Of a stretch of DNA of 64,000 bases, positions 1 to 64,000 are shown piece by piece. How positions within the stretch are numbered: the stretch's first letter is position 1; each line of letters opens with the position of its first letter. Both the position numbers and the translations under genes were made by a program. Source of the stretch: a virus; the IMG/VR virus record IMGVR_UViG_3300033148_008025, positions 57,455-121,454 of that record; one strand, written 5' to 3'. A model generated the notes under the pieces. That model made no database searches. It saw nothing but the letters and a program-made list of their open reading frames with translations, and had not been told where the DNA came from.

Positions 1-453
1 GGGGAATCATACAGGTCATCAAAAGCCTCTATGGGCCAAAGAGGGAGAGACCTTGCAACACCAATAAGCATCGATGTCGAAAAAAAGTTTCTTCGTCCCG
101 GCGCGGCAGAGACTGGACTTGTTACCACTGGAGCGGCAAAAGCTGCGCAGATGCTTGGGTTGGAGTCATCTGCAAATTTCCTGAAAGACATAGCCAAAGA
201 CATCTTGGAGCCAACGTCATACGCCGAGCAAGCAGCCGCAGAGGCTGCAGGCATCGGAAAGCTCAAGAAAGCACAAAAGAAAGCACGCCGCGGCGCACAG
301 AATGCTGTTGGATGGGGACAACAAGAAGAGTCGATGGCGCTGATCAACAAGTCCCTGAAGCGAACACACAAGATGCTTGAAGTTCTAGAGGGACGTATCG
401 CTGGGACAGGGAAGAACCCAGGCGGAAATGCAAAGACATCGGGAGATAACTAG
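1..453 (+). CDS. C-terminal part of a gene starting upstream of the window; probable tail tape-measure protein
   Basis: Frame 1 is open from base 1 to TAG at 451-453; Ala/Lys/Gly-rich helical sequence directly upstream of baseplate genes. Identity is positional inference. Confidence 0.45.
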   Translation, partial: GESYRSSKASMGQRGRDLATPISIDVEKKFLRPGAAETGLVTTGAAKAAQMLGLESSANFLKDIAKDILEPTSYAEQAAAEAAGIGKLKKAQKKARRGAQNAVGWGQQEESMALINKSLKRTHKMLEVLEGRIAGTGKNPGGNAKTSGDN

Positions 454-455
454 TA

Positions 456-1370
456 ATGGCTGAAAGCAAAGGATGGGGCGAATTACCGTGGGGAGCTGGG
501 CCGTGGGGTGCTGGCATTTCAGACGGTGTTGCCCCACCAGCAATAGTTGCAGTTGACCCAGAAGAAGGTAGCTCTGGGATCGCATCAAGCACCCATGTTT
601 CCATAGGCGTTTCAGACGAGCAGGAGGTCAACGTCGACACGCTACTCCTATCCGTTGGCGGAATAACCTATGTTCGAAACGGTGTTGCCATCAACGGAGC
701 AACCATAACCGCTGCGCCAAATGAGCAGAACGGGTTCACGGCACAAGTCGACCTTCCAATAGACCTGGAGGTTGGAATTTTTCACGATGTAAACGCCATG
801 GTTGTAAACATCAGCGGCATTCGAACCATCAAGCAGTACACCTTCCAAGTCGGAGTTCAGCCGAGACTGCTTCAAGTGAAAAACCCTGCGAAAGGAATTT
901 TAATCGCGTTTTTCAATCAGGCAATGAAGCACAACGCTGACTTCCTGTCAGCTGCAAACTGGAAAGTAGATCCGGTCTCCGATGGTGCAATTCCCCTGTC
1001 CATCACAGAGGTGATTGCAAATTCAACCCAGCCAGACCAGGCAATTCTTCGATACGAAGGGGGGGGGTCAACATATAAGCTGACAACGTTCAAGCTTGTC
1101 AGCGCAAGCGGGCAACAGATCGAGCCAGGCTACGAATCGGCGCTTTTCGACATCTTATTCAAGCAGGACGAGAAGCCAAAAATCAGACTCTTTGACACCA
1201 TTTTTGGCGTAGTCGGGGTTTCACAGGGAGTGATATCCCGGAGGACGATGGATGACCATGTCGCCGGACGAGCAATTGCAACGGGAATGGATGAACAGTT
1301 TAGGCTCAGAATGCAAACCTTTGATGGGGCGCAGGGTCGAACCGGAAAACCGGGGACAAGGAGAACATAG
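456..1370 (+). CDS. Virion protein with Ig-like beta-sandwich domains (baseplate/tail associated)
   Basis: 304 aa; N-terminal GWG-x-x-PWG repeats, then beta-rich segments resembling Big-type Ig domains (VAVDPEEG..., IAFFNQAM...ANWKV). Confidence 0.5.
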   Translation: MAESKGWGELPWGAGPWGAGISDGVAPPAIVAVDPEEGSSGIASSTHVSIGVSDEQEVNVDTLLLSVGGITYVRNGVAINGATITAAPNEQNGFTAQVDLPIDLEVGIFHDVNAMVVNISGIRTIKQYTFQVGVQPRLLQVKNPAKGILIAFFNQAMKHNADFLSAANWKVDPVSDGAIPLSITEVIANSTQPDQAILRYEGGGSTYKLTTFKLVSASGQQIEPGYESALFDILFKQDEKPKIRLFDTIFGVVGVSQGVISRRTMDDHVAGRAIATGMDEQFRLRMQTFDGAQGRTGKPGTRRT

Positions 1371-2494
1371 TGGCCGCTCAACCAAAAGCTACTCGCAAGG
1401 AAACCCAGTCTGATCTAATCAACGACGTTAACGGCCTTGGCGGGGAGGAGATTGTTACATACAACCTCTTTCTCACAGATGCGTTTGGCGGCGGAGCGGG
1501 GCTATTGGATGTGCAAGGTCACGTATTCCAGAACGAAGGCTCGGGTGTTCCAGAAACAATAGATGGACACTCGAACGATGACTCCTATCGCAGGTCAAGG
1601 CGACTCCTCCACCGATCCACCTATAGCGATGTTGACTCTGCGGCAATTGCTCATATTCGCGAGAACTCCCTGGCCAGGCAGATTGATGAAAAGAAAGATC
1701 AGCCCGGTGTTATTCGGCTCATCAGGAGACTCAAGTCTGACGAGCTCAACGAAGCTGCCAAACAGCCAGGCCCAGTTGTTCCATGGGTAAACCTCATTCC
1801 GCCCAATACCAAATTTCTACTGGAAACCGTCCAGGAAAGCCGACAGGAGAAGGTCCAGATTATCGATACATTTGGTGAATGGGTTGCTTTCTTTTTTGGA
1901 AGAAGACCAGAGGTCTACAACTACTCTGGCACACTCATTAACTCAAGCAACCACGACTGGAAAAATGAGTTTCAATTCAACTACGACCACTTCCTTCGTG
2001 GCAGCCAGGCAGTAAAGCATCGAGCAACGATGATCCTCCAATATGACGATGTCATGGTTGAGGGATACATGCTCAATTCGAGTATTCAGATGTCTGGCGT
2101 AACCGACAAATCGGTTCCGTTTACATTTAGCCTGCTCGTGATCAATCGTTCGCAGATGAACCCACGACGACAAATGGGACTCCGCTTTCTTCGCAGTGGA
2201 CCTTCCATCGGAGAGGGGCAGTTCTACAACGATCTACAGGGTGCACTAGATCTGACAGAAAGGGACACAGATGACATGCAAACCTTCCTGCTGATGAGGG
2301 AGTATTTCTCAGGTAACTACATCCCAGCTGCCGGCAAGTTTATCCATCGAGCGAAAAACAACAACATAGAATCTGAAACGTCTGTCCAGCCTGGACAGAA
2401 AGGTGGAAGTAAGAATCCAAAGCCAGTTCCTGCAAGTTTTAGCGCTAAGACCTCTGGGTCAATCCTTGAGCGCGGTGTTACCCTGCTGGAATAA
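1370..2494 (+). CDS. Putative tail tube-initiator/baseplate-proximal protein
   Basis: 374 aa, GTG start overlapping the upstream TAG; beta-rich core (VYNYSGTLI...VEGYML...VPFTFSLLV) resembling tube-fold proteins; lies just before the hub gene. Confidence 0.45.
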   Translation: MAAQPKATRKETQSDLINDVNGLGGEEIVTYNLFLTDAFGGGAGLLDVQGHVFQNEGSGVPETIDGHSNDDSYRRSRRLLHRSTYSDVDSAAIAHIRENSLARQIDEKKDQPGVIRLIRRLKSDELNEAAKQPGPVVPWVNLIPPNTKFLLETVQESRQEKVQIIDTFGEWVAFFFGRRPEVYNYSGTLINSSNHDWKNEFQFNYDHFLRGSQAVKHRATMILQYDDVMVEGYMLNSSIQMSGVTDKSVPFTFSLLVINRSQMNPRRQMGLRFLRSGPSIGEGQFYNDLQGALDLTERDTDDMQTFLLMREYFSGNYIPAAGKFIHRAKNNNIESETSVQPGQKGGSKNPKPVPASFSAKTSGSILERGVTLLE

Positions 2495-2496
2495 AC

Positions 2497-5415
2497 ATGT
2501 CTCGCCAAGGAACAGGTTCTAGAGTTGAGCTCCGTATGTACATGGAGGGGATTCTTGTCGAGAACGGACTAGCAAACGTTAGCGTTAGTGGCGACATCGG
2601 AATGCCAGCATCAGCTCAGCTCGAGCTGGTTCCAACCAACACGATAAAACACATCCTTCCAGGAACATGGATTCATGTTTTTGTGACAGATCCGTGGGAG
2701 GTTAATCCAACAGGCAATCTCGATGACTTCAAGTTGCTGTTCGAAGGTGTTGTCTCGGCTAAGGGATTCACGAAAACCGACGATGGTAGAAACTTCACAG
2801 TGCAATGCATCGCACCAGAAGTATTCTGGACCGAAGCTCGTCAGTTCTGGGTAAACCTTGCGGCTGGAAGCAGTCTCGTTGACCAAATCGTAGTGCAAAC
2901 GTCGGGAGGCAGTGGTCGCTTCGGAATGATTGGGGGGAACGCCAAGTTTGGCTACATGCAAAGCAAGCTCAAAAAAATCGAGGATGGAAGCGAGGAGCGC
3001 TTCATGGACACACTCGTGTCAGTTCTCGATGATATCGGAGGAGTCAACCCGTATTACACCAACGCAAAAAACAGAATAAGACTTACCGATCGTATTGTTA
3101 GGGGGGCCGCAGGAAAGACCGAGGAGCTGTTTCAAATATCGCTCTTCACCGACTTCCTAGAAGGCCTCGCTTCTCGAACTTCCGATCAGTCAAGCTTGCT
3201 CGAAGTGATCAACTCTCTGCTTGGTGCAATTCTCCATGAATGGGTTTCTGTTCCTGCCCCGCCATACATCAAATCTCAAGTCTTTGACCGGGACACGTTC
3301 GGAAATATCAAGCGTGGTAAAAGCACCGTAAGGAAAAATACGGGAGACGGAAAAAGAAAGAAGAAGGTCGACATCTACGACTTCAAGACTGCCCAGGACG
3401 ACATTATCGCGAGCATCATATTCAAGCCTCACATCTACACGCTATCCCCACCTACGTGCAACATCCTCTACCCCAACATGTATGATCAGATGTCATACAG
3501 CCACAACCACATGAATGAAACAACGAGGCTTCAGATGCAGCCGCAGTTGTTTTCCAGTGCTTTCAGGAAGATCTCGAAACACCTGAGGATCATGCGTCCG
3601 ACCGAACTGGAAATCTTCACCGGTCTCACTCGAGACAAGAAGGCTGGGACTAGAGGGAAACGGACACCTGATGCCAAGTACGCAGACGGAGCTGGCCAAG
3701 CTCCCGTGTTTCACGACTATGACTGGGCAACAAACGAGGAGCGAATCCGTGGAATCAAATACAACTTCATAAATCTCGCTCCGGCCCCGGGCACCCTGAC
3801 GATGACAAGTCAGGGAAAACGACAACCATCCGGAACAAGAAAAGGTGGTGCACCGAAGTACTTGCAGAACGTGGCAAGCTACGAGTACTACAAGTCAAAG
3901 TTTTCGGCCAGAGGCGCAACAGTGTCCGGCCCCTTGAACATTCGCCCCGTACCAGGGTTTTCAATCCTATTACTGGATGATTCCGCATCCCAGCAGAACA
4001 TCGTTGCATATCTTAGCGGGATTACTCATTCCATTAGCGCCGACGGGATGGCAACAACCCAGTACAGCATCAGCCTTCCAAGGCTGACCGACGAGGTGGA
4101 CTACAATCGCCCTAAGTTCAAGAAAAGCGCGACAGGTGAAAACGAAATCGATTTTGACCTATTCAGAGACGAGGAAGGCAGGTACGACTTTGCGAAGCTG
4201 TTTGACGGCGTCAATGAGCCGCCGATTCCTGAGTGGTTTGACGACGACTACAAAAACCTCCTCGACCTAGACGTGAGATATCGAGAGTGGTTTGGAACCA
4301 ATGTCGGGGTAACGCAGAACCTCTTATTTGTAGATCCGGAGCAGACGGAAAAGAATGCAATCGCAAATCAGGAGGCTGCAAGAGCAGTATACCTGGAGGA
4401 GAACGGCGTTGAGCCGGAACCAGGAGAGATACCCGACTATCCAAAATCCCTAAAAGACGACATTGTTCAATCAAACAACACGATCGGATTGAATGAGGCA
4501 GTTTTGGAACTAAACGAAAGATACACAAAGGCTCGCGGCAACGGCAGGGAGAAGGAAGAAGCTGGGGTACGAACGGCGAGAGCATTCACGAAAATCGACG
4601 AAGCGTTCAGATTCATCGGAGCTTCTCCGTTCGAATTGTCGGACCAAGCGATAGGCGAAAAGAGCAAGTCCGATCAAACCACCTTTGTGAAAAACCCGGC
4701 GTCGGAGAGGGTTATCAACTACAAGACGATGAGGCTAGACAGGTTCGTCGGAGACACTTCCCCAGGGTCTGGATATTCAGGTGTCCCAGAGGGAGAGTCC
4801 AAGGAAACAAACGATTCAAGCGGGAGCGGGGTTTCCGAGCGCATGTCTGGTGCTTTTTCAAAATTCGATACGATCGTGCACACCGGCGATAAGGCACTCA
4901 AGACAAAGGAGAGGGCTGATGCTGTAAAAGCAGAGAGTGCACCTTCATCAAGTCCGCGATATGACGGACGCCCCAGAATGTACGATTTTGAATTTCGTAT
5001 ATGGCAGGACTCAATCAAGGCTGCACAGGCAGCGGGGTTCACCATCGACGGTGAGAAGATTGCCGATTCTGCTGCCGTCGCAGACCACTATGTCAATGGA
5101 AGTAGTGGGACAATACGAGGTGCGACTGCCGAAGAGAAAGCTGCTGCTCGCGAGAGCAGGGTTGCAACAAACGCACAGAGGACTGCAGAGGAAAGCGATC
5201 GCATGTCCAAGGGGCGTCATCCTGTTCGACGAGTTCGTTCTAGGTGCCCAAACATGCCCCCCGCAAACCAGGCTCCCACCGGAGCCGGACTAGAGGAAGA
5301 GCTTGTCCTCCCGCTTCCTCAGCCGCTATCGGAAAAGCAGGTTATTAACATCAGAAGGTCTATCATCGACGCTTATCGAGACGAATTGGAGAGAACTCGT
5401 GGATTCACAGGATAG
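2497..5415 (+). CDS. Baseplate hub protein (T4 gp27 / P2 gpD / Mu gp44-like) with long C-terminal extension
   Basis: 972 aa; N-terminus has hub-type pattern (VSVSGDIGMPASAQLEL...LLFEGVV...FTVQC) and later G-x-L-N-I-R-P-x-P-G...AYLSGITHSISADGMATTQYS. Confidence 0.65.
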   Translation: MSRQGTGSRVELRMYMEGILVENGLANVSVSGDIGMPASAQLELVPTNTIKHILPGTWIHVFVTDPWEVNPTGNLDDFKLLFEGVVSAKGFTKTDDGRNFTVQCIAPEVFWTEARQFWVNLAAGSSLVDQIVVQTSGGSGRFGMIGGNAKFGYMQSKLKKIEDGSEERFMDTLVSVLDDIGGVNPYYTNAKNRIRLTDRIVRGAAGKTEELFQISLFTDFLEGLASRTSDQSSLLEVINSLLGAILHEWVSVPAPPYIKSQVFDRDTFGNIKRGKSTVRKNTGDGKRKKKVDIYDFKTAQDDIIASIIFKPHIYTLSPPTCNILYPNMYDQMSYSHNHMNETTRLQMQPQLFSSAFRKISKHLRIMRPTELEIFTGLTRDKKAGTRGKRTPDAKYADGAGQAPVFHDYDWATNEERIRGIKYNFINLAPAPGTLTMTSQGKRQPSGTRKGGAPKYLQNVASYEYYKSKFSARGATVSGPLNIRPVPGFSILLLDDSASQQNIVAYLSGITHSISADGMATTQYSISLPRLTDEVDYNRPKFKKSATGENEIDFDLFRDEEGRYDFAKLFDGVNEPPIPEWFDDDYKNLLDLDVRYREWFGTNVGVTQNLLFVDPEQTEKNAIANQEAARAVYLEENGVEPEPGEIPDYPKSLKDDIVQSNNTIGLNEAVLELNERYTKARGNGREKEEAGVRTARAFTKIDEAFRFIGASPFELSDQAIGEKSKSDQTTFVKNPASERVINYKTMRLDRFVGDTSPGSGYSGVPEGESKETNDSSGSGVSERMSGAFSKFDTIVHTGDKALKTKERADAVKAESAPSSSPRYDGRPRMYDFEFRIWQDSIKAAQAAGFTIDGEKIADSAAVADHYVNGSSGTIRGATAEEKAAARESRVATNAQRTAEESDRMSKGRHPVRRVRSRCPNMPPANQAPTGAGLEEELVLPLPQPLSEKQVINIRRSIIDAYRDELERTRGFTG

Positions 5416-6232
5416 GCAGATTGGACTTGAAATAGAGGCTGAGCTGGAGGAGTGGCTTGACAAGGAAGCTGCTGCTCGAGGTATTGACCGAGAAGCTCTG
5501 CAGCAATCAGAGCTGGAGGCGTGGGAGCGTTGGAGTAAGGACCCCAACCAGCAAGACTTTGAGACGCTGTACCAGAGTCACCAGCCACTGTTCGAGACAA
5601 TAGGTGCTCGATACATGAAAAGCAGCAACCTTCCCACAGCTGCAATCAGATCTAGGATGACGCAGAACTACGTGAAGGCCCTCGAGGGATACGACCCAAC
5701 AAGAGGGGCGAAGCTATCGACGCATGTCATGAACACACTTCCGCATCACATTCCAAGATACATACAGAAGTATACAAACATTGGAAGAATTCCTGATGAC
5801 ATGGGTGGGATGATCGGACTACTCGAGGAGCGGAATGCTGCACTATCAGACCGCCTTGGACGATTGCCGACAAACGACGAGCTCGCTGATGACATGCTAA
5901 TGTCTGCGCGGGACTATTCCGATCAAAGGAAAAAACTCATAACACCAAAAAAGGTGGGGACGCTGAGAAGGTCTTTGCGGCTAGACTTTGTCGCAGAAGA
6001 GGCTGGCGGCGTTGCCCCAACGCATGGTGTCTCGAAGCTTGAGCAGCATGCAGTTTATTTGCATGGCTCATTGAATTCCGAGCAAAAACTAATTCTCGAA
6101 CATACCTACGAAGGGTTTGATAAGCCGATCATCCAGGACGTTGAACGACTGTCCAGGACGGTAAAGATGTCTCCTCAAAAGGTTCGTGCGATCAAGAAGC
6201 AAATCTGGAAAAAGATGGAACGGTACATGTAA
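5399..6232 (+). CDS. Sigma70-family RNA polymerase sigma factor (group-3/FliA-like size)
   Basis: Region 2 YDPTRGAKLSTH, region 3 RIP...LSDRLGRLPTNDELAD, region 4 HTH-like LSRTVKMSPQKVRAIKKQI. Start chosen at GTG 5399 with GGAGAG upstream; the ORF track starts at TTG 5303. Confidence 0.8.
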   Translation: MDSQDRQIGLEIEAELEEWLDKEAAARGIDREALQQSELEAWERWSKDPNQQDFETLYQSHQPLFETIGARYMKSSNLPTAAIRSRMTQNYVKALEGYDPTRGAKLSTHVMNTLPHHIPRYIQKYTNIGRIPDDMGGMIGLLEERNAALSDRLGRLPTNDELADDMLMSARDYSDQRKKLITPKKVGTLRRSLRLDFVAEEAGGVAPTHGVSKLEQHAVYLHGSLNSEQKLILEHTYEGFDKPIIQDVERLSRTVKMSPQKVRAIKKQIWKKMERYM

Positions 6233-6234
6233 CG

Positions 6235-8232
6235 ATGGCTGGCTCAGACGAAATAAAAGAAGCGATTGCCTGTCTCTCAAATGTCTATCCGCAGTATGTG
6301 TCAAAAACACTTGCAGATCTTACGGACCAAATTGAATCAGTAGTCCAGTCCTACACCGACCCTATGGCTGCGATCGATGATCTGAGCGTTGACTCTCTTG
6401 TTGAGAGCGTTGCCGAGTCGGCCAGCGCAGACACCTTTGGAAACCTTGAGGAGATTGCCACTGGACTACTTTCTCAATATGTAAAGAGAGATGCGTCTTC
6501 GTTTTCCGAATCTCTTCCGAAAGAGTTTTCGAACGTGACAAAAAAGGTTCAAGACATCAGGAACATGTCAGGCAGGGTGATTCAGACCGCATCTCAGATG
6601 TTGTCACTATTCCCAGACATGCCATACGTTGCTGCTCAGAAAATGTGTGAATCAATGATTCGCGTCATCGATATGAAGGTTTGCAACCTGCGGTGCCTGC
6701 GAAAGCATATCGTTCAGCTGACCAATTGCGTTTTAGTACTAGTGAATCACGTAGATGACTACCACGAGCAAACTCTGTACGAAATCACGCTTGCCTCAGA
6801 GGCCATCGACGAAGTGGAGACTGAGCTTGTAAAAAGCCAGAGACTGGACATCGACAACAACATCACCTTCGACTCACAAGCATTCGAGCGTGCTCGACAG
6901 GCTATGCTCAACGCCGTCTCCCACCTGACGCCAGAGCAAGATGGTGACAACATCCTCGCCGAGGCCGACCTGATGACTCCAGGCGGAATACAGACAACGC
7001 AGATCACAAAGTCCAACAGATCCCTCGTGACCATGGCGATCCCACAGCTTGTTAAGCTCATAGAAGTTGAATCCGCAGCAGTCAATTCTCAGATTTCGGT
7101 CATCAACTATCACGCCAATGCCCTCACAGCCGTGATCAACCAGTTTCGCATCGCAGGAAAAAGCAGTCGCGTTCAGACGATGCGAGCAAGGGCAATTACG
7201 GATATCAGAAACAAGGTTGCAAGGCTCGGATCGAGGATCGATGTTGCACTCACGAGAGGGTCGACCAGGACACTGGCGGAAGAAATGCTGTCATGGGCCT
7301 CCGGCGCCAAGACAATTGTAGCCGCAATGGATAGGGTGAAAACTCTTACCCTACAGGAAGGATCGATTGAGGGGATTGACAAGGCGTACGAACTCCAGGT
7401 GGCCCTAGAGAAGCTTCTCAACGGACTTATCTCAATCAGCGGAATAAGCTACCCCACTGCAGAGAACGGGATAGAGGACTCAACGGAGATCACTCACAGG
7501 GTTACAGCGCTTGCAAAAGGTGCCTTCAGGATTCTTGGAGATTTGGAAAACAACACAACAAGCGAAAACAGAATAGCCACCTTCCACTTGCTATCTCTCC
7601 AGACTGCCACGCTCCAGGTCAACACGATTGACGACTCGATCACTGTTGCGCTCGAGCAGCGAGCTCTCTGTGAGGAATTCGCCGCAATCAACCTGCAGGT
7701 TCGAGAACGATACGACGAACTGCTCGGGTCCATGCGACAGTTGGGCCTGGATAGAGCCGTAGACCTTCTCAGTGTTGGAAAGTTTGATGACTTCCTTTCG
7801 AGCGATCTCGATGACCTGTCGTACCTCGGTGTTGGCATTTCCTGTCTTACGCATGCGCTTGGAGCCGTCGACGACACGCAAACCCGCGGAGAACTGATTT
7901 CGATTAGAGATGAGATGATTTCCAGGCAAACAAACCAAGAGGTTGCTGCTGCCGACTCCGTAGATCAGGGGCGGGTCAGGATTTTAACTGATGTTAAATC
8001 CGAAGTTTCATCTATCCAAAAAAACGCAAAAGTCATCGAATCAATCCTCGCACAGCTTACGGGAACAGCCGACAAGCTCAATATCGACATTGACGTAGAT
8101 ATGGGGGGCACCCCAGCCTTCCTGGGCAACCTTGACTATCTGTCCGTTGGAGCAGGAGGCAGGCTCTCAGGCGGGCTTGAGGAGATATCAGAGTATGCTA
8201 ACGCCGGTGTCGTTAGCTGCAAGCCACTGTGA
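6235..8232 (+). CDS. Large all-alpha/coiled-coil hypothetical virion protein
   Basis: 665 aa ORF tightly coupled to its neighbours; heptad-rich; no recognised motif. Confidence 0.6.
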   Translation: MAGSDEIKEAIACLSNVYPQYVSKTLADLTDQIESVVQSYTDPMAAIDDLSVDSLVESVAESASADTFGNLEEIATGLLSQYVKRDASSFSESLPKEFSNVTKKVQDIRNMSGRVIQTASQMLSLFPDMPYVAAQKMCESMIRVIDMKVCNLRCLRKHIVQLTNCVLVLVNHVDDYHEQTLYEITLASEAIDEVETELVKSQRLDIDNNITFDSQAFERARQAMLNAVSHLTPEQDGDNILAEADLMTPGGIQTTQITKSNRSLVTMAIPQLVKLIEVESAAVNSQISVINYHANALTAVINQFRIAGKSSRVQTMRARAITDIRNKVARLGSRIDVALTRGSTRTLAEEMLSWASGAKTIVAAMDRVKTLTLQEGSIEGIDKAYELQVALEKLLNGLISISGISYPTAENGIEDSTEITHRVTALAKGAFRILGDLENNTTSENRIATFHLLSLQTATLQVNTIDDSITVALEQRALCEEFAAINLQVRERYDELLGSMRQLGLDRAVDLLSVGKFDDFLSSDLDDLSYLGVGISCLTHALGAVDDTQTRGELISIRDEMISRQTNQEVAAADSVDQGRVRILTDVKSEVSSIQKNAKVIESILAQLTGTADKLNIDIDVDMGGTPAFLGNLDYLSVGAGGRLSGGLEEISEYANAGVVSCKPL

Positions 8233-8250
8233 TAAGGTTTTCCAAGGACA

Positions 8251-8676
8251 ATGGCAGATCTGAAACTTCTTATCACTGACGAGGGTACGGGTCGATTGCG
8301 ACTCGGGATACCAAGTCCGCCAGAGTTTGTCGAAGGTATCGACCTGCTTGCTCAGATAGTAACACTTCGATATCTGAACAACGGTGGGAGGTCTATTTTT
8401 AACCCCGGAATGAATGGTGGCCTCAGGCTTTACATTGGTCAGAATTTTGACCCAGAAGACCCCTCCGAGCTGTTTGCAGATCTGAGGCTGATAACCAGTC
8501 GGATCGAACAATCAATAAAAGAAGAGCAGGTTGGCCTCAACCGGTCACCATCTGAACGGCTTCAGTCTCTAGACTTCCTGGACATCATCCCCGACGACAC
8601 GGAGCCTGAGATCGAAATCATTGTCGCAGTCGTAAACGAAGAACAACAACAGCAGCGAGCAATCGTTCCGGTGTAA
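8251..8676 (+). CDS. Baseplate wedge subunit, gp25/gpW-like
   Basis: 141 aa; GIDLLAQIVTLRYL...GGL...ERLQSL pattern and position before the J-like gene. Confidence 0.7.
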   Translation: MADLKLLITDEGTGRLRLGIPSPPEFVEGIDLLAQIVTLRYLNNGGRSIFNPGMNGGLRLYIGQNFDPEDPSELFADLRLITSRIEQSIKEEQVGLNRSPSERLQSLDFLDIIPDDTEPEIEIIVAVVNEEQQQQRAIVPV

Positions 8677-8678
8677 CT

Positions 8679-10742
8679 ATGGCACTCCCAGTAAAAGAAT
8701 TCATCATTGAAAGGCTTCTTGAGTTTGACTCATCCTTTGACACGGGGTCCGGTGTCCCGACAACCGGGCTACTCATTGAGCCGCTTTCTGTGATTTTGCA
8801 ACCAGTTATCGATGAGCTATCTGTAGTTCAGGCGAGTTCCTCGATCCTCACAATCCTTGAGTCTTCTGATCCCGACTCTTTCCCGGAAGACATTGTTGAC
8901 GGACTGGCATCAAATGCATTTGTCGACAGAAACCCAGGGGAGATTGGCTCCGATGTCATGCGAATTCGTTTTTTTGAGCCGCAGCAATTTGAGGCGCAAC
9001 AAGGGGTACTCATCTTCCGCGGCCCAAGCGGTCAACGGTTTACAAATTCCGAATCTTTCGTAGTGACCTCATCGGAGATGAGCCTGAACAAAGACGGGAG
9101 TCTCTACTTTGCAGACATTCCGATTGTCTCCCTCGAGGAGGGGGAGGACTTCAATGTCAGTTCTGGTGCAATCACTTCCATGGAGGCCGAACCAAGTGGA
9201 GTTGCAAACGTAACAAACCTGTTTGGAATATTAGACGGAAGAGATAGGGAAACAAACACGGAATTAATCGATCGTATCAAGGTCGCAGTAACCGTTAGGG
9301 CACTTGTTACCGGGCGCGGAATCATCGTCACCCTCACCGAGAATTTCTCCACAATTGAAGAGATTACTCCCGTAGGATTTGGCGACCCTGAGATGATGAG
9401 GGACATTGTTTACAACGTTCACATCGGTGGGAATTCCGACGTCTACGTGAAAACATCGAATTTCACATCAGGGTTCAAAGATTTTTTCGGAATAGAAGTT
9501 GATACTTCTAGGCAGAAATCCGGTTACGGAACAATCTCTCTCCCGCTCGACTCCGTTGGATACTTCCTTGGGAACTCCGGAATTGACAGGACGAACATCG
9601 CGCCAACTGTAAGGGCTATCGATGGGCTTGTTGCCTACGCAGAAACCACAGACTACATACTAGACGACACATCTGGAACTATTTTCAGAGTTCCAGCCGG
9701 GTCGATTTTTCATCGTGAGGGAATATCTGGAGTTGTAACCGACACCAAGACATTGACTCAGGTCGGTGAGTTTGCAAGTGCACGGAGAGGTATGATCTTG
9801 ACTATTGATACCCCGGCAACGGTGTCGGGGAGATACACGGTCAGGGAGTCTCCAGATGCTGACACTGTCATCATCTACGGGGAGTTCTCAGTGGGATCGG
9901 AGACTGGCGTAAACTGGAGTCTTGATGACAACCTTACCGTGTCCTACGAGTACAATCCTATCTCTATCGACATAGCTGAAGCTGCAAGGTCTGATGACCG
10001 TGAAATATTCACCATTACAGATATCCCGCTTATGTATGTTGAATCCGTAGAAGTACTTGATCCGCTGTCCGGAGAGCAGACAGGCGTAACCCTGGAACCG
10101 CTGGGTGGGTTTGGTGCAGGCGGGTTTGGAGTTGGGGGATTCGGGGTTGGCAGCGGAGCGGATTTCAAGCTTGTTGTTGTAGACCCAACCCTTCGCCACT
10201 CGTCGGAGGAAAGCAACTACATCGAGTTTGACGCTAGCTATGCTGGCTATGCACTTAGGTTGAACTACTTTTATGCTTCTGCGATTCCGCCGATCCAGGC
10301 ATTCATGGATGACAGGAACAATCAGAGTCAAACAGCATCGCTACTTGCTCGCCACCACATCCCAGTGTTTGTTGATACTCAGAAGACGATCAGCTACGAC
10401 ATCTCCGCATCGTCCGAAGCTACTGCGCTGAGCACGGAAGAGATGGTCTCGCTCATCAGCGACTATATTAACGACATCGACCAGGACGGAGACCTTGAAA
10501 TCTCCGACATCATTGATGTCATGTATGACAGCGGTGCAACCCGGGTTGACCTCGGTGCCATACAGGAAATGCGCGGGGAAATTCACAACCATGATGGCTC
10601 AATTGAATACACACTTCCTGACAGCACGGGAAGTATGGTTATTCCAGATAACGACATCGAAGACCCAACTGACAAACCACTGTCCCCGCGCATTGCTAGA
10701 TTTCGTTCTAGAACAATATCCCTTCAAAGGAACGTTGTATGA
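8679..10742 (+). CDS. Baseplate wedge protein, gpJ / T4 gp6-like
   Basis: 687 aa; G-x-R-F-x-x-x-E, G-x-x-F-N-V-x-x-G-A-I-T, NVTN...GRDRETNTELIDRI, GFGDPEMMRD motifs typical of baseplate J-like proteins. Confidence 0.8.
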   Translation: MALPVKEFIIERLLEFDSSFDTGSGVPTTGLLIEPLSVILQPVIDELSVVQASSSILTILESSDPDSFPEDIVDGLASNAFVDRNPGEIGSDVMRIRFFEPQQFEAQQGVLIFRGPSGQRFTNSESFVVTSSEMSLNKDGSLYFADIPIVSLEEGEDFNVSSGAITSMEAEPSGVANVTNLFGILDGRDRETNTELIDRIKVAVTVRALVTGRGIIVTLTENFSTIEEITPVGFGDPEMMRDIVYNVHIGGNSDVYVKTSNFTSGFKDFFGIEVDTSRQKSGYGTISLPLDSVGYFLGNSGIDRTNIAPTVRAIDGLVAYAETTDYILDDTSGTIFRVPAGSIFHREGISGVVTDTKTLTQVGEFASARRGMILTIDTPATVSGRYTVRESPDADTVIIYGEFSVGSETGVNWSLDDNLTVSYEYNPISIDIAEAARSDDREIFTITDIPLMYVESVEVLDPLSGEQTGVTLEPLGGFGAGGFGVGGFGVGSGADFKLVVVDPTLRHSSEESNYIEFDASYAGYALRLNYFYASAIPPIQAFMDDRNNQSQTASLLARHHIPVFVDTQKTISYDISASSEATALSTEEMVSLISDYINDIDQDGDLEISDIIDVMYDSGATRVDLGAIQEMRGEIHNHDGSIEYTLPDSTGSMVIPDNDIEDPTDKPLSPRIARFRSRTISLQRNVV

Positions 10743-11041
10743 ATATGGTTAGCTTTGTTGATGAACTGATAAGGGTTGGAGTCAGCAAGGCTCTAGCAAA
10801 ACATGCTTCCTTCGTTGGAGCAGAGCCGCACGAAGGGCTCGTTGGGAGCAGTGCGTATGCTGAAGACAACGTTCTTGTTCCAAGCGACGTAGCAACTAGG
10901 ATTCCTAGAACAGCAAGCCTTCCATCAAGCATTGCAGTTGGTAGGTTGGGTGAAATTAGTCCCGCAAATGATCCGATAGATAACAGAACAGAGGGGGGAC
11001 GACGTGAGTGTCTCTTCTGCCTTCCTTTGGCGATTTCTTGA
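10739..11041 (+). CDS. Small protein bearing the N-terminal SFVDEL...KHAS tag motif
   Basis: 100 aa; ATGA overlap with the upstream stop; fills the gap between two baseplate genes. Confidence 0.65.
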   Translation: MNMVSFVDELIRVGVSKALAKHASFVGAEPHEGLVGSSAYAEDNVLVPSDVATRIPRTASLPSSIAVGRLGEISPANDPIDNRTEGGRRECLFCLPLAIS

Positions 11042-13406
11042 CGATGTATGGGACCTTCTTCCAACCAAAGACAGGAGCCTGTTTGAAAGCTACTGGTCCG
11101 GACTAATCCAGGTTGCATCAGACTTGGAGCAGAAAACCATTGAGGCCGGGCTTTCAAACGAGATTTCCACTGTTCCCGTGTTCCTTACGGATAGATGGAA
11201 TCGATACTCGATGGATGAGGAGAACACTGACACGTTTGACGCGTCTGACAGTCTTACACTTCTGGGGAGCACCCTATCTAGGATGTCAAAGGAAGCTGGT
11301 TTTTACGACACACTGAAAGTTTCACTTCCATCAGGGCAGATTGCACACGAAGAAACAATGCAATTCTTCGATCAGTCTGTCCGGCATCTTCGATACGGGA
11401 AGATTGTGAAAGGAACGATCTCCATCGTCTCTGGCGATTTCGAATATACCCAAAACAGGGACTATGCAATTAACGTTGCCGATGGGTCTATCCAGACCAT
11501 CAACTCGGGACGGATTCCGATTGATGACATCGTCACAATCCGATACCTCCACGAGGAATACACTCGAGGGCTTGACTACGAAATTGACGAGCTTAACTCT
11601 GGAGTCTACCGAACAGCCAGTACGGTCATTCCTGACGGAAAGGTAGTGACAGCAAGCTACTCATACAACAGCACAGCTACGCTTCCGTTGGAAGGTTCTT
11701 CCGCTTCCATCAAGGGCGCTGAACTCACGGACCTGTCGAAGGACTTCAGTACACTTCTTCCAAGCAGAACTCTTACCATTTCCAGTGGGCCAAACTCCGG
11801 AGAGTACTCGGTCAATTCAGTTCTCAGTACCAACAAGATACAGATTTCAACGTCGTTTCCCGTAGACCAAGAAACGGATGTAGTCTATTCGATCAACGCA
11901 TTTCCGTATGGCCTGAAAATTGACAAGCAAGTCGTATCTATTCCACTCATTCAAGACAGAGTAGATCTCCCGTCATCCGTGATGGTAGAGGGCATTGATT
12001 ACGTTTTGCGCGACGGAATTTTTTCGTGCAGAACCGCATTCAGAATAAGTGAACTTGGATCTGAGAGTACTCGGACCAGGCAAATGTGGGCCGAGGTCAC
12101 AAAGGTCGACAAGGAAACGCCGTATAGGAACTTCGGTGTACTCATAGACTTCTACCGAAAAAACTCAGACAGCTACAAGCTGGCACTGCAGGGGCTCTGG
12201 TACACGTTCTGGACCGGTTCCACGCCTGGAAACCTCGAGAGAGGGTTGCACATCCTCCTGGGCCTACCATTTGCCAGGAAAGCGGGGACGGTTACCAGGG
12301 TGGACTCAACGGCTGGGATTATCGAGATCACAGATGGGCGAGGTCAGATCATTACCTATACGATTCCGTCTGAGTTGGAGGCCGAGGTCTCGCGCGGCGA
12401 CGAAGTTTTCAGGTTCCAGCAACTAACAACTGGGGTTGAAATAGTAGACAGGAACAACTATCCAGGATTTGTTTCAAGCCATATCGGACGAGCAGGAATC
12501 CAGCGTTTTTTAACTGACAACGCAACCAGGGGGAGCGGCAGCTCTGACGAGACAAGAGCTTTGACGCTGCTTGAAAACCACCTACTGCTTCCCCAGGTAC
12601 TCGCCTCCGCAGTAACGGAAAGGGTTAACGTTTCTGAACTCACAACGTTCCTGGACAACATGAAACCCAGCTGGACTGAGTATGTGTTTTCATTCGCAGT
12701 TGAAGAGGATGAGTCTCTTCTCGCAGAAGAGGACCTCGGCCCTGTTGAGCCGGCGCTCAACCTGACAACGACAATTTCCAACAATGAGTGGAACCAGTCC
12801 TACGGGAATGGCAATTTCTCTGTTGAAAGCTCAACGGGGAAAACAATTGGAATTGGCAGCATCGCAGCCGGCAACTTTAGCGATATCTCTGGCAACTTTA
12901 TCGCAAACAATGTCAAGCCTGGGGATTTCCTTCAGATTTTCAACCAAACATTCAAGGGCTATCACCGAGTAATCGAAGTTTTCAGTCTCAACCTGCTGTC
13001 GATTGACATACCAGATTCCGACCTGGCTGAGGAGTTCTCACTTTCGTATGTCATCATCCCGAAGGAGCGTGCCGGTCTAAACCATGATTCGGTGTGCCTT
13101 GCCAGGGAGAACATAATCATGAATGGGTCAGCTTATTCAACCCCGGCTACACTGAATACAAAAACAGACATAGACTTTTCTGAGACATCTATCGAGGATG
13201 ACGATGTTCTCTCATTACTTCTGGTCGACATCGGGATCACTGGTGACGAGGTCCAGGTCATAACGGCTGCAGATGTCATCAGCCAGGAGTTTTCCGTCGG
13301 GACACCCCCTGCGGCACCTATCTCAAGAGATCACCAACTTGCCTCAACAGTGCTGAAGAGAACAGATAATAGCGGCCCAACCGTCACAGATGCGTTCGCT
13401 ATCTAA
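11004..13406 (+). CDS. Baseplate wedge protein (gp7 / gpI-like)
   Basis: 800 aa following the J-like gene; YKLALQGLW...LERGLHILLGLPFA and FLDNMKPSWTEY motifs resemble wedge/tail-formation proteins. Confidence 0.6.
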   Translation: MSVSSAFLWRFLDDVWDLLPTKDRSLFESYWSGLIQVASDLEQKTIEAGLSNEISTVPVFLTDRWNRYSMDEENTDTFDASDSLTLLGSTLSRMSKEAGFYDTLKVSLPSGQIAHEETMQFFDQSVRHLRYGKIVKGTISIVSGDFEYTQNRDYAINVADGSIQTINSGRIPIDDIVTIRYLHEEYTRGLDYEIDELNSGVYRTASTVIPDGKVVTASYSYNSTATLPLEGSSASIKGAELTDLSKDFSTLLPSRTLTISSGPNSGEYSVNSVLSTNKIQISTSFPVDQETDVVYSINAFPYGLKIDKQVVSIPLIQDRVDLPSSVMVEGIDYVLRDGIFSCRTAFRISELGSESTRTRQMWAEVTKVDKETPYRNFGVLIDFYRKNSDSYKLALQGLWYTFWTGSTPGNLERGLHILLGLPFARKAGTVTRVDSTAGIIEITDGRGQIITYTIPSELEAEVSRGDEVFRFQQLTTGVEIVDRNNYPGFVSSHIGRAGIQRFLTDNATRGSGSSDETRALTLLENHLLLPQVLASAVTERVNVSELTTFLDNMKPSWTEYVFSFAVEEDESLLAEEDLGPVEPALNLTTTISNNEWNQSYGNGNFSVESSTGKTIGIGSIAAGNFSDISGNFIANNVKPGDFLQIFNQTFKGYHRVIEVFSLNLLSIDIPDSDLAEEFSLSYVIIPKERAGLNHDSVCLARENIIMNGSAYSTPATLNTKTDIDFSETSIEDDDVLSLLLVDIGITGDEVQVITAADVISQEFSVGTPPAAPISRDHQLASTVLKRTDNSGPTVTDAFAI

Positions 13407-13415
13407 ATCAACAGA

Positions 13416-13445
13416 TTGACGACCTGCCATCGGTCAAACTAGAAT
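13416..13445 (+). promoter_or_regulatory. Sigma70-like promoter TTGACG-N18-TAGAAT
   Basis: Sits in a 51-nt intergenic gap; GAGGAG RBS follows at 13448-13453. Confidence 0.5.
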
Positions 13446-13457
13446 CCGAGGAGAATC

Positions 13458-14096
13458 ATGCGCTTGCCCAAATTTCTTAGGTTCCTGGAGCCACAGCAAC
13501 CATCTCAGCCAGAGAGAGACAAACTCGGGGTTGCCGGACACATCACAGTCGAACGACGAGCTGGCAGTGGACCAAGTGAGGTTGTTGTTGACCAAAAAAA
13601 CTTCATTGTCGATGGCGGGCTGACAGGTGTTCGAGACCTGCTTGCAGGAGTAAACGGCGGAGGGTTCGCTGGGTCTATTTTCAGAATGGCAATTGGGGAT
13701 GGAGGCGTTCCCGCGGGAGAGCTATTCAACCCCAAACTCCCAGATTCAACCTGGCCGACTAGGACGGAGCTTTATCACGAAGTCCTAAGACATGATATTT
13801 CCGTTTTCTCCACTCCGACTGACACGTCGATTCGATTCGTTGGAAGCTTCAACTCGTCAGTAATCGACGACACCAGCTACGACCTGGCCGACAGGGTCAT
13901 CAATGAAGCATCACTCATCATCGGTGATGGAATCCTAACGATCGGTGGAGACCCGAAGCAGGTCAACAAGGATACGCCAGACGTTGTAGATGCCGACGAG
14001 CTCATGTTTTCAACAAGAACATTCAAATCTGTATCGTTCGACTCCCTGGAAGATGTCACAGTGACAATCACATGGACAATTACGATTAAATCGTAA
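13458..14096 (+). CDS. Tail-fibre attachment / collar-like baseplate protein
   Basis: 212 aa; KNFIVDGG...LLAG...RMAIGDGG and INEASL...MFSTRTF pattern seen in fibre-attachment proteins. Confidence 0.55.
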   Translation: MRLPKFLRFLEPQQPSQPERDKLGVAGHITVERRAGSGPSEVVVDQKNFIVDGGLTGVRDLLAGVNGGGFAGSIFRMAIGDGGVPAGELFNPKLPDSTWPTRTELYHEVLRHDISVFSTPTDTSIRFVGSFNSSVIDDTSYDLADRVINEASLIIGDGILTIGGDPKQVNKDTPDVVDADELMFSTRTFKSVSFDSLEDVTVTITWTITIKS

Positions 14097-14108
14097 CGGA
14101 GAATCTGC

Positions 14109-15644
14109 ATGCCAAAGCAAACATCATTCCTCAGCCTAATCCTTCCAGAAAAAAACGAGTTCGTTGACAGCTGGAATGATCCAGTTAACCAGAATTCCGA
14201 AGACATCGACTCCTGGATCGAAGACCTTTATGATTCCCTCGTTGGAACATCCTCGACTTCGACCTGGTCTTCCCTTCGAGGGAGCCATGGCAGCCTTGCT
14301 GCACGGCTAAATGTATCCATCAACAGCGATGGAACAATCAACGTTTCAAGCTCCCCAGACATACTTGATATGTCAACATCCGAGGTACGAGGGCAATTTA
14401 GCGGACCTCGAGACCGGCTGAATGACAGCGATCATCAAATGTTTGATGCTCGACAACCAGTCGCTGACGGTCGGTTTTCGCCAATGGCATCGGGCGGCCC
14501 TTCCGCAGGTTTCCCAGGGGAAGACCTTGATGCTGGAATGGCCCTACGCTCTGCCGACTTCGGCGCTTCCTCTGATTCCCCGCTCGGATCCCCGATGATG
14601 CCATCAGCTCCTGGCCTCGTCAGGGGTGGGGCCTCCAGTCTGATTACTGGCACAGCCGAACATCAAGTCACGTTTCATGCTGACACTACACCCGCAATCT
14701 TCAATATCGACGGATACATTTTCAGGATACGCGAGCAAATCCAACTAGACTACGCACTTTTATCTCCCGCCGCTGGCAACTACGTTTGGATTTTCGCAGA
14801 AAGAAATGATGCATCCTACGGAACATCTAGCTATCGATATAGCCAGGATGGTGGGTTCGCATCAAAAGATCTTCGTCGACGTCAGGAGGGAAGCGATGGT
14901 CTTACCTCTGGCTCGGTGTTCACGTCATCGTCGGCAAAGTTCACAACTGCAATTCTTGGCAAGGTAAAAGAGGGGGATACTCTCGTAATCGAAGGCGGCG
15001 ATGCTGCCGGAAGCTACGTGATTAACGCAATCGACCTGACCAGCACAGATACTAAGCTGACGGTCAAAGGAATCTTCAAGGCAGATTTGAGCGGTCTGTC
15101 TTGGCATGTACTCGACAATGCAATTCCAAATATTGGTGCTGTCGTTACCGACTCAGATCCAACTACGGAGCCACCGTTTGTTGCCGGTAGAGTCTACATT
15201 GGTCGAGCACTACACGTCGTTTCTTCCCCGCCAGACCCTGTTGTTCCGTTTGCCGACTGTGGTGTTTTTGACTCTGGCTGGCAAGCGGTTACTGCTGCAG
15301 GTATCGCTGCAAGCGGTGCTTCATACGACCATAACCTTGGGGCAATTCCAAGCAGTGTTGAAATTCAGTTTCGAGTAGATCCACAGAGCGATGCATACGA
15401 GCCGATAGTACGAAGAACTTTCGTTACAAACGTAACAGGGCTGACTGACGGAGATGCTGCAGTTGGAAGTATTTCAAACGCAGTGGTTTACATCCCGTCT
15501 ACTCAGTGGAAGTCATCGAATACAACGTTAGTCGTTTCACTCAAAAACTCATTTACCGACCCGTCGGTTGCGGAAGCGCTTTTTACCGATATTTCTGGCG
15601 CAGACCAAATAAGCGGGGAGATGCGCGTCATAGCGCGGAGATAG
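14109..15644 (+). CDS. Tail fibre / baseplate-associated protein
   Basis: 511 aa; N-terminal L-x-L-P...DSWNDPVNQN..IDSW motif; C-terminal DSGW...YDHNLGAIP motif common in fibre proteins. Confidence 0.6.
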   Translation: MPKQTSFLSLILPEKNEFVDSWNDPVNQNSEDIDSWIEDLYDSLVGTSSTSTWSSLRGSHGSLAARLNVSINSDGTINVSSSPDILDMSTSEVRGQFSGPRDRLNDSDHQMFDARQPVADGRFSPMASGGPSAGFPGEDLDAGMALRSADFGASSDSPLGSPMMPSAPGLVRGGASSLITGTAEHQVTFHADTTPAIFNIDGYIFRIREQIQLDYALLSPAAGNYVWIFAERNDASYGTSSYRYSQDGGFASKDLRRRQEGSDGLTSGSVFTSSSAKFTTAILGKVKEGDTLVIEGGDAAGSYVINAIDLTSTDTKLTVKGIFKADLSGLSWHVLDNAIPNIGAVVTDSDPTTEPPFVAGRVYIGRALHVVSSPPDPVVPFADCGVFDSGWQAVTAAGIAASGASYDHNLGAIPSSVEIQFRVDPQSDAYEPIVRRTFVTNVTGLTDGDAAVGSISNAVVYIPSTQWKSSNTTLVVSLKNSFTDPSVAEALFTDISGADQISGEMRVIARR

Positions 15645-15647
15645 TTC

Positions 15648-18600
15648 ATGGCAACGCAGGTAACAACAGCATCCAGCAAGACTGTTTCGTTCAAGTCTCC
15701 GTATACGGGATCTACGTTTCAGAAACTGGTAGAGGAACTGCTCGGTCAGGATGGATATCTTTCGGGAGGCCTGACATCCGACAACGGAGCAACAATCACC
15801 GTCGAAGCGTTTAAGTTTGTTTCTAGGGGGATCATAGGTGAATCCCTTGCAAGCTCGGCATTGGACGTTCCGACATCCTCTGAGAATTGGTACATCGTCG
15901 CTTCACTTCCAGACGATGATCCGGACTCCGGTATTGTCGTGTGGGTCACCACCAGTAGAGCCGCTGCTGCAAATGGCGTAGTTATAGCCACCAAAACTGG
16001 TGATGTCTGGAGGAACCCAGACGGCGTTGATATCAAGGCTGCGCTAGAACGTCCCACTGAGCCTGGGCCAGAATCCGGATTCACAGGAACATATCGAAAC
16101 ACCGGGGACGTTTACGACTCAGCGGATGGAACAACAGTTGTAGATCTAATTATGGCCAACAGAGGTTTGGCCGTTCACCCGCTTGGGGGGCGAAGGGTTA
16201 CAGATCCTATCGCAGGGGAAAGTGCACGACACCTAGAGTCATCTCCTGTCCCCGCTTCAATTATTGGCAATCGATCTGATCGCATTGTTCTCCGACAGAG
16301 AGAGGCGTTTTCGTCGGAGGTTGCTTATCTCGTTGGAGGGATGAGCAATGAAATCAACCAGACGATTACCGCACTTGGAACTGGTGATGGACATTCTCAT
16401 TGGCACGGGGAATCGAGTGGTGCACTTGCCGATCAGTGGATGGTCTGGGGCGACGGGTCTGACTTACACAACTACGGTCCATTTGGAAACCTAACGCTAC
16501 TTACCGGTGGAGCAACAATCGGTGAAGTAAAAATCCTAGGGCAACGCGATTCCGACGGAGCCCTTATCGTTGTCTATATCGACGGATCAGATCTCAGGAT
16601 GGTTTCATTCCATCCAACTACTGGTGCAATCGTAAATGCATCAATTGCACTAGAGGCACTTGGAAGTGTGGTTTTGAGGTTTGATGCGACGCTGGATCAG
16701 GAAGAAAAAGTTCGAGTAGTATTTGAATACGACGATGGAACATCGCCCAGTCAACAGATTTACTACGGGAAATTCAATACAGCGACAGCTTCATTCGGCG
16801 TAGCTGAAAGAACCCCTAGATATCTTGAACTGGCAAACAGCGGTTTCAATGATACCAAGCCAGAAATTCAAATATGTAGGAATGGGATTTCACACATTGT
16901 TTTCATTCGCGGAGTTGGCACTGACGAATTTGGCAGTATGCGCTATGTTCGCCTCGACCAGAACGATAATGTTTTAGATGGTCGAACGTACTCCGCTGCC
17001 ACAGAGGTTGGTACGCCAGATTCCCAGGTTGAGGTTGGCATCGGCCCGGAGGCCTACGACGACTTCGAACTGCTTTCACTTACCGTTACTCCACATGATG
17101 AGGTTTTTGCTGCTGTAGGCGTGCGACCAGTCGGCCAAACATCCCCACAAGGGCTCTTGCTATTCAGTCCAGACCTTGAAGATCGGACGGGGTATCCGTT
17201 TGTAACGATTCCCCAGTCAAGCGGTGCAGTAGAACGAGACTCTATCGGAATCACGCATGGTGACGGTGGGGAACTCTACGTATCGTCGATGCTCACTACT
17301 GATAAGATCCTGACAACCCATATCAGCCCGAAGCCGGGAATCAGTGGGGTGGCCGACTTCATTGTCGGGGAATCAAGCGGTGGCGAAGACTCTGTTGCTA
17401 ACACGTCGATTGGAATGCTTACCGTTGGATTTGGCCCAACAGGAGAGCTTATTTACGTCTACGACAAGGGAGCCAACGGGATCACAAGAGATCGACGATC
17501 GGCTATAGCCAATGTTGTCCCGAGCCTCCATCCAAACGATGTTCTGCTTCAGACGGTAAGTATCGAGCAAAGTGCTGTTGGAGCAGTAACGGAGGGGTCG
17601 GTTGAGGTTCTGCAATCTCGACAAAAAGGAACAAAGCTGCCGGTCGTCATTGGACAAGAAGGTGACTACCAGGGATACGGTTCACTGGAAAGCGCACTTG
17701 CTGCACTCAGTGAAAGCGGAGGGGGGCAGGCCATTCTTCGCGGAGGCGTACATAAAACCAATGCAGCAACCCTCGAGGTCCCGGCCAACGTCTCGCTGTC
17801 TGGGCAGCCTGGAGCCGTCGTGGATGGCTCTATCAGCGTCAAGGGGTTGGGGGTGGGAGCTGTCACTATGTTTGGCAGCGTTATGGAAAGTGCTACAGAC
17901 TTTTCCGCCTACGCCAATCCCGGTGGATGGGTCTTCCTAAGCGGAACCGGTGGGACCGGATGGCACAGGATCAGGAAGGTTCTTCGCAACCCAGCAACCG
18001 GATCCAGGGCATTGCTTGATGATGGTATTGGAGGTGTAACTCCTGTTGGAACGATTGCAGAGATTGTTGCTTCGAACATCTCTCTTGAGAACATTGCAAT
18101 CCTTGGAAACCTCACAGTTGACAGATGTAGGCAGTGCGTCTTCCGCAACATATCGCTGATATCTGACACAGCGGTGATTAGCAGCAACCTTACTTACCAG
18201 TCGCTGTTTGACAACGTCGACCTAACGCAGGCCGCTGCGAGTGGCAGTGCTCTTGTTGCTAGTAACGGTGAATACAACACCTACCAAGGCATTAGACTTT
18301 CGGACACTCGAGGACTTATTGAGATTGCCGACAGCGAACAGCACCCAACGCTGATTGCTTGCAAGGGCGACGAGTCAAATTCCGCACTCGCCATCTACGA
18401 CCTGACTGGAACCAGGACAACGCCAGCAAAGGTGATTGGATGCGAGGGGCGCTTTGCAGCAACAAACCTTGATTGGATTGTGTCCAATATTGGAAGTGTC
18501 GTTCGCTCCGGCGAAGGGCTGGGGGCCATGAGGCTTGAGGATGACGGAACCAGAGCCGCGGGTGGTGATGGTGCCATATCTCTCACGGGCGTTAGCGGAA

Positions 18601-19544
18601 ACTTCAACGGAAGCTCTCCGGGGGCTCTTACCGATTCGGTCAATGAGCGAATTAAGGCTGCAGGCGACACCATGTCTGGGAATCTGGTAATGGGTGCCAG
18701 TATTGTTACAGACGGAACAAAGCGCACACTCGGAGGTTCGTCTGGAAACGACACGGACAAGTTTGACATCCATGCAGATGACATTCACATACGAAAAGAT
18801 TTACACCTTAGGAGCAATGGTGGGGGACATGATATCTACGGACTGAACGGCTTGCCGTGGCAGGTGTTCAACCCTCATGGCGTGATTGAATCGAGGGGTC
18901 CAATACATCATGACGAATTCATGCGACCGCTGGATGCTGGTGGGGGGGGGAGTTTTTGGGTAAGTGCAACTGCTGGTGCTACGAGTCCTGGCTCTGTTCT
19001 TAGGCTACAGTGTGATACCGCGGACAATGATCTGCAGGAGGTTAGAAGCTACAACTCAGTCGACGGAACAGTTCTGCCTGGCTTTAGTACGAGCCTGAAA
19101 ATGAAGACTGCAACGACTGATAGGCTAGACCTCGTTGGCTGGCATGAGAACGTAAATGTTTTTTCTGTTCAGAGGGATACGGACATAAGCAATAACTGGT
19201 TTATAAATTTCAGAGACGGTGGCGGAACGGACCAATCAATAGATACTGGAATATCATTCGTAAGCCTGAACAATTGGATCTACTTGTCATTGCTCATGAT
19301 AGGCAGTTCTATGGTGATTTTCAGAATTGGCGATACTCAAAAGTGGGCTGGGGGGGTTGGCTTCCTCTACGAAAGCGCATCTCTTCCTGGAACGGGGACT
19401 ATTGAGCAGTCATCCAATGAATGGGATTTTCGACACAGATGCATAAACAGAGCTCCAATGGTTACTGGATCCGAAGCCCTGTATGGATTCCTTACAGTCC
19501 ACTGCAGGGACCGTCCCGATGGGGCAACCGGAAACCAGGGGTAG
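15648..19544 (+). CDS. Long tail fibre/tailspike (receptor-binding) protein with beta-helix segment
   Basis: 1298 aa; pectin-lyase-type entry GDYQGYGSLESALAAL...VPANVSLSG, fibre motif AGDTMSGNL, beta-sandwich-like C-terminus. Confidence 0.7.
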   Translation: MATQVTTASSKTVSFKSPYTGSTFQKLVEELLGQDGYLSGGLTSDNGATITVEAFKFVSRGIIGESLASSALDVPTSSENWYIVASLPDDDPDSGIVVWVTTSRAAAANGVVIATKTGDVWRNPDGVDIKAALERPTEPGPESGFTGTYRNTGDVYDSADGTTVVDLIMANRGLAVHPLGGRRVTDPIAGESARHLESSPVPASIIGNRSDRIVLRQREAFSSEVAYLVGGMSNEINQTITALGTGDGHSHWHGESSGALADQWMVWGDGSDLHNYGPFGNLTLLTGGATIGEVKILGQRDSDGALIVVYIDGSDLRMVSFHPTTGAIVNASIALEALGSVVLRFDATLDQEEKVRVVFEYDDGTSPSQQIYYGKFNTATASFGVAERTPRYLELANSGFNDTKPEIQICRNGISHIVFIRGVGTDEFGSMRYVRLDQNDNVLDGRTYSAATEVGTPDSQVEVGIGPEAYDDFELLSLTVTPHDEVFAAVGVRPVGQTSPQGLLLFSPDLEDRTGYPFVTIPQSSGAVERDSIGITHGDGGELYVSSMLTTDKILTTHISPKPGISGVADFIVGESSGGEDSVANTSIGMLTVGFGPTGELIYVYDKGANGITRDRRSAIANVVPSLHPNDVLLQTVSIEQSAVGAVTEGSVEVLQSRQKGTKLPVVIGQEGDYQGYGSLESALAALSESGGGQAILRGGVHKTNAATLEVPANVSLSGQPGAVVDGSISVKGLGVGAVTMFGSVMESATDFSAYANPGGWVFLSGTGGTGWHRIRKVLRNPATGSRALLDDGIGGVTPVGTIAEIVASNISLENIAILGNLTVDRCRQCVFRNISLISDTAVISSNLTYQSLFDNVDLTQAAASGSALVASNGEYNTYQGIRLSDTRGLIEIADSEQHPTLIACKGDESNSALAIYDLTGTRTTPAKVIGCEGRFAATNLDWIVSNIGSVVRSGEGLGAMRLEDDGTRAAGGDGAISLTGVSGNFNGSSPGALTDSVNERIKAAGDTMSGNLVMGASIVTDGTKRTLGGSSGNDTDKFDIHADDIHIRKDLHLRSNGGGHDIYGLNGLPWQVFNPHGVIESRGPIHHDEFMRPLDAGGGGSFWVSATAGATSPGSVLRLQCDTADNDLQEVRSYNSVDGTVLPGFSTSLKMKTATTDRLDLVGWHENVNVFSVQRDTDISNNWFINFRDGGGTDQSIDTGISFVSLNNWIYLSLLMIGSSMVIFRIGDTQKWAGGVGFLYESASLPGTGTIEQSSNEWDFRHRCINRAPMVTGSEALYGFLTVHCRDRPDGATGNQG

Positions 19545-19547
19545 TCG

Positions 19548-19862
19548 ATGAGCGAAGATAGAGAAGAATTCAAACTCGGTGAGGACATGAAGGCAGGGCT
19601 TGACGAAGCCGATCGCTGGGTCAAAACCGCGTCCTCCGAACTCGGTCTAGCCTACCTTGAGTATGAAGATGCTAAACTCAGATTTGAAGTGGCAAGTGGG
19701 AGGTTGAATAACCTCGGCGTTGCAACGCGCAAAGCAGAAATTCAGCGCAGCCATGTTCTGGCTAAAATGTCAGCAATGCTAAATCTTGGCCCTGGGGAAT
19801 GGGTATACGATGGCATTGATAAGCTTGTGAGAAAGGATGCTCCTGATGCAAAGTCGTCATAG
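19548..19862 (+). CDS. Small coiled-coil protein, possible fibre chaperone
   Basis: 104 aa directly after the fibre gene. Confidence 0.5.
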   Translation: MSEDREEFKLGEDMKAGLDEADRWVKTASSELGLAYLEYEDAKLRFEVASGRLNNLGVATRKAEIQRSHVLAKMSAMLNLGPGEWVYDGIDKLVRKDAPDAKSS

Positions 19863-20466
19863 TCGCGGTTCAACCGCTCGTATTTTCATGGAAATCATCA
19901 GCTCTGGGGCTGGCGTTGTCGGACTATCTCCAACTGTCGCAATCCAGCGACGAGCCGACGGCTATTGGCTACAGGGGGCAGACGGGGCATGGGTTCCAAC
20001 CAAGGTTGAAAACGCTATGACTGCAACGGATGTTGCAAACCTTCCAGGGCTCTATCATTTTGATTTTGATCAATCGCTGGACATCCTTGCCGGTTCCTCT
20101 GAGTACACCGTAAAGAAAACAAACATTGCGACCACGCCAGCCCAGGCCTACGAGGACCTCGCATTTGGCCCGATGTCAGGCGTTTCGGAGATCGGACTAT
20201 GCTCCGTACAGGGAACCGTCGCAGGCGCTCAGGGGGGACCTGTGTCAAACGTTCTGATACGAGCCACCCTTGTTCCAATCAAGGTTGATTCTCTTGCTAG
20301 GGCCGTGCAGGCGGACACGGTTGCAACGACTTACACTGATGCTCAGGGCGACTTTGATTTGCCGCTAGTCATCGGAGGTACCTTTCGGCTCGAAATCGAC
20401 GGAGTTGGGTATGATCGGCGAGTTTTGATTCCAGAACAATCGTCTGTACTGTTTTCGGATTTGTAG
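19846..20466 (+). CDS. Virion accessory protein with C-terminal carboxypeptidase-regulatory/transthyretin-like beta-sandwich
   Basis: CSVQGTV...TDAQGDFDLPL..GGTFRLEI; ATG 19846 has AAAGGA upstream. Confidence 0.55.
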   Translation: MQSRHSRGSTARIFMEIISSGAGVVGLSPTVAIQRRADGYWLQGADGAWVPTKVENAMTATDVANLPGLYHFDFDQSLDILAGSSEYTVKKTNIATTPAQAYEDLAFGPMSGVSEIGLCSVQGTVAGAQGGPVSNVLIRATLVPIKVDSLARAVQADTVATTYTDAQGDFDLPLVIGGTFRLEIDGVGYDRRVLIPEQSSVLFSDL

Positions 20467-20491
20467 TTCTGCATGATACCCTTTTACGGCA

Positions 20492-20722
20492 ATGCCAGAC
20501 CAGGGAGCCACAAGTTTTATCAGGGAGTTTGGTTTCCCAATATTTGTGGTTGTCTGGTTTATGTGGCGAATGGAAAAGCGATTAGACCGCTTTCTCGAGC
20601 TTTTGACATCGTTGATGAAAGCCACAGCTTTGTTGGCAAAATCAATCGACCATATGGACTCTGACAATGTACTGCCAGCGCCGGACAGCGACGATGGCAG
20701 CCAGGACGAGGATACCGAATGA
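20492..20722 (+). CDS. Holin-like small membrane protein (YvrJ/BhlA-like)
   Basis: 76 aa; FIREFGFPIFVVVWFMWRMEKRLD resembles the GFP-TM-R-x-E-K-K-L-D pattern. Confidence 0.55.
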   Translation: MPDQGATSFIREFGFPIFVVVWFMWRMEKRLDRFLELLTSLMKATALLAKSIDHMDSDNVLPAPDSDDGSQDEDTE

Positions 20723-20970
20723 GTGGATCGCTTCTTTCTTTTCTTGCCTGGTGCCTCATGATGTTGGCGATAATTGGAGTCATGCTATATCTTGGACGCA
20801 AATCCAGGCGACGTGACAGCAAGGTCGAAGATGTTGCATCGGAAGCACTTCCGCAAATAGGAATCATCGCAGACTCTTGTCATGAGAAGCGGTTTGGGAG
20901 TCGCCCATGTAAGGACGGCAAGGACGCATGGTATCCAGCTGCTAAAAAAAAACGATTCAAGCACGCATGA
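20719..20970 (+). CDS. Single-TM small membrane protein
   Basis: 83 aa; N-terminal hydrophobic helix then basic tail; ATGA overlap with the upstream gene. Confidence 0.55.
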   Translation: MSGSLLSFLAWCLMMLAIIGVMLYLGRKSRRRDSKVEDVASEALPQIGIIADSCHEKRFGSRPCKDGKDAWYPAAKKKRFKHA

Positions 20971-20979
20971 AGAAAACGA

Positions 20980-21273
20980 ATGGACACGCTGTACTACATA
21001 CTCTCGGTGATCAGTGCAGCTCTGTGGATTCCGATTCTCACCAAGTTTTATAAGAGCTGGTATGCCAGGCAGAATCCAGTAAGCCTTGCAATCTGCTCAT
21101 TGATCCTCCTTATTCTCTGGATGGCGGCTGCCGGTGTCTGGATCTTCTCCAGCGACGTTAGCCAAGAGCTGATCACGGTATGTTCATCTGGGCTATCAGC
21201 CATGGTTGCGATTGTCTTCCATGTTGCATTTTACTGGTCCGATCATAGATTCACTGACTCCAGGTCTGGATAG
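20980..21273 (+). CDS. Three-TM small membrane protein (holin candidate)
   Basis: 97 aa with three hydrophobic stretches. Confidence 0.55.
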   Translation: MDTLYYILSVISAALWIPILTKFYKSWYARQNPVSLAICSLILLILWMAAAGVWIFSSDVSQELITVCSSGLSAMVAIVFHVAFYWSDHRFTDSRSG

Positions 21274-21282
21274 GATAGTAGA

Positions 21283-21582
21283 ATGGCAGCTCCAGCAACA
21301 TGCGATATAAGCGGGACCGTCTACCGTGGAGACGGTGTCGCCGTGGAAGGCGCTACAGTCAAGGCATCGATTCATTCAACGGCTGATGACATGGGGGGAC
21401 AGTTTGTTGACATGAATGGAATCTCTTCCAGCCCTGTCGAAGCCTTCACCGATGACACTGGTTCATTCACTATTACCCTGGCCCAGGGAGGAGTGTTTCT
21501 GCTAGAGATACCTGAGATCAGCCTCCGAAAAGAAGTCGTGGTTCCAGCTTTACCATCAGCGCTTCTCGCCGACATAGTCTAA
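21283..21582 (+). CDS. Stand-alone carboxypeptidase-regulatory-like beta-sandwich protein (paralogue of the 19846 C-terminus)
   Basis: CDISGTV...FTDDTGSFTITL..GGVFLLEI aligns by eye with the 19846 C-terminal domain. Confidence 0.65.
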   Translation: MAAPATCDISGTVYRGDGVAVEGATVKASIHSTADDMGGQFVDMNGISSSPVEAFTDDTGSFTITLAQGGVFLLEIPEISLRKEVVVPALPSALLADIV

Positions 21583-21617
21583 AAAAAAAGCAGGGTCCAC
21601 AATGGATCCTGCCTTTT
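21581..21617. terminator. Bidirectional intrinsic terminator
   Basis: A9 - GCAGGGTCCA-caa-TGGATCCTGC - CTTTTCT between convergent genes. Confidence 0.8.
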
Positions 21618-21621
21618 CTCC

Positions 21622-21957
21622 TTACTTGCGAATCAGGCTTACCGCCCACTTTGCAATAGTGAGAAGGCCGTTGGCTGCCATGCCCGCGGTCTCCTCACTC
21701 CCACCACCCTTAAATGCTGCGTCGACAAGCCCCGCGGGGGCTGCTTCCGCTGCATCGGACACTGCGCCCTTTGAGCCACTAAAGATGCTGCCAGCAGCAC
21801 CTTTGATCGCCCCCCCAGCCTTTCCAAGGGGCCCTTTCGCTGTTGCAATTGCAGCCGTTGTTGCAACGGTTGTTGCCGCCGTTGAGATGATTGGATGCTT
21901 TCCGCAAGCAGCGACCTCTTTCTCAGAGATGGTGTCAAATATGTTTCTTTTTTCCAT
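21622..21957 (-). CDS. Hypothetical Ala/Gly-rich protein (minus-strand island 1)
   Basis: 111 aa; AAGGGA RBS-like sequence upstream; ends at the bidirectional terminator. Confidence 0.65.
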   Translation of the reverse strand: MEKRNIFDTISEKEVAACGKHPIISTAATTVATTAAIATAKGPLGKAGGAIKGAAGSIFSGSKGAVSDAAEAAPAGLVDAAFKGGGSEETAGMAANGLLTIAKWAVSLIRK

Positions 21958-22016
21958 TGGGTTCCCTTTTCTTATGTTGGACTTGGAAGGAATAGTACTG
22001 TTTCCTCCTTACATAT

Positions 22017-22024
22017 CTTTTGCC
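22017..22024 (-). promoter_or_regulatory. GGCAAAAG variant of the GGYAWAAG motif
   Basis: About 60 nt upstream of the minus-strand start at 21957. Confidence 0.35.
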
Positions 22025-22049
22025 GGTAAAGTCTCAGTGCTATGCCTAA

Positions 22050-22079
22050 TTGACCGTTTTTGCGGGAGCATGATACCTT
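22050..22079 (+). promoter_or_regulatory. Sigma70-like promoter TTGACC-N18-TACCTT with TGn extension
   Basis: Intergenic, upstream of the AGGAG RBS and ATG 22105. Confidence 0.55.
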
Positions 22080-22104
22080 CACGTAAGGTTTTAGGAGTTC
22101 ATCA

Positions 22105-23256
22105 ATGACAATTGCCGCAGCCGTTCTCGATTTTTATGACGATAGCTCGAAAGAGTTGATGACTAAGATTTCATCACCGCAAGGATTTGGTGATACACAG
22201 GTCAACGTCCTCACCCCTGAAGAAATGAGTCGTCTCCCCGACTCTGACTTCGGACTTGTGATCTTCACGAAGAGGGCTTCCGTACTTAAAAAGTACCCCG
22301 TGAACGATCCTGGAAATGCCTGGCTATCAGCTCAGTATTTCGATCAGACTCATACCAAGCTAGCATTCCCTGCAAGATTTGTTGCAGCAAAGTTCATCAA
22401 GCAAGCCTGCGATGCATACGGAGTTCCAGCATCTCCACGAGTGGAAGCCTACGCAGCTCGTGTGGAACCAGGAGAAGCACAGGAAAACGTTTTTTCCGAA
22501 GGATCAGAAAGTCGATGGATGCTTCGAAAGCTTGCCAACCAGGAGTTCCTGGAAAAACAAGCATCCGCGACCGAGGTCAATGCACTTGTCCACATGCCCG
22601 ATGAACACTTTGCACTGGTAGTACAGACCGGCGACGGGAGCGTTATTCGAAAATACGCAATGCCCGATGGCGGTCACGTCCTTAGAGCAGCTGAATACTT
22701 CGACAAGTACGCAATGGACCTAGCCCCTTCCCATCGACATCGCTTTGCGACATCGGTTCAGAATCGCGCAGAGGAATTAGACGTAGACATATCAGGGAAC
22801 ACGATGCTTTGTAAGTGGGCTGGGGAAACATGGAGTCGCCACGTTCACGCACACCTTGAGCAGCGAAAGTCCCTACTTCCTCATCCTGAGCATGAAGGGG
22901 CTCGCGGAATATTGGACAAGCTCGCAGCATCCATAGCAGAGACTACGCCATCAGATATGGCCTCGGCACTTGAAACCTTTGACGAAGCTACTGGCCTGTC
23001 AAAGTATCATGACCGAGGGCTTGCAGATCCGTACTCGAGCACAATGAACAAAGTTGCTTCATCGTGGTCAGCGGAAGTCGATGGGCAAACGATCACAGAA
23101 GCAGACCTGAGGAAAGTTGCATCGACGAAGAAGCTAGCTGGATACCTTGGGGATACTTTCACAAAGCAGTTCGCGAAAAATCCTGTCGAAATATTCGAAT
23201 CACTACCAAGTCCCGAGAAATCCATGATCAAGCAGGTCATTAACGGCGAGGCGTAG
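22105..23256 (+). CDS. Head-associated protein with two tandem copies of an LPDSDF...KYP..D domain
   Basis: 383 aa; internal repeat visible by eye; several K-x-A motifs (KQAS, KLAA, KVAS x2). Confidence 0.65.
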   Translation: MTIAAAVLDFYDDSSKELMTKISSPQGFGDTQVNVLTPEEMSRLPDSDFGLVIFTKRASVLKKYPVNDPGNAWLSAQYFDQTHTKLAFPARFVAAKFIKQACDAYGVPASPRVEAYAARVEPGEAQENVFSEGSESRWMLRKLANQEFLEKQASATEVNALVHMPDEHFALVVQTGDGSVIRKYAMPDGGHVLRAAEYFDKYAMDLAPSHRHRFATSVQNRAEELDVDISGNTMLCKWAGETWSRHVHAHLEQRKSLLPHPEHEGARGILDKLAASIAETTPSDMASALETFDEATGLSKYHDRGLADPYSSTMNKVASSWSAEVDGQTITEADLRKVASTKKLAGYLGDTFTKQFAKNPVEIFESLPSPEKSMIKQVINGEA

Positions 23257-23257
23257 T

Positions 23258-24292
23258 GTGGGAAGACATAGCATCAACAGCGCAGAGGCGGGCTTCTTTA
23301 GCTCCCTCCTCTCCGAGGGAGCGTCTATCACCAAGGAAGCCGTATCACTTGATAGTGAGACAGCGGAAGCATTGGGCGTTGCAACCGTATCCCCGAGCGT
23401 TCTCGACGAAATAGAGAACGAAGCGGAGAAAATTACACAGGAAAGCAACGCAGACGATGTTGAGCCAAAGCCTGAACCAGAAACATACAACCCATCGCCA
23501 GTAGAATTCCTACAGGAAAAAAAACCGGATCCGGAAAAGGCGAAGTCGGTCGAGCTCGACAAATACGATGGTGACGATACTCCCGCAGAGTCGTCAGATC
23601 CATCGCCTCCACTTCCGTCGAGGGAATCACACGGAAAGCTGTTTACTGACAAGCGAGCTCATCCACTACAACTCTTTGACACCCTGAATATGAGGTACAG
23701 GGAGGACTGGGCTGAGTGGGAACCAGAGACCTTGCAGTGGGCAATCCGACGAGACTTTAGCCCGCTTGGCGAGCTAAGCCTCAACAAGATTCAGGCCCTG
23801 GGCGTTGCCGGAAGAACGAATGTTCCGTGGCTTGACTGGGATATTTTCGAAAACGCCGGACTTGCCTGGAACGACACCATTCCGATCTTTGGAGCATTCC
23901 AGGCTATGACTCCAATGCAAATTGCATTTGCAGTTCACATCCTAAACTCGATCAGGAATGAAGAATTCTCTCACGAAGTTAATTCGTATATTGCTGCAAT
24001 TCTGGATGATCATGGTTTCGTTTACGCCCCGAGCGAATGGTTTGCAGGTGCCCAGAACATCCTGAGTCGCGGAAGCAAGGTCATGGGGCTTCATGGACAG
24101 GTGGAAGATGCCTGGGGCAAAATCAAAAATGTCCCCCCCGAAACAGTTGAATGGGATTACAGCAATTCGCTGGATGTTCACCTGATGAAGATGGCTGTCA
24201 TCAAGAAATACCTCGAGGGCCGGAAGCTTCTCCGGAGTAAAGTTCCCGGAGTAGTGATGGCCTCTACAACCACCGACACCCTTGTGCCATGA
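23258..24292 (+). CDS. Hypothetical protein (acidic disordered N-terminus, globular C-terminus)
   Basis: 344 aa ORF, GTG start 1 nt after the upstream stop. Confidence 0.65.
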   Translation: MGRHSINSAEAGFFSSLLSEGASITKEAVSLDSETAEALGVATVSPSVLDEIENEAEKITQESNADDVEPKPEPETYNPSPVEFLQEKKPDPEKAKSVELDKYDGDDTPAESSDPSPPLPSRESHGKLFTDKRAHPLQLFDTLNMRYREDWAEWEPETLQWAIRRDFSPLGELSLNKIQALGVAGRTNVPWLDWDIFENAGLAWNDTIPIFGAFQAMTPMQIAFAVHILNSIRNEEFSHEVNSYIAAILDDHGFVYAPSEWFAGAQNILSRGSKVMGLHGQVEDAWGKIKNVPPETVEWDYSNSLDVHLMKMAVIKKYLEGRKLLRSKVPGVVMASTTTDTLVP

Positions 24293-24492
24293 TGAACAGC
24301 AAGGAAAGTGAAGAGTTTGAAAGTTCCGCCAGGGCTATTGCTGAAGAAATTTCCGCATTTAGGCGAGAATGGATCGATAGCGCAGCGGGCGACATACTCG
24401 ACGAGATGGAAGACTTAGAAAAAGAAGGCTTCGACCCTGCACGAGGCAGGGGGCGAGGCCCCAGCTGGATGAACGGAGAACAACATGAGTAA
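24289..24492 (+). CDS. Small acidic hypothetical protein
   Basis: 67 aa; overlaps both neighbours by 4-8 nt. Confidence 0.5.
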   Translation: MMNSKESEEFESSARAIAEEISAFRREWIDSAAGDILDEMEDLEKEGFDPARGRGRGPSWMNGEQHE

Positions 24493-25639
24493 ACATTTTG
24501 CATATTTGATGGATGACGACAGTTCAAACTTCTTCCAGAAGCTAGCCTGCGAAGAGGCTGACAGAGACCTTCTTCCAGCAACAGCGCCATTGCCGCTGGT
24601 GGAAAAAATTGCTGCAGCCAAGGGCATTGACAAGGTTGCAGCCCGCGTTGATCGCGACATTCAGATTGTTAAAACCGCGGGAGTATCGGGACATAACTTT
24701 GGTTCCATTCGTCGTGGGCTAAATTACATCGACGGCCTGGTTCAGCGTGAACAGTTCAGCGTTGAGTCGGCTGGGACAGTTTTTGACAAGGTTGCATCCG
24801 CTGCTATCGAGCATGACCTATCCATTATCGAGCATGACCTTCGAGGTATGGTTGGCCACGAATACAATGAGTGGGTCGACAACACCGTCGCCGACATAGG
24901 ACTAGACCTGGTTAAGGCCGCCGCACTCGACAAGGAAGCTCTTATCGGAGTTGTGCGGGCATTCAAGGCGACGAAAGGACTTAGCGGAGCCTCGCGGGCA
25001 AGGGCAGTTGCAAAGGCTCCAGGACAGTCATTCAAGCAGTGGCGAACGGAAGCAGCAGTAGCCAAGCGCGGCAAGGCTGCCAAAAAGCTAAACAGGGCAA
25101 CGAGGAAGGCTCAAACATCGGTTCTTTCTAGCGCAAAAGAAATGAGGACAGCAAGGAAGATCAAAGACCCGGCTATTCAGCGAAGTGTCATGCCAGGTAT
25201 CAAGACGCAAGCTGCAAAAGATGCCGCTAAACATCAAAAGCGAATACAAAAAGCATCCGACGCTCATTCAAAGCGACAAGCCAAAGTTCAACAGCGTGAA
25301 GCCATTGAGTCTGGCCGTAAGCCTGCCGCTAAGCCGAAAGACACAAAGCAGCTCTCAGACAAGATAGAGACGGCCCAAGGCAAGATGGAGACCGGGCGTA
25401 GCCAGGCAAAGGACAAAGCTGCCGATGCCGCAAAAGGAGGAAAGCCCTCGAAAGCGGAACCTCCGAAAACAGAGCCTGGGAAGACGAAGGCAAACGCGGG
25501 CGGCGAAAAAGAGACAGGAATGCTCGATTCACTGGGCAAGCTGAGGGATAAGGGGTGGAAGAACCTCAGCCCTGCTGAAAAAAACAAGGTTCTTCAGGCA
25601 GGAGCAGGAGCCTATGTTGCCAAAGAAACGCTAACCTAG
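24485..25639 (+). CDS. Putative internal head protein, Lys/Ala-rich C-half
   Basis: 384 aa; six K-x-A motifs in the N-half (KLAC, KIAA, KVAA, KTAG, KVAS, KAAA); very basic C-half. Confidence 0.6.
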   Translation: MSKHFAYLMDDDSSNFFQKLACEEADRDLLPATAPLPLVEKIAAAKGIDKVAARVDRDIQIVKTAGVSGHNFGSIRRGLNYIDGLVQREQFSVESAGTVFDKVASAAIEHDLSIIEHDLRGMVGHEYNEWVDNTVADIGLDLVKAAALDKEALIGVVRAFKATKGLSGASRARAVAKAPGQSFKQWRTEAAVAKRGKAAKKLNRATRKAQTSVLSSAKEMRTARKIKDPAIQRSVMPGIKTQAAKDAAKHQKRIQKASDAHSKRQAKVQQREAIESGRKPAAKPKDTKQLSDKIETAQGKMETGRSQAKDKAADAAKGGKPSKAEPPKTEPGKTKANAGGEKETGMLDSLGKLRDKGWKNLSPAEKNKVLQAGAGAYVAKETLT

Positions 25640-25660
25640 TGGTAGTCTCCTCGTAGTCCA

Positions 25661-27703
25661 ATGGCAAGCACGCAATCAGGATCTTTGGATCGACGTCGGG
25701 GAACGGTATATCCATCACCGTTCTTTGATATCGCCCAGACATATATGCCGCCAACCGTGAAAGAACTTTTCCGGTGGTGTGCATATTTCTTTTACAAAGA
25801 TCCAATGATCGGCTCGGTGGTCACGAAGATCGCCGAGTACCCTGTTACGGACTTTGTCTACAACGCAAGCCAAAAACATGTTCGCGACGGGTGGAAAGAA
25901 ATCCTCGAAGACACGCTGAACATGAAACCGTTCCTCATAGAGGTCGGGCTAGACTACTTCGCATACGGCAATGCATTCATCAGTATCAACCTCCCATTTA
26001 CACGATGGATCCAGTGTCCCAGTTGTTCGAGTCTTTACAAACTGGAAGATGAATCCTTCAAGTTCTCGTTCAAAAATTTCGAGTTTCACTTCGAGTGCAA
26101 GGACTGTAAATCCAACGTAGTTGGGAAGATCGTCGACAATCCAATAAGAGATCGCACTGGAATCAATTTCGTCCGGTGGGACCCCAAGAACATAGACATT
26201 CACTACAATCCTATTACTGGAAAGTCTAAGTACCGGTACCAGATTCCAAACAAGATCAAGAAGGCAATCCACAAGGGTAGCCGTGAAATACTGGTCGACA
26301 TCCCAGAGATTTTCTTCATCGCGCTCAAGAAGAAAAGGGACATACAGCTATCAGACCAGAACCTTTTTCACTTCAAGCGTCCAACGCTCGCAGAGCAAGA
26401 CATGGGATGGGGGAAGCCACTAATCATCCATTCGATGGGAAGGATGTTCTACCTCTACGTTCTCAGAAGGGCTCAAGAGGCTATTGCCTTGCAACGCATA
26501 ATGCCAATGGAATTCATCTTCCCGCAGGCAAATGCTCAGCAAGACCCATATCAGCACGTAAATTTATCCTCTTGGCAGGGAAACATAGAGAACGAAATTC
26601 ACAAATGGAGGCAGGACCCCAATTACATCTCAATCGTTTCTGTTCCGCTCGGCTTTGAACGTCTTGGCGGTGATGGCAGAGCGCTTCTTCTTGGGCCTGA
26701 GATTGAAGTCACGAACAAGGAGATCACGGGTGGAATGGGAGTTCCGTTAGAATTCGTATTCGGAGGGCTGTCTTGGTCCGGATCCAGTGTTTCGCTACGA
26801 ACACTGGAAAACCACTTCCTGATGTATCGCCGACTTCTTCTTCGATTTGTAAACTGGTCAAAAAATCGAATCAGGCTGTACCTTGGACTTCCCGATATCG
26901 ACATTGGATTCACAGAATTCAAGATGGCTGATGACGTTCAGCGAAAACAAATTGTCATCCAGCTTAACGCTGCCAATAAAATCTCAGACCATACCATGCT
27001 CACAGAACTTGGATTTGATTACGACGATGAGCAGGAGATGATAGAGAAAGAGACCGATCAGCGAAACCAGATTCAGGCGATGACGATGAAGGCTCAGGCA
27101 GAAGCACAGGGTGAGTCATCCATCGTCTCCGCAAAGTATCAGGCAAGAGCGCAGGAAACTTTCCAGGAAGCACAGGGGGCGATCTCTGGCGGGCAACCTG
27201 GGCAAACAGAGCAAGCGCAGGCGCAGGTATCAGAAGGCCAGGAGCAGAACCCTGAAGAGGGCGGAGGGCAGCCTCGGCAACAACAAGGCGAACAACAACA
27301 GCCTCAGGACGGGCAACAGCAGATAACGCAAATCCCAACTTCTGCACAAGGAATCGGAAAGTCCGAGGATCAGTCCATGGCTGCACAAGCCGCTGCACAG
27401 GGTGCTGCACAGGGCCAGGCTGCCGTCGAGGGACAGGCTGGCACTCAAGCTGGCGGGACTTCTACGGACGTCAAAGACGCCGCGGGGCAGGCAAAGGAGT
27501 GGGCCAACATAATCGCCAAGAAGCCACCAGAGGAGCAGGCAAAGATTCTCGCAGAAATGGACAGAAAGTTGCCAGCCATGACAAGGCTGGTGAAACAACT
27601 TCTTGCGCAAATGGCTCCCGGAGAGACCTCGGGAGATGCCGCAAAGAAAATGAAGCCCCTTCCACAGAAGGCCCCACCCAGGCGTAACCAGGGGGTCATC
27701 TAA
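25661..27703 (+). CDS. Portal protein
   Basis: 680 aa; DPMIGSVVTKIAEYPV, DYFAYGNAFI, LFHFKR...GWGKP, EITGGMGVPLEFV portal-type motifs; CxxC-x23-CxxC insert; Gln-rich tail. Confidence 0.8.
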   Translation: MASTQSGSLDRRRGTVYPSPFFDIAQTYMPPTVKELFRWCAYFFYKDPMIGSVVTKIAEYPVTDFVYNASQKHVRDGWKEILEDTLNMKPFLIEVGLDYFAYGNAFISINLPFTRWIQCPSCSSLYKLEDESFKFSFKNFEFHFECKDCKSNVVGKIVDNPIRDRTGINFVRWDPKNIDIHYNPITGKSKYRYQIPNKIKKAIHKGSREILVDIPEIFFIALKKKRDIQLSDQNLFHFKRPTLAEQDMGWGKPLIIHSMGRMFYLYVLRRAQEAIALQRIMPMEFIFPQANAQQDPYQHVNLSSWQGNIENEIHKWRQDPNYISIVSVPLGFERLGGDGRALLLGPEIEVTNKEITGGMGVPLEFVFGGLSWSGSSVSLRTLENHFLMYRRLLLRFVNWSKNRIRLYLGLPDIDIGFTEFKMADDVQRKQIVIQLNAANKISDHTMLTELGFDYDDEQEMIEKETDQRNQIQAMTMKAQAEAQGESSIVSAKYQARAQETFQEAQGAISGGQPGQTEQAQAQVSEGQEQNPEEGGGQPRQQQGEQQQPQDGQQQITQIPTSAQGIGKSEDQSMAAQAAAQGAAQGQAAVEGQAGTQAGGTSTDVKDAAGQAKEWANIIAKKPPEEQAKILAEMDRKLPAMTRLVKQLLAQMAPGETSGDAAKKMKPLPQKAPPRRNQGVI

Positions 27704-28050
27704 TGGCTAAGGCTACCCCTGTTCCGTTCGGAGGAAACTCCACCGACCACGGTGAGTTTCATTCTGAAAAATTCAACATCTTCGAAGAAGAGGATATGGT
27801 GCAATACTCAGCTCTTCGAACCAAAGCAAATGACGCTTCCTCCGGGGTTGTCATAGAACAAATCCGAGAGTACACACGAAAGACTACTGAACGAGAAGGT
27901 AGCGGTGAAGACGTGTCTGTCATCACAACAGAAGACATCTACCTGGTAGTGCAGTATTGGAAAAAGAAACCGAAACGGAAAAATGGAGAATCTGATGATG
28001 AAATCAACAAAGCAAAAAAAAGCTGGTCGACTGAGCGCACTACGAGTTAG
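27703..28050 (+). CDS. Hypothetical protein
   Basis: 115 aa; TAATG overlap with the portal stop. Confidence 0.6.
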   Translation: MAKATPVPFGGNSTDHGEFHSEKFNIFEEEDMVQYSALRTKANDASSGVVIEQIREYTRKTTEREGSGEDVSVITTEDIYLVVQYWKKKPKRKNGESDDEINKAKKSWSTERTTS

Positions 28051-28645
28051 CGCACTCGCAGTTTTTGCAACACTTGCAATCGGAGTTTCAACTCCAGTGT
28101 TCGCACAACAATTTGACGCAGGCGAAGTTTCCGCTGAGCTGGCAATTGCAAGCGACGCAATGCCAGCCCCCGCCGTATCACTGGAGGTAGCCTCTCTGGT
28201 CACACCAGGCCCAGAGCTACCCACCTCGGAAGATCAGGCGGATGCGCGAACCTCCCTTGATAAACTCAGTAGCGAACTTCTGAACATCTTGGTTCCAACA
28301 TTTGTCTTGCTCATCGGAGCGCTGGCAACGGCACTACTGAATTGGACCCGAAAGCGTTTCAAGCTCGATGTTAGCGACAGGCAAATTTACCATTGGTCCA
28401 CAATCGCAGAAATGGCAGGAGACAGGGCTGCAGAGTGGGCGCGAAACAAAGCAAAAGACCTGACTGAAGGAGAAACTGTGCCTGGCCCAGAACTTCTAGA
28501 GGTAGCTGCAAACTGGGGCATTGACTATGGGATTGCTCAAGGACTCCCGGAAATTGGTCGAAGAAAATTCGAAGGCTTAGTTGAGAGCCAGCTTCACGTC
28601 AAACGTATCAGTCTTATCGCCGACATCCAGGTAGATGAAAGCTGA
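27995..28645 (+). CDS. Membrane protein, LL-H-family holin-like with N-terminal signal-like segment
   Basis: Hydrophobic N-segment (LAVFATLAIGVSTPVFA), second TM (ILVPTFVLLIGALATALL), C-domain IAEMAGDRAAEW...GPELLEVA...LVESQL resembling LL-H holins; GGAG RBS before ATG 27995. Confidence 0.5.
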   Translation: MMKSTKQKKAGRLSALRVSALAVFATLAIGVSTPVFAQQFDAGEVSAELAIASDAMPAPAVSLEVASLVTPGPELPTSEDQADARTSLDKLSSELLNILVPTFVLLIGALATALLNWTRKRFKLDVSDRQIYHWSTIAEMAGDRAAEWARNKAKDLTEGETVPGPELLEVAANWGIDYGIAQGLPEIGRRKFEGLVESQLHVKRISLIADIQVDES

Positions 28646-29072
28646 ACAACCAGCACCCGATCCCGCGAAGCTCCTAAAGGAGATCAAAGATTTTCTTGTC
28701 AAAAAAAGTGAGCCGTCGACTAACTCGGGTGGCCGCAGAAGCAAGTCATGGCTCTGGGCGATTATCATCCCACTGATCGTTATTGCTGGGATTGCGGTAT
28801 ATTCCTGGACCGCTTTTCGGCGGAATCGGGAGCTTGCCAAACTTCGCCATGAAAAGTTTAAGCTAGACTTCAGAAAAGAACAGGTCGAACTGTTCGTCGA
28901 ATTCAACAAAAACTCATCAAAAATCGAAGAAGCAGGCAGAGAGCTTGCCCTGTCCAGGGATAGGGTAAGAAGCATCGACGCGGACATCTCAGCTCTGGAG
29001 AAAAAACATGAAGCAGATCTTGCTGCTATTGACAGTATTCGCTCTTGGGACGAAGCCGACATACGCAGATAA
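28635..29072 (+). CDS. i-spanin-like protein (TM + coiled coil)
   Basis: 145 aa; one TM (WLWAIIIPLIVIAGIAVYSW) followed by a long heptad coil; overlaps the next gene. Confidence 0.55.
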   Translation: MKAEQPAPDPAKLLKEIKDFLVKKSEPSTNSGGRRSKSWLWAIIIPLIVIAGIAVYSWTAFRRNRELAKLRHEKFKLDFRKEQVELFVEFNKNSSKIEEAGRELALSRDRVRSIDADISALEKKHEADLAAIDSIRSWDEADIRR

Positions 29073-29472
29073 TACAAAGCCGGCTGCGGGGCTAACCGTT
29101 ATTCCCGACTGTACACTGAAGAAAATCGGCAACGAAGTCTTCTGCGTTCACTCACTCGAGGAGTGGAAAAAAGTGATGAAGGCCGACCTTGAAATTGTCT
29201 ATCTTCGTGAACAGCTAAAAAATTACGAAAGACGCTCTGCCGCTCTGACCCAGCAGGTGAGACTGCTTACAGGCCAGAGGGATGTGTACGCTGAAAGCCA
29301 GGGGCTGATCCTGGGCAGGAATGAAGACATCTCGAATCGGCTCATTGAGATGAATCGAAAGTATGAAAATGAGAGAGCCAAGCCGTCCTTCGGCCCTCCC
29401 GTTGCATGGACAATTTCTGCAGTATCTGCCTCTATTCTTGCCGGGTTTATACTCAAAGAACAAATGGACTAA
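29008..29472 (+). CDS. o-spanin-like overlapping partner (signal peptide, coiled coil, C-terminal TM)
   Basis: 154 aa; starts 65 nt inside the upstream gene with GGAG RBS; signal peptide MKQILLLLTVFALGTKPTYA; two Cys; C-terminal hydrophobic helix. Confidence 0.45.
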   Translation: MKQILLLLTVFALGTKPTYADNTKPAAGLTVIPDCTLKKIGNEVFCVHSLEEWKKVMKADLEIVYLREQLKNYERRSAALTQQVRLLTGQRDVYAESQGLILGRNEDISNRLIEMNRKYENERAKPSFGPPVAWTISAVSASILAGFILKEQMD

Positions 29473-30002
29473 CAGGGGTAGCGGTCGAGCACGCTTCTTT
29501 GCTGTGACGGCACTCCTTGGGGCTGAGACGGGTAGTGCGGTGGTGGAGCTCCCAGTGGTATCCCGTAGCCCGCCGGACCCTGCTGGGGCTGCTGATGCTG
29601 CTGGCTAGGGGGGAACCCAAGTGGTGAGCTTCTAGCATGGTTTGGCATAGACGGATTTCCTGTCATTGTGCCAAGTGCTGCTATTGGGAGAATCGGTAAT
29701 CCGCTTCCTTCCCACTTTCCTAGGAAGTGTTGGTAAACCATGGACCCTGCCGCGAGCATGAATGCCCAGGCGCAGGCCGCGAAAAATGTTCGCATCCCAC
29801 TGCCAACAGGTGTCTGATTGACGGCCCCTGTGGTGGGGGGGACAAGCCCAGAATTATCTGTGATAAATCCTGAGGCTGGGACTGCAGCGGCTGCAACTGC
29901 AAGAAAACCCAGGTCTGACAGTGTTGGCCCTTTCTTCTTTGCTGTAACTCTTCGCTTTTTGGTGGGGAAGCTGTTCTTTGCTAGAACGATGTAACAAATC
30001 AT
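29469..30002 (-). CDS. Hypothetical membrane protein with Pro/Gln-rich tail (minus-strand island 2)
   Basis: 177 aa; hydrophobic segments; convergent with the spanin-like gene; start uncertain. Confidence 0.5.
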   Translation of the reverse strand: MICYIVLAKNSFPTKKRRVTAKKKGPTLSDLGFLAVAAAAVPASGFITDNSGLVPPTTGAVNQTPVGSGMRTFFAACAWAFMLAAGSMVYQHFLGKWEGSGLPILPIAALGTMTGNPSMPNHARSSPLGFPPSQQHQQPQQGPAGYGIPLGAPPPHYPSQPQGVPSQQRSVLDRYPC

Positions 30003-30038
30003 TGATTTTCCTATTAGCGGTAGTCGGCGGTTTAATCT

Positions 30039-30047
30039 TGGTACTAT
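30039..30047 (+). promoter_or_regulatory. Extended -10 element TGGTACTAT upstream of the RNA polymerase gene
   Basis: TGn-TACTAT in the divergent intergenic region; no canonical -35 seen. Confidence 0.4.
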
Positions 30048-30094
30048 TTTCTACGTCTTGTAGAAACGTGGTGGGCGTAATTCATCCTTGATGC

Positions 30095-30103
30095 CCTTAT
30101 GCC
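30095..30103 (-). promoter_or_regulatory. GGCATAAGG motif (copy 1 of 3 exact)
   Basis: Exact 9-mer, intergenic, upstream of minus-strand gene 29469-30002. Confidence 0.5.
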
Positions 30104-30115
30104 AAGACAATGTAG

Positions 30116-33100
30116 GTGCCGACTATGGAAAGCTTCGATTACCAGGACCAGTTCAACAGGGTTAAGAAGGATGTTATTGCATCCGTGACCAAGGCTCTCG
30201 ATATCCAATCTGCTGGTGCAAACCGCAAAATGGTTGTCCATAAAGTATGGATCGATGACAACAAAAACCCAGCAGACTGGGAGTCTCAAAAGCAGGCCGT
30301 ACGAAAAGATAAGACTTGGGGAGTACCTGTCTATGCAACCGTTGATCTCATTGACCGAAAGACCGGAGCGGTTCTTTCCTCTGAGGAAAGGATCAAGGTA
30401 GCCACACTTCCGAGGCCCACGAACCTCGGGAGTTTCATCATCGACGGAAAACACTATCAGGTTCAGTCTCAGCTTCGCCGCAAACCTGGTGTCTACACCG
30501 TTCAGAAGCGAAACAAACAACTCAAGACTGAGGTGAACATCCAGAAGCGCCCATTTGATATCGATATGGATCCGGAAACTCAGATCTTCAAAATGAAGAA
30601 AGCGGGTTCCGACCAGGCGTTTGCCTTGTATCCGATTCTCTCTAGGCTTGGAATCTCAGATGTGGCAATGGCTCGAAGATGGGGCAAAGACGTTCTCGAG
30701 GCAAACAAATCAATCAAGCCGAAGAACGCCGAGGTCTCAGTAAGAAAGGCTGCGTTGTTCTTTACTGGAAGCAACTTTGATTCTGCCGAGGACGCAGCAA
30801 ATGCAATAAAGGAGTACTTTCAGGATACCGAAATAAAGCCAGAGGTGACCAAGTCAACCCTCGGAAAAGCGTATACGAAGGTTACGCCCGACCTCTTGCT
30901 AAGAGGATCAGAAGAGCTTCTTCGGGCAAACAGGGGAGAGCGCGAAGCGGATGACAGGCAAGCTCTTGAGTTCAAGAAAGTTCTCGGAATGAGCGACCTG
31001 ATGAGAGAGAGAATGCTCCAAAGCGATGGGCAACTAGCTGGTGCCATGTCCAAAGTAAGAGGCGGAATCTCCAGGAAAATCAACAACCGAAAGAAACCTG
31101 TCTCGGAAATCTCCAAACTCATAAAGACGAACGAGTTCACGCCGTTCTTCAACTCTTTTTTTAGCCAATCTTCGCTATCAAACATCACAGACCAAACTAA
31201 TCCGATCACCATGCTGAACGGAACCGCCAAGATCACCGTACTCGGGGAAGGGGGGGTAATGGATGCCACCAGAGTTCGAGGCGAAGAGAGAGCTGTACAC
31301 CCATCTCAGATGGGATTTATAGATCCGATCCATACGCCCGACTCTGGAAACATTGGACTGGTAATGAACCTTCCACTTGGAGTCACCAAGAATGGGGAGA
31401 ATCTACAAACAAAGGTGATAGATCCGATAACTAAAAAAATCAGATCGATTACCCCGAGTGAAGCAAGAAACATGGTCGTAGCTTTCCCGGATCAGTATTC
31501 AAAGAAGACTGGAAAGTTCCTGGGAGACAAAGTCAGAGCATTTGTGAATGGGCAATTTGAGAACGTGTCGCCAGACAGGGTTGATGTCGTTCTTGCTAGC
31601 CCAAAGCAAGCATTCTCAATTGCATCAAATACCATCCCGTTCCTTCCTGCGGCACAGGGCGTTAGAGCGCAGATGGCAACCAAGATGCTTGAGCAGGCAA
31701 TTCCTCTCTCGGAAAGAGAAGCTCCTTTGGTCCAGGTTGGACTTGGTAGAAGCACTATCGAGAAAAGCATAGGAGAGGGGTTCTCTGTCCAGGCGCTGGA
31801 CGACGGAATCATAGAGAAAGTCGAAGACGGCAAGATCACGATAAAGACCAAGGATGGAAAGGTGGAGCAAAAACTCTACACGAATATCCCGCTAAACAAA
31901 AAAGCGTTTCTGACGTCAACCTCGACAGTCAAAGAGGGGGATGCCGTCAAAAAGGGAGACGTTATCGCTGACTCGAATTTCACGAAAGATGGTCAGCTTG
32001 CACTTGGAACAAACCTTCGAGCAGCCTACATCCCATACAAGGGATACAACTTCGAAGATGGAATTGTAATCACTGAGAGCGCGGCAAAAAAACTTACCAG
32101 CGAGCACATGAACGAGTTTGCATCATCCATAGAAAAAGGAATGGAGGTCTCACTTAAAGACTACATGGCATGGAAGGGTGGGGGGCTCGACCTCAGCCAG
32201 CGACGAAAACTTGACAAGGATGGGGTCATCAAAATTGGCGAAACTGTTCACAAGGGCGATGCACTTTGGGTCGGAACAAGGGAGAATAAGTATGACCCAG
32301 ACTATATCGCAGCCAAGAAAATGAATCCCAACCAAGATCCTAAGAAGGCCTACAGGGAGGAGTGGACAAAGGATGGGTTAGGGGAAGTTGTCGACGTAGT
32401 CAAAAGCAACGGTAAGATCAAGGTTTACGTGAAGTCTAAGGAGGCTGCGGTCATAGGTGATAAGCTCACAAATCGTCACGGCGGAAAAGGAATTGTAACC
32501 AAAATTATCCCGGACGGAGAAGCACCTTATACAGCAGACGGAAGAGCTGTCGATATCCTGCTCAACCCTCACGGCGTCGTGAGCAGAATCAATCCTTCCC
32601 AGATCCTCGAAACAGCAGCAGCCAAAATTGCCGACCTCGAAGGCAAGCCGTATGTTGTCGAAAACTTTTCCGGCGAAAATTACACGGAGTCTGTAACGAA
32701 AGCTGTCAAGAAGGCAGGCATCTCAGATACTGAAACCCTGTATGACCCGCACACAAAGAAAGCACTCGGTGATGTTCTTGTTGGCCCCCAGTACACCCTG
32801 AAGCTTTCAAAGCAGGCAACGTCTCAGTTCTCTGCACGCTCTGAGGGGAAGTACGATGCAGATCTTGCTCCGCTCAAGGGTGGAGAAGATGGTGCAAAAG
32901 CCCTCGACATGTTGACGTTCTACTCGATGCTTTCGCATGGCGCTCGTTCAAACATTAGGGAGATGGCAACATACAAAGCAACCGAGAACAAAGAGTTCTG
33001 GCGATGGGTCGAGAGAGGGGCCTCGTCCGGAATGATTACGCCTCCGCCAGAACCAACTCTTGCATACAAGAAGTTCGAAGCCTACATGAAGGGCGCCGGT

Positions 33101-36100
33101 GTCAACATGGAACGACGTGGGTCAAAGATGGTGCTTGGGCCAATGACCGACGAGATGACAGACAAGATCAGTAATGGGAAAGTTCGAGATGCAACATTCC
33201 TTCGAGCGAAAGATCTGAAGTACGAGCGCGGCGGACTGATGGATCCAAACATATTCGGCCAAGGCGACAAGTGGGGACACATCGAACTTGCCGAATCCAT
33301 TCCAAATCCAGTCTTTGAAAAACCAATCAAAGTACTCACCGGCATAGATGACAGAACATTCAAGGCAGTGGTCAAAGGCGAAAGATTCTTAGACCCTAAA
33401 ACCAATGAGTGGAATGAAAAGAAAGGGCTTACTGGTGGCGAAGCCATCTCTCATTTACTGAAGCAGGTTGACGTAGATAAAGAAATTGCCATCTGGACAG
33501 ACAAAGCAAAAGGAGCGGCCTACAAAAAAAGGAAGGACGGGACTCGAACGGAGGACGAACTGAACACTGCCAATAAAAGGCTTCGCTATCTTCATGCCCT
33601 CAAGAAACTAAACATGTCCCCGGACAAGGCTTACATCCAAAAGAAAATTCCAGTTGTCCCAACGCAGTTTAGGAAGATCATCGAAATGGAGGGAGGCAAC
33701 CTCTCCAACGCCGGACTCAACTCTCTGTACCGAGATGTTGGTTTGATTAGCGACCAGCTCAAGTGGCAGAAAACCGTCGACTACATGCCCGAGTCCGTAA
33801 AGGCGGAGCTTAGGGAGAATCTGTACGGAAGTGTGAAGGCCGTAGCTGGACTCGGAGAGCAGGTGAGGCGAGGAGGAAGTCAGAAAGCTGACAAGCGTCC
33901 AAGGGGCATCATCGAACAACTAAAAGGAAAGAAAGCAAAAGAAGGGTTCTTTCAGCGGAAGGTTTTGCGCAGAACGCAGAACCTCGTCGGGAGAGGAACG
34001 ATCATTCCAGATCCGAAGCTCGGGGTTGACGAGGTCGGCCTCCCGAAAGAAATGTCCTGGACACTGTTCGAGAAGTTTGTAACTCGACGCCTAGTCAATA
34101 GTGGGTACAAACCGAATGATGCAATCGAGGCAGTAAACAATCGAACCCCTGCAGCACTATCTGCCCTGCAAGCGGAGATGGAAAGCAGGCCGGTAATGCT
34201 CAACAGGGCACCGTCACTCCATAAGTTCTCTATCCAATCGTTCAAACCAAGAATGGTCGATGGAAAAGCGATCAAGATCCCTCCACTCATTGTCGGAGGC
34301 TTCAACGCCGACTTCGATGGAGACGCAATGACTGTGCACGTTCCAGTACTCAGCGACTCAGTGGCCGAGGCTAAGAAGATGCTCCCATCTAGGAACCTGT
34401 ACAGTCCCGGAACTGGCGACATCATGATCAAACCCCAGAATGAAGCCGCCCTAGGGCTGTATCAGATGTCAATCGATCCAAAGCTCAAGGGGAAGATCTT
34501 AGAAGAACTTCCCGAGAAGACCAGAGCCAAATTCGAAAACCGTCCACTCGATAAGAAGGGGCTTGGAGATCTGATGAAGAGCCTCGCAATCGAAAGTCCG
34601 GATGGGCATGGTGCGGTTGTCGACAAGCTCAAGCTTATGGGTGACGACCACACATACAAGACTGGATTCACAGTCAGCCTGAAAGACTTGTCCCCGGTTC
34701 TTCCTGAGAGGAATGCAATATTCGCAAGAACGAAAAAAGACCTAGCGGGAATTGATACTAAAACCAGGAAAGGAAGAGAGGAAGCATCTGCTTTAATTTC
34801 CGCCGCAGACAAAGAACTGGAAGCCGTCTTAGCCAGTCGCCTCGATGAGCAAGGAAACAGTTTTCGACTAATGGTGAGATCTGGCGCTCGAGGGAACATG
34901 CAGCAGCTCAAGCAGATCCTATCTGCTCCGTTTGCCGTTCCAGACCATAGGGGGCAAGTGCTGGCAGAACCGATTACAACATCCTTTGCCGAAGGGCTGC
35001 CATTCTCGGATTACTGGAACACGCTATATGGGGCGAGGGCTGTTGCAACGGATAAGCAACTCCAAACCCAATTGCCGGGGGCATTCAACAAAGACATCAT
35101 GGCCTCTTCCGTTACCAACGTGATCTCCGGCGCGGATTGTGGGGTTAATCGAGGAGTGAAGATTTCACTCAAGAGTAAAATCGATGACGCAGAAGATCGT
35201 TACCTGGCCAAGGACATAAGTGTTGGCGGAACAGTTGTTGCCAGAGCGGGAACGCTTATGAGTACTGGACTGCTCAACACGCTGCGAGACCGAAAAGTCG
35301 ACAACGTGGAAGTTCGCTCTCCACTCACCTGTAATAAGCCGAAGGGTACATGCGCAAAATGCTTTGGACTCAACGAGAGTGGAAATCTATCTCAGATTGG
35401 GGACAACATTGGAGCTACCGCCGGCCAGGCTCTGTCTGAACCATTGACCCAGATGACACTGAGAACCTTCCACCAGGGAGGTGTTGCTGGAGGGCGAGGT
35501 GTTGTGAGCGGATACGACAAAATCGACAAGCTCTTTAAGATGCCAAAGATCAAAAGAGGAAAAGCCACCCTTGCCAAAAGTGATGGAGTCATTGAAAGCG
35601 TAAAAAATGCACCTGGTCGAACAGGGAAAAACATCAAAATCAGTGGCTATAGAAAAACTCATTTTGTTGAAAACGATCTGTGGAACAGCAACAAAGCTCG
35701 CGTTGGGAAGAATGTTTTCAAGGGGGACATCCTCTCCGACGGACTTGTTCAGCCACAGGAACTCGTCGAATTAAAAGGAATGCAGAGTGCACAAGAATAC
35801 CTTGTCGATGAGATTCAAGATGCCTACGGATCTCAGGGAGTGAAGCTGAAAAGAAAGACTGTAGAAACAGTAATCAGGGCAGTTGCGAACACCACAAAGA
35901 TCCACGACGCAGGCGACAGCAACTTCCTCATCGGCGATGTTGCACCATGGACGGTTGTGGAGGATTACAACCGGAGATCTCTAGGTAAAAAAGGACTCGA
36001 TGAGATTATCGGACTTGCCCTCAAAGAGGACGTTCCTGGCATCAGAAAGAATACGATTATCTCCGAGAAAATTCGAAGCACGCTGGAGCGCATGGGCAAA

Positions 36101-36346
36101 TCGGAAGTTGAGGTGGGACCGCGTCCAATCGGGCACGAGCCGTTCCTGAAGGGGATTGAGCAGATTCCAATGTTGCGCAAAGACTGGATGAGCCAGATGG
36201 GATACCGGAACATAGAAAAGGCGATCACTGAGGGTGCTGCTACTCTTTCAGAGTCCGACATCCACGGGTATGCGCCGGTCCCAGCATTTGCCTACGGAGC
36301 CGAATTTGGGCTACCTGGCGGAGGAAAAGAGGAGGGAAGTTACTAA
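30116..36346 (+). CDS. rpoBC: Single-chain fused beta-beta' DNA-directed RNA polymerase (cellular two-barrel type)
   Basis: 2076 aa. beta motifs SQLRRKPGV, PIHTPDSGNIGL, KGYNFEDGIV, GDKLTNRHGGKG, NPHGVVSRIN; beta' motifs GHIEL, LNRAPSLH, catalytic NADFDGD (34304-34324), SGARG, trigger loop TQMTLRTFHQGG. No stop between the halves. Confidence 0.97.
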   Translation: MPTMESFDYQDQFNRVKKDVIASVTKALDIQSAGANRKMVVHKVWIDDNKNPADWESQKQAVRKDKTWGVPVYATVDLIDRKTGAVLSSEERIKVATLPRPTNLGSFIIDGKHYQVQSQLRRKPGVYTVQKRNKQLKTEVNIQKRPFDIDMDPETQIFKMKKAGSDQAFALYPILSRLGISDVAMARRWGKDVLEANKSIKPKNAEVSVRKAALFFTGSNFDSAEDAANAIKEYFQDTEIKPEVTKSTLGKAYTKVTPDLLLRGSEELLRANRGEREADDRQALEFKKVLGMSDLMRERMLQSDGQLAGAMSKVRGGISRKINNRKKPVSEISKLIKTNEFTPFFNSFFSQSSLSNITDQTNPITMLNGTAKITVLGEGGVMDATRVRGEERAVHPSQMGFIDPIHTPDSGNIGLVMNLPLGVTKNGENLQTKVIDPITKKIRSITPSEARNMVVAFPDQYSKKTGKFLGDKVRAFVNGQFENVSPDRVDVVLASPKQAFSIASNTIPFLPAAQGVRAQMATKMLEQAIPLSEREAPLVQVGLGRSTIEKSIGEGFSVQALDDGIIEKVEDGKITIKTKDGKVEQKLYTNIPLNKKAFLTSTSTVKEGDAVKKGDVIADSNFTKDGQLALGTNLRAAYIPYKGYNFEDGIVITESAAKKLTSEHMNEFASSIEKGMEVSLKDYMAWKGGGLDLSQRRKLDKDGVIKIGETVHKGDALWVGTRENKYDPDYIAAKKMNPNQDPKKAYREEWTKDGLGEVVDVVKSNGKIKVYVKSKEAAVIGDKLTNRHGGKGIVTKIIPDGEAPYTADGRAVDILLNPHGVVSRINPSQILETAAAKIADLEGKPYVVENFSGENYTESVTKAVKKAGISDTETLYDPHTKKALGDVLVGPQYTLKLSKQATSQFSARSEGKYDADLAPLKGGEDGAKALDMLTFYSMLSHGARSNIREMATYKATENKEFWRWVERGASSGMITPPPEPTLAYKKFEAYMKGAGVNMERRGSKMVLGPMTDEMTDKISNGKVRDATFLRAKDLKYERGGLMDPNIFGQGDKWGHIELAESIPNPVFEKPIKVLTGIDDRTFKAVVKGERFLDPKTNEWNEKKGLTGGEAISHLLKQVDVDKEIAIWTDKAKGAAYKKRKDGTRTEDELNTANKRLRYLHALKKLNMSPDKAYIQKKIPVVPTQFRKIIEMEGGNLSNAGLNSLYRDVGLISDQLKWQKTVDYMPESVKAELRENLYGSVKAVAGLGEQVRRGGSQKADKRPRGIIEQLKGKKAKEGFFQRKVLRRTQNLVGRGTIIPDPKLGVDEVGLPKEMSWTLFEKFVTRRLVNSGYKPNDAIEAVNNRTPAALSALQAEMESRPVMLNRAPSLHKFSIQSFKPRMVDGKAIKIPPLIVGGFNADFDGDAMTVHVPVLSDSVAEAKKMLPSRNLYSPGTGDIMIKPQNEAALGLYQMSIDPKLKGKILEELPEKTRAKFENRPLDKKGLGDLMKSLAIESPDGHGAVVDKLKLMGDDHTYKTGFTVSLKDLSPVLPERNAIFARTKKDLAGIDTKTRKGREEASALISAADKELEAVLASRLDEQGNSFRLMVRSGARGNMQQLKQILSAPFAVPDHRGQVLAEPITTSFAEGLPFSDYWNTLYGARAVATDKQLQTQLPGAFNKDIMASSVTNVISGADCGVNRGVKISLKSKIDDAEDRYLAKDISVGGTVVARAGTLMSTGLLNTLRDRKVDNVEVRSPLTCNKPKGTCAKCFGLNESGNLSQIGDNIGATAGQALSEPLTQMTLRTFHQGGVAGGRGVVSGYDKIDKLFKMPKIKRGKATLAKSDGVIESVKNAPGRTGKNIKISGYRKTHFVENDLWNSNKARVGKNVFKGDILSDGLVQPQELVELKGMQSAQEYLVDEIQDAYGSQGVKLKRKTVETVIRAVANTTKIHDAGDSNFLIGDVAPWTVVEDYNRRSLGKKGLDEIIGLALKEDVPGIRKNTIISEKIRSTLERMGKSEVEVGPRPIGHEPFLKGIEQIPMLRKDWMSQMGYRNIEKAITEGAATLSESDIHGYAPVPAFAYGAEFGLPGGGKEEGSY

Positions 36347-36675
36347 TGGACGAAATAAGAAAACTGGCTGAGAGTTCACTGCAGGAGGCTGTGAGCATAG
36401 CTAGGCTCGCGGGGGGCGCCGGGATGAGGATTAAGCTTGGAGCTGCCCTACCCAAGCTCCCGAGTGCTGCGCAGCAGCTTAGGGCTACTGCGAGCTCCTC
36501 TTGGAGGATGGGAGCCTCGCCGCCAAAGCCGAAGTCTATGCGTCCAAACGGACGCATAGGAGATCCGGCTAGGACCAGGTCGCCAGCCAAGCCTCCAAGC
36601 AAGAAGGCATTTTACCGAGACATGGTTCTCGGAATGGACCCGAGTTATGGCAACCGTATGGCTGTCAAAGGCTAA
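36346..36675 (+). CDS. Small basic protein translationally coupled to the RNAP gene
   Basis: 109 aa; TAATG overlap; begins MDEIRKLA. Confidence 0.6.
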   Translation: MDEIRKLAESSLQEAVSIARLAGGAGMRIKLGAALPKLPSAAQQLRATASSSWRMGASPPKPKSMRPNGRIGDPARTRSPAKPPSKKAFYRDMVLGMDPSYGNRMAVKG

Positions 36676-36680
36676 AAAAA

Positions 36681-37184
36681 TTAGCTTGGTGGCAGTAGGT
36701 AGCCTACGCAAGCATCGTCAGCACCCTTCGTTCCCATCTCAACACACGAAAGTTCACTATTGGTGTCGCTGTCATCTGGAGCCGTAACAAACCATCGACA
36801 ACCCCTGCACTTCGGAACAGAGCCTGAGCACACTGATTGTCGATAGTCGTCTGACATGTTCGCCTTACCATCTCCTCGCAAGAAATATTCTCGTAGTCTT
36901 TCTCGAGCCTGTGGTTCTAGGTCCTTCATGTCCATCCGGTTGATTATTAGATAATCCCTGAAATTCCGTAAATTCCTTTTGGGAATATCAATCCCGTGAT
37001 GTTTTAGAATACGGGCAAGTTTGACCAGACTCCCCGTCTCAGTACTTCTCCTGATAATCTTCGCAAGACTAGCATCTTGCTCTGCAGTTATTTGAAGTCG
37101 AGTTTCCACTGACTTCGAAATCTTTTCATCGAAGTCATGCAGCATCTTTTCCTGAGAAGAGGTGGAACCGTCTGGCTGTTTCAT
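36681..37184 (-). CDS. Hypothetical protein with C-terminal Cys cluster
   Basis: 167 aa; C-x5-C-x2-C...C...C at the C-terminus suggests metal binding. Confidence 0.6.
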   Translation of the reverse strand: MKQPDGSTSSQEKMLHDFDEKISKSVETRLQITAEQDASLAKIIRRSTETGSLVKLARILKHHGIDIPKRNLRNFRDYLIINRMDMKDLEPQARERLREYFLRGDGKANMSDDYRQSVCSGSVPKCRGCRWFVTAPDDSDTNSELSCVEMGTKGADDACVGYLLPPS

Positions 37185-37194
37185 AGCTGAGATG

Positions 37195-37674
37195 CTACCT
37201 CAGAACAAGCTCCGCGTACTCAATCAGATCGTCTTTGGACATCTGTCGAACTCGCTCCAACTCGTTGTGAAGTGAAGCCCGTGGACACCTTTCAATCAGG
37301 TGCCATGAGCTTGCTATCGAACCCAGCAGGCTGCTGGAATCGCAATCGCGCCCAACTAGCATGTCTTCAAATCCGTAGGCACCAACAAAGTGCTCAACAT
37401 CATCAAAGTCTACGCCTGCCGATTCTATTTTCTTGTTTACCATCGAGTGCATCTCGAAGGTGTGCTCGTCTTCACTGGCAACCCTAAGCATCGCAAGACA
37501 CTTAGGGGCCAGATCCCACGGAACACACCCAGAAAACACACCGTTGCTTCCCTCGAGAACGAACTTAACACCATCGCTCCCGACGAACATTTTTCCTCGC
37601 GGACATTCTGCATCCGCCTTGGACTTACTGAGGACTGTAAACGCAATCATTGTTTGTGGAACCTCTGTTTGCAT
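37195..37674 (-). CDS. Hypothetical protein
   Basis: 159 aa from ATG 37674, 4 nt after the ssb stop. Confidence 0.6.
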   Translation of the reverse strand: MQTEVPQTMIAFTVLSKSKADAECPRGKMFVGSDGVKFVLEGSNGVFSGCVPWDLAPKCLAMLRVASEDEHTFEMHSMVNKKIESAGVDFDDVEHFVGAYGFEDMLVGRDCDSSSLLGSIASSWHLIERCPRASLHNELERVRQMSKDDLIEYAELVLR

Positions 37675-37678
37675 TTTT

Positions 37679-38101
37679 CTAGAATGGGATATCGGAATCA
37701 CTACTACCACCACCGAAGTCTGGTGGAGGCCCATCATTGCGACTGGATGAATCCGATCTACTTTCTCCATCTTTCTTGCCTGGGATAAAGGCCCAGCTTG
37801 TGCATACAGTTTCAGTGGAATATCTCTTGTTTCCGTCCTTGTCCTCCCAGGAGCGAGTCTGCGTTTTCCCTTCTAGGTAGATGCCGTCTCCCTTCTTGAA
37901 AAACTTGGCGATGGTCTCGCCACTCTTCCCCCAACAAACAATCCGATGCCACTCGGTTCGCTCCTGCTTTTCCCCTTCTTTATCTTTCCACTCATCCGAT
38001 GTCGCCACCGAGAAGTTGGTTACGGAACTCTCCCCGATTTGCCTCGTCTCTGGGTCCTGCCCAAGACGACCCATTACGATATGTTTGTTAATACCTGACA
38101 T
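37679..38101 (-). CDS. ssb: Single-stranded DNA-binding protein
   Basis: 140 aa; INKHIVMGRLGQDPE, FSVATS, TEWHRIVCWGK, KGDGIYLEGK..TRSWEDKDG, acidic tail DSDIPF. Confidence 0.95.
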   Translation of the reverse strand: MSGINKHIVMGRLGQDPETRQIGESSVTNFSVATSDEWKDKEGEKQERTEWHRIVCWGKSGETIAKFFKKGDGIYLEGKTQTRSWEDKDGNKRYSTETVCTSWAFIPGKKDGESRSDSSSRNDGPPPDFGGGSSDSDIPF

Positions 38102-38152
38102 TGTTCTGCATTTCTTTCCCCGGACAATCGACCGGATTTTCTTGTTCATTAA

Positions 38153-38161
38153 CCTTATGCC
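38153..38161 (-). promoter_or_regulatory. GGCATAAGG motif (copy 2 of 3 exact)
   Basis: Exact 9-mer about 52 nt upstream of the ssb start. Confidence 0.5.
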
Positions 38162-38196
38162 ACTGAACGAGACGTGCTTAAGGTACTATCCAACAC

Positions 38197-39165
38197 GTGC
38201 TGGATATCTTTGGCAACAACCCGCTTGCGAACAAAATTCTAATTGGAATTCTCGGGGAAGAGAAGGATGGTAGGCCGGGCATTTACGCATTTGGGTCGAC
38301 GGACGGATACCCTCTTCCAGATGTCCAGATCTTAAGCCAGGATGCATCCATCGATGGTTCAGGAGAGGTCACTCGCCCTCGAGCTGGCTCTCCGTGTGTA
38401 GTTGCTGTCAGCAACGATGGTGGGCAGGGATACGTAATCGGATTCATTCAGGTACCAGAGTTTGACGAGGACGGTGACGATGATCCATCTGTTGGTAACC
38501 CCAACGAAAACACTGTTGCGGGTGACAAGGTTTACAAGACCGCAGGGGGAGCATCGCTGATTCTCAAGCGAGGGGGTACGGTAATCGTCGAAGGAGGAAG
38601 TGGCGTCGGTGTAATCCTGAACCCGCTAAACAGAACGCTTTCTATGCGGTGTACCAATTATCAGTCGTCTGCAGATGGGTACCGTTCTGCTATGGGAAGA
38701 AAGGAGAGGGGTTCCACGGAACCCGAGACACTCCACGTTGAAGACTTCTCTTCCCAGGTCGGAGCAAGCTTCGATCGGCTCAGGATTGAGCACGGAACTC
38801 TTTCGTCCAATGCGAGACGACAACTATCACTTTCTGCTGTAACAATTGCTTCAAGCAAAGAGACGGGCATCATCAAAACCCGGGAGACATACTACAACAA
38901 TGGCTCATGGGTTGGAGAGGGACCCAAGTATCAGTGGGGCGGGTCTGGCGCTGACGAACCAGCGGTTCTGGGCAATGCACTTGTCGAGGCCATGGAGGAA
39001 CTCATGGACATCATCAGAGATCTCAAGGTGAATACTGCATGGGGTCCATCAACACCCCCCCTGCCCACGACCCTGGCAGCCCTGAATCAACTAAAAAGCA
39101 AGCTATCTGGTAATATTCTCTCGACTTTCCTATTATTCACAAAGGATCCTCCCTCGCTTGGATAG
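38197..39165 (+). CDS. Baseplate central spike / puncturing protein (gp5/gpV-like OB fold + beta-rich tail)
   Basis: 322 aa; PRAGSPCVVAV...GYVIG OB-fold signature, then short beta repeats. Confidence 0.65.
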   Translation: MLDIFGNNPLANKILIGILGEEKDGRPGIYAFGSTDGYPLPDVQILSQDASIDGSGEVTRPRAGSPCVVAVSNDGGQGYVIGFIQVPEFDEDGDDDPSVGNPNENTVAGDKVYKTAGGASLILKRGGTVIVEGGSGVGVILNPLNRTLSMRCTNYQSSADGYRSAMGRKERGSTEPETLHVEDFSSQVGASFDRLRIEHGTLSSNARRQLSLSAVTIASSKETGIIKTRETYYNNGSWVGEGPKYQWGGSGADEPAVLGNALVEAMEELMDIIRDLKVNTAWGPSTPPLPTTLAALNQLKSKLSGNILSTFLLFTKDPPSLG

Positions 39166-39171
39166 TAATTA

Positions 39172-39624
39172 ATGCCCCTAACGCCACAGATTCTGCAGCT
39201 TGCGCAAGGGTTTTCGATACTCTTCGACCCAGAGCTAGCACCAGCGACCACCGAGGACTCGGCGCGTCAATGGGCAAAGGCCTATACAAACTGGGTCGTT
39301 GCGGGTGGAGTAGGAGCAGCAAAGGCCAAGGAGTCCGTCCTTGCCGCAGCACTTACGGTAGCCTTTAACCCCGAGCTCGCAGGGGCGGGACCAGGCCTTC
39401 TTACAAAAGCGTTAAGCAGCTTCTGGATGGGCCTTCCAGTACCAGAGCAACTTTCTATCGTAGTAGCAGTAATTCCAACCGGATCAGTTAATAGTTCACA
39501 ACCAGACAACGCAACGCCAGAGCAGCAAGCCCAGGGCTTGGCTCAAGTAATCTCAGCATTTACACTTGGAGCAGTTAAGGTTCAGCTCACCGCGCCGCCG
39601 AATACAGTTCTACCGCTGATCTAG
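39172..39624 (+). CDS. Hypothetical virion protein (spike-associated by position)
   Basis: 150 aa directly after the spike gene. Confidence 0.55.
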   Translation: MPLTPQILQLAQGFSILFDPELAPATTEDSARQWAKAYTNWVVAGGVGAAKAKESVLAAALTVAFNPELAGAGPGLLTKALSSFWMGLPVPEQLSIVVAVIPTGSVNSSQPDNATPEQQAQGLAQVISAFTLGAVKVQLTAPPNTVLPLI

Positions 39625-39633
39625 GAGAACCCA

Positions 39634-41826
39634 ATGGATAACCTCTTTTCAGAAGACCCACAATTTAGACGAGTCCAATACAAGAAGCTTTCTGACAACG
39701 TCAGGGAGTGGCAGCAAGAAATTGCAGCTATCGTTGCAGAAAAACTTCCAACAAATATGGGGCTTACCGTCGAAGTAGTCTTTCAGACCGTAGACGACGA
39801 AAAGGGATACGCCACCGGATCGGCTATAGCCAAAGACTCGAGCAATTCCAGGCAAGTTGGAATCCCCGTCATTGTCAAATCGTGGCACCTGGCGCCGATC
39901 GACCTCTTCTTTCGAGAAGGAAAACTCCACTTCCTCACCGATGACAACCTGGCGAAAGTGTTCTTCCACAACAGTGCTGGAACGGGTATTGCTCCGCGAG
40001 CTAAGCCTCCAATGATGGCAGATGATAGTTTCGCTGAAATGAGAAATCCCCCTCTTGGGGGGAAGTACTCTTACTCATCTCCTATCTCAGCCATCGAACT
40101 CATCGGTGGAACGATTGGCGCTGAAGACATTCAGATACTCAAAGAGGCCCTCGCCAAAAACCCAGATGTCCTCTCGGGATTCCACCGAAGGAAAACTGTC
40201 TCCGTACTTGAGAAGTATGCAGAAGAAGCTCCGAAGCCAAGTGAACAAGACAGGCTCAACAAGGAGCGAACACTCGGCGTTTTCACGGTAAAAAAAGACT
40301 CCCCGAATGAGTACCGCCTGTACTCAAGCAATGATCAGGTTTTCGATCCAGTCATGGTGTCCACGGATAGGCAGGGCCTGAAGAACTTCCTGGATATGCG
40401 CAAGGCAGAGCTGTGGGACTACGAAAGCGACCCGCTTAGCTCAATTGATCAATGCGGGCACTTCACGGTTAAGCCTCCCAGGAGCCCATACGGGGAAGAG
40501 GTTGATGGCCCGGCTGGCGATGCAGCACTCGGAAAGCATCGGAGTCCATGGGTGTTCGATCCACTCCAAGATGATCGGCTCGTGAAGACAATCGAGAAGT
40601 TCGGTCGTTACGGTGTTCGAGATAGCGATGGAGTGCTTGCGAAGGGATGGGTTCTTCCCAACGTTGTTGATTTCAACGGAAGTTCTCGTCCCATAAAGCT
40701 CTTCCTTGGCAAGGCTCTGGCTTCCATGCAGGGAAGAATTGCAGGCATCCCGCTGAATGACGATGCCGATGTGTCGCTAAAGGCGGATAGCCCAGATACC
40801 GGAAAGACCGGCGTTCTTGTTTATCGAGACGGAGAGCGAATTCTTTCAACCGTTCCATTTCAGGTTACAGCCGTAACGGTTTATAAGAACCTTCGAAGTC
40901 TTAGTGTAACTGATTACAAGGGGACTCCAGCAAATCTGATTCTTTCGCCAAACGTGAATGGCATCGTCAAGCTGACCGACAATAAAAACTCTGAACTCGG
41001 TCCACTTCTTGGTCCAGGTGCGAACTATATCGTCTCGGCTAAAATGTTCTTTGTTCGAATGCCTCGACTCTGTGCTGTCTCGCAGAACCCAGAGGACTTC
41101 AAGAAGATTGCACTCTCTGAGTTTGATTTGAATCCCGTTAAGATTGCCATGGCTAATGGCCAGTACGTTTTTCGAGGCGGACAGGTAGGAAAGTACAGCG
41201 GTGCTGCAAGGCAGGGGATGGCGGAAGCTGCTCACAGTGTCAAAACTGCAAGCTTTGACTACCAGTCCCTTCCTCGCTACCAAGCCGAGTTTCTGTTGGC
41301 AAGCTGGGGGCTTCCCATGGACAAAACCGCGGAAGTCTTGGATGGAGTTAAAAGTAGAATTGGTTTAGAGGTTCACCACTTGAACTTCCCTCCAGTCAGC
41401 GGAGAAGAAAAGACTGCATCCGGTAAAATCGAGTTACGTAAGTATGCTCACTCTCTTCGAGCTCCGATTGGAGACCTCTTGAAGCTTGCTGCCAGCATCG
41501 ATGATGCCCAAGCTGTTGACTCTATCCTCTCGCTAGGGTTCATTAACGATGAGAATATCAATCGTTTTGCCTCCGCGTCATCGATGCTCTGGGAAACGAG
41601 CAACATGCTTGCCAAACTACTTCTTGCCTCCAGGCTTGGAATGAACGATATCCCCGAAGAGGCGTGCCGGTCTGCACTGTCCCATCTTCAGAAAGTCATC
41701 GATGGCCTTCGTCGCTTGAAAATGAAAGGTGAGCAAGAAACCAAAACTGCCTCACCGATGAGTTTTCAAAACAACGTTGGCGGTCGACTCATGTCGTCTA
41801 CGGCAACTTTCGGATTTGTTCGATGA
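39634..41826 (+). CDS. Large hypothetical head-associated protein with clustered K-x-A motifs
   Basis: 730 aa; AGGAG RBS; KTAS x3, KIAL, KTAE, KLAA in the C-third. Confidence 0.65.
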   Translation: MDNLFSEDPQFRRVQYKKLSDNVREWQQEIAAIVAEKLPTNMGLTVEVVFQTVDDEKGYATGSAIAKDSSNSRQVGIPVIVKSWHLAPIDLFFREGKLHFLTDDNLAKVFFHNSAGTGIAPRAKPPMMADDSFAEMRNPPLGGKYSYSSPISAIELIGGTIGAEDIQILKEALAKNPDVLSGFHRRKTVSVLEKYAEEAPKPSEQDRLNKERTLGVFTVKKDSPNEYRLYSSNDQVFDPVMVSTDRQGLKNFLDMRKAELWDYESDPLSSIDQCGHFTVKPPRSPYGEEVDGPAGDAALGKHRSPWVFDPLQDDRLVKTIEKFGRYGVRDSDGVLAKGWVLPNVVDFNGSSRPIKLFLGKALASMQGRIAGIPLNDDADVSLKADSPDTGKTGVLVYRDGERILSTVPFQVTAVTVYKNLRSLSVTDYKGTPANLILSPNVNGIVKLTDNKNSELGPLLGPGANYIVSAKMFFVRMPRLCAVSQNPEDFKKIALSEFDLNPVKIAMANGQYVFRGGQVGKYSGAARQGMAEAAHSVKTASFDYQSLPRYQAEFLLASWGLPMDKTAEVLDGVKSRIGLEVHHLNFPPVSGEEKTASGKIELRKYAHSLRAPIGDLLKLAASIDDAQAVDSILSLGFINDENINRFASASSMLWETSNMLAKLLLASRLGMNDIPEEACRSALSHLQKVIDGLRRLKMKGEQETKTASPMSFQNNVGGRLMSSTATFGFVR

Positions 41827-41829
41827 CAC

Positions 41830-42714
41830 GTGCGATACCCATACGAGCGATTCATTAGGTTTCTCGTATCCCGCAAGCTTGATCCAAGTGACACGCTGAA
41901 CGGGTACGGGCTTCCACACGTGGGTCCGATGTGGACAAGCGATTGCCGCCACGAACTTCGAAAAACAGCTCCATCTGCGATCGTCAACTACATTGATTCC
42001 AAGAACGATCATCTTACGTTTAAGAATGGTGTCCTGGAGTGGGCGGAAGACGAGGGCTTTAGGGAGCTCTGGGATGCCCAACCCGAATTCAGCGGAAAGA
42101 CTGATGCAAAGTTAGACACTGCGCATCTCATTTTCATGAACCCTCACTCAAGGGCTCTGACTGGGATGATGATTCTCTCCAAGGCCTCAGACGATGAAAT
42201 ATGTCTGATGGTCAAAGAGAAGCTCGGCCTCGAGCTAGACGAAGAGGGCTTAGGTATATACTGCGATATCTTCTGGGATGTAGACATCCTCGGCAGAGAG
42301 GGGTGGGAAGCTTTTCTTTCTGAGATAAAAACGAAGGAGGAGAGGCACTACCTCGCACTAGGACTCGGGGCACTGTCACTCGACGAATGTCGCAATACAG
42401 CAGGACTCGGGACGCATCTTGACCTCGACATGATGCTTCACGCTGTTTTGTCAGAGTCCTTCTTCAAGCTGAGAGCTGCTTACAACCACCCAAACCCTGA
42501 AGCTGCGAACATTGAGATGTGGCATAGCCATTGGCAGAGAGCGTGGGATAGAGCAGAGAAAAGACGGAGAGAAGAAGACGGGGAAAATCCAATTGCAAGT
42601 GGCGACTTCGAAGCCCTCTTTTCGATTCGAACAACAAAATCCGAACATGTGTCACTCACTGACCTCAAAGGACACATGTCGACAGGCGCAGAAATCGCAA
42701 AAGAGAAGGGTTGA
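41830..42714 (+). CDS. Hypothetical protein, terminase small subunit candidate
   Basis: 294 aa, helical, immediately upstream of and overlapping terL; identity positional only. Confidence 0.45.
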   Translation: MRYPYERFIRFLVSRKLDPSDTLNGYGLPHVGPMWTSDCRHELRKTAPSAIVNYIDSKNDHLTFKNGVLEWAEDEGFRELWDAQPEFSGKTDAKLDTAHLIFMNPHSRALTGMMILSKASDDEICLMVKEKLGLELDEEGLGIYCDIFWDVDILGREGWEAFLSEIKTKEERHYLALGLGALSLDECRNTAGLGTHLDLDMMLHAVLSESFFKLRAAYNHPNPEAANIEMWHSHWQRAWDRAEKRRREEDGENPIASGDFEALFSIRTTKSEHVSLTDLKGHMSTGAEIAKEKG

Positions 42715-44492
42715 TGGAACAAGTAGAAGAGAAAGAAGAAGCTCTTGATAGCTACGACTCGGATCCGTTTGACTTTACGGAGTTTCAGGAGCGACCAGCG
42801 ATGCGGAAACACATCGACTGGAAGCATGCGGGTGACTGGGCACCAACACTAAAATCATTCACAAAGAAAGGGCGTACAAAACCTTCCTTCGGTGGTCGTG
42901 TAAGTGATATCGCACAGGCGGTTCTTTACCATCTCGGGCGACCACTCCGCCTTGACAATCATGCATTCATGCTCCCAGTCTTCAACGACCAAGATCCGAG
43001 GCTGGTTCTTAAGTGTTCGCGACAGGTTGCGAAATCAACAACCATTTGCAATCTACAACTGATTGAATCGATCATCACTCCACACTGGAGAAGCCTCTAT
43101 GTCTCACCGTCTGCACTGCAGACGAGGCAATACTCCAACGAGAAACTTCGTCCTACAATCTACGACTCACCGTTTGTGAAGGGTGGTTTTGCTGGGAAAG
43201 GGGTCACTGACCAGGTTTTTGAGAAAACCTTACTCAACGGTTCATACATGTTCCTGCGATACGCATTCCTCACTGCAGCCCGAGCTCGAGGTATCCCTGC
43301 TAGCCGCGTGTTTTTTGATGAAGCCCAAGACCTCCTGAAAGACAATATCAAGGTTATCTCACAGTCGCTCTCGGCATCACGCCTTGCTGCAGGTGTTGAG
43401 GGGCGGGAGATGATTGCAGGAACACCCCTGACTTTCGCCAACACGCTAGAAGAGTATTGGCAGTGGTCGACCCAGAACGAGTGGCTAGTCCCTTGCGACT
43501 GCAAGGCACCTCGATATTGGAATATGATCGGCCCGACAAACATCGGAAAAAAAGGGCTGATCTGCTCAAGCAAAAACTGCGGAAAGCCACTCAATGCCGC
43601 AGCGGGGCAATGGGTTTCATTTCAGCCCGGCGAGCACTATGTTGGATACCACATCTCCCAACTCATGGTTCCGTGGAAACAGGAACCAGACGCATGGAGT
43701 GCTGAGATCGTACTTCCATTCGACAAGTGGCCAGAATCAAAGTTCAACAATGAAATTCTGGGGCTATCCTACGACAACGCATCATCCCCTGTTACGAGGA
43801 TGGACCTACAGGCAAATTGCTATCCGCAGCAAGAAATACCAAACAAGAACACAAGAAAGTTCGTCTGGCAGAAAGGCCCTGCACAGGCAGGGCTAAGGGT
43901 GTTTGCAGGTATTGACTGGGGAGAAGGTCGAGAAGAAGGCGCGGTTGAAGGTGGGGTCAAGAGGTTCGCGTCATGGACCGTGCTAACTCTGGGCGGATAT
44001 GTTGGCGACAAGTTTTGGCCATTCGCCATGAAGCGATACGTGGGCAAGGATGTTGATCCAGAGATAATCATCCCAGACGTTCTGCACCTATGCGGATACT
44101 GGAACGTCGAAGTTGTGGGGGCTGACTGGGGGCACGGCTGGGGAATGAATAGCCGGATCATGAAGGCAATCGGAAAGCCTCGGGTGATGCAATTCGCTTA
44201 TTCGTCCAATCTTGGTGAGAAAAAAAGATGGGACGCAAATGCCTACAAGTTCATCATCAACCGCAACTCAGCCCTTGTGAATGTCTTTTCGAGCATCAAG
44301 CAAGGGAAATACGTTTTCCCCGAATGGGAGGAATTTGAACCATTCGGAAAAGATATCCTGGCAGAGTATGTGGAGTACAATGAGCGAACTCGAACAATGA
44401 AGTACGACCATCCGATAGATCAGCCAGACGATGCCCTGCACAGTCTTGTGTATTGCAAACTTGCGGCTGACATCACTCTTGGAAAGTTCTAA
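42714..44492 (+). CDS. terL: Terminase large subunit
   Basis: Walker A-like LKCSRQVAKST, Walker B VFFDEAQD, AGTP motif, nuclease AGIDWG, ADWGHG, PDDALHS. Confidence 0.92.
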   Translation: MEQVEEKEEALDSYDSDPFDFTEFQERPAMRKHIDWKHAGDWAPTLKSFTKKGRTKPSFGGRVSDIAQAVLYHLGRPLRLDNHAFMLPVFNDQDPRLVLKCSRQVAKSTTICNLQLIESIITPHWRSLYVSPSALQTRQYSNEKLRPTIYDSPFVKGGFAGKGVTDQVFEKTLLNGSYMFLRYAFLTAARARGIPASRVFFDEAQDLLKDNIKVISQSLSASRLAAGVEGREMIAGTPLTFANTLEEYWQWSTQNEWLVPCDCKAPRYWNMIGPTNIGKKGLICSSKNCGKPLNAAAGQWVSFQPGEHYVGYHISQLMVPWKQEPDAWSAEIVLPFDKWPESKFNNEILGLSYDNASSPVTRMDLQANCYPQQEIPNKNTRKFVWQKGPAQAGLRVFAGIDWGEGREEGAVEGGVKRFASWTVLTLGGYVGDKFWPFAMKRYVGKDVDPEIIIPDVLHLCGYWNVEVVGADWGHGWGMNSRIMKAIGKPRVMQFAYSSNLGEKKRWDANAYKFIINRNSALVNVFSSIKQGKYVFPEWEEFEPFGKDILAEYVEYNERTRTMKYDHPIDQPDDALHSLVYCKLAADITLGKF

Positions 44493-44878
44493 TGGCTCTC
44501 GGGTTTCGCACGATGGAACAGCGGATCTCCGTTGGAAACGATTTCAACGGAACAGTTCCGCCTGGTGACATGTCGCGAGCGGACAGCCTTGAGCTGTATC
44601 CAATAAGTGTCTCTGGCGGAAGGTTTGACTTCAGCCTCGACGCTCCGGTTTTCGTTAGGTCAGTGGAAATACACCTTGGTGGACAGAGTGCTTGGACGCT
44701 TCACAAGTTGGATGTGAACAACAGAGAACTCCTGCTCATGCGAGGTACCGATGAAACAGATTTCATGTCAACCCTGTCGGAATCATTCATTATGACAGCC
44801 AGGCAGGTGCTATTACTTCGAACCACTGGTGCCACCGCGGAACTTCTTTGCAGGATAACCATCCAGTCTCCAGTATGA
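44492..44878 (+). CDS. Hypothetical beta-rich protein
   Basis: 128 aa; TAATG overlap with terL. Confidence 0.6.
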   Translation: MALGFRTMEQRISVGNDFNGTVPPGDMSRADSLELYPISVSGGRFDFSLDAPVFVRSVEIHLGGQSAWTLHKLDVNNRELLLMRGTDETDFMSTLSESFIMTARQVLLLRTTGATAELLCRITIQSPV

Positions 44879-44881
44879 TCC

Positions 44882-45148
44882 ATGGCATATCGCGACGGAA
44901 TATCTGATTGCTCGCTCAATTCAGGCGGTGGAGGTGGCGGCGGAACGTCATTCCTGGAGCTTCCCGATGAGCTCGATGACAGCTCCGACCCATACTTCTA
45001 CTTTGGATGGGAGAATGTTGATGGTGGCTGGCTGATTCGCAGGCAAGAGCGGAATACTTCAGTGTCACTGGATGCAACCGTGTTGAATAACTCATCGTAT
45101 GCCAATCTTGCAGCTGCCTGGATCGACCGAGCCGTCTTGGTGTACTAA
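44882..45148 (+). CDS. Small hypothetical virion accessory protein
   Basis: 88 aa; ends NLAAAWIDRAVLVY. Confidence 0.55.
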   Translation: MAYRDGISDCSLNSGGGGGGGTSFLELPDELDDSSDPYFYFGWENVDGGWLIRRQERNTSVSLDATVLNNSSYANLAAAWIDRAVLVY

Positions 45149-45175
45149 TAGTGGTGAACTACTCAAGGAGACACC

Positions 45176-45700
45176 ATGGCCAAGCAAACATTTACACTCT
45201 GGGATAACGAACTCTTTACTGCACTGGACGCAGGGGTTGATGGCGATGGCACGTTCGACCTTGCTATTAGCGAAGAGCAGTCAAATTCGGTGTCGCTACG
45301 ATCACTTAAACTCATTATGCAGTATAGGAGCATTGCGCCTCCCGCCGAAGATGCGCAGGGGAACACGCAATATCAATCATTCGGACTGGACTGCCTAGTG
45401 GAGGGTGACTTTGGGGGAAGCTGGGTTCCCGTCGCATATCAGTTCACACCATTCAATCGTCCAAGCCGGGGCGAGACTCGCATCATCCAGCTTCAACCAA
45501 GCATAGCCGGATTCGATGCTGGGGTTGATGACATCATGTATGTTGGGGACTCGACAATTGCCAGGGTCTCGCGCCAGCAAGGAGTCCTTCCCGACTCAAA
45601 GTTCCGAGTTCGTATCCGTCTGACAGAGCGAGGTTTCGGTAGCGCAAACGCGTTCGAAAGCATCCTCTTGAGTGGCATGGGAGAGGCTTTCGATGTCTAA
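45176..45700 (+). CDS. Hypothetical beta-rich protein
   Basis: 174 aa; AAGGAG RBS. Confidence 0.65.
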   Translation: MAKQTFTLWDNELFTALDAGVDGDGTFDLAISEEQSNSVSLRSLKLIMQYRSIAPPAEDAQGNTQYQSFGLDCLVEGDFGGSWVPVAYQFTPFNRPSRGETRIIQLQPSIAGFDAGVDDIMYVGDSTIARVSRQQGVLPDSKFRVRIRLTERGFGSANAFESILLSGMGEAFDV

Positions 45701-45914
45701 GTTGACAGCCAGAGCAACAAAAGGTGCTTGCCCGTACTGCGGGGAATCTGCGCTACAGAAGTCGGTTGGCAATAGGCCTCGACCAGACGAGATTGCAATG
45801 CAGTGTTCGAACGTTGAATGTCTGCGATACTGTACGAGCACCAACGGGCAATTCTACCCGCACGACGACCCTGCTGATGCGTCGTCAGCTATCGCAAAAG
45901 TCGTTCAATACTGA
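45693..45914 (+). CDS. Small zinc-ribbon protein
   Basis: CPYC...CSNVEC; overlaps the upstream stop. Confidence 0.55.
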   Translation: MSKLTARATKGACPYCGESALQKSVGNRPRPDEIAMQCSNVECLRYCTSTNGQFYPHDDPADASSAIAKVVQY

Positions 45915-45945
45915 GCGCAACAAACAAATAACGGAAATCTGAAAC

Positions 45946-47571
45946 ATGGCAGTCGTAGCGGTAGCAGCGGACAGTTCACGCTATGACTCCATGGACACCG
46001 ACGACAATACTACAAACATCGGCGGTGGTACGGCCGAGGGCGTAGAGGAAGACATCACGTATCAAAACAACCTTTCCATATCGAGAAAGGTTACTGCGCA
46101 CGGGTTCTACACGACGACCAGCGCAGCCAGAAATCTTACTGCTGCTGGCCGCAAAACATGGATTGCGAAGGGTTGGCTCACCAACTACGGCTCACTGGCT
46201 ACCCCCGGAAACAAGGCTGAGGTACGGGTTGGATCCGGCACTGCCGATTACTACAACTACATTTTCGGGTCATCCACTGTGGAGTATCCAGCCAAAGGCG
46301 GCTGGGTAATCATGGCCATCGATCCATCCATTGCTTCACACAGAAGTGGTACCGTTGGCTCTCCAGCTCTCTCGGCATGTGACTACTTTGCCGCGTATGC
46401 AGATTGCTCAACATCTCGGTCTCCCAATCTCGTCATGGACGCAATCGACGTTCACCACGGGCACTACATTACCGGTGGAACGTCTACGGACCCCGATGGC
46501 ACGTTTGCAGATATGCTTGCAGACGATGAAGGGGATGTTGTCAATGGCAGGATCGGAGCAATAACAAGCATCGGTGACACCATCCTAGCGCTTGGCCGTC
46601 TAATCATCGGTGCGACATCATCGAGTGGCACGCTTACGTCTACCGCCACAGAATTTACCTCGGTCGGAGAATCGGTAGTATTCCCGGACCACTGGGCAGC
46701 AGCGGGGTTCTCGGGACTTACGGTAGACCTAGGTATTGCTGGCACTACGGTAAAGTGGACACGAGGTTCCTTCAAGTCGGAGGGAACGTCAGCCGGCGAA
46801 GATACTCGTGCAGTGCTCGACGTCGTCAATACGACATCAACACTCGGTCTAATTGTAGATCTGTGTTCATTCGTTGCACTCGCCAGCGTCAACCTGAACA
46901 CAAAATGCTCCTTCACAAACTGCACCTTTACGGCATGCGGGCAAATAGATACCGGCGGAACTAGCACTCTGCCTGGCAGCGATCTTTCTGGAGTCTCCGT
47001 AATAGGATCAACGGCAACCAGCGCTGTTCTCTGGAACACAAACCATGACCCAGTCACAGAATTCACAAACATGTCGTTTGTGTCCCCTGGAACCGGACAT
47101 GCGATGGAGTTCGGCTCCAACACTCCCTCGACTATTGAACTGATCGGCCACGACTATGGAAGCGACTATGCCGCCACCGACGGATCGACAGGTAATGAAG
47201 TTGTTTTCAATAATAGCGGCAAGCACCTCACGATCAATGTGACGAACGGAGCTACACCGACCATCATGAACGGCTCCGGTGCTTCAACGACAGTCAACAA
47301 CCCAGTCACACTGACGCTGACGGGGATTGATACAGCAGCCCGAGTAGTAGTTGTCAGCGACCCATCTGGCGCCAGAACTGTGCTTGCAGACGGATTCCCC
47401 AACGGATCAGGCGAGTTTGCCTATGCCTATAACTACACATCAGACACTCCAGTGGACATCGGCATCTATGGCATTGATAATGAGGTAGTTGAGTTCCTCG
47501 ACACCTTGACCAACTCTAGCAGGACCTTCCCTGTTCCCCAATCATCCGACCCCTTCTACAACAATCCGTAA
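45946..47571 (+). CDS. Thr/Gly/Ser-rich virion accessory (fibre/decoration-like) protein
   Basis: 541 aa; beta-rich, short beta-helix-like CSFTNCTFTACG stretch. Confidence 0.6.
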   Translation: MAVVAVAADSSRYDSMDTDDNTTNIGGGTAEGVEEDITYQNNLSISRKVTAHGFYTTTSAARNLTAAGRKTWIAKGWLTNYGSLATPGNKAEVRVGSGTADYYNYIFGSSTVEYPAKGGWVIMAIDPSIASHRSGTVGSPALSACDYFAAYADCSTSRSPNLVMDAIDVHHGHYITGGTSTDPDGTFADMLADDEGDVVNGRIGAITSIGDTILALGRLIIGATSSSGTLTSTATEFTSVGESVVFPDHWAAAGFSGLTVDLGIAGTTVKWTRGSFKSEGTSAGEDTRAVLDVVNTTSTLGLIVDLCSFVALASVNLNTKCSFTNCTFTACGQIDTGGTSTLPGSDLSGVSVIGSTATSAVLWNTNHDPVTEFTNMSFVSPGTGHAMEFGSNTPSTIELIGHDYGSDYAATDGSTGNEVVFNNSGKHLTINVTNGATPTIMNGSGASTTVNNPVTLTLTGIDTAARVVVVSDPSGARTVLADGFPNGSGEFAYAYNYTSDTPVDIGIYGIDNEVVEFLDTLTNSSRTFPVPQSSDPFYNNP

Positions 47572-47603
47572 CAGTCTTTGCTGTCTAAGAAAGAAACATC
47601 ACC

Positions 47604-49448
47604 ATGGCTAAAATCGTAGATCCAGACCAGCTCAATCAAGCAACCGAGGTTGTTTTTGACACTGGCGCAAAGACCTATCAGCTTCTTGTTGCAGGAAACC
47701 TCGATGACAACTCGCCGGGCAAATCATCCGGAGTGACCATGCAGGCATTCTATTCTTTCTCTAAAGAAGAATGGCTTGCCACGGCCGCGCTCCGGCGCTT
47801 CCGCTTTCCAATTGATCCTATTTTCGAAGCAAAATTTAACATCGTCAACGGGTGGGCTCCAGCCGACCAACAAACGCGAGATCTTAAGCGAGACGGCGGA
47901 TGGCAAGAGCAGATCAGCGGGGCAGAATTCGCATGTCTAATCTCCCTTGGTTCAGGGATTGGATCAGCTGATGCTTCTTATCTTCAGCAGGTCATCGGCT
48001 TTGCCTCGGCAACCACGGCGCTAGACAAAACCGGAGACATCAACGAGCCGTTTCAAATCTTTGATGGTGGCTCGAATGACTATCGCGACTTTTTGAAGGC
48101 ATTCCTACGCATCCAAGGAAAGAGCATTGCCGAGGGTAACCTCTTGGTCGACCAGGATTTGTCAGCTCTTACGTATCAGGCATACAGGATGCCGCTATCC
48201 AACTTGGCCGATGCGAAAATCACTGCATCAGATGGAACGATTGATGGCAATGCTCCGTACACTAGCATGTCGATTAACTTCATCAAGGGGTCTGGATTTA
48301 CGACATTTGCTGATGCAACTGTATATGCAGCTGGTGCTGTTGTCCTGGATGCCAGCATCCAGGCGAGTGGTAGTTCGAACGGTACATGGTGGTTTACACC
48401 TGGCGGGGGAACATCCAGTGGCGCAAACACTGGCGTCGATACAAACATAACTGACTGGGAAAGCTATGCAGGGGAAGAGCAGATTGGAACCGAGTGGTTC
48501 GCATTCAATGTGATTCTTCTTGGAAATGCTGCAACCGTAGAGCAAGTTTACGAGAATGAGCGACGCCAGCTACGACAAGTGGGAGATGTCAACGACGATA
48601 CTCTTGGTGGTCCAAATCAGGACGCATATGGCACTGTAAATGGGGAGATTTCAAAAATCCTTCTTGGGTTTGTCGGAGATGAACTCCAGACCAAGCCTGG
48701 TGTCCTGGTTCGAAACTTTGACTCCAATGACACGAACTCGATTCGGATGTTCGACATCACGGTTGACGGCGGGGGGCTGGATATCGAAGACAGTCCGCTA
48801 ACGACAACTGCGCGTACATTCCCATTCGTATCTGCAGGGGAGATGGTATTCAGCGAAAACGTTGTTGGCGAGCCCGACGGGGACACGATCTACGACATGT
48901 ACTTCCAGTATACCAAGCGTGTAACAAATAATGATATTGCAATGACAACAGCGTCAACCAATACTGGAACGCTCACGTCTGGCTCTTCCGAACTGGGACA
49001 TCTTAGCCTGGATGACTACATTGCCATCAGCGGTTTTGCCACAAACGCAGTCAACAACGGCATCTTCAGGGTTACTGGTACCCCAACTTCCGCTGCTGTC
49101 GACATTGAGAAGATCTACAATGTAGCTGACACGCTTATAGATGAAACTGCTGGCGATTCGGTAAACGTTGACAGTAATCCTGTTAACACACCGGATGCTA
49201 TCCTGGTCAAGGATGACACAGGCACTGATATTACTGGGCAGGTTACAGCCTCCGCTGTCGGGTTTACTTTTGACTACGATAACAACATCCAAGGTGGGCG
49301 AGCGGCGGTTGAAGATGCTCCAATCGAGATCCATGCTCAGGGCAAAGAGGACTCAAAGGTCCAATATGCCCAGTTTACGATCACCAGAAGTACAGGACTT
49401 TCTTTCCCTGTGAACCTTGGCGATGACCTTGTGTATTTGAACCCATAG
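47604..49448 (+). CDS. Acidic beta-rich virion accessory protein
   Basis: 614 aa; N-terminal MAKIVDPDQL...FYSFSKEEW...NGW domain. Confidence 0.6.
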   Translation: MAKIVDPDQLNQATEVVFDTGAKTYQLLVAGNLDDNSPGKSSGVTMQAFYSFSKEEWLATAALRRFRFPIDPIFEAKFNIVNGWAPADQQTRDLKRDGGWQEQISGAEFACLISLGSGIGSADASYLQQVIGFASATTALDKTGDINEPFQIFDGGSNDYRDFLKAFLRIQGKSIAEGNLLVDQDLSALTYQAYRMPLSNLADAKITASDGTIDGNAPYTSMSINFIKGSGFTTFADATVYAAGAVVLDASIQASGSSNGTWWFTPGGGTSSGANTGVDTNITDWESYAGEEQIGTEWFAFNVILLGNAATVEQVYENERRQLRQVGDVNDDTLGGPNQDAYGTVNGEISKILLGFVGDELQTKPGVLVRNFDSNDTNSIRMFDITVDGGGLDIEDSPLTTTARTFPFVSAGEMVFSENVVGEPDGDTIYDMYFQYTKRVTNNDIAMTTASTNTGTLTSGSSELGHLSLDDYIAISGFATNAVNNGIFRVTGTPTSAAVDIEKIYNVADTLIDETAGDSVNVDSNPVNTPDAILVKDDTGTDITGQVTASAVGFTFDYDNNIQGGRAAVEDAPIEIHAQGKEDSKVQYAQFTITRSTGLSFPVNLGDDLVYLNP

Positions 49449-49464
49449 GGAATAGGCTAGCCAT

Positions 49465-49926
49465 ATGGCTAATACTCGAAAAGTTGAAATGCTTACCGCA
49501 GAGCAGTATCGAAAAATCGAAACTGCTGTGCAGAAAGAAGCGAAAAGGCGCCCTGATAAAAAGGGTGAAACTTGGCGCATCAAAAAACTCAACCGATACT
49601 GGTGCTTTCGTCTCCAAAATGAAGCACAGGGCGGATGCGTTGCGGATGATCCATCGAAGCCCCCGGAGCAGCGACCGCCGGAGGGCTTCAAAGAGGAGAT
49701 GGAGTCCACATTGGGGTTTACCGAGTGGGCGGATTTCGCTGACATATGGGATCTACATCCAGCCAGGCCTAATGAAATTGTTCACCGAACAGTCTCCGTG
49801 TGGCATGAGCATGAAGCACGGATGCGTGCCCTTGTCCCAGTTCTTCCTGTTATCAAGAAAAGCGATTCCCGAGGGGATAGGGTAATAAAAAGAGCCGCCT
49901 TGCAGCTTTTGAGTACCAAGGAGTGA
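49465..49926 (+). CDS. Hypothetical protein
   Basis: 153 aa ORF in operon order. Confidence 0.55.
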   Translation: MANTRKVEMLTAEQYRKIETAVQKEAKRRPDKKGETWRIKKLNRYWCFRLQNEAQGGCVADDPSKPPEQRPPEGFKEEMESTLGFTEWADFADIWDLHPARPNEIVHRTVSVWHEHEARMRALVPVLPVIKKSDSRGDRVIKRAALQLLSTKE

Positions 49927-49929
49927 TCT

Positions 49930-50442
49930 TTGGCTCTTCGGGCTATAGCCGATCCAGTCACCAGGATCATTCAGCTATTGGATGCTCCTGTCGGTGGGCT
50001 GTCTGATATCAGTGTCCCTTACGACCTGTATAGTAGGCTCAAGGATGATTGGCACTCTACCCCAAATCTAAGAAAGCTTCACTTCTGCTTCAGCACGGAA
50101 GGTGGTACGACGGTAACTCCAGTCAAGAAGTCTGGAGCCTATTTCTTTCTGCGCAACGATCTGGGGTGGAGGCTTCGACCATACGATGCCAACCAAGAGT
50201 TAACGATCGACGGAATGCTTTACCCCTCGGACATTTCAATTCCGATGATCTTAACTCCTGCAGGCAGAACTATCATCATCTTCAACGAGCGCTCCAACCT
50301 TGCTCAGAGCGTGCAGGCTGAAACGGATTCGGCTGCAGTTGCAAACGCTGTCAGAGCTGAGCTTGCTCCAGAGCTCGCAGACATTGCAGTCACAGTCGAC
50401 CACGCCAGGGCTGCAAACGCTCAGACGAAAATAATTCCCTAG
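49930..50442 (+). CDS. Protein sharing the N-terminal domain of 47604-49448
   Basis: 170 aa, TTG start; DLYSRLKDDW...YFFLRNDLGWRLRP. Confidence 0.55.
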   Translation: MALRAIADPVTRIIQLLDAPVGGLSDISVPYDLYSRLKDDWHSTPNLRKLHFCFSTEGGTTVTPVKKSGAYFFLRNDLGWRLRPYDANQELTIDGMLYPSDISIPMILTPAGRTIIIFNERSNLAQSVQAETDSAAVANAVRAELAPELADIAVTVDHARAANAQTKIIP

Positions 50443-50849
50443 CGCTTATTGCTTTTCTCTTCGATTTTGTCGAACAGTGCTCTGGTGAGAGAGCCAGTTA
50501 GCGCACCCTGTGTTCCAAGGCCTGCAAGCTCAGACTTGGTTGTCAGCGGATCTTTCTTGGACAGGAGGCTGATAGATTTCGTCCCCTTCGGTCGGGCTAC
50601 ATTTTTGATGACCCTTGTCATCCCACGTCCGCTCAGCACTGCAGCGGGGATTGCCATGGCACCGAGAAGACTTGAAGCAAGGTAGTTCCTCTTCCTCTTT
50701 CGCCGTGCTTCTGGAATTTTGCGAATGATGCTGTCGGCACTATTCTCAGCCTTCATCTTGATTTTTGCAGACTCGAGAACGTCGTTAGACCCACTCGATG
50801 CACTCAGTTTTGTAAGCTCATCCGCGAAGCCTGACATCATTGGAGTCAT
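50439..50849 (-). CDS. Small basic protein with N-terminal GFADELTKLS tag and hydrophobic helices
   Basis: 136 aa; MTPMMSGFADELTKLSAS; YLASSLLGAMAIPAAVL helix. Confidence 0.7.
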   Translation of the reverse strand: MTPMMSGFADELTKLSASSGSNDVLESAKIKMKAENSADSIIRKIPEARRKRKRNYLASSLLGAMAIPAAVLSGRGMTRVIKNVARPKGTKSISLLSKKDPLTTKSELAGLGTQGALTGSLTRALFDKIEEKSNKR

Positions 50850-50871
50850 TGCTTCAGTCTAACCGATGACT

Positions 50872-50911
50872 AAAAAAAAGAAAACTACGCCAGGGGATTG
50901 CTCCCCCGGCG
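50872..50911 (-). terminator. Intrinsic terminator
   Basis: Minus strand CGCCGGGGGA-GCAA-TCCCCTGGCG followed by AGTTTTCTTTTTTTT. Confidence 0.85.
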
Positions 50912-50916
50912 CAAGA

Positions 50917-51339
50917 CTAGATCATATTTGCGACTTTCAATTTGAGCAGCACCACAAGGTTTTCGACCTCCTCAACTCTGTTAAATGCCGTCATGGATTC
51001 CGCATCAAAACGATGATGGGCCTTTTTCCTGACGACATCTAGTCCCATCAACTCGCCGAGCTCAACTTCTGCCATTGCGGCTATGGCGCCTGCCAAGGCC
51101 TTTCTTGCTGCCTCGGCTTGGTTGGTTGCTAGCTCGACAATTCCTGTAATCGCAGTGCAGCGACCACGGATTACTCCAAGGTCAACATTCTCAATCTTGA
51201 TTCCATCTACATTCGCATTTGCAATAACCGCAATGGCATGCACTACGTCTATCTTTTTCTGGGCTTCTTCCTGAATAGAAAGCAGTTTTAAGTCTGCTTT
51301 CTCAATCTTGATACCAATACTGTCGATGACTTCTTCCAT
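50917..51339 (-). CDS. Hypothetical helical protein
   Basis: 140 aa from ATG 51339 with AAAGGAG RBS; ends at the terminator. Confidence 0.7.
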   Translation of the reverse strand: MEEVIDSIGIKIEKADLKLLSIQEEAQKKIDVVHAIAVIANANVDGIKIENVDLGVIRGRCTAITGIVELATNQAEAARKALAGAIAAMAEVELGELMGLDVVRKKAHHRFDAESMTAFNRVEEVENLVVLLKLKVANMI

Positions 51340-51356
51340 CTTGGACTCCTTTGTTA

Positions 51357-51406
51357 TGGCTAAGAAGGTTGGGGTGTCGAACCCCATACCCGTCCTTTGC
51401 CTTCTT
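51357..51406 (-). ncRNA. tRNA-minihelix-like structured element (T-arm + acceptor-like stem + CCA)
   Basis: AAGAAGG-13 nt-TGGGG-TTCGACA-CCCCA-A-CCTTCTT-AG-CCA; no D or anticodon arm, so not a canonical tRNA. Confidence 0.4.
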
Positions 51407-51411
51407 GAAGT

Positions 51412-51420
51412 CCTTATGCC
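51412..51420 (-). promoter_or_regulatory. GGCATAAGG motif (copy 3 of 3 exact), preceded by GGCGTAA
   Basis: Overlaps the stop of the upstream minus-strand gene; about 72 nt upstream of ATG 51339. Confidence 0.45.
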
Positions 51421-52097
51421 TTATTACGCCACGAGACCTTTATCTCAAGTGGGTGTGCAATAATCCCTTGCCCATTCACCCCCTCTGCAAATAAATCCAT
51501 CAGCCCAATGAAGGCTTCCTCGGCCTTGGCTGCATCGGACCAGCTTGCGCCAAATGCAATCATATTTTCGTCCATGAAGAATGGGTCACCATTCCGACTT
51601 GCTTCCAGAAGAACAGGTGCCTTTAGGTGCCATCGCTTGAATTGCTTGCTGCCACCCCAGTAGTCGATAACTTTGAAAGCTGGTCCAATCGGAGTTTCCC
51701 CACTGGTAGCAATCTTGCCATCTTCTACGGCATACCCCATTGCTCGCATCCTCTCTATGTCAATGCCCTTGCTGGCGCCCATGACAACGGAAGCCAGTGC
51801 TCCGCCGGATGGAACTATAGACCTGTCAAACACTAGGTGAACAACTGTCTCAAGAGGCCTGTCTGGAACAGTACGCAAGAGCCCGTCCACTTCCCGTGCG
51901 GCCTTCATACCAAGGATTGCCGGCTGGGGCGGGGAAGCTTCTATCTGCGCCGCAGAGGCTGTCAGCTGCTTCCAAATGGATGTCTGGTCATACTTCGCCG
52001 TGGACAGCTCTACCGGAGGCTCAGTTCTTTGCACTGGTTCTCCACTTGCGACCAAATGCGCGCTAATATCACTTCCACAGTTCGGACAGAATTTCAT
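51414..52097 (-). CDS. Hypothetical protein with N-terminal zinc ribbon
   Basis: 227 aa from ATG 52097 (AAGGAG RBS); MKFCPNCGS. Confidence 0.7.
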   Translation of the reverse strand: MKFCPNCGSDISAHLVASGEPVQRTEPPVELSTAKYDQTSIWKQLTASAAQIEASPPQPAILGMKAAREVDGLLRTVPDRPLETVVHLVFDRSIVPSGGALASVVMGASKGIDIERMRAMGYAVEDGKIATSGETPIGPAFKVIDYWGGSKQFKRWHLKAPVLLEASRNGDPFFMDENMIAFGASWSDAAKAEEAFIGLMDLFAEGVNGQGIIAHPLEIKVSWRNKA

Positions 52098-52130
52098 ACA
52101 AGTTTCTCCTTCAGGTGTATTTCCGCTCGC

Positions 52131-52159
52131 TTGACCTGATTTTTGATAGCTTATACCTT
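52131..52159 (+). promoter_or_regulatory. Sigma70-like promoter TTGACC-N17-TACCTT for the head cluster, overlapping a minus-strand GGTATAAG motif (52150-52157)
   Basis: Divergent intergenic region; same -35/-10 hexamers as at 22050. Confidence 0.55.
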
Positions 52160-52190
52160 CAAGTAGAACACTTGGAAGCAGGGAACCAAC

Positions 52191-53144
52191 ATGAGTACAA
52201 ACCATTTTGCCTTCGTCACATCTGATTCAGCACCCGGACAAACGAAGGTGGCCGCTGATCGGCTGGAGCTCCTTGGACAAATTGCAGCAAAGCACTATCT
52301 CGAAGATCGGGTACCACTCAACACCTCCATCAAAAAGATGGCACAGGAAAACGATTTGAATCACAACCAGATTCAAAGGATCTGCGAGATGGCAAACATC
52401 TCAACACATAAGGGGCTTTGGGCCAAAACCGCACAAAAAGAGAGTGTCGCCTTCGACCTGGCCGATGCCAGAAACATTGCAACAGTTTCTCCAAGCCCAA
52501 GCAAGGACGAAGATGAGAGCGAGTGTGGGTGTTCCTCGGCATCATCTCCATCGTCCGTAGACTCAGATTACATGGCACCACCGAAAGGGATCCCACTTCC
52601 TGGCCCATCGATAATGTCAATGATGGGCGCAGATCCATCTAAGGTTCACAACGGACTGAGTTCCGAGCCTGAGTCGAAGAAAATCATCATCATTCTTCAA
52701 AAGAAAGCGAGTGAAAGAAAAACTCTTGCAGACTCAATCCTCTACAAAGGGATGGAACTAGAAACACTTGAGAAAAAAGCCTATCAAACTGTAAAGCAAA
52801 CAGTTCTCGGCGGATCATCTTTTTCACAAGTATTCAAGGCAGCAGTAGGAGCGGGACTTGGCAAGATTGCCAATGAGAAATTACCGGAATATCAGGACAG
52901 ACTTATAGAAGAAACACACGGCGAGACTCGTAATCGCCTTGTGAAGTGTGCGATCCACAAGGCGCCGGAAGATTTGATTAGCTCCAACCTGGGCAACATG
53001 GTGGTCATCAACGGAGCCCACCCAGTGATAGTTTCTCTGGATACGGTTCAGAGGAAAACCGGCGAAATCAAAAATGGAATCAGCAACCTTCTTCGCATCG
53101 ACGATGAAGTGAAGATTTACCAACAGCGTCTAAGGGAGCTGTAG
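52191..53144 (+). CDS. Putative internal head / head-assembly protein
   Basis: 317 aa; KVAA, KTAQ, KKAS, KIAN motifs; first gene of the head cluster. Confidence 0.65.
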   Translation: MSTNHFAFVTSDSAPGQTKVAADRLELLGQIAAKHYLEDRVPLNTSIKKMAQENDLNHNQIQRICEMANISTHKGLWAKTAQKESVAFDLADARNIATVSPSPSKDEDESECGCSSASSPSSVDSDYMAPPKGIPLPGPSIMSMMGADPSKVHNGLSSEPESKKIIIILQKKASERKTLADSILYKGMELETLEKKAYQTVKQTVLGGSSFSQVFKAAVGAGLGKIANEKLPEYQDRLIEETHGETRNRLVKCAIHKAPEDLISSNLGNMVVINGAHPVIVSLDTVQRKTGEIKNGISNLLRIDDEVKIYQQRLREL

Positions 53145-53497
53145 TGAATAACGTACTAAACGGATTCGCCTCTGAACTAACCAAGGTTGCCCTAGCCAAA
53201 GGGCTTGGAAGGGTTGGTAAGTTCATGATGAAACACCCTGTAGCTGGAATCATGGTTCCAATAATTGGAGCCACATCTATTGCAGCGGGAACGCAGGCGT
53301 ATAAAAGTGGGAAATCTGGGGGGCGAGGGCGCTATCTGAAAGCGTCACCTCGAGGGGCTAGCAAGTCTGCATACACCAACTACCACGGGCTTATGAAGCA
53401 CAGGGCTTCCAAAAAAGACATCAAAAAAATTACAGGGAAATATCGGGAAAGCGCATTTTCACGACGTGGCCCCTCTTCCAAATCTAAGAAAGCATAG
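53144..53497 (+). CDS. Tagged small basic protein with hydrophobic helix
   Basis: 117 aa; MNNVLNGFASELTKVA; PVAGIMVPIIGATSIAAG. Confidence 0.7.
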   Translation: MNNVLNGFASELTKVALAKGLGRVGKFMMKHPVAGIMVPIIGATSIAAGTQAYKSGKSGGRGRYLKASPRGASKSAYTNYHGLMKHRASKKDIKKITGKYRESAFSRRGPSSKSKKA

Positions 53498-53499
53498 TC

Positions 53500-54207
53500 A
53501 TGAATTCACTCCACCTTCTTGTCGAATGTCACCGCCGCGGATACCTATCAAAGGAAGCTGCAGACAGCGTTGCCGAAGTTCGCGAGCGACTGATCATGGG
53601 CGCCCTAAAGAAAGAGGCAAAGGAATTTGTCGAGGCGCTTTCCTCGCGCGAGTTTGACAAAGAAGCATCTTCTATTGGATCTTCTATTGGATCTAAAATC
53701 GTATCTAAATACAGGTCGGCCAAGAGCGGGATTGAAGGATTGGCAACCAGCGACGGACTCTGGGAAAGGTCTGTCCGAAACCTTGCACTTCTAACGGGAA
53801 TGGGAGCAGCTGTTGGGGCAGGTGGCGCTGGTGTAGATGCATTTCTGTCACATCGGAAGGATACCCAGACTAGGAAGAGGATTGAGAGGTCCTATCCTCA
53901 AATGTTCAAGCTTGAGCCAGATTTGAACGAACATGACAAGTCCACAATCAGTCGGAACTTTCAGGTTCTAGCAACATACGCTCCTTCCATTGCAGCAAAT
54001 CCTGTCGTTGCTGCAACATGGTCTCTCGAAAAAGCCATTCGTGGACGAATTGAGCCACTTGAAATCAAGAGCCTTGCTGAAACACAGACAGCGATCGACA
54101 GGGCATCAGAGCGTGAACACTTCATTGCTACGCCGGCAGCTAGGAACATCATGGGCATAGCGACATCGTCGCTCGGCAAGATTGAACCTCTCAAGGATGC
54201 AATCTAG
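53500..54207 (+). CDS. Putative ejection/membrane-helix head protein
   Basis: 235 aa; FDKEAS motif; LALLTGMGAAVGAGGAG helix. Confidence 0.65.
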   Translation: MNSLHLLVECHRRGYLSKEAADSVAEVRERLIMGALKKEAKEFVEALSSREFDKEASSIGSSIGSKIVSKYRSAKSGIEGLATSDGLWERSVRNLALLTGMGAAVGAGGAGVDAFLSHRKDTQTRKRIERSYPQMFKLEPDLNEHDKSTISRNFQVLATYAPSIAANPVVAATWSLEKAIRGRIEPLEIKSLAETQTAIDRASEREHFIATPAARNIMGIATSSLGKIEPLKDAI

Positions 54208-54216
54208 GAACGCACG

Positions 54217-55662
54217 GTGGCAAGAGACCCTCTTAGCTTCTTCGTAAATGAGAAGGTGGCGAGCCTGAGTGCGCCTGAGACGCCTGTTGATGAGTTTCAT
54301 CGTATCCCGGCTCGTCCCTCCGACCAGAGTATTGATCCCGGAGAACGTGCCCTAGCTGGCCTTGCCGCTGTAACAGGATCGCTCATTTCCAAGATTGTCC
54401 CATGGGCCACCGAGATTGCTGTCAGCAATCAATTCTCGAAAGGAGAGAAAGCTTTTCCGCGTCCTGGGGGGATTGGTCCCGTATCAACTATTGGTGAATT
54501 CCTAACCCAAGATTCTGCCCCACCCAAGTCGAGAATAATGGGCTTGTTCGATGTTACCGGACGATCACCCAGCAAGGAGGAATGGCATTCGACAGGAATG
54601 ACCAGCCAGCGAATCAATTTTGGACACAGGTTGAAGGAAATTGAGGACATCGCAGACTCCTTTATCGACAAACACAGGTTGAAAGAAAAAGGGGTGAAAC
54701 TACATTTTCGGCAAGGACCGATAAGTGGAACGGTTACAGGATCGTATTCTCCTTCCACCAAAAAAGTACACATTCCATACACCGGAAAAGAGGCAGTACT
54801 TCATGAGCTCGGGCATGCAGCCGACTACACAACGAGGATTGGAAAAATTCGCTCACACGTAGGGCCCGCCATCAAAAAGAGTGTTCTCGTTGCCTTGCCG
54901 ATCGCACTAGCCGCAGGTGACCAAGTTAAAGAAATAATCCCTGGAACAATAGATGATAGGGCCATCGAGTTCATGCAGGACAATGCTCCAGCAATCATGG
55001 GGGCGACGCTTGCTGCAACTGTTATTTATCCAGAAGCAAAAGCAACCATGCTTGCAGTAAGGCATGTTGCCGAGAAAGAAGGCCCAATCGCTGCTAGGGC
55101 TATGATGAAAAAACTCGGCCCAGCGTTGGGAAGCTATGTCATCGGGGCCATACCGGCAATCATAGGAATGTCACTTGCACGCAAATATATGCGTGAAGCC
55201 CGGGAAGAGAAGGCTGAGCTCATCGACGAAATTGAAAAAATTGGTTCAGTCGTAGATGTATTCGTCCATCACGGCAAGGACATCTCACACGTTGCTAAGG
55301 GCATCGCAAGAGGCACTGCTGAGCTCATGTCAAAACCTGGAACAATGAAAAACATCGCCAGGGCGGCCAAGGAAGTAGGTACTTCCCCGGAGTTTGTACA
55401 TGGTGCGATAGTGAGTGCTGTTCCCGCGGCCCTTGGTGCCCTCTATATGTACGGAACTCCTAGCGGTGATATTGCACGAAAGAGAATGCACAAAAGACAG
55501 ATCCAGAAGCTTCCGCACAGCATGGTTGGTAATCAGACGATGGCAACTGAGAGCTGGAGAGAAGAGCACCCGCTGCGATTTGCTGGAATTGTAGCTCTGG
55601 GCACAGCCATGGCTGGGGGAATCATGACGAAATTCATAAGAGACTTGGCTCCGATCCTATGA
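54217..55662 (+). CDS. Zincin-like metallopeptidase domain protein with multiple hydrophobic helices
   Basis: 481 aa; GSYSPSTKKVHI...VLHELGHAAD (HExxH); EKVAS and DEIEKIGS motifs. Confidence 0.7.
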   Translation: MARDPLSFFVNEKVASLSAPETPVDEFHRIPARPSDQSIDPGERALAGLAAVTGSLISKIVPWATEIAVSNQFSKGEKAFPRPGGIGPVSTIGEFLTQDSAPPKSRIMGLFDVTGRSPSKEEWHSTGMTSQRINFGHRLKEIEDIADSFIDKHRLKEKGVKLHFRQGPISGTVTGSYSPSTKKVHIPYTGKEAVLHELGHAADYTTRIGKIRSHVGPAIKKSVLVALPIALAAGDQVKEIIPGTIDDRAIEFMQDNAPAIMGATLAATVIYPEAKATMLAVRHVAEKEGPIAARAMMKKLGPALGSYVIGAIPAIIGMSLARKYMREAREEKAELIDEIEKIGSVVDVFVHHGKDISHVAKGIARGTAELMSKPGTMKNIARAAKEVGTSPEFVHGAIVSAVPAALGALYMYGTPSGDIARKRMHKRQIQKLPHSMVGNQTMATESWREEHPLRFAGIVALGTAMAGGIMTKFIRDLAPIL

Positions 55663-56477
55663 CCAAAGTTCGCGGCATAGCCCTAGTTGGGGGATGGACG
55701 CCAGAGGAGAAGAAGGTAATTCCCGAAATCCTGGGTCCCATGCCAGACGCCTGGCTCAAGGACAACCCGTTCATTTCTCGCATCATACGAAAACCCACTC
55801 TTCTCAATGCGCCCAAAACGGCGCCAGGCCATTCAAAGTATGAACCGCAGAACAGGTCAATTGTCGTATTCGACAAGGGCGTGTATCATGACGGAAAGAT
55901 AGACCTGGAGCAGTTTCGGCGCTCTGTCTGCCACGAGCTGGCACATGCAATCCTTGAACTACACCCAAAACTCCTGTCAAAGTGGACTATCGCCACAAAG
56001 AACGACGACTACGTTGATGACTACGCAAAGACCAGCCCAGAAGAAGATTTCGCCGACACCTTTTCTGAATTCTTCATTGATCCAAAAAAAACACGTAGTG
56101 TTGTCCCAAGGAAGGCAAACTTCGTGCAAAAGCTTCTATCCCTGTCTAGGGGTGGAGAGGAAAAAATAGCCATGTTCAATATCGCATCATTCGCCGACGA
56201 GCTCACAAAGACCGCCATCTCCGGATCTGCCCTGAAGGACATGCTGTCGAAAGCTGTTCGTTCTCCCGCAACAAAGGGCGTAGGCCTCGCAGGAGCAGGA
56301 GCAGGAGGCGGTGCCATCGTCGGTCATGAGATGGGCGAAGGAACGGGACTCAAGCAGGGGCGCAAGAATGTTCGGACGGTTGCCGTGCAAGCACGCAAGA
56401 TTGGACGCAGGGAAGGTGTCATGATGTATCATCAAGCTCTGCAGAAGTCACTGCGCTCTCGAGGGCAACAACGATAG
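55659..56477 (+). CDS. Zincin metallopeptidase fused to a tagged Gly-rich helix module
   Basis: 272 aa; CHELAHAI...DDYAKTSPEEDFADTF; then EKIA-MFNIASFADELTKTA. Confidence 0.75.
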   Translation: MTKVRGIALVGGWTPEEKKVIPEILGPMPDAWLKDNPFISRIIRKPTLLNAPKTAPGHSKYEPQNRSIVVFDKGVYHDGKIDLEQFRRSVCHELAHAILELHPKLLSKWTIATKNDDYVDDYAKTSPEEDFADTFSEFFIDPKKTRSVVPRKANFVQKLLSLSRGGEEKIAMFNIASFADELTKTAISGSALKDMLSKAVRSPATKGVGLAGAGAGGGAIVGHEMGEGTGLKQGRKNVRTVAVQARKIGRREGVMMYHQALQKSLRSRGQQR

Positions 56478-56490
56478 ACGGGAAACTCCC

Positions 56491-57342
56491 ATGGTGAAAA
56501 AAAACGCATCAGGCCTCTTCTTCGAAAAGAGAGCTCAGTCAAGTTCTGGGAAATTCTTTAGCCAGATGCCAGGGCGTGAAACTGGTGAATTTTTCGGCAA
56601 ACAGGCAACGACCGCGTTGCCACAGCCATCACCCACAACACCGTCAAAGCCACCGGTTGACAAGATCAACATCGGAGCAACAGGTGGTCCTACTGGCGGC
56701 CAAGGATACCGCGGAGAGGGCATGAGTGGAGGGATGTATGGGTGTGGAACTGGAGAAAAGACAGCCTCTAGAACCCCGAATGAATGGTCTCACGAAACAG
56801 ATCTTCCTAACGGCTTCCATCGTCCCGCAAAAGATCAACCAGAAGACCTCGAGGCTGGCGGCGAAAGATTCTTCGATTCAGAAGTGGAAGGTCCAAGCTA
56901 TCGATCATCAGATGGAATGCGCCATGGGGTCAAAGAAGGAGGAAGCATGCACATGCGTCCTGGCTCTGGACATCAGATAGGCAAGCATGCATCGCAAGCC
57001 CCTCGGTTCCTGGGGACGTCATTCGCCAAAGAAGCTGGTTATGGGTCAGAATTCAAGTCAAGCCTGGGCAAAGCCAAGGATGAATTCGTGTCCAGCCTGG
57101 GCAAAGCAAAAGAAGAAGCCGGCGAAGAAGCATCTGGCGCACTGCACTCTATAACCAAGAGTCCTCTTGCGGCAGCTGCAATTACCGGACTAGCCGGTGC
57201 GGCTTTGCTCCGCGGAGGCAGGAGGGGTTACAAAACCCTCAAGGGTGCAATCAAAAAAACTCCTGCAAAAAAAGCCCCGGAGTCGCTAAAAGACAAAGCA
57301 AGAAGTAAAGTCCAGGAACTCGTTGGCAAAATCACTCAATAA
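56491..57342 (+). CDS. Disordered putative internal head protein
   Basis: 283 aa; KRAQ, KQAT, KTAS, KHAS, KEAG motifs; AAAAITGLAGAALL helix. Confidence 0.65.
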   Translation: MVKKNASGLFFEKRAQSSSGKFFSQMPGRETGEFFGKQATTALPQPSPTTPSKPPVDKINIGATGGPTGGQGYRGEGMSGGMYGCGTGEKTASRTPNEWSHETDLPNGFHRPAKDQPEDLEAGGERFFDSEVEGPSYRSSDGMRHGVKEGGSMHMRPGSGHQIGKHASQAPRFLGTSFAKEAGYGSEFKSSLGKAKDEFVSSLGKAKEEAGEEASGALHSITKSPLAAAAITGLAGAALLRGGRRGYKTLKGAIKKTPAKKAPESLKDKARSKVQELVGKITQ

Positions 57343-57356
57343 CCAGGAACACAAAA

Positions 57357-57725
57357 ATGGAAAATCTTACTGACGTATACCAACAAATCGCAGCTGCAGA
57401 TGCTGGGAAACTCGAGAAGCAAGCTGCGGTGATCAAAGTAGCCGAAGAGGAAGATGCTGCCGGCCGCATCATGGCTCGTGGCTTTGCCGACGAACTGACC
57501 AAAATTGCCGGCGACGACGCAGGATACGGACAAGATCCGTCGATGGCGAAAACAAAGCTTCCTACCCCCCCGAAGGTAGGCGGAACGGTCAAAGCTCCAG
57601 ACTTCAAAGTCGGAGGAGGAGCCACCGGTCCAGGCCCAGGTTTGGCTGGTCGACCAATTAAAGCTCCGCCTGTGAAAGCTGAGCCAGAAAAGGTCAAGCT
57701 GAAGCGTCCAGGCGGTCGCCAGTAA
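57357..57725 (+). CDS. Scaffold-like paralogue 1
   Basis: 122 aa; LTDVYQQIA...LEKQAA...AGRIMARGFADELTKIAG. Confidence 0.7.
   Translation: MENLTDVYQQIAAADAGKLEKQAAVIKVAEEEDAAGRIMARGFADELTKIAGDDAGYGQDPSMAKTKLPTPPKVGGTVKAPDFKVGGGATGPGPGLAGRPIKAPPVKAEPEKVKLKRPGGRQ
57457..57485 (+). repeat. 29-nt exact direct repeat, copy 1 (copy 2 at 60602-60630)
   Basis: CTGCCGGCCGCATCATGGCTCGTGGCTTT. Confidence 0.9.
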
Positions 57726-57734
57726 ACACCTGTC

Positions 57735-58418
57735 ATGAACAACCTCCTCCAAGGCTTCGCTGACGAGTTGACCAAGGTCGGCTTCAAACTCAAAGCGAAC
57801 AAATCTACGGGCCCAGCAGGAAATGCTGGCGCCCCAAGTCCCATGGGATATGGCCGCGTTGCTGCGCCAAAACCATTGGGCTCAGGAGGAGGTCCAACCA
57901 GTGCTGGGCTAACTGGCATAGGGCGGCAGCAAATGAATTTTTCTGCAAAACAGAAAAAGCCCAAATATGTCTCCGCTGGAACCCAGAAATTTGCTCCAGC
58001 AAAACCACCCGAAGTTCAGAAAAATAAGAAGGGTGGGGGGCGGAGAAAGCGGGGGGCAAAAAAAGACCTCGGACCAGCGTGGGAAACCGGAGCACAGCGA
58101 CTGAATAGGAGAGTAGGCGAACAGCGAAGTGCCACGAAGGCAAAGGGGAGGACCGATTCTGAGTGGTTTCAAAAGCAAACACCCAAAGCCGGCGGCAAGC
58201 CAACAGTAAAGTCAACGTCGGACCAAGCCCGATATAGTAAGTTGAAGGCAAAGGGCAATACCGGCAGGTGGGCGGCTGCCCATGGAAAGCCAATACGGTC
58301 CACTGGAACAACCCTCAGTCCATCCGCAAAAGCTCGACAGGCTCGACTAAGCCAATCTGCCAACAAGGCAAGGGCTATCGTCACGAAGCCGAACCTAAAA
58401 GGACTCATGAGACAGTAG
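57735..58418 (+). CDS. Tagged, highly basic disordered protein (possible DNA-binding internal protein)
   Basis: 227 aa; MNNLLQGFADELTKVG then Lys/Arg/Gly/Pro-rich. Confidence 0.7.
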   Translation: MNNLLQGFADELTKVGFKLKANKSTGPAGNAGAPSPMGYGRVAAPKPLGSGGGPTSAGLTGIGRQQMNFSAKQKKPKYVSAGTQKFAPAKPPEVQKNKKGGGRRKRGAKKDLGPAWETGAQRLNRRVGEQRSATKAKGRTDSEWFQKQTPKAGGKPTVKSTSDQARYSKLKAKGNTGRWAAAHGKPIRSTGTTLSPSAKARQARLSQSANKARAIVTKPNLKGLMRQ

Positions 58419-60236
58419 ATGTACAAGCTTCTAACATTCTCCGGATACGACAATCGAACCGGACCTCACATCTTTCCGATTGAGGCAGATGTCGATAAAA
58501 GCATTGGGCATATCAAAATGGCCCGAGAGCTTCCTGCGTCAATCGAGCAGTACATTCGAAATTCAAAACCCGTAAAAGGGAAGACACAGCTACTCATCGA
58601 TGCGATGGGGGCAGGCGAATTTTACGGATCAAACGTGAATGGAGACTTCTTCCCAGAAGAGGCTTTGCGTCACGAAGGTCCAGACTACGGATACAGAACA
58701 TTCATGATGTATGCGTATCCGTTTAAGCATCACGTCAACAAGGATCCTGCTCGAGCCTACGGTGACAAAGTCGTTCTTTCGTCATACGACCCGAAGATGC
58801 ATCGAGTTCTTCTTATCGTTCGTGTCGACGACGCAAAGTGCCAAGACATTCTTGGAGATCTGGACGACGGAACCTACTGGGACGTCAGCATGGGATGCCG
58901 AGTCCCATGGGACGAGTGCTCAATCTGTCACAACCGAGCAAAAAACCGAGCGGAGTACTGCACACACCTTCGCTATCAGATGAACAAGATCCTACAAGAC
59001 GGGAAAAGAGTTTTTGCATACAACCGTCTTCCAAAATTCTTCGATATCAGTTTTGTCACAATCGGCGCAGAGAAGGCATCTCACATTCTGAAAAAGGTCG
59101 CACACACAGGCCGAGCGGAAGAACTTGTCTTAAGCTCCGACGCTGGAGAGCACTATTATTCAAAGCTGGCAGACGTAGAGAAGGCTGCTGAGCAAAGCAA
59201 GCGAGCGGAAATCGAAAAAGAAGTCCCTTCCCAGCCAGCGGCGAACATCCAACCAGCAACACCGGCTGACAAGGCAAAGGTGGAAGGTTTTCTCGGCGCT
59301 GCTGGCGCACTGAAGTCCTGCGAACGTCCGATCCCGAATCAGACTCTAGATCGGATGGCACAACACCCGATGAGGGATATCTTCACAACGCTTGCAACGC
59401 TTGGAGTCGACCTGCGACCCAATGAATTCCAACGAATCGTTCTCATGAAGCAGGGTGCCGCTAAGCTGGCCAGCGCACTTGAACAACACAGGCTTGTTTT
59501 TGATGAAACGAAACCAGCGACATCTATCCCCAAATGGGCAATGGATTTCAAAAAAATAAATCATGGCGCTATCAATGAAAAGGTAGCGATGATCATCCAG
59601 CCATGGCTCAAAGAGCGGTCCTGCTATCCAGACATTCTCCAAAAAAGAATCGGTCGAATGGAGAAGCAAGCAGAGCTTGATTTCAAGTACGACAGCGATA
59701 GCCAGTGGCATCCGATGACCGATGACCAAAAGCGTGAAGCATCTGGAATGCACGGGTTAGTGCCCGCAAGCGCAGCTTTAGCTGCAGGCTTCATGGTTTT
59801 CAGAAAGATTTTTCCTGGGCTACAGACTACTGGCCCAGCGCCAATCCGCGCCATAGCAAAACACCCATGGCTCCTTCCCATGCTGATTGGGGCCGGCGTT
59901 GGGGCATCTGTTGGGATGCAAACAATGAACGCTCCCATGCCTCTAACAAAAGAGGGAGGTGTTGCTAGACTTGACGCTAAAAAAGTAGGGGCCTACCATG
60001 GTGCCAATGGCGCAAGTGAAAACACATCAAGTCCACTCCATCATGGGATGATCACACTTGCCTATGTCTACTCTAATACCACCCAGAACAAGCAACGCGG
60101 ACAATACGATCAGCTGATCACTCAACGACCTGAGCTTGCAAAACTAAGCAAAGTTGCAAACCATCAAACTCGCCACTCATCGCAAGATGTAAAAATTGCT
60201 GATTCAATTCGGCGAACAGAAAGCAAAAGGAAATAA
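58419..60236 (+). CDS. Prohead (head maturation) serine protease, HK97/assemblin-like fold, with C-terminal extension
   Basis: 605 aa; GSNVNGDFF, FKHHVNKD (His candidate), DVSMGC (Ser candidate), CSIC...YCTH; located in the scaffold/capsid cluster. Confidence 0.7.
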   Translation: MYKLLTFSGYDNRTGPHIFPIEADVDKSIGHIKMARELPASIEQYIRNSKPVKGKTQLLIDAMGAGEFYGSNVNGDFFPEEALRHEGPDYGYRTFMMYAYPFKHHVNKDPARAYGDKVVLSSYDPKMHRVLLIVRVDDAKCQDILGDLDDGTYWDVSMGCRVPWDECSICHNRAKNRAEYCTHLRYQMNKILQDGKRVFAYNRLPKFFDISFVTIGAEKASHILKKVAHTGRAEELVLSSDAGEHYYSKLADVEKAAEQSKRAEIEKEVPSQPAANIQPATPADKAKVEGFLGAAGALKSCERPIPNQTLDRMAQHPMRDIFTTLATLGVDLRPNEFQRIVLMKQGAAKLASALEQHRLVFDETKPATSIPKWAMDFKKINHGAINEKVAMIIQPWLKERSCYPDILQKRIGRMEKQAELDFKYDSDSQWHPMTDDQKREASGMHGLVPASAALAAGFMVFRKIFPGLQTTGPAPIRAIAKHPWLLPMLIGAGVGASVGMQTMNAPMPLTKEGGVARLDAKKVGAYHGANGASENTSSPLHHGMITLAYVYSNTTQNKQRGQYDQLITQRPELAKLSKVANHQTRHSSQDVKIADSIRRTESKRK

Positions 60237-60237
60237 C

Positions 60238-60957
60238 ATGCCCTCTCTCGACGACCTCATGAGCAAATTTGCATCAGACGAATCAGCTACAGAAAATTTC
60301 GCAGTCCCCGGCGACGCCGTTGTCCCGGATTTTAACCCCGTCGACGACGGACAACTCAAGACAGCCTCTGAAGGAAACCAGGAAATGCGCTCACTCACCG
60401 ACATCTATATGGCAATCGCTGACAACGACCTCGAGAAGCAAGCTGCTGCTGCTGCTCATATCCCCGAAGAAAACTACGACGATGTAGACTTCGCAAAGAT
60501 CGCAGGTGATCTTGCTTCCGCCGAAGCAGCCGATCTTGCAATCCAGGATGAGCATAGCGGCGATGGTGCGGACATGGTCAAAGTTGCAGCAGAGTACGAC
60601 TCTGCCGGCCGCATCATGGCTCGTGGCTTTTATGATGAGTTCATGAAGCTTGCTGGTGCAATGGATACTGACGTATCCTCAAATCAGATGACGGAATCAC
60701 CATCCGCTTCATCTACCCCAGCCTTCGGTGACCGAGGACTGCCAACTGTTCCTACGAACTTTGCTGGCAACGAAGCCCACGATGGTCAAATCGAAACAGC
60801 AGGCCAAGCTGGTAAGCAGGTTTACAGCGACGTGCTCAAGCCAAGCAAAAGCATCTCTGCTGGCCAGGGAACCGGGGACGACCCCGAAGCTGCAGCAGTT
60901 AGCCTTGGTGGCGGTTCTCCCGCAGGATTCGCAACTGTGAAAGACCTTACGGCCTAG
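60238..60957 (+). CDS. Scaffold-like paralogue 2
   Basis: 239 aa acidic; AAAAGGA RBS; SLTDIYMAIA...LEKQAAA...AGRIMARGFYDEFMKLAG. Confidence 0.75.
   Translation: MPSLDDLMSKFASDESATENFAVPGDAVVPDFNPVDDGQLKTASEGNQEMRSLTDIYMAIADNDLEKQAAAAAHIPEENYDDVDFAKIAGDLASAEAADLAIQDEHSGDGADMVKVAAEYDSAGRIMARGFYDEFMKLAGAMDTDVSSNQMTESPSASSTPAFGDRGLPTVPTNFAGNEAHDGQIETAGQAGKQVYSDVLKPSKSISAGQGTGDDPEAAAVSLGGGSPAGFATVKDLTA
60602..60630 (+). repeat. 29-nt exact direct repeat, copy 2
   Basis: Identical to 57457-57485. Confidence 0.9.
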
Positions 60958-61004
60958 GCTGTAAGGTCTCTCATTCATCGCAAACCCCCAAAAGGAGAAC
61001 TGAC

Positions 61005-61424
61005 ATGGATTCACTGAAATCTGTATACAACGCCATCACAGAGCAAGACTTCGAGAAAGCTGCTCAGGCTGAGGTTGTTGAGCATTACGGCCAATCATTC
61101 GCAGAGGCCGACCCCGAAATGCTCAAGCAAGCTGCTGACTACGACTACATCGGACGCATTGTTGCCCACAATGTTTTCTCCGATCTCATCAAAGAAGCAA
61201 TGGATGAGGCTATGCCTGATGCTTCCGAAGACGAGAAGAAGAAGGAAGCCGATAAAGTCATCGCAAAAGCAAAGGGCGAAGCCCCTGCTGAAGATGAAAA
61301 AAAGGACAAGAAGGACGAAAAAGAGGAGGAGTCTGAGAAGACTGCTGCTTATCGTCAAGCCGTCCTTGAGCGAATGTACTCAGATCCTGGGTATGTTCAG
61401 GCGCTCATCGCCAAGCATTACTAG
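61005..61424 (+). CDS. Scaffold-like paralogue 3
   Basis: 139 aa; AAAGGAG RBS; SLKSVYNAIT...FEKAA...KQAADYDYIGRIVAHNVFSDLIKEA. Confidence 0.75.
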   Translation: MDSLKSVYNAITEQDFEKAAQAEVVEHYGQSFAEADPEMLKQAADYDYIGRIVAHNVFSDLIKEAMDEAMPDASEDEKKKEADKVIAKAKGEAPAEDEKKDKKDEKEEESEKTAAYRQAVLERMYSDPGYVQALIAKHY

Positions 61425-61447
61425 AAGTCACTTCTCACCTCGAGGTT

Positions 61448-61888
61448 ATGATGGGTTATTCTCTTGATGAGCTTCTTGATGCCACCGGCATTAACGAGCT
61501 CGACGGATCACAACTGCGAAAAACCGCTGCTTCCAGTGAGCAGTGTGATTTTTCAAAACTTGCCGAACGCTGCCGGGAGGCAGCTGATGCAACTCCTTCT
61601 GAAGTTGAGCAATCAGACCACAGGGAGCTTGTTGAAAAAACTGCAGCCATTGCCGTCATCGAGAAAACCCTCTCAGAGATTGGCTCTATTGTGGGTGCTC
61701 CACTCCAGAAGACTGCTGCCGCCAGAAAAACAGGTTTTGGCCGGGCAGCGTTCATCAAATCGGCGCTTGAAGCTGGGCACGACCCGGAGAACATTGCAAA
61801 GTTCCTAGAGAAGAAAAAAAAGGACGAGGAAGAGGAGGAAGAAGAAAAGGCTTCTAAGAAGAAGACTTCCTCCTCGATCGTTTCCTAG
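61448..61888 (+). CDS. Scaffold/internal head protein
   Basis: 146 aa; KTAA x3, KLAE; charged C-terminus. Confidence 0.7.
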   Translation: MMGYSLDELLDATGINELDGSQLRKTAASSEQCDFSKLAERCREAADATPSEVEQSDHRELVEKTAAIAVIEKTLSEIGSIVGAPLQKTAAARKTGFGRAAFIKSALEAGHDPENIAKFLEKKKKDEEEEEEEKASKKKTSSSIVS

Positions 61889-61966
61889 CTTTTCTGGGAA
61901 AGTTTTATTTTTTTTGACGCCAAGTTGACGTTATGCCGGCCAAGCGTACGATGGGACAAAGACAAC

Positions 61967-62284
61967 ATGTCTAACAAAACCACAAAAAGTGCAAGCCAAC
62001 ACGGTGAGCTTTTAAAGGAAGCCGCTGCTGCACTCGATGTTGCGCAAAAACGTGACGATGCCGTCAAGCTCGCATTCGAGATGGTCGAACGCGGAAAAAT
62101 CCCAACATTCCAAGACCACAGTCAGTTCATGGATAAAGTTGCAGAACTGATGTCCAAAGACCTGAGAGTGGTTGAAGAAGCCCTTGAAATGGATTCCTCC
62201 ATGGCCGATTTTGGCAAGGTTGCGTCCGAAGGTGGGACTCCCACCGATGCCCATTCGACCTTCTTTCACAATTTGGCCGACTAA
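61967..62284 (+). CDS. Small scaffold/internal head protein
   Basis: 105 aa from ATG 61967; KSAS, KEAA, KVAE, KVAS. Confidence 0.7.
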   Translation: MSNKTTKSASQHGELLKEAAAALDVAQKRDDAVKLAFEMVERGKIPTFQDHSQFMDKVAELMSKDLRVVEEALEMDSSMADFGKVASEGGTPTDAHSTFFHNLAD

Positions 62285-62306
62285 CCGTTCTTGAAGGAGA
62301 ACAAAT

Positions 62307-62819
62307 ATGACATTCCCAGTACCCAAAGATGTTCGCGGAACCCGCAATTTCGAAATTATTCTCGGAACAGACGAAATGCTCCGCCAGTCCAAGGGCCTCT
62401 CCGATGAGGCTGCAGACGTTGACCAAGGTGAGTGGATGAAACCATTTGCCAGTGATGGCACCAAAGTCGCAAAAATCGTTGTTGCAGACGACATTGATGC
62501 TCCAGCCCTTGGCGCAAAAGCTTCGTGGACCGCATATCGCCAAAACGACCTAAGTAATGGACAAACCGATGCCCTTGCAACAAAGTCTTGCGATGTCCTA
62601 TCTGGTAACTACCAGGCAAAGACAAAGCTCTACAATACTGGCTCAGGCGTCCTGGACCCAGGCAATTTGCTTGTAGCAGTATTTGACGCAACCCTCGACG
62701 GCGGACACCTCGACGCTGTCAACCCAGCCACCGCAACCGTTCGCCAGCTTCAAGCCGTAGTTGGACGCATCATCGATGTTGCCAATGGTCAACTCCACTA
62801 CGAGGCCCCTGGACTCTAG
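62307..62819 (+). CDS. Head decoration / capsid cement protein
   Basis: 170 aa directly before the MCP; AAGGAG RBS; size, position and beta-rich composition typical of lambda gpD-like decoration genes. Confidence 0.6.
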   Translation: MTFPVPKDVRGTRNFEIILGTDEMLRQSKGLSDEAADVDQGEWMKPFASDGTKVAKIVVADDIDAPALGAKASWTAYRQNDLSNGQTDALATKSCDVLSGNYQAKTKLYNTGSGVLDPGNLLVAVFDATLDGGHLDAVNPATATVRQLQAVVGRIIDVANGQLHYEAPGL

Positions 62820-62866
62820 CCTCTAGCTAGAATTCACCCAGCCAAGCCCTTCACAGGAGAAAAGAC

Positions 62867-63760
62867 ATGGAACAAATCGACGCAGGTACCTTCAACAATC
62901 TCTTCATCACAAAGCTCGACACGGCCGATGGCCTCGAGAAAGCTGCCCAAGCCGGCGGTGCTTTCGTTCGCGAGCGTTTGCGAGAAGTCTCATTTGCTCG
63001 CAGCATCGTGCCCCCCGAGTATCTCACCAAGGCCGACTGCCAGCGCTCTGTCAATCATGACACGCTGGTCAAAATCGTGGACATCGAGCCGCAGTCCAGT
63101 GCTGCTGCTGTCAACTTCCGCGGAAAAGCCTACGAGCGATACATCGAGGGTGATCGCTACGAGATCCCATTCTTCAAGATTGAATCAGAGAAGTTCAAGA
63201 AGAATGAGGCTGAGCTCTTGGCCTACGACTTCCCCGTCACCAAGGTGATTGAGGAGAACTCGGTCAAGGACATCCAGAAGATCGAGGACGGAAAGTTCAT
63301 CGAGTTCACGGACGCAGTCATCGCTGCCAACGGCAAAGACATTGCCCCTGCTGCTGCAGGTCCAGCAACGTCTGAGAATCTTGTGAGGCTATTCAAGGCT
63401 CTTGATACTGACGAACTTGCCGTCGGTACCATCTTGATGCACAAGTCCGACTGGGACGACTTCATGACCCAGGACGGTGCCGTCATCGGTTCACCACTGG
63501 CTTCGGAAATCCTGGTCAACGGCTACAAGTACAACACCATTCTTGGTCACAAACTTGTCGTCACCATCAAGTCGTCCATTGTTCCCCCAGGAACGATGTA
63601 TGTCTTCACGGACCCCAAGTATCTCGGAAACTTCTACATCCTCAACGATACGAAGTTCTACATCGAGAAGCGCGGCGACATGGTCAGCTGGCAGACTTGG
63701 GAGTACATCGGAATGGGATACGGAAACCTCCGTGCCTGCGCCAAGATGACTCTTACCTAG
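62867..63760 (+). CDS. Major capsid protein (HK97 fold)
   Basis: 297 aa; AGGAG RBS; strong C-ending codon bias; RERLREVSFARSIVPP, KDIQKIEDGKFI, TILGHKLVVT...VPPGTMYV patterns; follows protease/scaffold/decoration genes. Confidence 0.85.
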   Translation: MEQIDAGTFNNLFITKLDTADGLEKAAQAGGAFVRERLREVSFARSIVPPEYLTKADCQRSVNHDTLVKIVDIEPQSSAAAVNFRGKAYERYIEGDRYEIPFFKIESEKFKKNEAELLAYDFPVTKVIEENSVKDIQKIEDGKFIEFTDAVIAANGKDIAPAAAGPATSENLVRLFKALDTDELAVGTILMHKSDWDDFMTQDGAVIGSPLASEILVNGYKYNTILGHKLVVTIKSSIVPPGTMYVFTDPKYLGNFYILNDTKFYIEKRGDMVSWQTWEYIGMGYGNLRACAKMTLT

Positions 63761-63774
63761 TCACAGGCTAGGCC

Positions 63775-63804
63775 TTGACCTAGACTCGACCTAGGGCGTA
63801 CCGT
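63775..63804 (+). promoter_or_regulatory. Sigma70-like promoter TTGACC-N18-TACCGT, possibly leaderless
   Basis: ATG lies 7 nt after the -10 hexamer and no RBS is evident. Confidence 0.45.
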
Positions 63805-63811
63805 TTCACTC

Positions 63812-64000
63812 ATGAAATATAGAGCCACAAATACTTCCCCGTCCTGCAAAAAAGGCGCTCACGCCATCTTCTTTACGGAGGTGGGGAAGTTGTTAAAGCC
63901 CGGTGAGGTCCTCCTTGCCAATAAGCTTGATCCGGACAAGTTTCAAAAAGCTGAACTCGGTATCCTGAAAATCGAAGAAGGTGCATTTGTCAAAGTAGAA
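63812..64000 (+). CDS. Partial gene after the MCP (runs off the window)
   Basis: Open frame of 63 codons, MKYRATNTSPSCKKGAHAIFF... Confidence 0.6.
   Translation, partial: MKYRATNTSPSCKKGAHAIFFTEVGKLLKPGEVLLANKLDPDKFQKAELGILKIEEGAFVKVE

What the first reader, a model, noticed from the sequence alone, without database searches (positions are those of the whole stretch)
5399..6232. Sigma70-family factor embedded in the baseplate operon
Regions 2, 3 and 4 are recognisable, but the usual DLIQEG core-binding segment is replaced by AIRSRMTQNY. The gene is translationally coupled between the hub gene and a structural gene, so it should be expressed with virion genes, which is an odd time for a sigma factor. 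Altered core-binding residues would fit a sigma adapted to the phage's own fused RNAP rather than the host enzyme.
Basis: partly seen in the sequence, partly recalled or inferred. Interest (0 to 1): 0.7.

Follow-up and report, generated by a model that had tools for sequence, protein, structure and literature searches.

The report
Phage sigma factor inside tail operon
An uncultivated ~180 kb phage encodes a real but unusual sigma factor among its baseplate genes, most likely as the promoter-recognition partner of the phage's own fused RNA polymerase and probably carried in the virion, a pairing that current reviews say phages lack.

Summary
ORF 5399-6232 (277 aa, GTG start, SD GGAG) is a full sigma70-family protein with sigma2, sigma3 and sigma4. 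Support comes from NCBIfam RpoD-type hits (7.5e-11), PDB SigA (6.7e-7) and an AF2 model matching whole sigmaA/sigmaS chains. The DLIQEG core-binding motif is replaced, in this protein and across the family.

The gene overlaps the hub-like gene by 17 nt and ends 2 nt before the next gene. This position is conserved in five related viral contigs, and loosely in Salmonella phage Arash and Vibrio phage D69.

All of these phages also encode the phage beta-beta' RNAP, fused here into one 2076-aa ORF. Its sigma-docking sites (beta' clamp helices, beta flap tip) have diverged from the bacterial consensus.

Published proteomics found the Arash orthologue (gp10), beta and beta' in purified virions. YerA41 has a late, particle-associated sigma in its structural module. 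This resolves the "odd timing": the sigma is probably virion cargo for early transcription.

Two conserved promoter-like classes were found, but neither can be assigned to this sigma by computation. Core specificity and packaging remain inferred.

This is a new member of an annotated but uncharacterised kind. The scan had noted this stretch before only in an overlapping window of the same genome.

The parts
5399..6232 (+). Sigma70-family gene, 277 aa, GTG start
   Evidence: ORF and sequence; NCBIfam, PDB and PHROG hits; AF2 model plus Foldseek; 76 metagenomic homologues at 38-68% identity
5388..5391 (+). Shine-Dalgarno GGAG, 7 nt before GTG 5399, inside the end of the upstream gene
   Evidence: Read from the sequence
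5399..5548 (+). N-terminal helical extension (residues 1-50). The first ~30 residues are clade-specific and absent from Arash gp10, D69 gp11 and many 230-260 aa family members
   Evidence: Alignments A1 and A2; profile hits start at position ~30-38; not a GFxDELxKxA tag
5549..5788 (+). Sigma2 domain (regions 2.1-2.4), approximate bounds
   Evidence: HMMER alignment to SigA chains; helices H51-126 in the model
5639..5671 (+). Region 2.2 variant A-A-I-R-S-R-M-T-Q-N-Y replacing D-L-I-Q-E-G-N-x-G-L
   Evidence: Printed alignment; family consensus
5795..5983 (+). Sigma3 domain, approximate bounds
   Evidence: Pfam Sigma70_r3 at residues 147-174; alignment; model
5984..6034 (+). Region 3.2-like linker; residues 199-210 have pLDDT below 50
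6035..6229 (+). Sigma4 domain with HTH. Recognition helix S-P-Q-K-V-R-A-I-K-K-Q-I, with Q260, K261 and R263 invariant in the family
2497..5415 (+). Upstream 972-aa gene, candidate baseplate hub; overlaps the sigma start by 17 nt
   Evidence: Atlas leads to GpP/Gp44/Phage_GPD/VgrG families; weak match to Arash gp8 structural cell-wall hydrolase; no Pfam, PHROG or PDB sequence hit
6235..8232 (+). Downstream 665-aa all-alpha protein of unknown function, conserved in the clade
8679..10742 (+). Baseplate J / wedge protein
   Evidence: Pfam PF04865 1.9e-6; PHROG 6 1.2e-12
30116..36346 (+). Fused beta-beta' RNA polymerase, 2076-aa ORF. The likely true start is ATG 30125 behind SD AGGTG
   Evidence: Pfam Rpb2 then Rpb1 domains; single ORF of 2060-2126 aa in five relatives; start region
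33698..33895 (+). Beta' clamp-helix segment (fused residues ~1195-1260), the docking site for sigma region 2.2. The family motif is L-Y-R-D-V-G-L-I-x-x-E-L-K-W-Q, against bacterial L-Y-R-R-V-I-N-R-N-N-R-L-K-R-L
32288..32338 (+). Beta flap-tip position (fused residues ~725-741). The bacterial helix E-E-R-L-L-R-A-I-F-G-E-K-A is not conserved
13416..13445 (+). Class B promoter-like site TTGACG-N18-TAGAAT. Both hexamers are conserved and the spacer is free in six phages
30095..30103 (-). Class A motif GGCATAAGG in the divergent gap beside the RNAP gene; same position in G001, G002, G003 and G005 (one mismatch in G004)
38153..38161 (-). Class A motif GGCATAAGG
51412..51420 (-). Class A motif GGCATAAGG, 25-33 nt upstream of minus-strand gene 50917-51387

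Best explanation
The gene encodes the promoter-specificity (sigma) subunit of the phage's own bacterial-type RNA polymerase, the 2076-aa fused beta-beta' protein encoded 24 kb downstream.

It is transcribed and translated as an internal gene of the tail/baseplate operon because it is needed late. It is probably packaged into the virion together with the polymerase and delivered with the DNA. A ready-made holoenzyme could then start transcription of the non-structural (leftward) genes without host RNA polymerase.

Shown:
- Sigma2-sigma3-sigma4 architecture.
- Loss of the canonical region 2.2 motif.
- Operon position and its conservation.
- Strict co-occurrence with the phage RNAP.
- Divergence of both sigma-docking sites on the phage core.

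Taken from papers on relatives: sigma, beta and beta' are present in purified Arash particles, and YerA41 has a late, particle-associated sigma.

Inferred: binding to the phage core rather than the host core, packaging in this particular phage, and the promoter it reads. The candidate promoter is the conserved extended -10-like element (TTTCC)nGGCATAAG(G), which sits upstream of genes on the strand opposite the structural genes.
For: (1) It is a true sigma fold and sequence.

(2) Its position between the hub-like gene and the baseplate genes, with an overlapping start, is kept in five IMG/VR relatives at 45-59% identity. The same order holds in Arash and Vibrio phage D69 at about 28% identity.

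(3) The phage RNAP is present in all five relatives as a single ORF, and in Arash and D69/D148/D181. The sigma family profile hits Arash gp10 at 8.6e-32 and D69 at 2.5e-26.

(4) Core docking sites have changed. In E. coli numbering (from memory), beta' R275, R278 and R281 become I/V, E/Q and W, and E295 and A302 become L and S. The flap-tip helix is not conserved. On the sigma side, D403, Q406 and E407 become A, K/R and S/G.

(5) Arash virion LC-MS found gp10 with 100% coverage and 467 spectra. Beta gp206 was the most abundant protein and beta' gp216 was present. The second, more canonical Arash sigma gp196 is absent from the paper's virion table.

(6) In YerA41 a late-expressed sigma in the structural module and the RNAP subunits are particle-associated.

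(7) Only one sigma70-family gene is detectable in G000-G004, and no RpoA in G000.

(8) GGCATAAG occurs 11 times on the minus strand and 0 times on the plus strand of the 121 kb record. In five relatives it occurs 26 times against 0, always on the anti-structural strand, usually 18-30 nt before a start codon.

(9) GC content is uniform across the gene, so it is not a recent insertion.
Against: - There is no direct evidence of sigma-core binding or of packaging for this phage.
- The Arash proteome lists 116 of about 270 proteins after a sucrose gradient, including ribonucleotide reductases. The authors themselves allow carry-over of abundant proteins.
- Neither sigma nor RNAP carries the phage's GFxDELxKxA candidate cargo tag.
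- The sigma keeps a well-conserved sigma4 helix, with R588 retained and E585 as Q (E. coli numbering, from memory). It sits in an operon headed by a sigma70-consensus-like -35/-10 promoter. It could therefore read those late promoters instead of, or as well as, GGCATAAG.
- The records are fragments (67% and 71% complete), so a second sigma could have been missed.
- The clamp-helix and region 2.2 contact assignments come from memory of E. coli work, not from a structure examined here.
Confidence: 0.55

Rival explanations
1. The sigma serves the phage RNAP inside the cell only. It would be a middle or late factor that reads the sigma70-like TTGACG-N18-TAGAAT promoters of the structural operons, including its own, in a positive loop. 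It would not be a functional virion component, and its signal in particles would be carry-over.
For: The -35/-10 promoters are conserved in front of structural genes, with invariant hexamers in six phages. The sigma4 recognition helix is conserved. The cargo tag is absent. The Arash particle proteome is very inclusive.
Against: A sigma needed to start the operon that encodes it has a bootstrap problem unless some protein is delivered or another polymerase fires first. In Arash the virion table lists gp10 but not the other sigma gp196, which argues for selectivity. Only two class B sites exist in 121 kb.
Confidence: 0.2
2. The sigma redirects the host core RNA polymerase to phage promoters, like SPO1 gp28/gp34, T4 gp55 or the sigma factors of RNAP-less jumbo phages. 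The phage RNAP would work without it.
For: Most characterised phage sigma factors act on host core (reviews PMC7824862 and PMC13282480). The protein keeps much of region 2.2-2.4, including K414, R423, G424, K426, S428, T429 and R441 equivalents (E. coli numbering from memory).
Against: The most conserved core-binding motif is lost family-wide. The gene is always accompanied by a phage RNAP whose sigma-docking sites are themselves altered. Its position in the middle of a late operon is wrong for a factor that must precede its targets. There is also the virion association in relatives.
Confidence: 0.15
3. The protein is an exapted sigma fold with another role, for example a DNA-binding virion or baseplate-lumen protein, an anti-host decoy that titrates host core or anti-sigma factors, or a DNA-ejection accessory. 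It would not be an initiation factor.
For: The gene order next to hub and baseplate genes has been stable over large evolutionary distances. The tryptophan dyad and the extended -10 residues are lost: W433, W434, H455 and E458 become N, T, D and G (E. coli numbering from memory).
Against: All three sigma domains plus the 3.2 linker are preserved under purifying selection across at least 169 clusters at 50% identity. This includes residues matching the sigma70 DNA-contact positions R441 and R588.
Confidence: 0.05

Closest known systems
Salmonella phage Arash gp10 (annotated 'RNA polymerase sigma factor RpoS'; PMC10585845) and Vibrio phage D69 VPHD69_0011
   Same: Homologous over sigma2-sigma3 (family profile 8.6e-32 and 2.5e-26) and alignable through sigma4. 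Same place in the tail module, after the large hub/cell-wall-hydrolase protein and before baseplate J. Same LP..A.K replacement of the DLxQxG motif. The genomes also encode the phage beta/beta'. Arash gp10 was detected in virions.
   Different: Only about 22-24% identity in the multiple alignment (28-30% in local tblastn matches). Arash and D69 lack the first ~30-45 residues and have a small extra gene in front. Arash and D69 have a second, more canonical sigma (gp196 in Arash), which is not found in this clade. The Arash RNAP is split into beta plus beta'-N (gp206) and beta'-C (gp216), whereas here it is one ORF. The GGCATAAG motif is not enriched in Arash or D69.
Yersinia phage YerA41 late sigma factor (g019 in PMC7354516; probably YerA41_195c)
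   Same: A sigma-like gene inside the structural module, expressed late and particle-associated, in a phage with its own beta and beta' genes. The authors proposed co-injection.
   Different: No detectable membership of this sigma family and only a marginal RpoD_Cterm match at 0.009. It is shorter (171 aa). The YerA41 RNAP genes are separate, in beta'-beta order, and expressed early.
Bacterial group 1/2 sigma70 factors (RpoD/SigA, RpoS)
   Same: Same domain order sigma2-sigma3-3.2 linker-sigma4. These are the best sequence and fold matches. Equivalents of K414, R423-G424, K426, S428-T429, R441, R451-I-P and R588 are retained (E. coli numbering from memory).
   Different: About 15-20% identity in the Foldseek alignments, with scores far below family cut-offs (38 against 354 bits). 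There is no region 1.1 or non-conserved region. Region 2.2 DLIQEG is lost, and W433, W434, Q437, T440, H455 and E458 are not conserved. The partner core is probably a phage fused beta-beta' without alpha or omega.
Phage sigma factors that reprogram host RNAP (SPO1 gp28 and gp33/34, T4 gp55, sigma factors of RNAP-less 'group 2' jumbo phages)
   Same: A phage-encoded sigma70-family or sigma-like specificity factor that directs transcription to phage promoters.
   Different: Those phages have no multisubunit RNAP of their own, and reviews state that sigma and phage RNAP are mutually exclusive. Here both are always present together, and the sigma gene sits inside a late structural operon.
Virion RNA polymerases (N4 vRNAP, phiKZ/AR9 vRNAP) and the non-sigma70 specificity subunits phiKZ gp68 and AR9 gp226
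   Same: The proposed logic is the same: a polymerase made late, packaged, injected, and used on early promoters that differ from the host consensus. A separate promoter-specificity subunit works with a phage multisubunit core.
   Different: N4 vRNAP is a single-subunit T7-like enzyme. The phiKZ and AR9 cores are split into 4-5 polypeptides, and their specificity subunits have no sequence similarity to sigma70. Here the core is one fused, near-canonical beta-beta' and the factor is a recognisable sigma70-family member.

Membership tests
Sigma70 family | Sigma2 domain (regions 2.1-2.4) recognisable by sequence and fold | tested here: met
   NCBIfam and PDB alignments cover residues ~55-130. Foldseek gives probability 1.00 to full sigmaA/sigmaS chains.
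Sigma70 family | Region 2.2 core-binding consensus D-L-[IV]-Q-E-G | tested here: not met
   A-A-I-R-S-R aligns opposite D-L-I-Q-E-G. The family consensus is LPKAAVKS.
Sigma70 family | Region 2.3/2.4 melting and -10 recognition residues (E. coli Y430, W433, W434, Q437, T440, R441; numbering from memory) | tested here: inconclusive
   These positions read H, N, T, H, P, R. Position 430 keeps H or Y, and R441 is invariant in the family. The Trp dyad is lost, and alternative sigma factors also vary at these positions.
Sigma70 family | Sigma3 domain | tested here: met
   Pfam Sigma70_r3 gives 4.9e-4, below the cut-off, but several homologues pass it. Alignment and model agree.
Sigma70 family | Sigma4 helix-turn-helix (regions 4.1-4.2) | tested here: met
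   Alignments run to residue 273. Helices H213-276 are modelled at pLDDT 86-93. Q260, K261 and R263 are invariant.
Sigma70 family | Binds an RNAP core and confers promoter-specific initiation | not testable with these tools
   No multimer modelling or biochemistry was available.
Group 1 primary sigma (RpoD) | Region 1.1 and a score above the RpoD equivalog cut-offs | tested here: not met
   277 aa, with no region 1.1. TIGR02393 scores 38.1 bits against a 354-bit cut-off.
Arash gp10-type phage sigma (tail-module sigma of phages with bacterial-type RNAP) | Homology to gp10 | tested here: met
   The family profile hits gp10 at 8.6e-32; alignment A2.
Arash gp10-type phage sigma (tail-module sigma of phages with bacterial-type RNAP) | Gene lies between the large hub-like protein and the baseplate J gene | tested here: met
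Arash gp10-type phage sigma (tail-module sigma of phages with bacterial-type RNAP) | Genome also encodes the phage beta/beta' polymerase | tested here: met
Arash gp10-type phage sigma (tail-module sigma of phages with bacterial-type RNAP) | Protein present in purified virions | not testable with these tools
   Known only for Arash from LC-MS in PMC10585845. This phage is uncultivated.
Virion-packaged RNAP systems (N4, phiKZ, AR9 type logic) | Polymerase components encoded among late or structural genes | tested here: met
   Sigma lies in the tail operon. The RNAP lies on the structural strand, upstream of the terminase gene.
Virion-packaged RNAP systems (N4, phiKZ, AR9 type logic) | A distinct, non-host promoter class in front of early genes | tested here: inconclusive
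   GGCATAAG is strand-exclusive and conserved. Neither the timing of those genes nor the enzyme that reads the motif is known.
Host-RNAP-redirecting phage sigma factors (SPO1 gp28, T4 gp55 type) | Phage relies on host core and has no multisubunit RNAP of its own | tested here: not met
   A fused beta-beta' RNAP is present here and in all relatives.

The most novel reading that the evidence does not exclude
This clade may carry a self-contained, two-polypeptide bacterial-type holoenzyme: one fused beta-beta' chain plus one sigma70-family chain, with no alpha or omega. It would travel in the virion and make the phage independent of host transcription from the first minute. The single sigma would have co-evolved with the phage clamp helices and flap, and would read an extended -10-like promoter, nGGCATAAG, that host sigma70 should not use. 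That would be the simplest known sigma-dependent multisubunit RNAP, and a counter-example to the rule that RNAP-encoding phages lack sigma factors.
Probability: 0.3. Interest if true: 0.8.

Novelty: new member of a known kind. Interest (0 to 1): 0.6.

Why it matters
Reviews of phage transcription (PMC7824862, 2021; PMC13282480, 2026) describe two exclusive strategies. Phages with their own multisubunit RNAP lack sigma, alpha and omega homologues. Phages with sigma factors lack an RNAP and hijack the host core.

This clade, together with Arash and the D69-type Vibrio phages, has both a near-canonical core and a recognisable sigma70-family factor. The family is large in metagenomes: 169 clusters at 50% identity with E <= 1e-30.

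If the pair works as proposed, it would be a minimal two-chain holoenzyme. Such a system would allow study of how sigma-core recognition can be rewired, how a core assembles without alpha, and how a 230 kDa polymerase with its sigma is packaged and injected.

The conserved promoter-like motifs and a cultured relative (Arash) make the question directly testable.

Tried and rejected
1. Cargo-tag idea. The sigma N-terminus E-E-W-L-D-K-E-A-A matches a loose regex for the GFxDELxKxA tag. A PSSM built from ten true tags scores it at -14 bits, rank 1210 of 37147, while true tags score 23 bits or more. Rejected. The RNAP has no tag either.

2. The N-terminal extension as a fused version of the small gene in front of Arash gp10 or D69 gp11: no similarity.

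3. Fused sigma forms as a physical link to the hub. P0123 (808 aa) and P0124 (633 aa) carry unrelated N-terminal parts, P-loop-like in P0123, with no similarity to the 972-aa protein.

4. CTAAAAAA, enriched in intergenic DNA, is largely the tail of minus-strand terminators, not a promoter.

5. Identity of the 665-aa downstream protein. There is no Pfam, PHROG, PDB or atlas signal, and the AF2 model (pLDDT 71, all-alpha) has no Foldseek match.

6. The generic sigma70 promoter and terminator scan of 1-20000 is at or below shuffle level. There is no site between the hub gene and sigma, and only the 13416-13445 site stands out.

7. A second sigma in this clade was not found, but the records are fragments.

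8. No RpoA (PF01000) in the 121 kb record.

9. Context of more distant family members: the contigs were too short to be informative.

10. Literature searches found no biochemical study of a phage beta-beta' plus sigma70-family holoenzyme.

Full report
**What is there**

The window is the right half of a 121,454-bp IMG/VR virus record estimated at 67% complete, which implies a genome of about 180 kb.

ORF 5399-6232 on the plus strand encodes 277 aa. GTG 5399 is preceded by GGAG at 5388-5391. It is the start used by homologues, which begin M/V-D-S-Q. The upstream 972-aa gene ends at TAG 5413-5415, so the two genes overlap by 17 nt. The sigma stop is TAA 6230-6232, and ATG 6235 of the next gene follows after 2 nt.

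From the left edge of the window to 13406 every plus-strand gene abuts or overlaps the next. A generic scan finds no promoter- or terminator-like site around the gene. GC content is uniform across it.

**Is it a sigma factor?**

Yes.
- Pfam alone is weak: Sigma70_r3 at 20.6 bits, below the 25.3-bit cut-off.
- NCBIfam RpoD-type models match residues ~90-274 at 7.5e-11 and 1.2e-9, and 28 sigma models in all match at E <= 10.
- PHROG 351 'RNA polymerase sigma factor' matches at 6e-9.
- Solved SigA and RpoS chains align over residues 57-273 at 6.7e-7 and weaker.
- An AlphaFold2 model built on 41 homologues (pLDDT 81) has sigma2, sigma3, a disordered 3.2-like linker and sigma4. Its best Foldseek hits in the PDB are full-length sigmaA/sigmaS chains, with 85 hits at E <= 0.001 in all.

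Opposite D-L-I-Q-E-G-N-L-G-L the phage protein has A-A-I-R-S-R-M-T-Q-N-Y. The whole family has LPKAAVKS..LRNY at that place.

Using E. coli numbering (from memory, consistent with the alignment offsets):
- Kept: K414, R423-G424, K426, S428-T429, R441, R451-I-P and R588.
- Conservatively changed: Y430 is H or Y, and E585 is Q.
- Not conserved: W433, W434, Q437, T440, H455 and E458.

**Family and context**

There are 76 clusters at 38-68% identity in metagenomes, several on 150-178 kb contigs. A profile search of 1.8 billion representatives gives 169 clusters at E <= 1e-30.

In five IMG/VR relatives the gene order is identical from the 304-aa gene through hub-like gene, sigma, 665-aa gene, 141-aa gene, baseplate J and beyond. 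In Salmonella phage Arash and Vibrio phage D69 the same order is recognisable at 22-30% identity: hub-like structural protein, small gene, sigma, small genes, baseplate J-like gene. The family profile hits Arash gp10 at 8.6e-32 and D69 gp11 at 2.5e-26.

'Baseplate operon' is therefore fair, with limits:
- Baseplate J is confirmed.
- The hub identity of the 972-aa protein rests on atlas leads to gpD/gp44/VgrG families.
- The 665-aa protein is an all-alpha protein with no recognisable fold.

**The partner polymerase**

ORF 30116-36346 encodes 2076 aa, with Rpb2 domains followed by Rpb1 domains. The true start is probably ATG 30125 behind AGGTG.

All five relatives have it as one ORF of 2060-2126 aa. 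In Arash, beta plus the N-terminal half of beta' form one protein and the beta' C-terminal half another. The D69 group also has this polymerase. Sigma and this polymerase therefore co-occur in every genome or fragment examined. No RpoA-like gene is found in the 121 kb record.

The two surfaces that dock sigma on bacterial cores differ in the phage enzyme.
- The clamp-helix motif L-Y-R-R-V-I-N-R-N-N-R-L-K-R-L is L-Y-R-D-V-G-L-I-x-x-E-L-K-W-Q family-wide. That is, R275, R278 and R281 become I/V, E/Q and W, and E295 and A302 become L and S.
- The flap-tip helix is not conserved.

On the sigma side, Q406 and E407 become K/R and S/G. This looks like mutual adaptation. However, the contact assignments are recalled from E. 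coli genetics and were not checked on a structure here.

**Why a sigma among virion genes?**

Two papers on relatives supply an answer.

In Arash, LC-MS of sucrose-gradient particles found gp10 with 100% coverage, 24 peptides and 467 spectra. Beta gp206 was the most abundant protein and beta' gp216 was present (PMC10585845). Arash has a second, more RpoD-like sigma, gp196, which does not appear anywhere in that paper's text or table.

In YerA41, a different lineage with its own beta and beta' genes, a sigma gene in the structural scaffold is expressed late and is particle-associated, as are the RNAP subunits. The authors proposed injection (PMC7354516; structural-cluster context).

One caveat applies. 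The Arash list contains 116 proteins, including metabolic enzymes, and the authors allow carry-over.

**Promoter leads**

- It occurs 11 times on the minus strand and never on the plus strand of the 121 kb record. About 1.9 per strand would be expected by chance.
- In the five relatives it occurs 26 times on the strand opposite the structural genes and never on the other.
- One copy is always in the divergent gap beside the RNAP gene.
- Thirty-one aligned sites show (TTTCC)nGGCATAAG(G/A), usually 18-30 nt before a start codon, with no fixed -35.

The motif resembles an extended -10 element (G at -14, CATAAG), but the outer positions differ from the consensus. It is not enriched in Arash or D69.

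A second class, TTGACG-N18-TAGAAT, sits at 13416-13445. Both hexamers are invariant or nearly so, and the spacer is free, in six phages. A sister site, TTGACC-N18-TAAACT, heads the operon that contains sigma. It lies 4.1 kb left of the window.

The clade shows only one sigma70-family gene. Which class it reads cannot be decided by computation.

**Verdict**

The evidence fits a sigma dedicated to the phage core. The timing paradox dissolves if the protein is virion cargo, but both steps are inferred.

The closest known things are Arash gp10 (a homologue with the same position) and the YerA41 late sigma (an analogue). Both were only annotated and detected by proteomics. Reviews still state that RNAP-encoding phages lack sigma, and I found no biochemical study of such a holoenzyme.

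I file it as a new member of a known but uncharacterised kind, of moderate to high interest. It is widespread, contradicts a textbook dichotomy, and is testable.

Noticed in passing
window 30095-30103, 38153-38161, 51412-51420 (minus strand); eight more copies in the same record to the left of the window: GGCATAAG(G) occurs 11 times on the minus strand and 0 times on the plus strand of the 121 kb record. In five related contigs it occurs 26 times against 0, always opposite the structural strand. It is often preceded by TTTCC and lies 18-30 nt before a start codon. It is a candidate extended -10-like promoter for the non-structural genes.
   Followed up: yes
window 13416-13445 (+); sister site about 4.1 kb left of the window start (record 53294-53323): A sigma70-consensus-like promoter, TTGACG-N18-TAGAAT. 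The hexamers are invariant and the spacer is variable across six phages. It ends only ~13 nt before the ATG. The sister site heads the 12-gene tail operon that contains sigma.
   Followed up: yes
window 10739-11041, 50439-50849 (-), 53144-53497, 55659-56477, 57735-58418, 60196-60957, and four genes left of the window: The GFxDELxKxA peptide is a sharply defined family: 10-11 proteins score 23 bits or more on a PSSM, and the next best hit scores 7 bits. It is mostly at residues 4-8 of otherwise unrelated proteins. Sigma and RNAP do not carry it.
   Followed up: partly
L020 3657-4694 (Arash gp196); D69 record 133202-133843: Arash and Vibrio phage D69 each encode a second, more RpoD-like sigma (4e-19 and 4e-14 to RpoD_Cterm) outside the tail module. 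Arash gp196 is absent from the published virion table. No counterpart was found in this clade's fragments.
   Followed up: partly
L020 13094-17671 and 22442-24262 (Arash); Vibrio phage D181 record 144188-152047: The same polymerase is split differently in relatives. Arash has beta plus beta'-N in one ORF and beta'-C in another, 5 kb away, with small genes between them. In D181 and D148 the polymerase matches in three pieces spanning a region that includes a homing endonuclease gene.
   Followed up: no
window 30113-30127: The RNAP ORF is listed from GTG 30116, but the conserved AGGTG followed by ATG 30125 is the more likely start. The only conserved element in the upstream gap is the reverse-oriented GGCATAAG motif, about 10 nt before the SD.
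   Followed up: partly
window 6235-8232: A 665-aa all-alpha protein conserved across the clade (37-74% identity), with six invariant cysteines: C13, C138, C154, C479, C537 and C662. It has no family or fold match and no counterpart in Arash or D69.
   Followed up: partly
proteins P0123 (808 aa), P0124 (633 aa), P0146 (487 aa): Some members of the sigma family are fused to unrelated N-terminal regions. One of these has a P-loop kinase/AAA-like motif.
   Followed up: partly
L012 1322-1912 (Cobetia phage Carin-5); L010 559-1194 (YerA41_136): In the Carin-5 and YerA41 lineage a ~200-aa gene sits directly upstream of the beta' gene. It is annotated 'RNA pol sigma factor' in Carin-5. It does not align with this sigma family.
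   Followed up: no

What the first reader, a model, noticed from the sequence alone, without database searches (positions are those of the whole stretch)
30116..36346. Streamlined single-polypeptide beta-beta' RNA polymerase in a phage
All conserved bacterial beta then beta' blocks occur in order in 2076 aa, versus about 2750 aa for the two E. coli subunits. The end of beta (AYKKFEAYMKGAGVNME) joins the start of beta' (MVLGPMT...ERGGLMDPNIFG) through about 5 residues (RRGSK, about 33110-33127). It is much closer to cellular RNAP than the phiKZ, YonO or crAss enzymes are. I recall a metagenomic lineage of such phages (mReC, Weinheimer and Aylward 2020), so the gene class is probably known. To my knowledge its biochemistry is not.
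Basis: partly seen in the sequence, partly recalled or inferred. Interest (0 to 1): 0.75.

Follow-up and report, generated by a model that had tools for sequence, protein, structure and literature searches.

The report
Single-chain phage RNA polymerase with own sigma
A large uncultured phage encodes both big catalytic subunits of a bacterial-type RNA polymerase as one intact 2073-residue protein, next to its portal gene and with its own sigma factor; the family is very large in metagenomes, but I found no biochemical study of it.

Summary
Window 30116-36346(+) is one open frame of 2076 codons; the likely start is ATG 30125, giving 2073 aa. It carries beta domains, then beta' domains, joined directly at RRG|SKM (33113-33127). 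The joint is gapless in 29 relatives of 39-67% identity. It is spanned in one stretch by all 150 listed hits, of 568 clusters (50% identity) at E<=1e-10.

The record is a phage fragment with portal, large terminase and baseplate genes. In trees the enzyme lies outside Bacteria. It groups with the RNAP of Salmonella phage Arash and Vibrio phage D69, where beta' is secondarily split.

It is not the published mReC arrangement. Every mReC entry I read has separate beta and beta' genes, and those form another clade.

About two thirds of the "streamlining" is absence of E. coli-specific insertions. Real losses are the beta' zinc ribbon, beta' 124-148, beta' 516-571 and part of the jaw.

The phage and five near-complete relatives each encode one sigma70-family protein. 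None encodes alpha or omega.

A promoter-like motif, GGCATAAGG, occurs only on the opposite strand.

Best model: a sigma-dependent single-chain RNAP, probably carried in the virion. Virion carriage is inferred, not shown.

The scan has met this family before on other DNA.

The parts
30116..36346 (+). Fused beta-beta' RNA polymerase gene. The ORF runs from GTG 30116; the probable start is ATG 30125, giving 2073 aa.
30116..33121 (+). Beta module (aa 1-1002). It includes the NFEDGIV motif (32048-32068) and the NRHGGKGIV motif (32471-32497). The Rif-pocket region lies at 31157-31255 and carries H526->G, R529->K, S531->T and Q513->N in E. coli numbering.
   Evidence: Pfam; alignment; coordinates
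33113..33127 (+). Fusion joint RRGSK. The end of beta abuts beta' residue about 18, with no stop, frameshift or linker.
33122..36343 (+). Beta' module (aa 1003-2076). It holds the clamp helices (33569-33769), NADFDGD (34304-34324), the bridge helix (35027-35110), the second zinc site made of the protein's only four cysteines (35132-35368), and the trigger loop (35408-35491).
33224..33295 (+). The place where the bacterial beta' N-terminal zinc ribbon (E. coli 64-97) is missing. IFG runs straight into GHIEL with no cysteine.
34451..34492 (+). The place where E. coli beta' 516-571 is missing. It is also the point where Arash-type and D69-type genes are split into two genes.
5399..6232 (+). Sigma70-family protein (277 aa from GTG 5399; regions 2-4), the likely specificity subunit.
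   Evidence: PHROG_351 E 8e-9; PDB SigA E 7e-7 over regions 2-4; 30% identity to Arash gp10; homologues on the same contigs as fused RNAPs; predicted complex
25661..27703 (+). Portal protein, upstream of the RNAP gene as in Arash (gp204) and D69.
42711..44492 (+). Large terminase subunit.
   Evidence: PHROG_675 E 4e-47
30095..30103 (-). GGCATAAGG promoter-like motif in the divergent gap just upstream of the RNAP start. It faces the minus-strand gene 29469-30002.
38153..38161 (-). GGCATAAGG motif 11 nt upstream of the SSB gene (37679-38149, minus strand).
51412..51420 (-). GGCATAAGG motif upstream of minus-strand gene 50917-51387.

Best explanation
The gene encodes the complete catalytic core of a bacterial-type (two double-psi beta-barrel) RNA polymerase as one chain; this is shown. 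I infer that the chain works as a holoenzyme with the phage's own sigma70-family protein (window 5399-6232), without alpha or omega, the covalent beta-beta' join replacing the assembly role of the alpha dimer (about 0.6). I further infer that the enzyme and sigma, both encoded on the structural-gene strand, are made late and packaged (about 0.45). After injection they would transcribe the opposite-strand replication-type operons (SSB, SNF2 helicase) from bipartite promoters of the form CAC-N(12-15)-GGCATAAGG. A changed rifampicin pocket suggests the enzyme is drug-insensitive.
For: Catalytic core:
- The ORF is intact, with six collinear Pfam RNAP domains.
- NADFDGD, NFEDG, RHGxKG, the bridge helix, the trigger loop and the Cys4 site are conserved; D1399/D1401/D1403 are invariant in 29 relatives.

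Phage origin:
- Portal, TerL and baseplate genes are present, and the record is an IMG/VR virus record.
- Only 2 of 185,579 species genomes carry the gene, both on phage-sized contigs.
- Bacteria are monophyletic without it, with support 99-100.

Sigma partner:
- A sigma70-family gene is present.
- One sigma homologue occurs in each of 5 of 5 near-complete relatives.
- Sigma homologues lie on the same contigs as three close fused RNAPs.
- The predicted complex scored 0.79, best of 3 controls 0.00. That mark was reached by 58 of 80 solved complexes and 2 of 110 mismatched pairs. The runs agree in at least 78% of contacts and the partner's pLDDT is at least 79.
- The predicted interface is RNAP 1187-1239 (clamp helices) with sigma 73-92. 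Sigma-beta' complexes are solved, so this pass may come from likeness to them.

No alpha or omega:
- PF01000 and PF01192 give no match above cut-off in this record or in 4-5 near-complete relatives, while the control genomes all match.

One RNAP locus per genome.

Promoter-like motif:
- GGCATAAG occurs 11 times on the minus strand and 0 times on the plus strand (expected about 1.1 and 1.2 respectively).
- Each copy lies upstream of a minus-strand ORF.
- Copies sit at orthologous places in two relatives whose RNAP is 63-66% identical.
- A weak CAC element lies at sigma70-like spacing.

Virion link:
- The Arash homologues gp206 and gp216 and sigma gp10 were detected in purified particles, and gp206 had the highest spectral count (PMC10585845).
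- The portal-RNAP-terminase neighbourhood is conserved in 15-23 of 29 fused loci.
Against: - No expression, proteomic or biochemical data exist for this phage or for any full-length fused member.
- The Arash particle proteome also lists many metabolic enzymes. Its authors say abundant non-structural proteins may have been carried over, so virion residence is not secure.
- Phage sigma factors commonly redirect the host core enzyme, and the complex model cannot tell the two cores apart.
- This record is only 67% complete.
- The host's alpha and omega could be borrowed.
- Which polymerase uses the GGCATAAGG motif is unknown.
Confidence: 0.6

Rival explanations
1. The enzyme is a non-virion middle or late transcriptase. 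Host RNAP reads the first genes, and the phage enzyme, with or without the phage sigma, is made during infection and takes over, as in a T7-like programme. It is not packaged.
For: There is only one RNAP locus per genome, unlike phiKZ/AR9, which keep a separate virion enzyme. The Arash particle proteome may contain carried-over abundant proteins.
Against: The gene sits between portal and terminase on the structural strand across the family. It lacks the minus-strand motif upstream. The Arash homologue gave the highest spectral count in particles.
Confidence: 0.3
2. The phage sigma serves the host core RNAP, as T4 gp55 or SPO1 gp28 do. The fused enzyme then starts transcription by some other factor or on its own.
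For: Phage sigmas that redirect host RNAP are common, and a 2026 review says RNAP-lacking jumbo phages use them this way (PMC13282480). The complex model would probably also pass with a bacterial beta'.
Against: Sigma co-occurs with the fused or split RNAP in 5 of 5 near-complete relatives and in Arash. The clamp-helix surface is retained. Sigma was found with the RNAP in Arash particles.
Confidence: 0.15
3. The gene is a misassembly, a frameshifted rpoB-rpoC pair, or host contamination.
For: None found. Reads could not be examined.
Against: The joint has the same length in 29 relatives, and 568 clusters (50% identity) match across it at E<=1e-10. Identity to any bacterial rpoBC is only 24-30%. 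Bacteria are monophyletic without it. Phage genes lie on both sides.
Confidence: 0.01
4. It is simply a fused member of the published mReC lineage.
For: In the best IQ-TREE topology all phage enzymes sit on one side of a branch, but with support of only 35, so this is neither shown nor rejected. Both groups are tailed phages with cellular-like beta and beta'.
Against: All mReC entries I read have two genes, and several contigs carry two paralogous sets. The mReC representatives form their own fully supported clade at 24-30% identity to this protein. The fused clade has one locus per genome and the conserved GSKM joint.
Confidence: 0.1

Closest known systems
RNAP of Salmonella phage Arash (gp206 + gp216, sigma gp10) and of Vibrio phages D69/D148/D181
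   Same: They belong to the same clade (support 99-100). They share the same beta::beta' joint and lack the beta' zinc ribbon. They have a portal-adjacent position and a homologous sigma. Identity is about 30% over 98% of the length.
   Different: In them beta' is cut between the active-site module and the rest, giving 1525 + 606 aa; in Arash the two genes lie about 4.8 kb apart. Here the chain is continuous. The tree suggests that the split is secondary. Their records annotate the genes as ordinary beta/beta' or as hypothetical proteins.
mReC phage RNAPs (Weinheimer & Aylward 2020, PMC7481178)
   Same: They are uncultured tailed phages of about 100-300 kb with beta and beta' recognisable by cellular profiles, and they branch outside Bacteria.
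   Different: Beta and beta' are separate genes in every entry I read, and two paralogous sets often occur per contig. They form a different clade, and their sister relation to the fused clade is unresolved.
Bacterial RNAP core and holoenzyme (alpha2-beta-beta'-omega + sigma70)
   Same: It has the same catalytic architecture and motifs, clamp helices, second zinc site and sigma70-family partner.
   Different: This enzyme is one chain with no alpha or omega gene and no beta' zinc ribbon. It lacks beta' 124-148, beta' 516-571 and part of the jaw, and has none of the E. coli insertions. Natural rpoB-rpoC fusions in Helicobacter and Wolbachia, and an engineered E. coli fusion, are known to me from memory only. 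Those are full-size and still use alpha.
phiKZ / AR9 virion and non-virion multisubunit RNAPs
   Same: They are phage-encoded two-barrel RNAPs without alpha or omega, and one set is packaged and injected.
   Different: Those are split into 4-5 polypeptides, are far more divergent, come in two sets per genome, and use non-sigma70 specificity subunits (review PMC13282480).
Single-chain two-barrel RNAPs: crAss-like gp66, YonO, P23-45 tape-measure RNAP
   Same: They are single polypeptides carrying both barrels, and some are delivered by the virion.
   Different: Those keep little more than the DxDxD motif and are not found by cellular beta/beta' profiles (stated in PMC7481178). This one matches six Pfam RNAP domains.

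Membership tests
Bacterial-type multisubunit RNAP catalytic core | beta' barrel with the NADFDGD Mg-binding motif | tested here: met
   aa 1397-1403; D1399, D1401 and D1403 are invariant in 29 relatives
Bacterial-type multisubunit RNAP catalytic core | beta barrel motifs (NFEDG; RHGxKG) and collinear beta then beta' domains | tested here: met
   Pfam Rpb2_3, Rpb2_6, Rpb1_1, Rpb1_2, Rpb1_4 and Rpb1_5 all above cut-off; alignment
Bacterial-type multisubunit RNAP catalytic core | beta' N-terminal zinc ribbon (four Cys) | tested here: not met
   E. coli 64-97 has no counterpart. The protein has only 4 Cys, all in the second zinc site.
Bacterial-type multisubunit RNAP catalytic core | alpha dimer and omega as assembly partners | tested here: not met
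   PF01000 and PF01192 are absent from this record and from 4-5 near-complete relatives, while all control genomes are positive. Use of the host subunits was not testable.
Bacterial-type multisubunit RNAP catalytic core | sigma70-family initiation factor docking on the beta' clamp helices | tested here: inconclusive
   A sigma gene is present and co-occurs with the RNAP. The complex model passes, 0.79 against 0.00 for controls, but may reflect likeness to solved complexes. There is no binding experiment.
mReC (Weinheimer & Aylward 2020) | Tailed-phage contig with beta and beta' found by cellular profiles | tested here: met
mReC (Weinheimer & Aylward 2020) | beta and beta' as separate proteins, as in the listed members | tested here: not met
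   Supplementary Data 2 parts 9-12 against the single ORF here
mReC (Weinheimer & Aylward 2020) | Placement inside the mReC clade of the RNAP tree | tested here: not met
   L049 (a published mReC contig) and its kin form a separate clade with support 100. A sister relation is neither shown nor rejected.
Arash/D69-type phage RNAP clade | Conserved direct beta::beta' joint, no zinc ribbon, portal-adjacent gene, cognate sigma | tested here: met
Arash/D69-type phage RNAP clade | beta' split into two genes after the active-site module | tested here: not met
   The chain is continuous here. The split appears in Arash, D69 and loci L025, L028, L030, L031, L036, L042, L046, L054 and L058.
Arash/D69-type phage RNAP clade | Presence in virions | not testable with these tools
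   Mass spectrometry exists only for Arash (PMC10585845).
phiKZ/AR9-type jumbo-phage RNAPs | beta and beta' each in two or more polypeptides; two enzyme sets; no sigma70-family factor | tested here: not met
   One chain, one locus, sigma present; definition from PMC13282480
crAss gp66 / YonO-type single-chain RNAPs | Too divergent for cellular beta/beta' profiles; only the barrel motifs remain | tested here: not met
   Strong Pfam and PDB matches

The most novel reading that the evidence does not exclude
This clade would be a third deep lineage of bacterial-type RNA polymerase, beside Bacteria and mReC. It would function as a minimal two-protein machine: single-chain beta-beta' plus a sigma70-family factor, with no alpha, omega or zinc ribbon. 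The machine would be packaged in the capsid and start infection from its own bipartite GGCATAAGG promoters.
Probability: 0.35. Interest if true: 0.8.

Novelty: new variant of a known kind. Interest (0 to 1): 0.62.

Why it matters
Phage multisubunit RNAPs studied so far (phiKZ, AR9) are split into many pieces and use unusual specificity subunits. A 2026 review states that they lack sigma homologues. Here the opposite design appears: one chain that is still close enough to bacterial RNAP to align residue by residue, paired with a recognisable sigma and no alpha or omega.

If active as such, it would be the smallest known sigma-dependent bacterial-type RNAP. It would offer a direct test of what alpha, omega and the beta' zinc ribbon are needed for. 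It could also serve as an orthogonal transcription system.

Cultured relatives (Arash on Salmonella, D69 on Vibrio) and a candidate promoter make these questions testable now.

Tried and rejected
- Sequencing runs across the joint: none was listed, and no RNA holder was listed.
- Megablast of 12 kb against cultured phages found no near relative.
- K-mer enrichment upstream of plus-strand (structural) genes gave only the Shine-Dalgarno sequence, so no late-promoter candidate emerged.
- The conserved C-terminal PxPAFAYG tail first looked clade-specific. On inspection it is the counterpart of the bacterial beta' C-terminal IPAGTG, preceded by region H after an insertion of about 40 aa that MAFFT misaligned. 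I dropped it.
- The small ORF overlapping the RNAP stop (36346-36675) has no family match and is not conserved in distant relatives. I do not count it as a subunit.
- An AU test of 'fused clade + Bacteria as one clade' did not finish on one CPU, so the three-way relation stays unresolved.
- I could not assign a function to the missing beta' 516-571 segment with these tools. I make no claim beyond its coincidence with the split site.
Full report
**Observation.** The window holds one open frame at 30116-36346(+), 2076 codons from GTG. The protein on record for this contig starts three codons later, at ATG 30125, and has 2073 aa. Pfam finds Rpb2_3 and Rpb2_6 in the first half. It finds Rpb1_1, Rpb1_2, Rpb1_4 and Rpb1_5 in the second half. 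All six are above their curated cut-offs and lie in the bacterial order. Solved bacterial beta' chains match at E about 1e-103. The DNA at the joint reads straight through...AACATGGAACGACGTGGGTCAAAGATGGTG..., with no stop or shift.

**What the record is.** The window is the last 64 kb of a 121,454-bp IMG/VR virus record that CheckV rates 67% complete. It carries several phage genes:
- a portal (25661-27703), homologous to Arash gp204 at E 8e-70;
- a large terminase (42711-44492);
- a baseplate wedge protein (8679-10742);
- an SSB (37679-38149, minus strand).

GC content is even at about 0.50. No tRNA gene was found.

**Anatomy against bacterial enzymes.** I aligned 35 family members, Arash gp206+gp216 and D69 with E. 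coli and S. aureus beta+beta'.
- E. coli beta aligns to its end at Q1002, and beta' aligns from about residue 18 at Q1003. The fusion is direct.
- Segments missing relative to E. coli are beta 221-302 and 339-370 (SI1), beta 932-1049 (SI2), beta 1126-1193, beta' 64-97 (the zinc ribbon), beta' 124-148, beta' 516-571, beta' 943-1101 (SI3) and beta' 1139-1186 (jaw).
- S. aureus also lacks most of SI1, SI2, beta 1126-1156 and SI3. About 250 residues are therefore true losses of parts shared by both bacteria.
- The protein has only four cysteines, and all four lie in the second beta' zinc site.
- NADFDGD, NFEDG, RHGGKG, the bridge helix, the trigger loop and the clamp helices are kept.
- In the rifampicin pocket the E. 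coli positions are changed as Q513N, H526G, R529K and S531T. From established resistance genetics I infer low drug sensitivity. This is not tested.

**The family and the joint.**
- The word-indexed search returned at least 120 clusters (90% identity) with the full fusion. Most are 1990-2105 aa at 37-66% identity, on contigs up to 186 kb. Some are 2400-3000 aa with intein domains.
- In 29 aligned members (39-67% identity to the window's protein) the stretch GAGV...GSKM.L.PMTD has no gap.
- A 131-aa fragment across the joint found 568 representatives of 50%-identity clusters at E<=1e-10. All 150 listed hits cover it in one stretch.
- In IMG/VR at least 25 loci hold the full fusion.
- Nine loci hold the Arash layout of beta-beta'N plus a separate beta'C. 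The cut lies at Q about 1455-1475, the very place where beta' 516-571 is missing.
- Of 185,579 species genomes only two carry the gene. Both are on contigs of 162 and 204 kb inside MAGs, which I take as mis-binned phages. All other hits are ordinary rpoBC at 24-30% identity.

**Phylogeny.** I built a FastTree tree of 73 taxa over 1710 columns. I also built an IQ-TREE tree (LG+C20+F+G4 by PMSF, quick search) of 41 taxa over 1123 columns. Both trees give the same three groups on the bacterial side of an NCLDV outgroup:
- Bacteria (support 99-100; about nine phyla, including CPR);
- the two-gene phage enzymes (100);
- the fused plus Arash-type enzymes (99-100).

The order of the three groups is unresolved. 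All phage enzymes sit together in the best tree, but with support of only 35. The Arash-type split forms are one group beside the main fused clade, and a fused sequence (L043, a long branch) branches below both. Parsimony therefore favours a later fission of beta'. Fast viral evolution could push the phage groups out of Bacteria artificially, which is the same caveat the mReC authors discuss.

**Relation to mReC.**
- The main text of the paper never calls the mReC enzyme fused. The words 'fused' and 'fusion' there refer to crAssphage.
- Supplementary Data 2 lists a different protein for beta and for beta' in every phage row I read. The sizes fall into two classes, and several contigs carry both classes.
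- The sheet of non-mReC hits also always names two proteins.
- No row has a protein of 2073 or 2076 aa or a contig of 121,454 bp.
- Locus L049 matches a published mReC contig by sample number and length (149,482 bp), and it falls in the two-gene clade.

**Partners.**
- Window 5399-6232 encodes a 277-aa sigma70-family protein. The evidence is PHROG_351 at E 8e-9, PDB SigA at E 7e-7 aligned over regions 2-4, and weak Pfam r2 and r3 hits.
- It is 30% identical to Arash gp10.
- Its close homologues lie on contigs whose lengths match those carrying three of the closest fused RNAPs: 49,944, 64,893 and 152,267 bp.
- Five near-complete relatives (172-193 kb, one with terminal repeats) each have one sigma homologue and one RNAP locus. 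None has an alpha match.
- Omega gives no match above cut-off in this record or in four of those relatives.
- A complex model of RNAP 890-1460 with sigma scored 0.79, best of 3 controls 0.00. That mark was reached by 58 of 80 solved complexes and 2 of 110 mismatched pairs. The runs agree in at least 78% of contacts and the partner's pLDDT is at least 79.
- The interface is the clamp helices (1187-1239) against sigma 73-92. Sigma-beta' complexes are solved, so this shows likeness, not binding.

**A promoter-like motif.**
- GGCATAAG occurs 11 times in the record, all on the minus strand. About 1.1 copies are expected on that strand, and 0 are seen against about 1.2 expected on the plus strand. 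GGCATAAGG occurs 9 times against 0.27 expected.
- Every copy lies upstream of a minus-strand ORF.
- Three copies are in the window: 30095-30103, 38153-38161 and 51412-51420.
- In two relatives whose RNAP is 63-66% identical, the motif recurs on the same relative strand at orthologous places. These are the divergent gap before the RNAP start and the SSB operon.
- A weak CAC lies 12-15 nt upstream, which gives about 17 nt to CATAAG. That is the spacing of sigma70-type promoters.
- Minus-strand genes include the SSB and an SNF2 helicase.
- The RNAP, sigma and structural genes are on the plus strand and lack the motif.

**Model.**
- Shown: an intact, conserved, phage-borne single-chain catalytic core; a co-inherited sigma; no alpha or omega genes; a strand-specific conserved motif.
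- Inferred: the sigma is its initiation factor; the covalent join substitutes for alpha-mediated assembly; the pair is made late, packaged, and transcribes the opposite-strand operons after injection.

The virion step rests on two things. One is gene position between portal and terminase across the family. The other is the Arash particle proteome. There gp206 had the most spectra (3516), and gp216 and sigma gp10 were also found. The authors themselves allow for carry-over of abundant enzymes (PMC10585845).

**Literature and earlier notes.** I found no paper describing this fused architecture or its biochemistry. A 2026 review states that known phage multisubunit RNAPs lack alpha, sigma and omega homologues (PMC13282480). 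The library is incomplete, so this is not proof of absence. This scan has already met the same family on other DNA, with the same closest relatives and the same sigma-but-no-alpha/omega picture. My results were reached independently and agree.

Noticed in passing
window 30095-30103, 38153-38161, 51412-51420 (minus strand); eight further copies in the left half of the record: GGCATAAG(G) occurs 11 times, only on the minus strand and always upstream of minus-strand ORFs. A weak CAC lies about 13-15 nt upstream. The motif is conserved at orthologous sites in relatives L168 and L169. It is a candidate phage promoter.
   Followed up: yes
window 5399-6232 (+): A divergent sigma70-family gene lies inside the baseplate/structural block. 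It is homologous to the particle-associated gp10 of Salmonella phage Arash.
   Followed up: yes
L027:10001-16012 and L040:10001-16015: In two IMG/VR relatives the fused RNAP frame is broken only by in-frame TGA codons (5 and 3). This suggests TGA-recoded phages rather than split genes.
   Followed up: partly
P0026, P0035, P0055, P0056, P0061, P0072 and others; loci L017, L024, L032, L039, L050, L089: Many relatives are 2400-3000 aa and carry intein and LAGLIDADG domains (PF14890, PF14528) inside the RNAP. Vibrio phages D181 and D148 have a homing endonuclease within the locus. The window's gene has none.
   Followed up: no
L090:155-4852: A 7-kb MAG contig ('uncultured bacterium') has one 1566-aa frame covering Q500-1786 at 29% identity. 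It may be another kind of beta-beta' fusion outside this clade.
   Followed up: no
L088 (162,553-bp contig, 'Leptolyngbyaceae' MAG) and L089 (204,271-bp contig, 'Bacteroidales' MAG): The only two GTDB species genomes with the fused gene carry it on phage-sized contigs. These are probably phage genomes binned into MAGs, so they are not reliable host assignments.
   Followed up: partly
L177:10176-12116 (-), just left of the window: An SNF2-family helicase is conserved with Arash gp198. Swi2/Snf2 helicases are linked to RNAP in other jumbo phages (PMC7824862) and to RNAP recycling in E. coli (RapA).
   Followed up: partly
window 39634-41826 (+): A 730-aa protein with no family match is conserved in 21 of 29 fused-type loci, between the RNAP gene and the terminase. 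Its function is unknown.
   Followed up: no
PMC7481178 Supplementary Data 2: Several published mReC contigs carry two paralogous beta/beta' sets, labelled a and b. This recalls the virion and non-virion pairs of phiKZ and AR9. The fused clade has a single locus.
   Followed up: partly
L170 and L172 (sigma homologues in G003 and G002): The sigma matches in two complete relatives are reported with in-frame stops (2 TGA; 1 TAG). I did not examine whether this is recoding or an overextended match.
   Followed up: no

Follow-up and report, generated by a model that had tools for sequence, protein, structure and literature searches.

An N-terminal peptide shared with a scaffold helix as a probable capsid-targeting propeptide in a clade of about 180-kb phages

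Why would many otherwise unrelated proteins of one virus carry the same short peptide, and why would that peptide recur inside the scaffold-like proteins of its head? According to PMC5694885, phage T4 sends IPI-III and Alt to the core by means of propeptides of 10-20 residues, the capsid-targeting sequences (CTS), which gp21 then removes; the carriers are given as IPI, IPII, IPIII, Alt and gp24 (Mullaney and Black 1996, summarised in PMC5694885). A preliminary description of the DNA analysed here proposed such a tag for a set of phage proteins. Here, we define the tag across the genome and its relatives, and argue that it is probably a targeting propeptide like the T4 CTS, one that copies the conserved helix of the scaffold and is excised at a K-x-A site.

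We built a 19-residue HMM from the tag instances (consensus h-h-x-G/S/A-F-x-D/S-E-L-x-K-h-A/G/S) and ran it, together with a six-frame pattern search, over the whole 121,454-bp genome. The window, the whole stretch of 64,000 nucleotides in which positions are numbered below, corresponds to genome bases 57455-121454. Eleven matches in the whole genome scored 17.4-31.2 bits while the next best frame anywhere reached 4.3 bits, so that scores in the genome are bimodal, at least 17 bits or below 4.5 bits with a gap between. Across the genome and 24 related loci the HMM gave 55 matches of at least 8 bits and none in reversed-sequence decoys, far above chance, which bears out the initial observation. 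Eight of the eleven strong copies are N-terminal and three internal, the latter in two scaffold paralogues and one HExxH protein. In the N-terminal copies the start codon lies 5-8 residues, mostly 7, upstream of the Phe, and the tag comprises 14-17 residues (typically 15). Four of them lie outside the window (genome 33792, 35030, 37126 and 47876); the other four, all recognised as N-terminal in the preliminary description, are the following.

50439..50849, minus strand: 136-aa tagged protein (tag 50802-50849; HMM 27.1 bits)
53144..53497, plus strand: 117-aa tagged protein (tag residues 1-16, 53144-53191; HMM 20.6 bits)
57735..58418, plus strand: 227-aa tagged protein immediately upstream of the protease (tag 57735-57782; HMM 22.1 bits)
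10739..11041, plus strand: 100-aa putative ORF with the N-terminal variant SFVDELIRVG, in which Arg replaces Lys (HMM 20.8 bits)

The 53144 ORF has a GTG start and overlaps the stop codon of the upstream gene; the putative ORF at 10739 overlaps the next ORF and adjoins a baseplate-wedge-like gene (phrog_6 match). A fifth entry in the original N-terminal list, at 56172, is counted here as internal, since it falls inside a longer reading frame.

55659..56477, plus strand: 272-aa protein with an internal tag (56172-56216; HMM 18.5 bits)

This protein consists of an HExxH (HELAH) metallopeptidase-like N-domain, the tag and a 90-aa basic Gly-rich tail, with K-x-A sites on both sides of the tag (E-E-K-I-A before it, T-K-T-A after it) and weak Pfam matches to Peptidase_Mx/ATLF (E about 0.05). 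The tag copy has an internal ATG of its own and a Shine-Dalgarno-like GGAGAGG, from which a separate 101-aa tagged product could arise, and loci L003-L005 share this in-frame arrangement.

Once the tag is removed, the 11 proteins are unrelated, as had been claimed: their best pairwise BLASTP E-value is 0.014, between low-complexity sequences. Within the 10-codon core of the tag, identical residues are encoded by different codons in 59% of pairs, so the conserved unit is the peptide and not the DNA, again in agreement with the first reading. The N-terminal tags are amphipathic helices, as had also been proposed, with hydrophobic moments of 0.37-0.52 that exceed those of 96-99% of shuffles and a heptad-like hydrophobic stripe. 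The tag has two parts. The first, h-h-x-G-F-x-D (seven or eight residues), would form two turns of amphipathic helix with the E-L that follows; the last six residues, [DE]-L-x-K-h-[AGS], are one case of a short motif, [DE]-hydrophobic-x-K-x-A. Across the clade the F and E of the tag are invariant and the K nearly so.

The composition of the tagged proteins points to what they may do. Eight of nine cargo proteins are basic (pI 10.1-11.8), several have hydrophobic Gly/Ala-rich segments, which are typical of membrane-active ejection proteins, and one has KTSC and InPase domains. The predicted mature part of the 53144 protein has a pI of 11.2 and one hydrophobic Gly/Ala-rich segment; the protein at 50849 (minus strand) has a pI of 10.7 and a single hydrophobic segment; and the predicted mature part of the 57735 protein has a pI of 11.8 and is Gly/Pro-rich and predicted to be disordered, with an Atlas model at pLDDT 0.50 and no family assigned. 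These features, mostly basic, disordered or with a hydrophobic segment, resemble those of internal or ejection proteins, as predicted.

Turning to the scaffold, the claim that the same helix occurs inside scaffold-like paralogues proved correct for two proteins, with strong copies at 57483 and 60628. The core and scaffold candidates, and one further protein that had been counted among the tagged ones, are as follows.

57357..57725, plus strand: 122-aa scaffold-like paralogue (internal tag helix 57462-57509; HMM 31.2 bits)
60238..60957, plus strand (ORF from 60196/60238): 239-aa acidic scaffold protein between protease and major capsid protein (MCP), with internal tag helix 60607-60654
61005..61424, plus strand: 139-aa scaffold paralogue with a degenerate helix copy, GRIVAHNVFSDLIKEA, and three K-x-A sites
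61448..62284, plus strand: two short acidic proteins between scaffold and MCP, of 146 and about 105-119 aa and with 5 and 3 K-x-A sites, which probably also belong to the core or scaffold
36346..36675, plus strand: 109-aa protein that starts M-D-E-I-R-K-L-A, with the short site only, at its N-terminus (0.4 bits)

The 57357 protein, which contains the K-x-A sites LEKQA, VIKVA and LTKIA, is paralogous to the product of the 60196/60238 ORF, and the paralogy of the 61005 protein rests on a BLASTP match to its L003 orthologue, which in turn matches 60238; the 61448 protein gave no family match. Three copies reported earlier drop out: the one at about 61176 has no forward-frame tag-HMM match and sits, in degenerate form, at the corresponding position of the scaffold paralogue, and MDEIRKLA at 36346 and ELIDEIEKIG at about 55216 (2.0 bits) are instances of the short [DE]-hydrophobic-x-K-x-A/G site only.

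The 60238 scaffold protein has 151 homologues. In an alignment of 38 sequences the tag helix is its most conserved stretch, a near-invariant EYD-x-AGRIMARGF-x-DEF-x-KLA with K-x-A sites on either side. The Lys and Ala of the sites are invariant within otherwise variable acidic linkers (K41/A43, K67/A69 and K115/A117; K137, with A139 nearly invariant), and the C-terminal domain is conserved. An AF2 model of the protein (pLDDT 53) contains helices only, one of which, H114-141, spans the tag helix. At the conserved sites the residue two before the Lys is not always hydrophobic, which counts against the propeptide reading.

The gene order around the scaffold, 58419 protease, 60238 scaffold and 62867 MCP, is T4-like (core proteins, protease, scaffold, MCP).

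58419..60236, plus strand: 605-aa prohead protease (phrog_18299 head maturation protease, E 1.5e-6)
62867..63760, plus strand: 297-aa HK97-fold MCP (phrog_2522, E 1e-17)

The protease has tblastn matches to Rhodococcus phage E3 gp77 ('prohead protease'), phage G gp19 and Arash gp222. In an AF2 model (pLDDT 82), residues about 40-230 adopt the T4 gp21/herpes assemblin fold, matching T4 gp21 (5jbl; Z 10.3, rmsd 2.8, 128 residues aligned), the VZV protease (1vzv; Z 9.8) and 8j3s (Z 7.1), with unrelated folds at Z 5.9 or below. On the basis of this model we class the gene product, by fold, with the T4 gp21/herpesvirus-type head proteases. The invariant positions in an alignment of 28 homologues include His105, Ser157 and Ser211, with His104 and His183 almost invariant. 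The protein resembles gp21 and assemblin (5jbl, 1vzv) in fold, in its invariant, putatively catalytic Ser and His, in genome position and in a probable C-terminal autocleavage site predicted after the domain. It differs from them by an inserted knuckle (Cys167/Cys170/Cys181/His183), by a 370-aa C-terminal extension with hydrophobic segments and by matching no Pfam or NCBI-type family. Pfam gave no protease family for it, which counts against the overall reading, and the precomputed Pfam assignments of its 698 homologues comprise intein domains and one InPase domain only. A nearly invariant K226-x-A228 (at least 90%) ends the domain, with more K-x-A sites downstream. The head proteases of phiKZ and SPN3US autocleave at the end of the domain (PMC5694885), and the matching position makes K226-x-A228 a probable autocleavage site by analogy.

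The short motif itself is concentrated in head proteins. Head-module proteins contain 35 occurrences of hydrophobic-x-K-x-A against 7.7 +/- 2.5 in shuffles, and [DE]-hydrophobic-x-K-x-A is enriched 4.5-fold; versions of hydrophobic-x-K-x-A with E or R in place of K are not enriched in the same proteins. The motif shows position-specific residue preferences and occurs throughout the scaffold and core proteins, near the MCP N-terminus and after the protease domain. Of 24 related loci, 22 show the enrichment (z about 4-14), among them those of the cultured Salmonella phage Arash and Vibrio phage D69. The last six residues of the tag are this motif, as the T4 precedent named in the preliminary description would predict. 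In the MCP, which also matches phage G gp27 (PDB 6wkk, E 8e-12), the candidate propeptide cut site G-L-E-K-A-A (residues 23-28, 62933-62950) comes after an N-terminal helix; since the stretch before the site is conserved across the clade, it may instead be a retained N-arm and not a discarded propeptide. Peptides in the Arash virion list are uninformative on K-x-A cleavage because trypsin itself cuts after Lys, and the list is also too permissive.

How widely is the arrangement kept? The clade is large and uncultured: the protease has 698 homologues, and contigs from relatives reach about 178 kb. In near relatives the tags persist on ORFs in corresponding places: loci L003-L005 have tagged ORFs where 53144 and 50849 (minus strand) lie here, and their counterparts of the 57735 protein align with it. 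Distant relatives, at 31-32% protease identity, have arrays in which 5-9 genes encode the tag as a 20-residue version at the N-terminus, and in a CheckV-complete 181-kb relative all eight tag matches cluster in a stretch of about 21 kb surrounding the protease gene. The K-x-A code occurs without the strict tag in Arash and D69. Five tagged genes of the present genome are 40-80 kb away from the head module, including one next to baseplate genes, so closeness to head genes is not general.

Since the tag ends in K-x-A, the likely cut-site motif of the head protease, a label that means 'load into the head, then clip off' is its most likely function. By analogy with T4 we infer targeting to the head, a binding partner there, tag cleavage and ejection. 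During assembly of the prohead core, the helix would dock cargo to the partner of the near-invariant scaffold helix, and cargo would be built into the core by imitating the scaffold. After the shell closes, the gp21-type protease would cut at K-x-A, either after the Lys, which keeps the hydrophobic P3 of the protease family, or after the Ala, as in herpesviruses, freeing tag peptides of 14-22 residues along with scaffold fragments. Mature cargo (the basic DNA-binding-like proteins, those with membrane-active segments, the HExxH proteins and the KTSC/InPase protein) would stay in the head with the DNA and would probably be ejected into the host. Every computational prediction of a T4-like tag copying a scaffold helix that was tested held.

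A more specific version is possible but tentative: cargo tags would mimic the scaffold helix closely enough for the cargo to co-polymerise as 'pseudo-scaffold', and the helix would be excised from both by a gp21-type protease whose specificity has shifted from Glu to Lys-x-Ala. To our knowledge, what recognises the T4 CTS is still unclear, and the T4 sequence has already been used to load foreign proteins into heads. The tag described here is well defined, occurs across the clade and is visibly one and the same as the scaffold's best-conserved helix, which provides a concrete and testable hypothesis of recognition. If the pseudo-scaffold version were true, it would be the first sequence-level account of CTS recognition, and would offer a portable 15-residue handle for loading foreign proteins in a clade of about 180-kb, RNA-polymerase-packaging phages. 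Used as a sequence rule, the tag would allow one to predict from genome sequence which proteins these phages package and probably inject; in the present genome it picks out basic proteins, metallopeptidase-like HExxH proteins and the KTSC/InPase protein. It also suggests that the specificity of gp21-type proteases has diversified, to Glu, to Ala and here to K-x-A. A cut after Lys would be invisible in tryptic data, which matters when virion proteomics is read.

It is unlikely that the motif is an extended protease recognition site only, with the proteins entering the head by other determinants, the residues before K-x-A acting as an exosite or recognition helix and the N-terminal peptide serving, for example, as an inhibitory or stabilising cap. 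The tag does end in a generic site, the K-x-A code is more general and more widely conserved (Arash, D69), and sites flank the internal copies. However, the G-F-x-D part seems unnecessary for recognition, because the generic sites in scaffold, MCP and protease do without it; a fixed, cleavable N-terminal 15-mer on nine unrelated proteins would be purposeless if it were idle before cutting; and the tag helix is the best-conserved element of the scaffold.

We consider it unlikely, too, that the helix is instead a protein-protein or membrane interaction module that is never removed, such as a shared oligomerisation helix by which ejection proteins form a trans-envelope channel or an inner-body-like structure, in the head or after ejection. 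The hydrophobic stripe, the Gly/Ala-rich segments of several tagged proteins and the conserved MCP helix before K-x-A would suit such a module, but the strict coupling of helix to a terminal K-x-[AGS] fits excision better, as do the K-x-A sites that flank internal copies and those that stay invariant while the linkers vary, and propeptides typically occupy such a fixed place at the very N-terminus.

An address for another assembly line (baseplate, tail, portal-proximal structures or a chaperone) and not the capsid interior is improbable: the 10739 copy does lie between baseplate-like genes and five tagged genes are distant from the head module, but most copies, and all of those in the complete relative, surround the protease, scaffold and MCP genes, the helix belongs to scaffold proteins, and in composition the cargo resembles internal head proteins. 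A chance or compositional artefact, or a remnant of recent DNA duplication, has nothing in its favour beyond the low complexity of the downstream sequences and is ruled out by the absence of decoy matches against 55 real ones, the gap in scores and the differing codons, with conservation down to 31% protease identity also against it.

Comparison with known systems places the probable propeptide closest to the T4 CTS, which we file, by analogy, as working in a similar way and not as a homologue. Both are short N-terminal peptides common to unrelated proteins that end at a head-protease motif (predicted here), and the protease fold, gene order and basic cargo are alike. The T4 consensus appears to differ, ending in hydrophobic-x-Glu; the consensus here is longer and far more strictly conserved, with K-x-A in place of L/I-x-E, and its second role as an internal, near-invariant scaffold element is not known to have been described for T4. 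The protease specificity inferred here involves Lys and Ala, against Glu in T4 and phiKZ and Ala-Ser alone in herpesviruses. Encapsulin cargo-loading peptides are likewise short and portable and guide cargo proteins of unrelated kinds into an HK97-fold shell, as proposed for the tag, but they mostly sit at the C-terminus, bind the shell protein itself and stay on the cargo, whereas the tag is N-terminal, coupled to a predicted protease site and present in scaffold proteins too; that it ends in a putative cut site favours its removal.

In phiKZ and SPN3US, propeptides are cut at (S/A/G)-x-E by gp175 and gp245 (PMC5694885, PMC10052503). These are mostly 80-130 residues long, have no single shared tag and end in Glu. 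The likeness lies in the many head and ejection proteins with a short processing motif and in C-terminal autocleavage of the protease (both predicted here), and in the RNA polymerase that those phages package in their virions: this genome has a gene for an RNAP-like protein of 2076 aa, and RNAP subunits are abundant in Arash virions.

A six-frame regular-expression scan of the whole genome for the tag, an amphipathic peptide of about 15 residues, recovered all of the strong positions listed in the preliminary description and added copies outside the window. Using a 19-residue tag HMM built from the instances in the present genome and 24 related loci, we found 55 matches of at least 8 bits in these sequences and none in reversed decoys, confirming that a portable peptide occurs on many proteins. 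Scores in the genome are bimodal, with 11 matches at 17.4–31.2 bits and the next frame at 4.3 bits. Eight copies are N-terminal (genome positions 33792, 35030, 37126 and 47876; window positions 10739, 50849 on the minus strand, 53144 and 57735), with the start codon 5–8 residues, mostly 7, before the invariant Phe. The other three lie inside proteins, namely the scaffold-like ones encoded at 57357–57725 and 60238–60957 and an HExxH protein (55659–56477). Three peptides previously listed as further copies do not stand as full tags: MDEIRKLA (36346) and ELIDEIEKIG (about 55216) score at noise level with the HMM and hold only the short terminal site, and NVFSDLIKEA (about 61176), also at noise level, is a decayed copy within a scaffold paralogue.

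Without the tag, the 11 proteins have no significant mutual similarity, in keeping with the earlier view that they are otherwise unrelated. Different codons are used at 59% of identical residues, which bears out the proposal that the peptide rather than the DNA is conserved, and the hydrophobic moments of the N-terminal tags exceed 96–99% of shuffles, as an amphipathic helix should. The exact back-translated pattern of GFADELTK had six matches in IMG/VR, approximately the chance level.

The source is a single viral contig of 121,454 bp without terminal repeats, of which the window is the second half (57455–121454). Relatives reached through the protease measure 170–181 kb, and one of 181 kb is rated complete, so the contig probably represents about two thirds of a genome. 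The features needed here, in window positions, are as follows:

8679–10742, baseplate wedge-like protein
25661–27703, portal candidate (weak)
30116–36346, plus strand, multisubunit-RNA-polymerase-like protein of 2076 aa, matched along its length by several phage 'RNA polymerase beta subunit' PHROGs
42711–44492, large terminase (phrog_675, E 4e-47)
about 50 kb to the contig end, head-morphogenesis module
58419–60236, plus strand, head protease of 605 aa (phrog_18299 'head maturation protease', E 1.5e-6)
62867–63760, major capsid protein, MCP (phrog_2522, E 1e-17; phage G capsid protein gp27, 6wkk, E 8e-12)

A Pfam search with the 605-aa protease returned no family, and its 698 homologues in a large protein collection are all unnamed, none with a protease Pfam domain. 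By tblastn it weakly matched Rhodococcus phage E3 gp77 ('prohead protease'), phage G gp19, Salmonella phage Arash gp222 and Vibrio phage D69. Alignment of 28 homologues revealed invariant His105, Ser157, several Asp and Cys167/Cys170/Cys181, with His183 nearly so. Among the invariant Asp, Asp109, Asp165 and Asp209 are candidates for an acidic S1 pocket, if the enzyme has one. In structural alignments, the AlphaFold model of residues 1–260 (pLDDT 82) best matched the T4 capsid assembly protease gp21 (5jbl; Z 10.3, rmsd 2.8 Å over 128 residues), followed by the varicella-zoster (Z 9.8) and cytomegalovirus (Z 7.1) proteases, with unrelated folds at Z ≤5.9; a Foldseek search of the model against the PDB gave nothing at E ≤0.001, the herpes proteases and 5jbl being weakly present. 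On the strength of this model we take the protein to be a prohead protease with the gp21/assemblin fold whose sequence family is undescribed: by predicted structure a member, by sequence outside every curated family. The Cys167/Cys170/Cys181/His183 set forms a zinc-knuckle-like insertion within the assemblin fold, the 370-residue C-terminal extension has two hydrophobic segments, and inteins interrupt several metagenomic homologues (Pfam PF14528, PF14890, PF05203). At the end of the protease domain stands a nearly invariant K226-x-A228, with further K-x-A sites beyond it; the head proteases of phiKZ and SPN3US cleave themselves at this place (PMC5694885).

The same short motif closes the tag, and the tag's last six residues, [DE]-L-x-K-h-[AGS], recur across the head module without the remainder. 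Head-module proteins (3.5 kaa) contain 35 hydrophobic-x-K-x-A sites against 7.7 ± 2.5 in shuffles, compared with 66 against 42 in the remaining proteome, and replacing Lys by Glu or Arg gave no enrichment in head-module proteins. Asp/Glu is preferred at −3, Leu/Phe/Met at −2, Glu/Ser/Thr at −1 and Ala/Ser at +3. Sites are enriched in 22 of 24 loci around protease homologues (z of about 4–14), and among cultured phages in Arash (z 9.2) and D69 (z 7.7). The MCP carries G-L-E-K-A-A at residues 23–28, and K-x-A is retained there in most relatives. A maturation-protease cleavage code would be expected to leave sites distributed in this way, and we infer cleavage at them. A cut after Lys would keep a hydrophobic P3, as in T4 (L/I-x-E) and herpes proteases, and one after Ala would be like the Ala-Ser site of herpes; herpes proteases recognize V/L/I-x-A and cut before Ser. 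A non-exhaustive search of the T4/phiKZ literature found no description of a K-x-A head-protease code or of the tag. Cuts after Lys, if made, are invisible to standard trypsin-based virion proteomics, which may account for the lack of any reported code of this kind in Arash and other cultured relatives.

In Bacillus phage G (locus L025), LVKTA, LEKVA and LLKIA are among several hydrophobic-x-K-x-A sites of the protease homologue gp19, and the code may therefore reach very distant relatives. The N-terminus of its MCP, gp27, has ISKAL instead of K-x-A, and the phage G paper, consulted for cleavage data, reports none (PMC12484599).

Aligning 38 of the 151 homologues of the scaffold (60238–60957) placed the tag among these sites. 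K41/A43, K67/A69 and K115/A117 are invariant and, after K137, A139 is nearly so, while the acidic linkers around the sites differ in both length and sequence, which makes this alignment the most telling test of the site code. EYD-x-AGRIMARGF-x-DEF-x-KLA, the longest stretch with almost no variation, lies exactly between two K-x-A sites, as does the tag helix of the 122-aa paralogue (57357). In the HExxH protein (55659–56477), E-E-K-I-A precedes the internal tag and T-K-T-A follows it, an in-frame arrangement retained in three near relatives; a separate tagged product could also start at an internal ATG that has a Shine-Dalgarno-like sequence. In every context, the tag helix thus appears as a module bounded by putative cut sites, or by the N-terminus and one such site, and this supports the earlier idea that cargo copies a scaffold element. 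Scaffold and cargo would then lose the helix in the same maturation step. An AF2 model of the scaffold from the 38 homologues (pLDDT 53) has isolated helices with no tertiary packing and so gives no clue to the helix partner. A co-fold of MCP, protease domain (1–235) and the N-terminal 45 residues of the 57735 product, run without controls, scored 0.27 against a mark of 0.32 and speaks to binding in neither direction.

With a gp21-fold protease, the inferred K-x-A code and a tag common to the scaffold, the T4-like capsid-targeting role put forward in the preliminary description is the best-supported reading. We lean toward targeting followed by excision in the manner of the T4 capsid-targeting sequence (CTS), to which the tag would be alike in action and not a sequence homologue; this kind of label is already known from T4 and partly from phiKZ and SPN3US. 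The main rival would reduce the tag, which closes on a K-x-A site, to pure cleavage recognition, and we regard this as unlikely. A Sec or lipoprotein signal peptide was rejected for a peptide that is acidic, amphipathic and devoid of a hydrophobic core, and a conserved 5' mRNA element was rejected on the differing codons.

Basic mature parts characterize eight of the nine tagged non-scaffold proteins (pI 10.1–11.8, 15–21% Lys+Arg, about one third Gly/Ala/Ser), and four have one hydrophobic Gly/Ala-rich segment. The 57735 protein is predicted to be disordered and has no informative neighbour in the ESM Atlas. Pfam and PHROGs searches of about 30 proteins of the region assigned no family to the scaffold or to the tagged proteins in that set. 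The 699-aa tagged protein (genome 35030) combines KTSC and InPase domains with a hydrophobic segment. The composition of the tagged proteins is that of internal or ejection proteins. T4 internal proteins are likewise basic, and T4 packages an enzyme, the ADP-ribosyltransferase Alt, via its CTS.

Outside the window, three consecutive plus-strand tagged genes (411, 699 and 226 aa) form an island at genome 33792–37806 (L026:793–4807), flanked on both sides by minus-strand genes. The head module encodes an adjacent pair of HExxH metallopeptidase-like proteins, both on the plus strand, at 54217–55662 (HELGH, with several hydrophobic segments) and 55659–56477 (HELAH); weak Pfam matches are to Peptidase_Mx and ATLF (E ~0.05), and the pair are possibly packaged enzymes. 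In the distant relative G005, a 278-aa tagged protein with a YHGT motif (L028:4858–5694, plus strand) has a sub-threshold Pfam match to Tpt1/KptA RNA 2'-phosphotransferase (E 0.009).

Three near relatives (58–63% protease identity) retain tags on ORFs in corresponding positions; they also encode another small tagged protein about 7–8 kb downstream of the protease gene, past the end of the present contig. Distant relatives (31–32%) carry arrays of 5–9 consecutive genes with a 20-residue N-terminal version of the tag, the leader reading MDKQALLEQVYEESF-x-DEL-x-KI[SA] in one and M-x-L-x-KI-x-x-[DN]AF-x-[DN]EL-x-KI[AS] in another; the sequences after the leader differ. In the complete 181-kb relative, all eight profile matches surround the protease in a stretch of about 21 kb that spans the contig ends. 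Linkage to the head module is a tendency rather than a rule, because five tagged genes of the present genome lie far from it. Neither Arash nor D69 has the strict tag; what resembles it there is looser, for example LIQGFKETLTDGMDKVAS in D69.

In the Arash virion proteome, 116 proteins are classed as 'structural', some of them plainly non-structural enzymes, from tryptic data without peptide positions; the list includes the homologous head-module proteins gp218 and gp220–226 and very abundant RNA polymerase subunits (PMC10585845). Permissive and tryptic, this proteome is blind to cuts after Lys and establishes only the detection of homologous head-module proteins. In virion preparations of Arash, a distant relative, no proteins are more abundant than the RNA polymerase subunits, which suggests that a virion RNA polymerase is packaged in this clade. 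In the present genome, the 2076-aa protein (30116–36346, plus strand) resembles a fused multisubunit beta/beta'-like enzyme, and the product of the gene directly after it (36346) begins with the minimal site M-D-E-I-R-K-L-A.

Directly upstream of the portal candidate (25661–27703), two plus-strand genes (22105–23256 and 24485–25639) encode proteins of about 383 aa each that lead the genome in hydrophobic-x-K-x-A sites, with 10 and 7. Both lie outside the region under study and are probably additional core proteins or substrates of the protease. The 317-aa product of 52191–53144 (plus strand) has six K-x-A sites and no match in a family search. Proteins at the matching place in three related loci (L022, L011 and L008) have a similar internal motif, QIQRICE-x-AN, and the Arash (gp220) and D69 counterparts have diverged further. 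We consider 52191–53144 a conserved head-module gene, its product a candidate tag partner. Its start overlaps a divergent minus-strand ORF (51414–52205), whose true start is probably further in, at MKFCPNCG.
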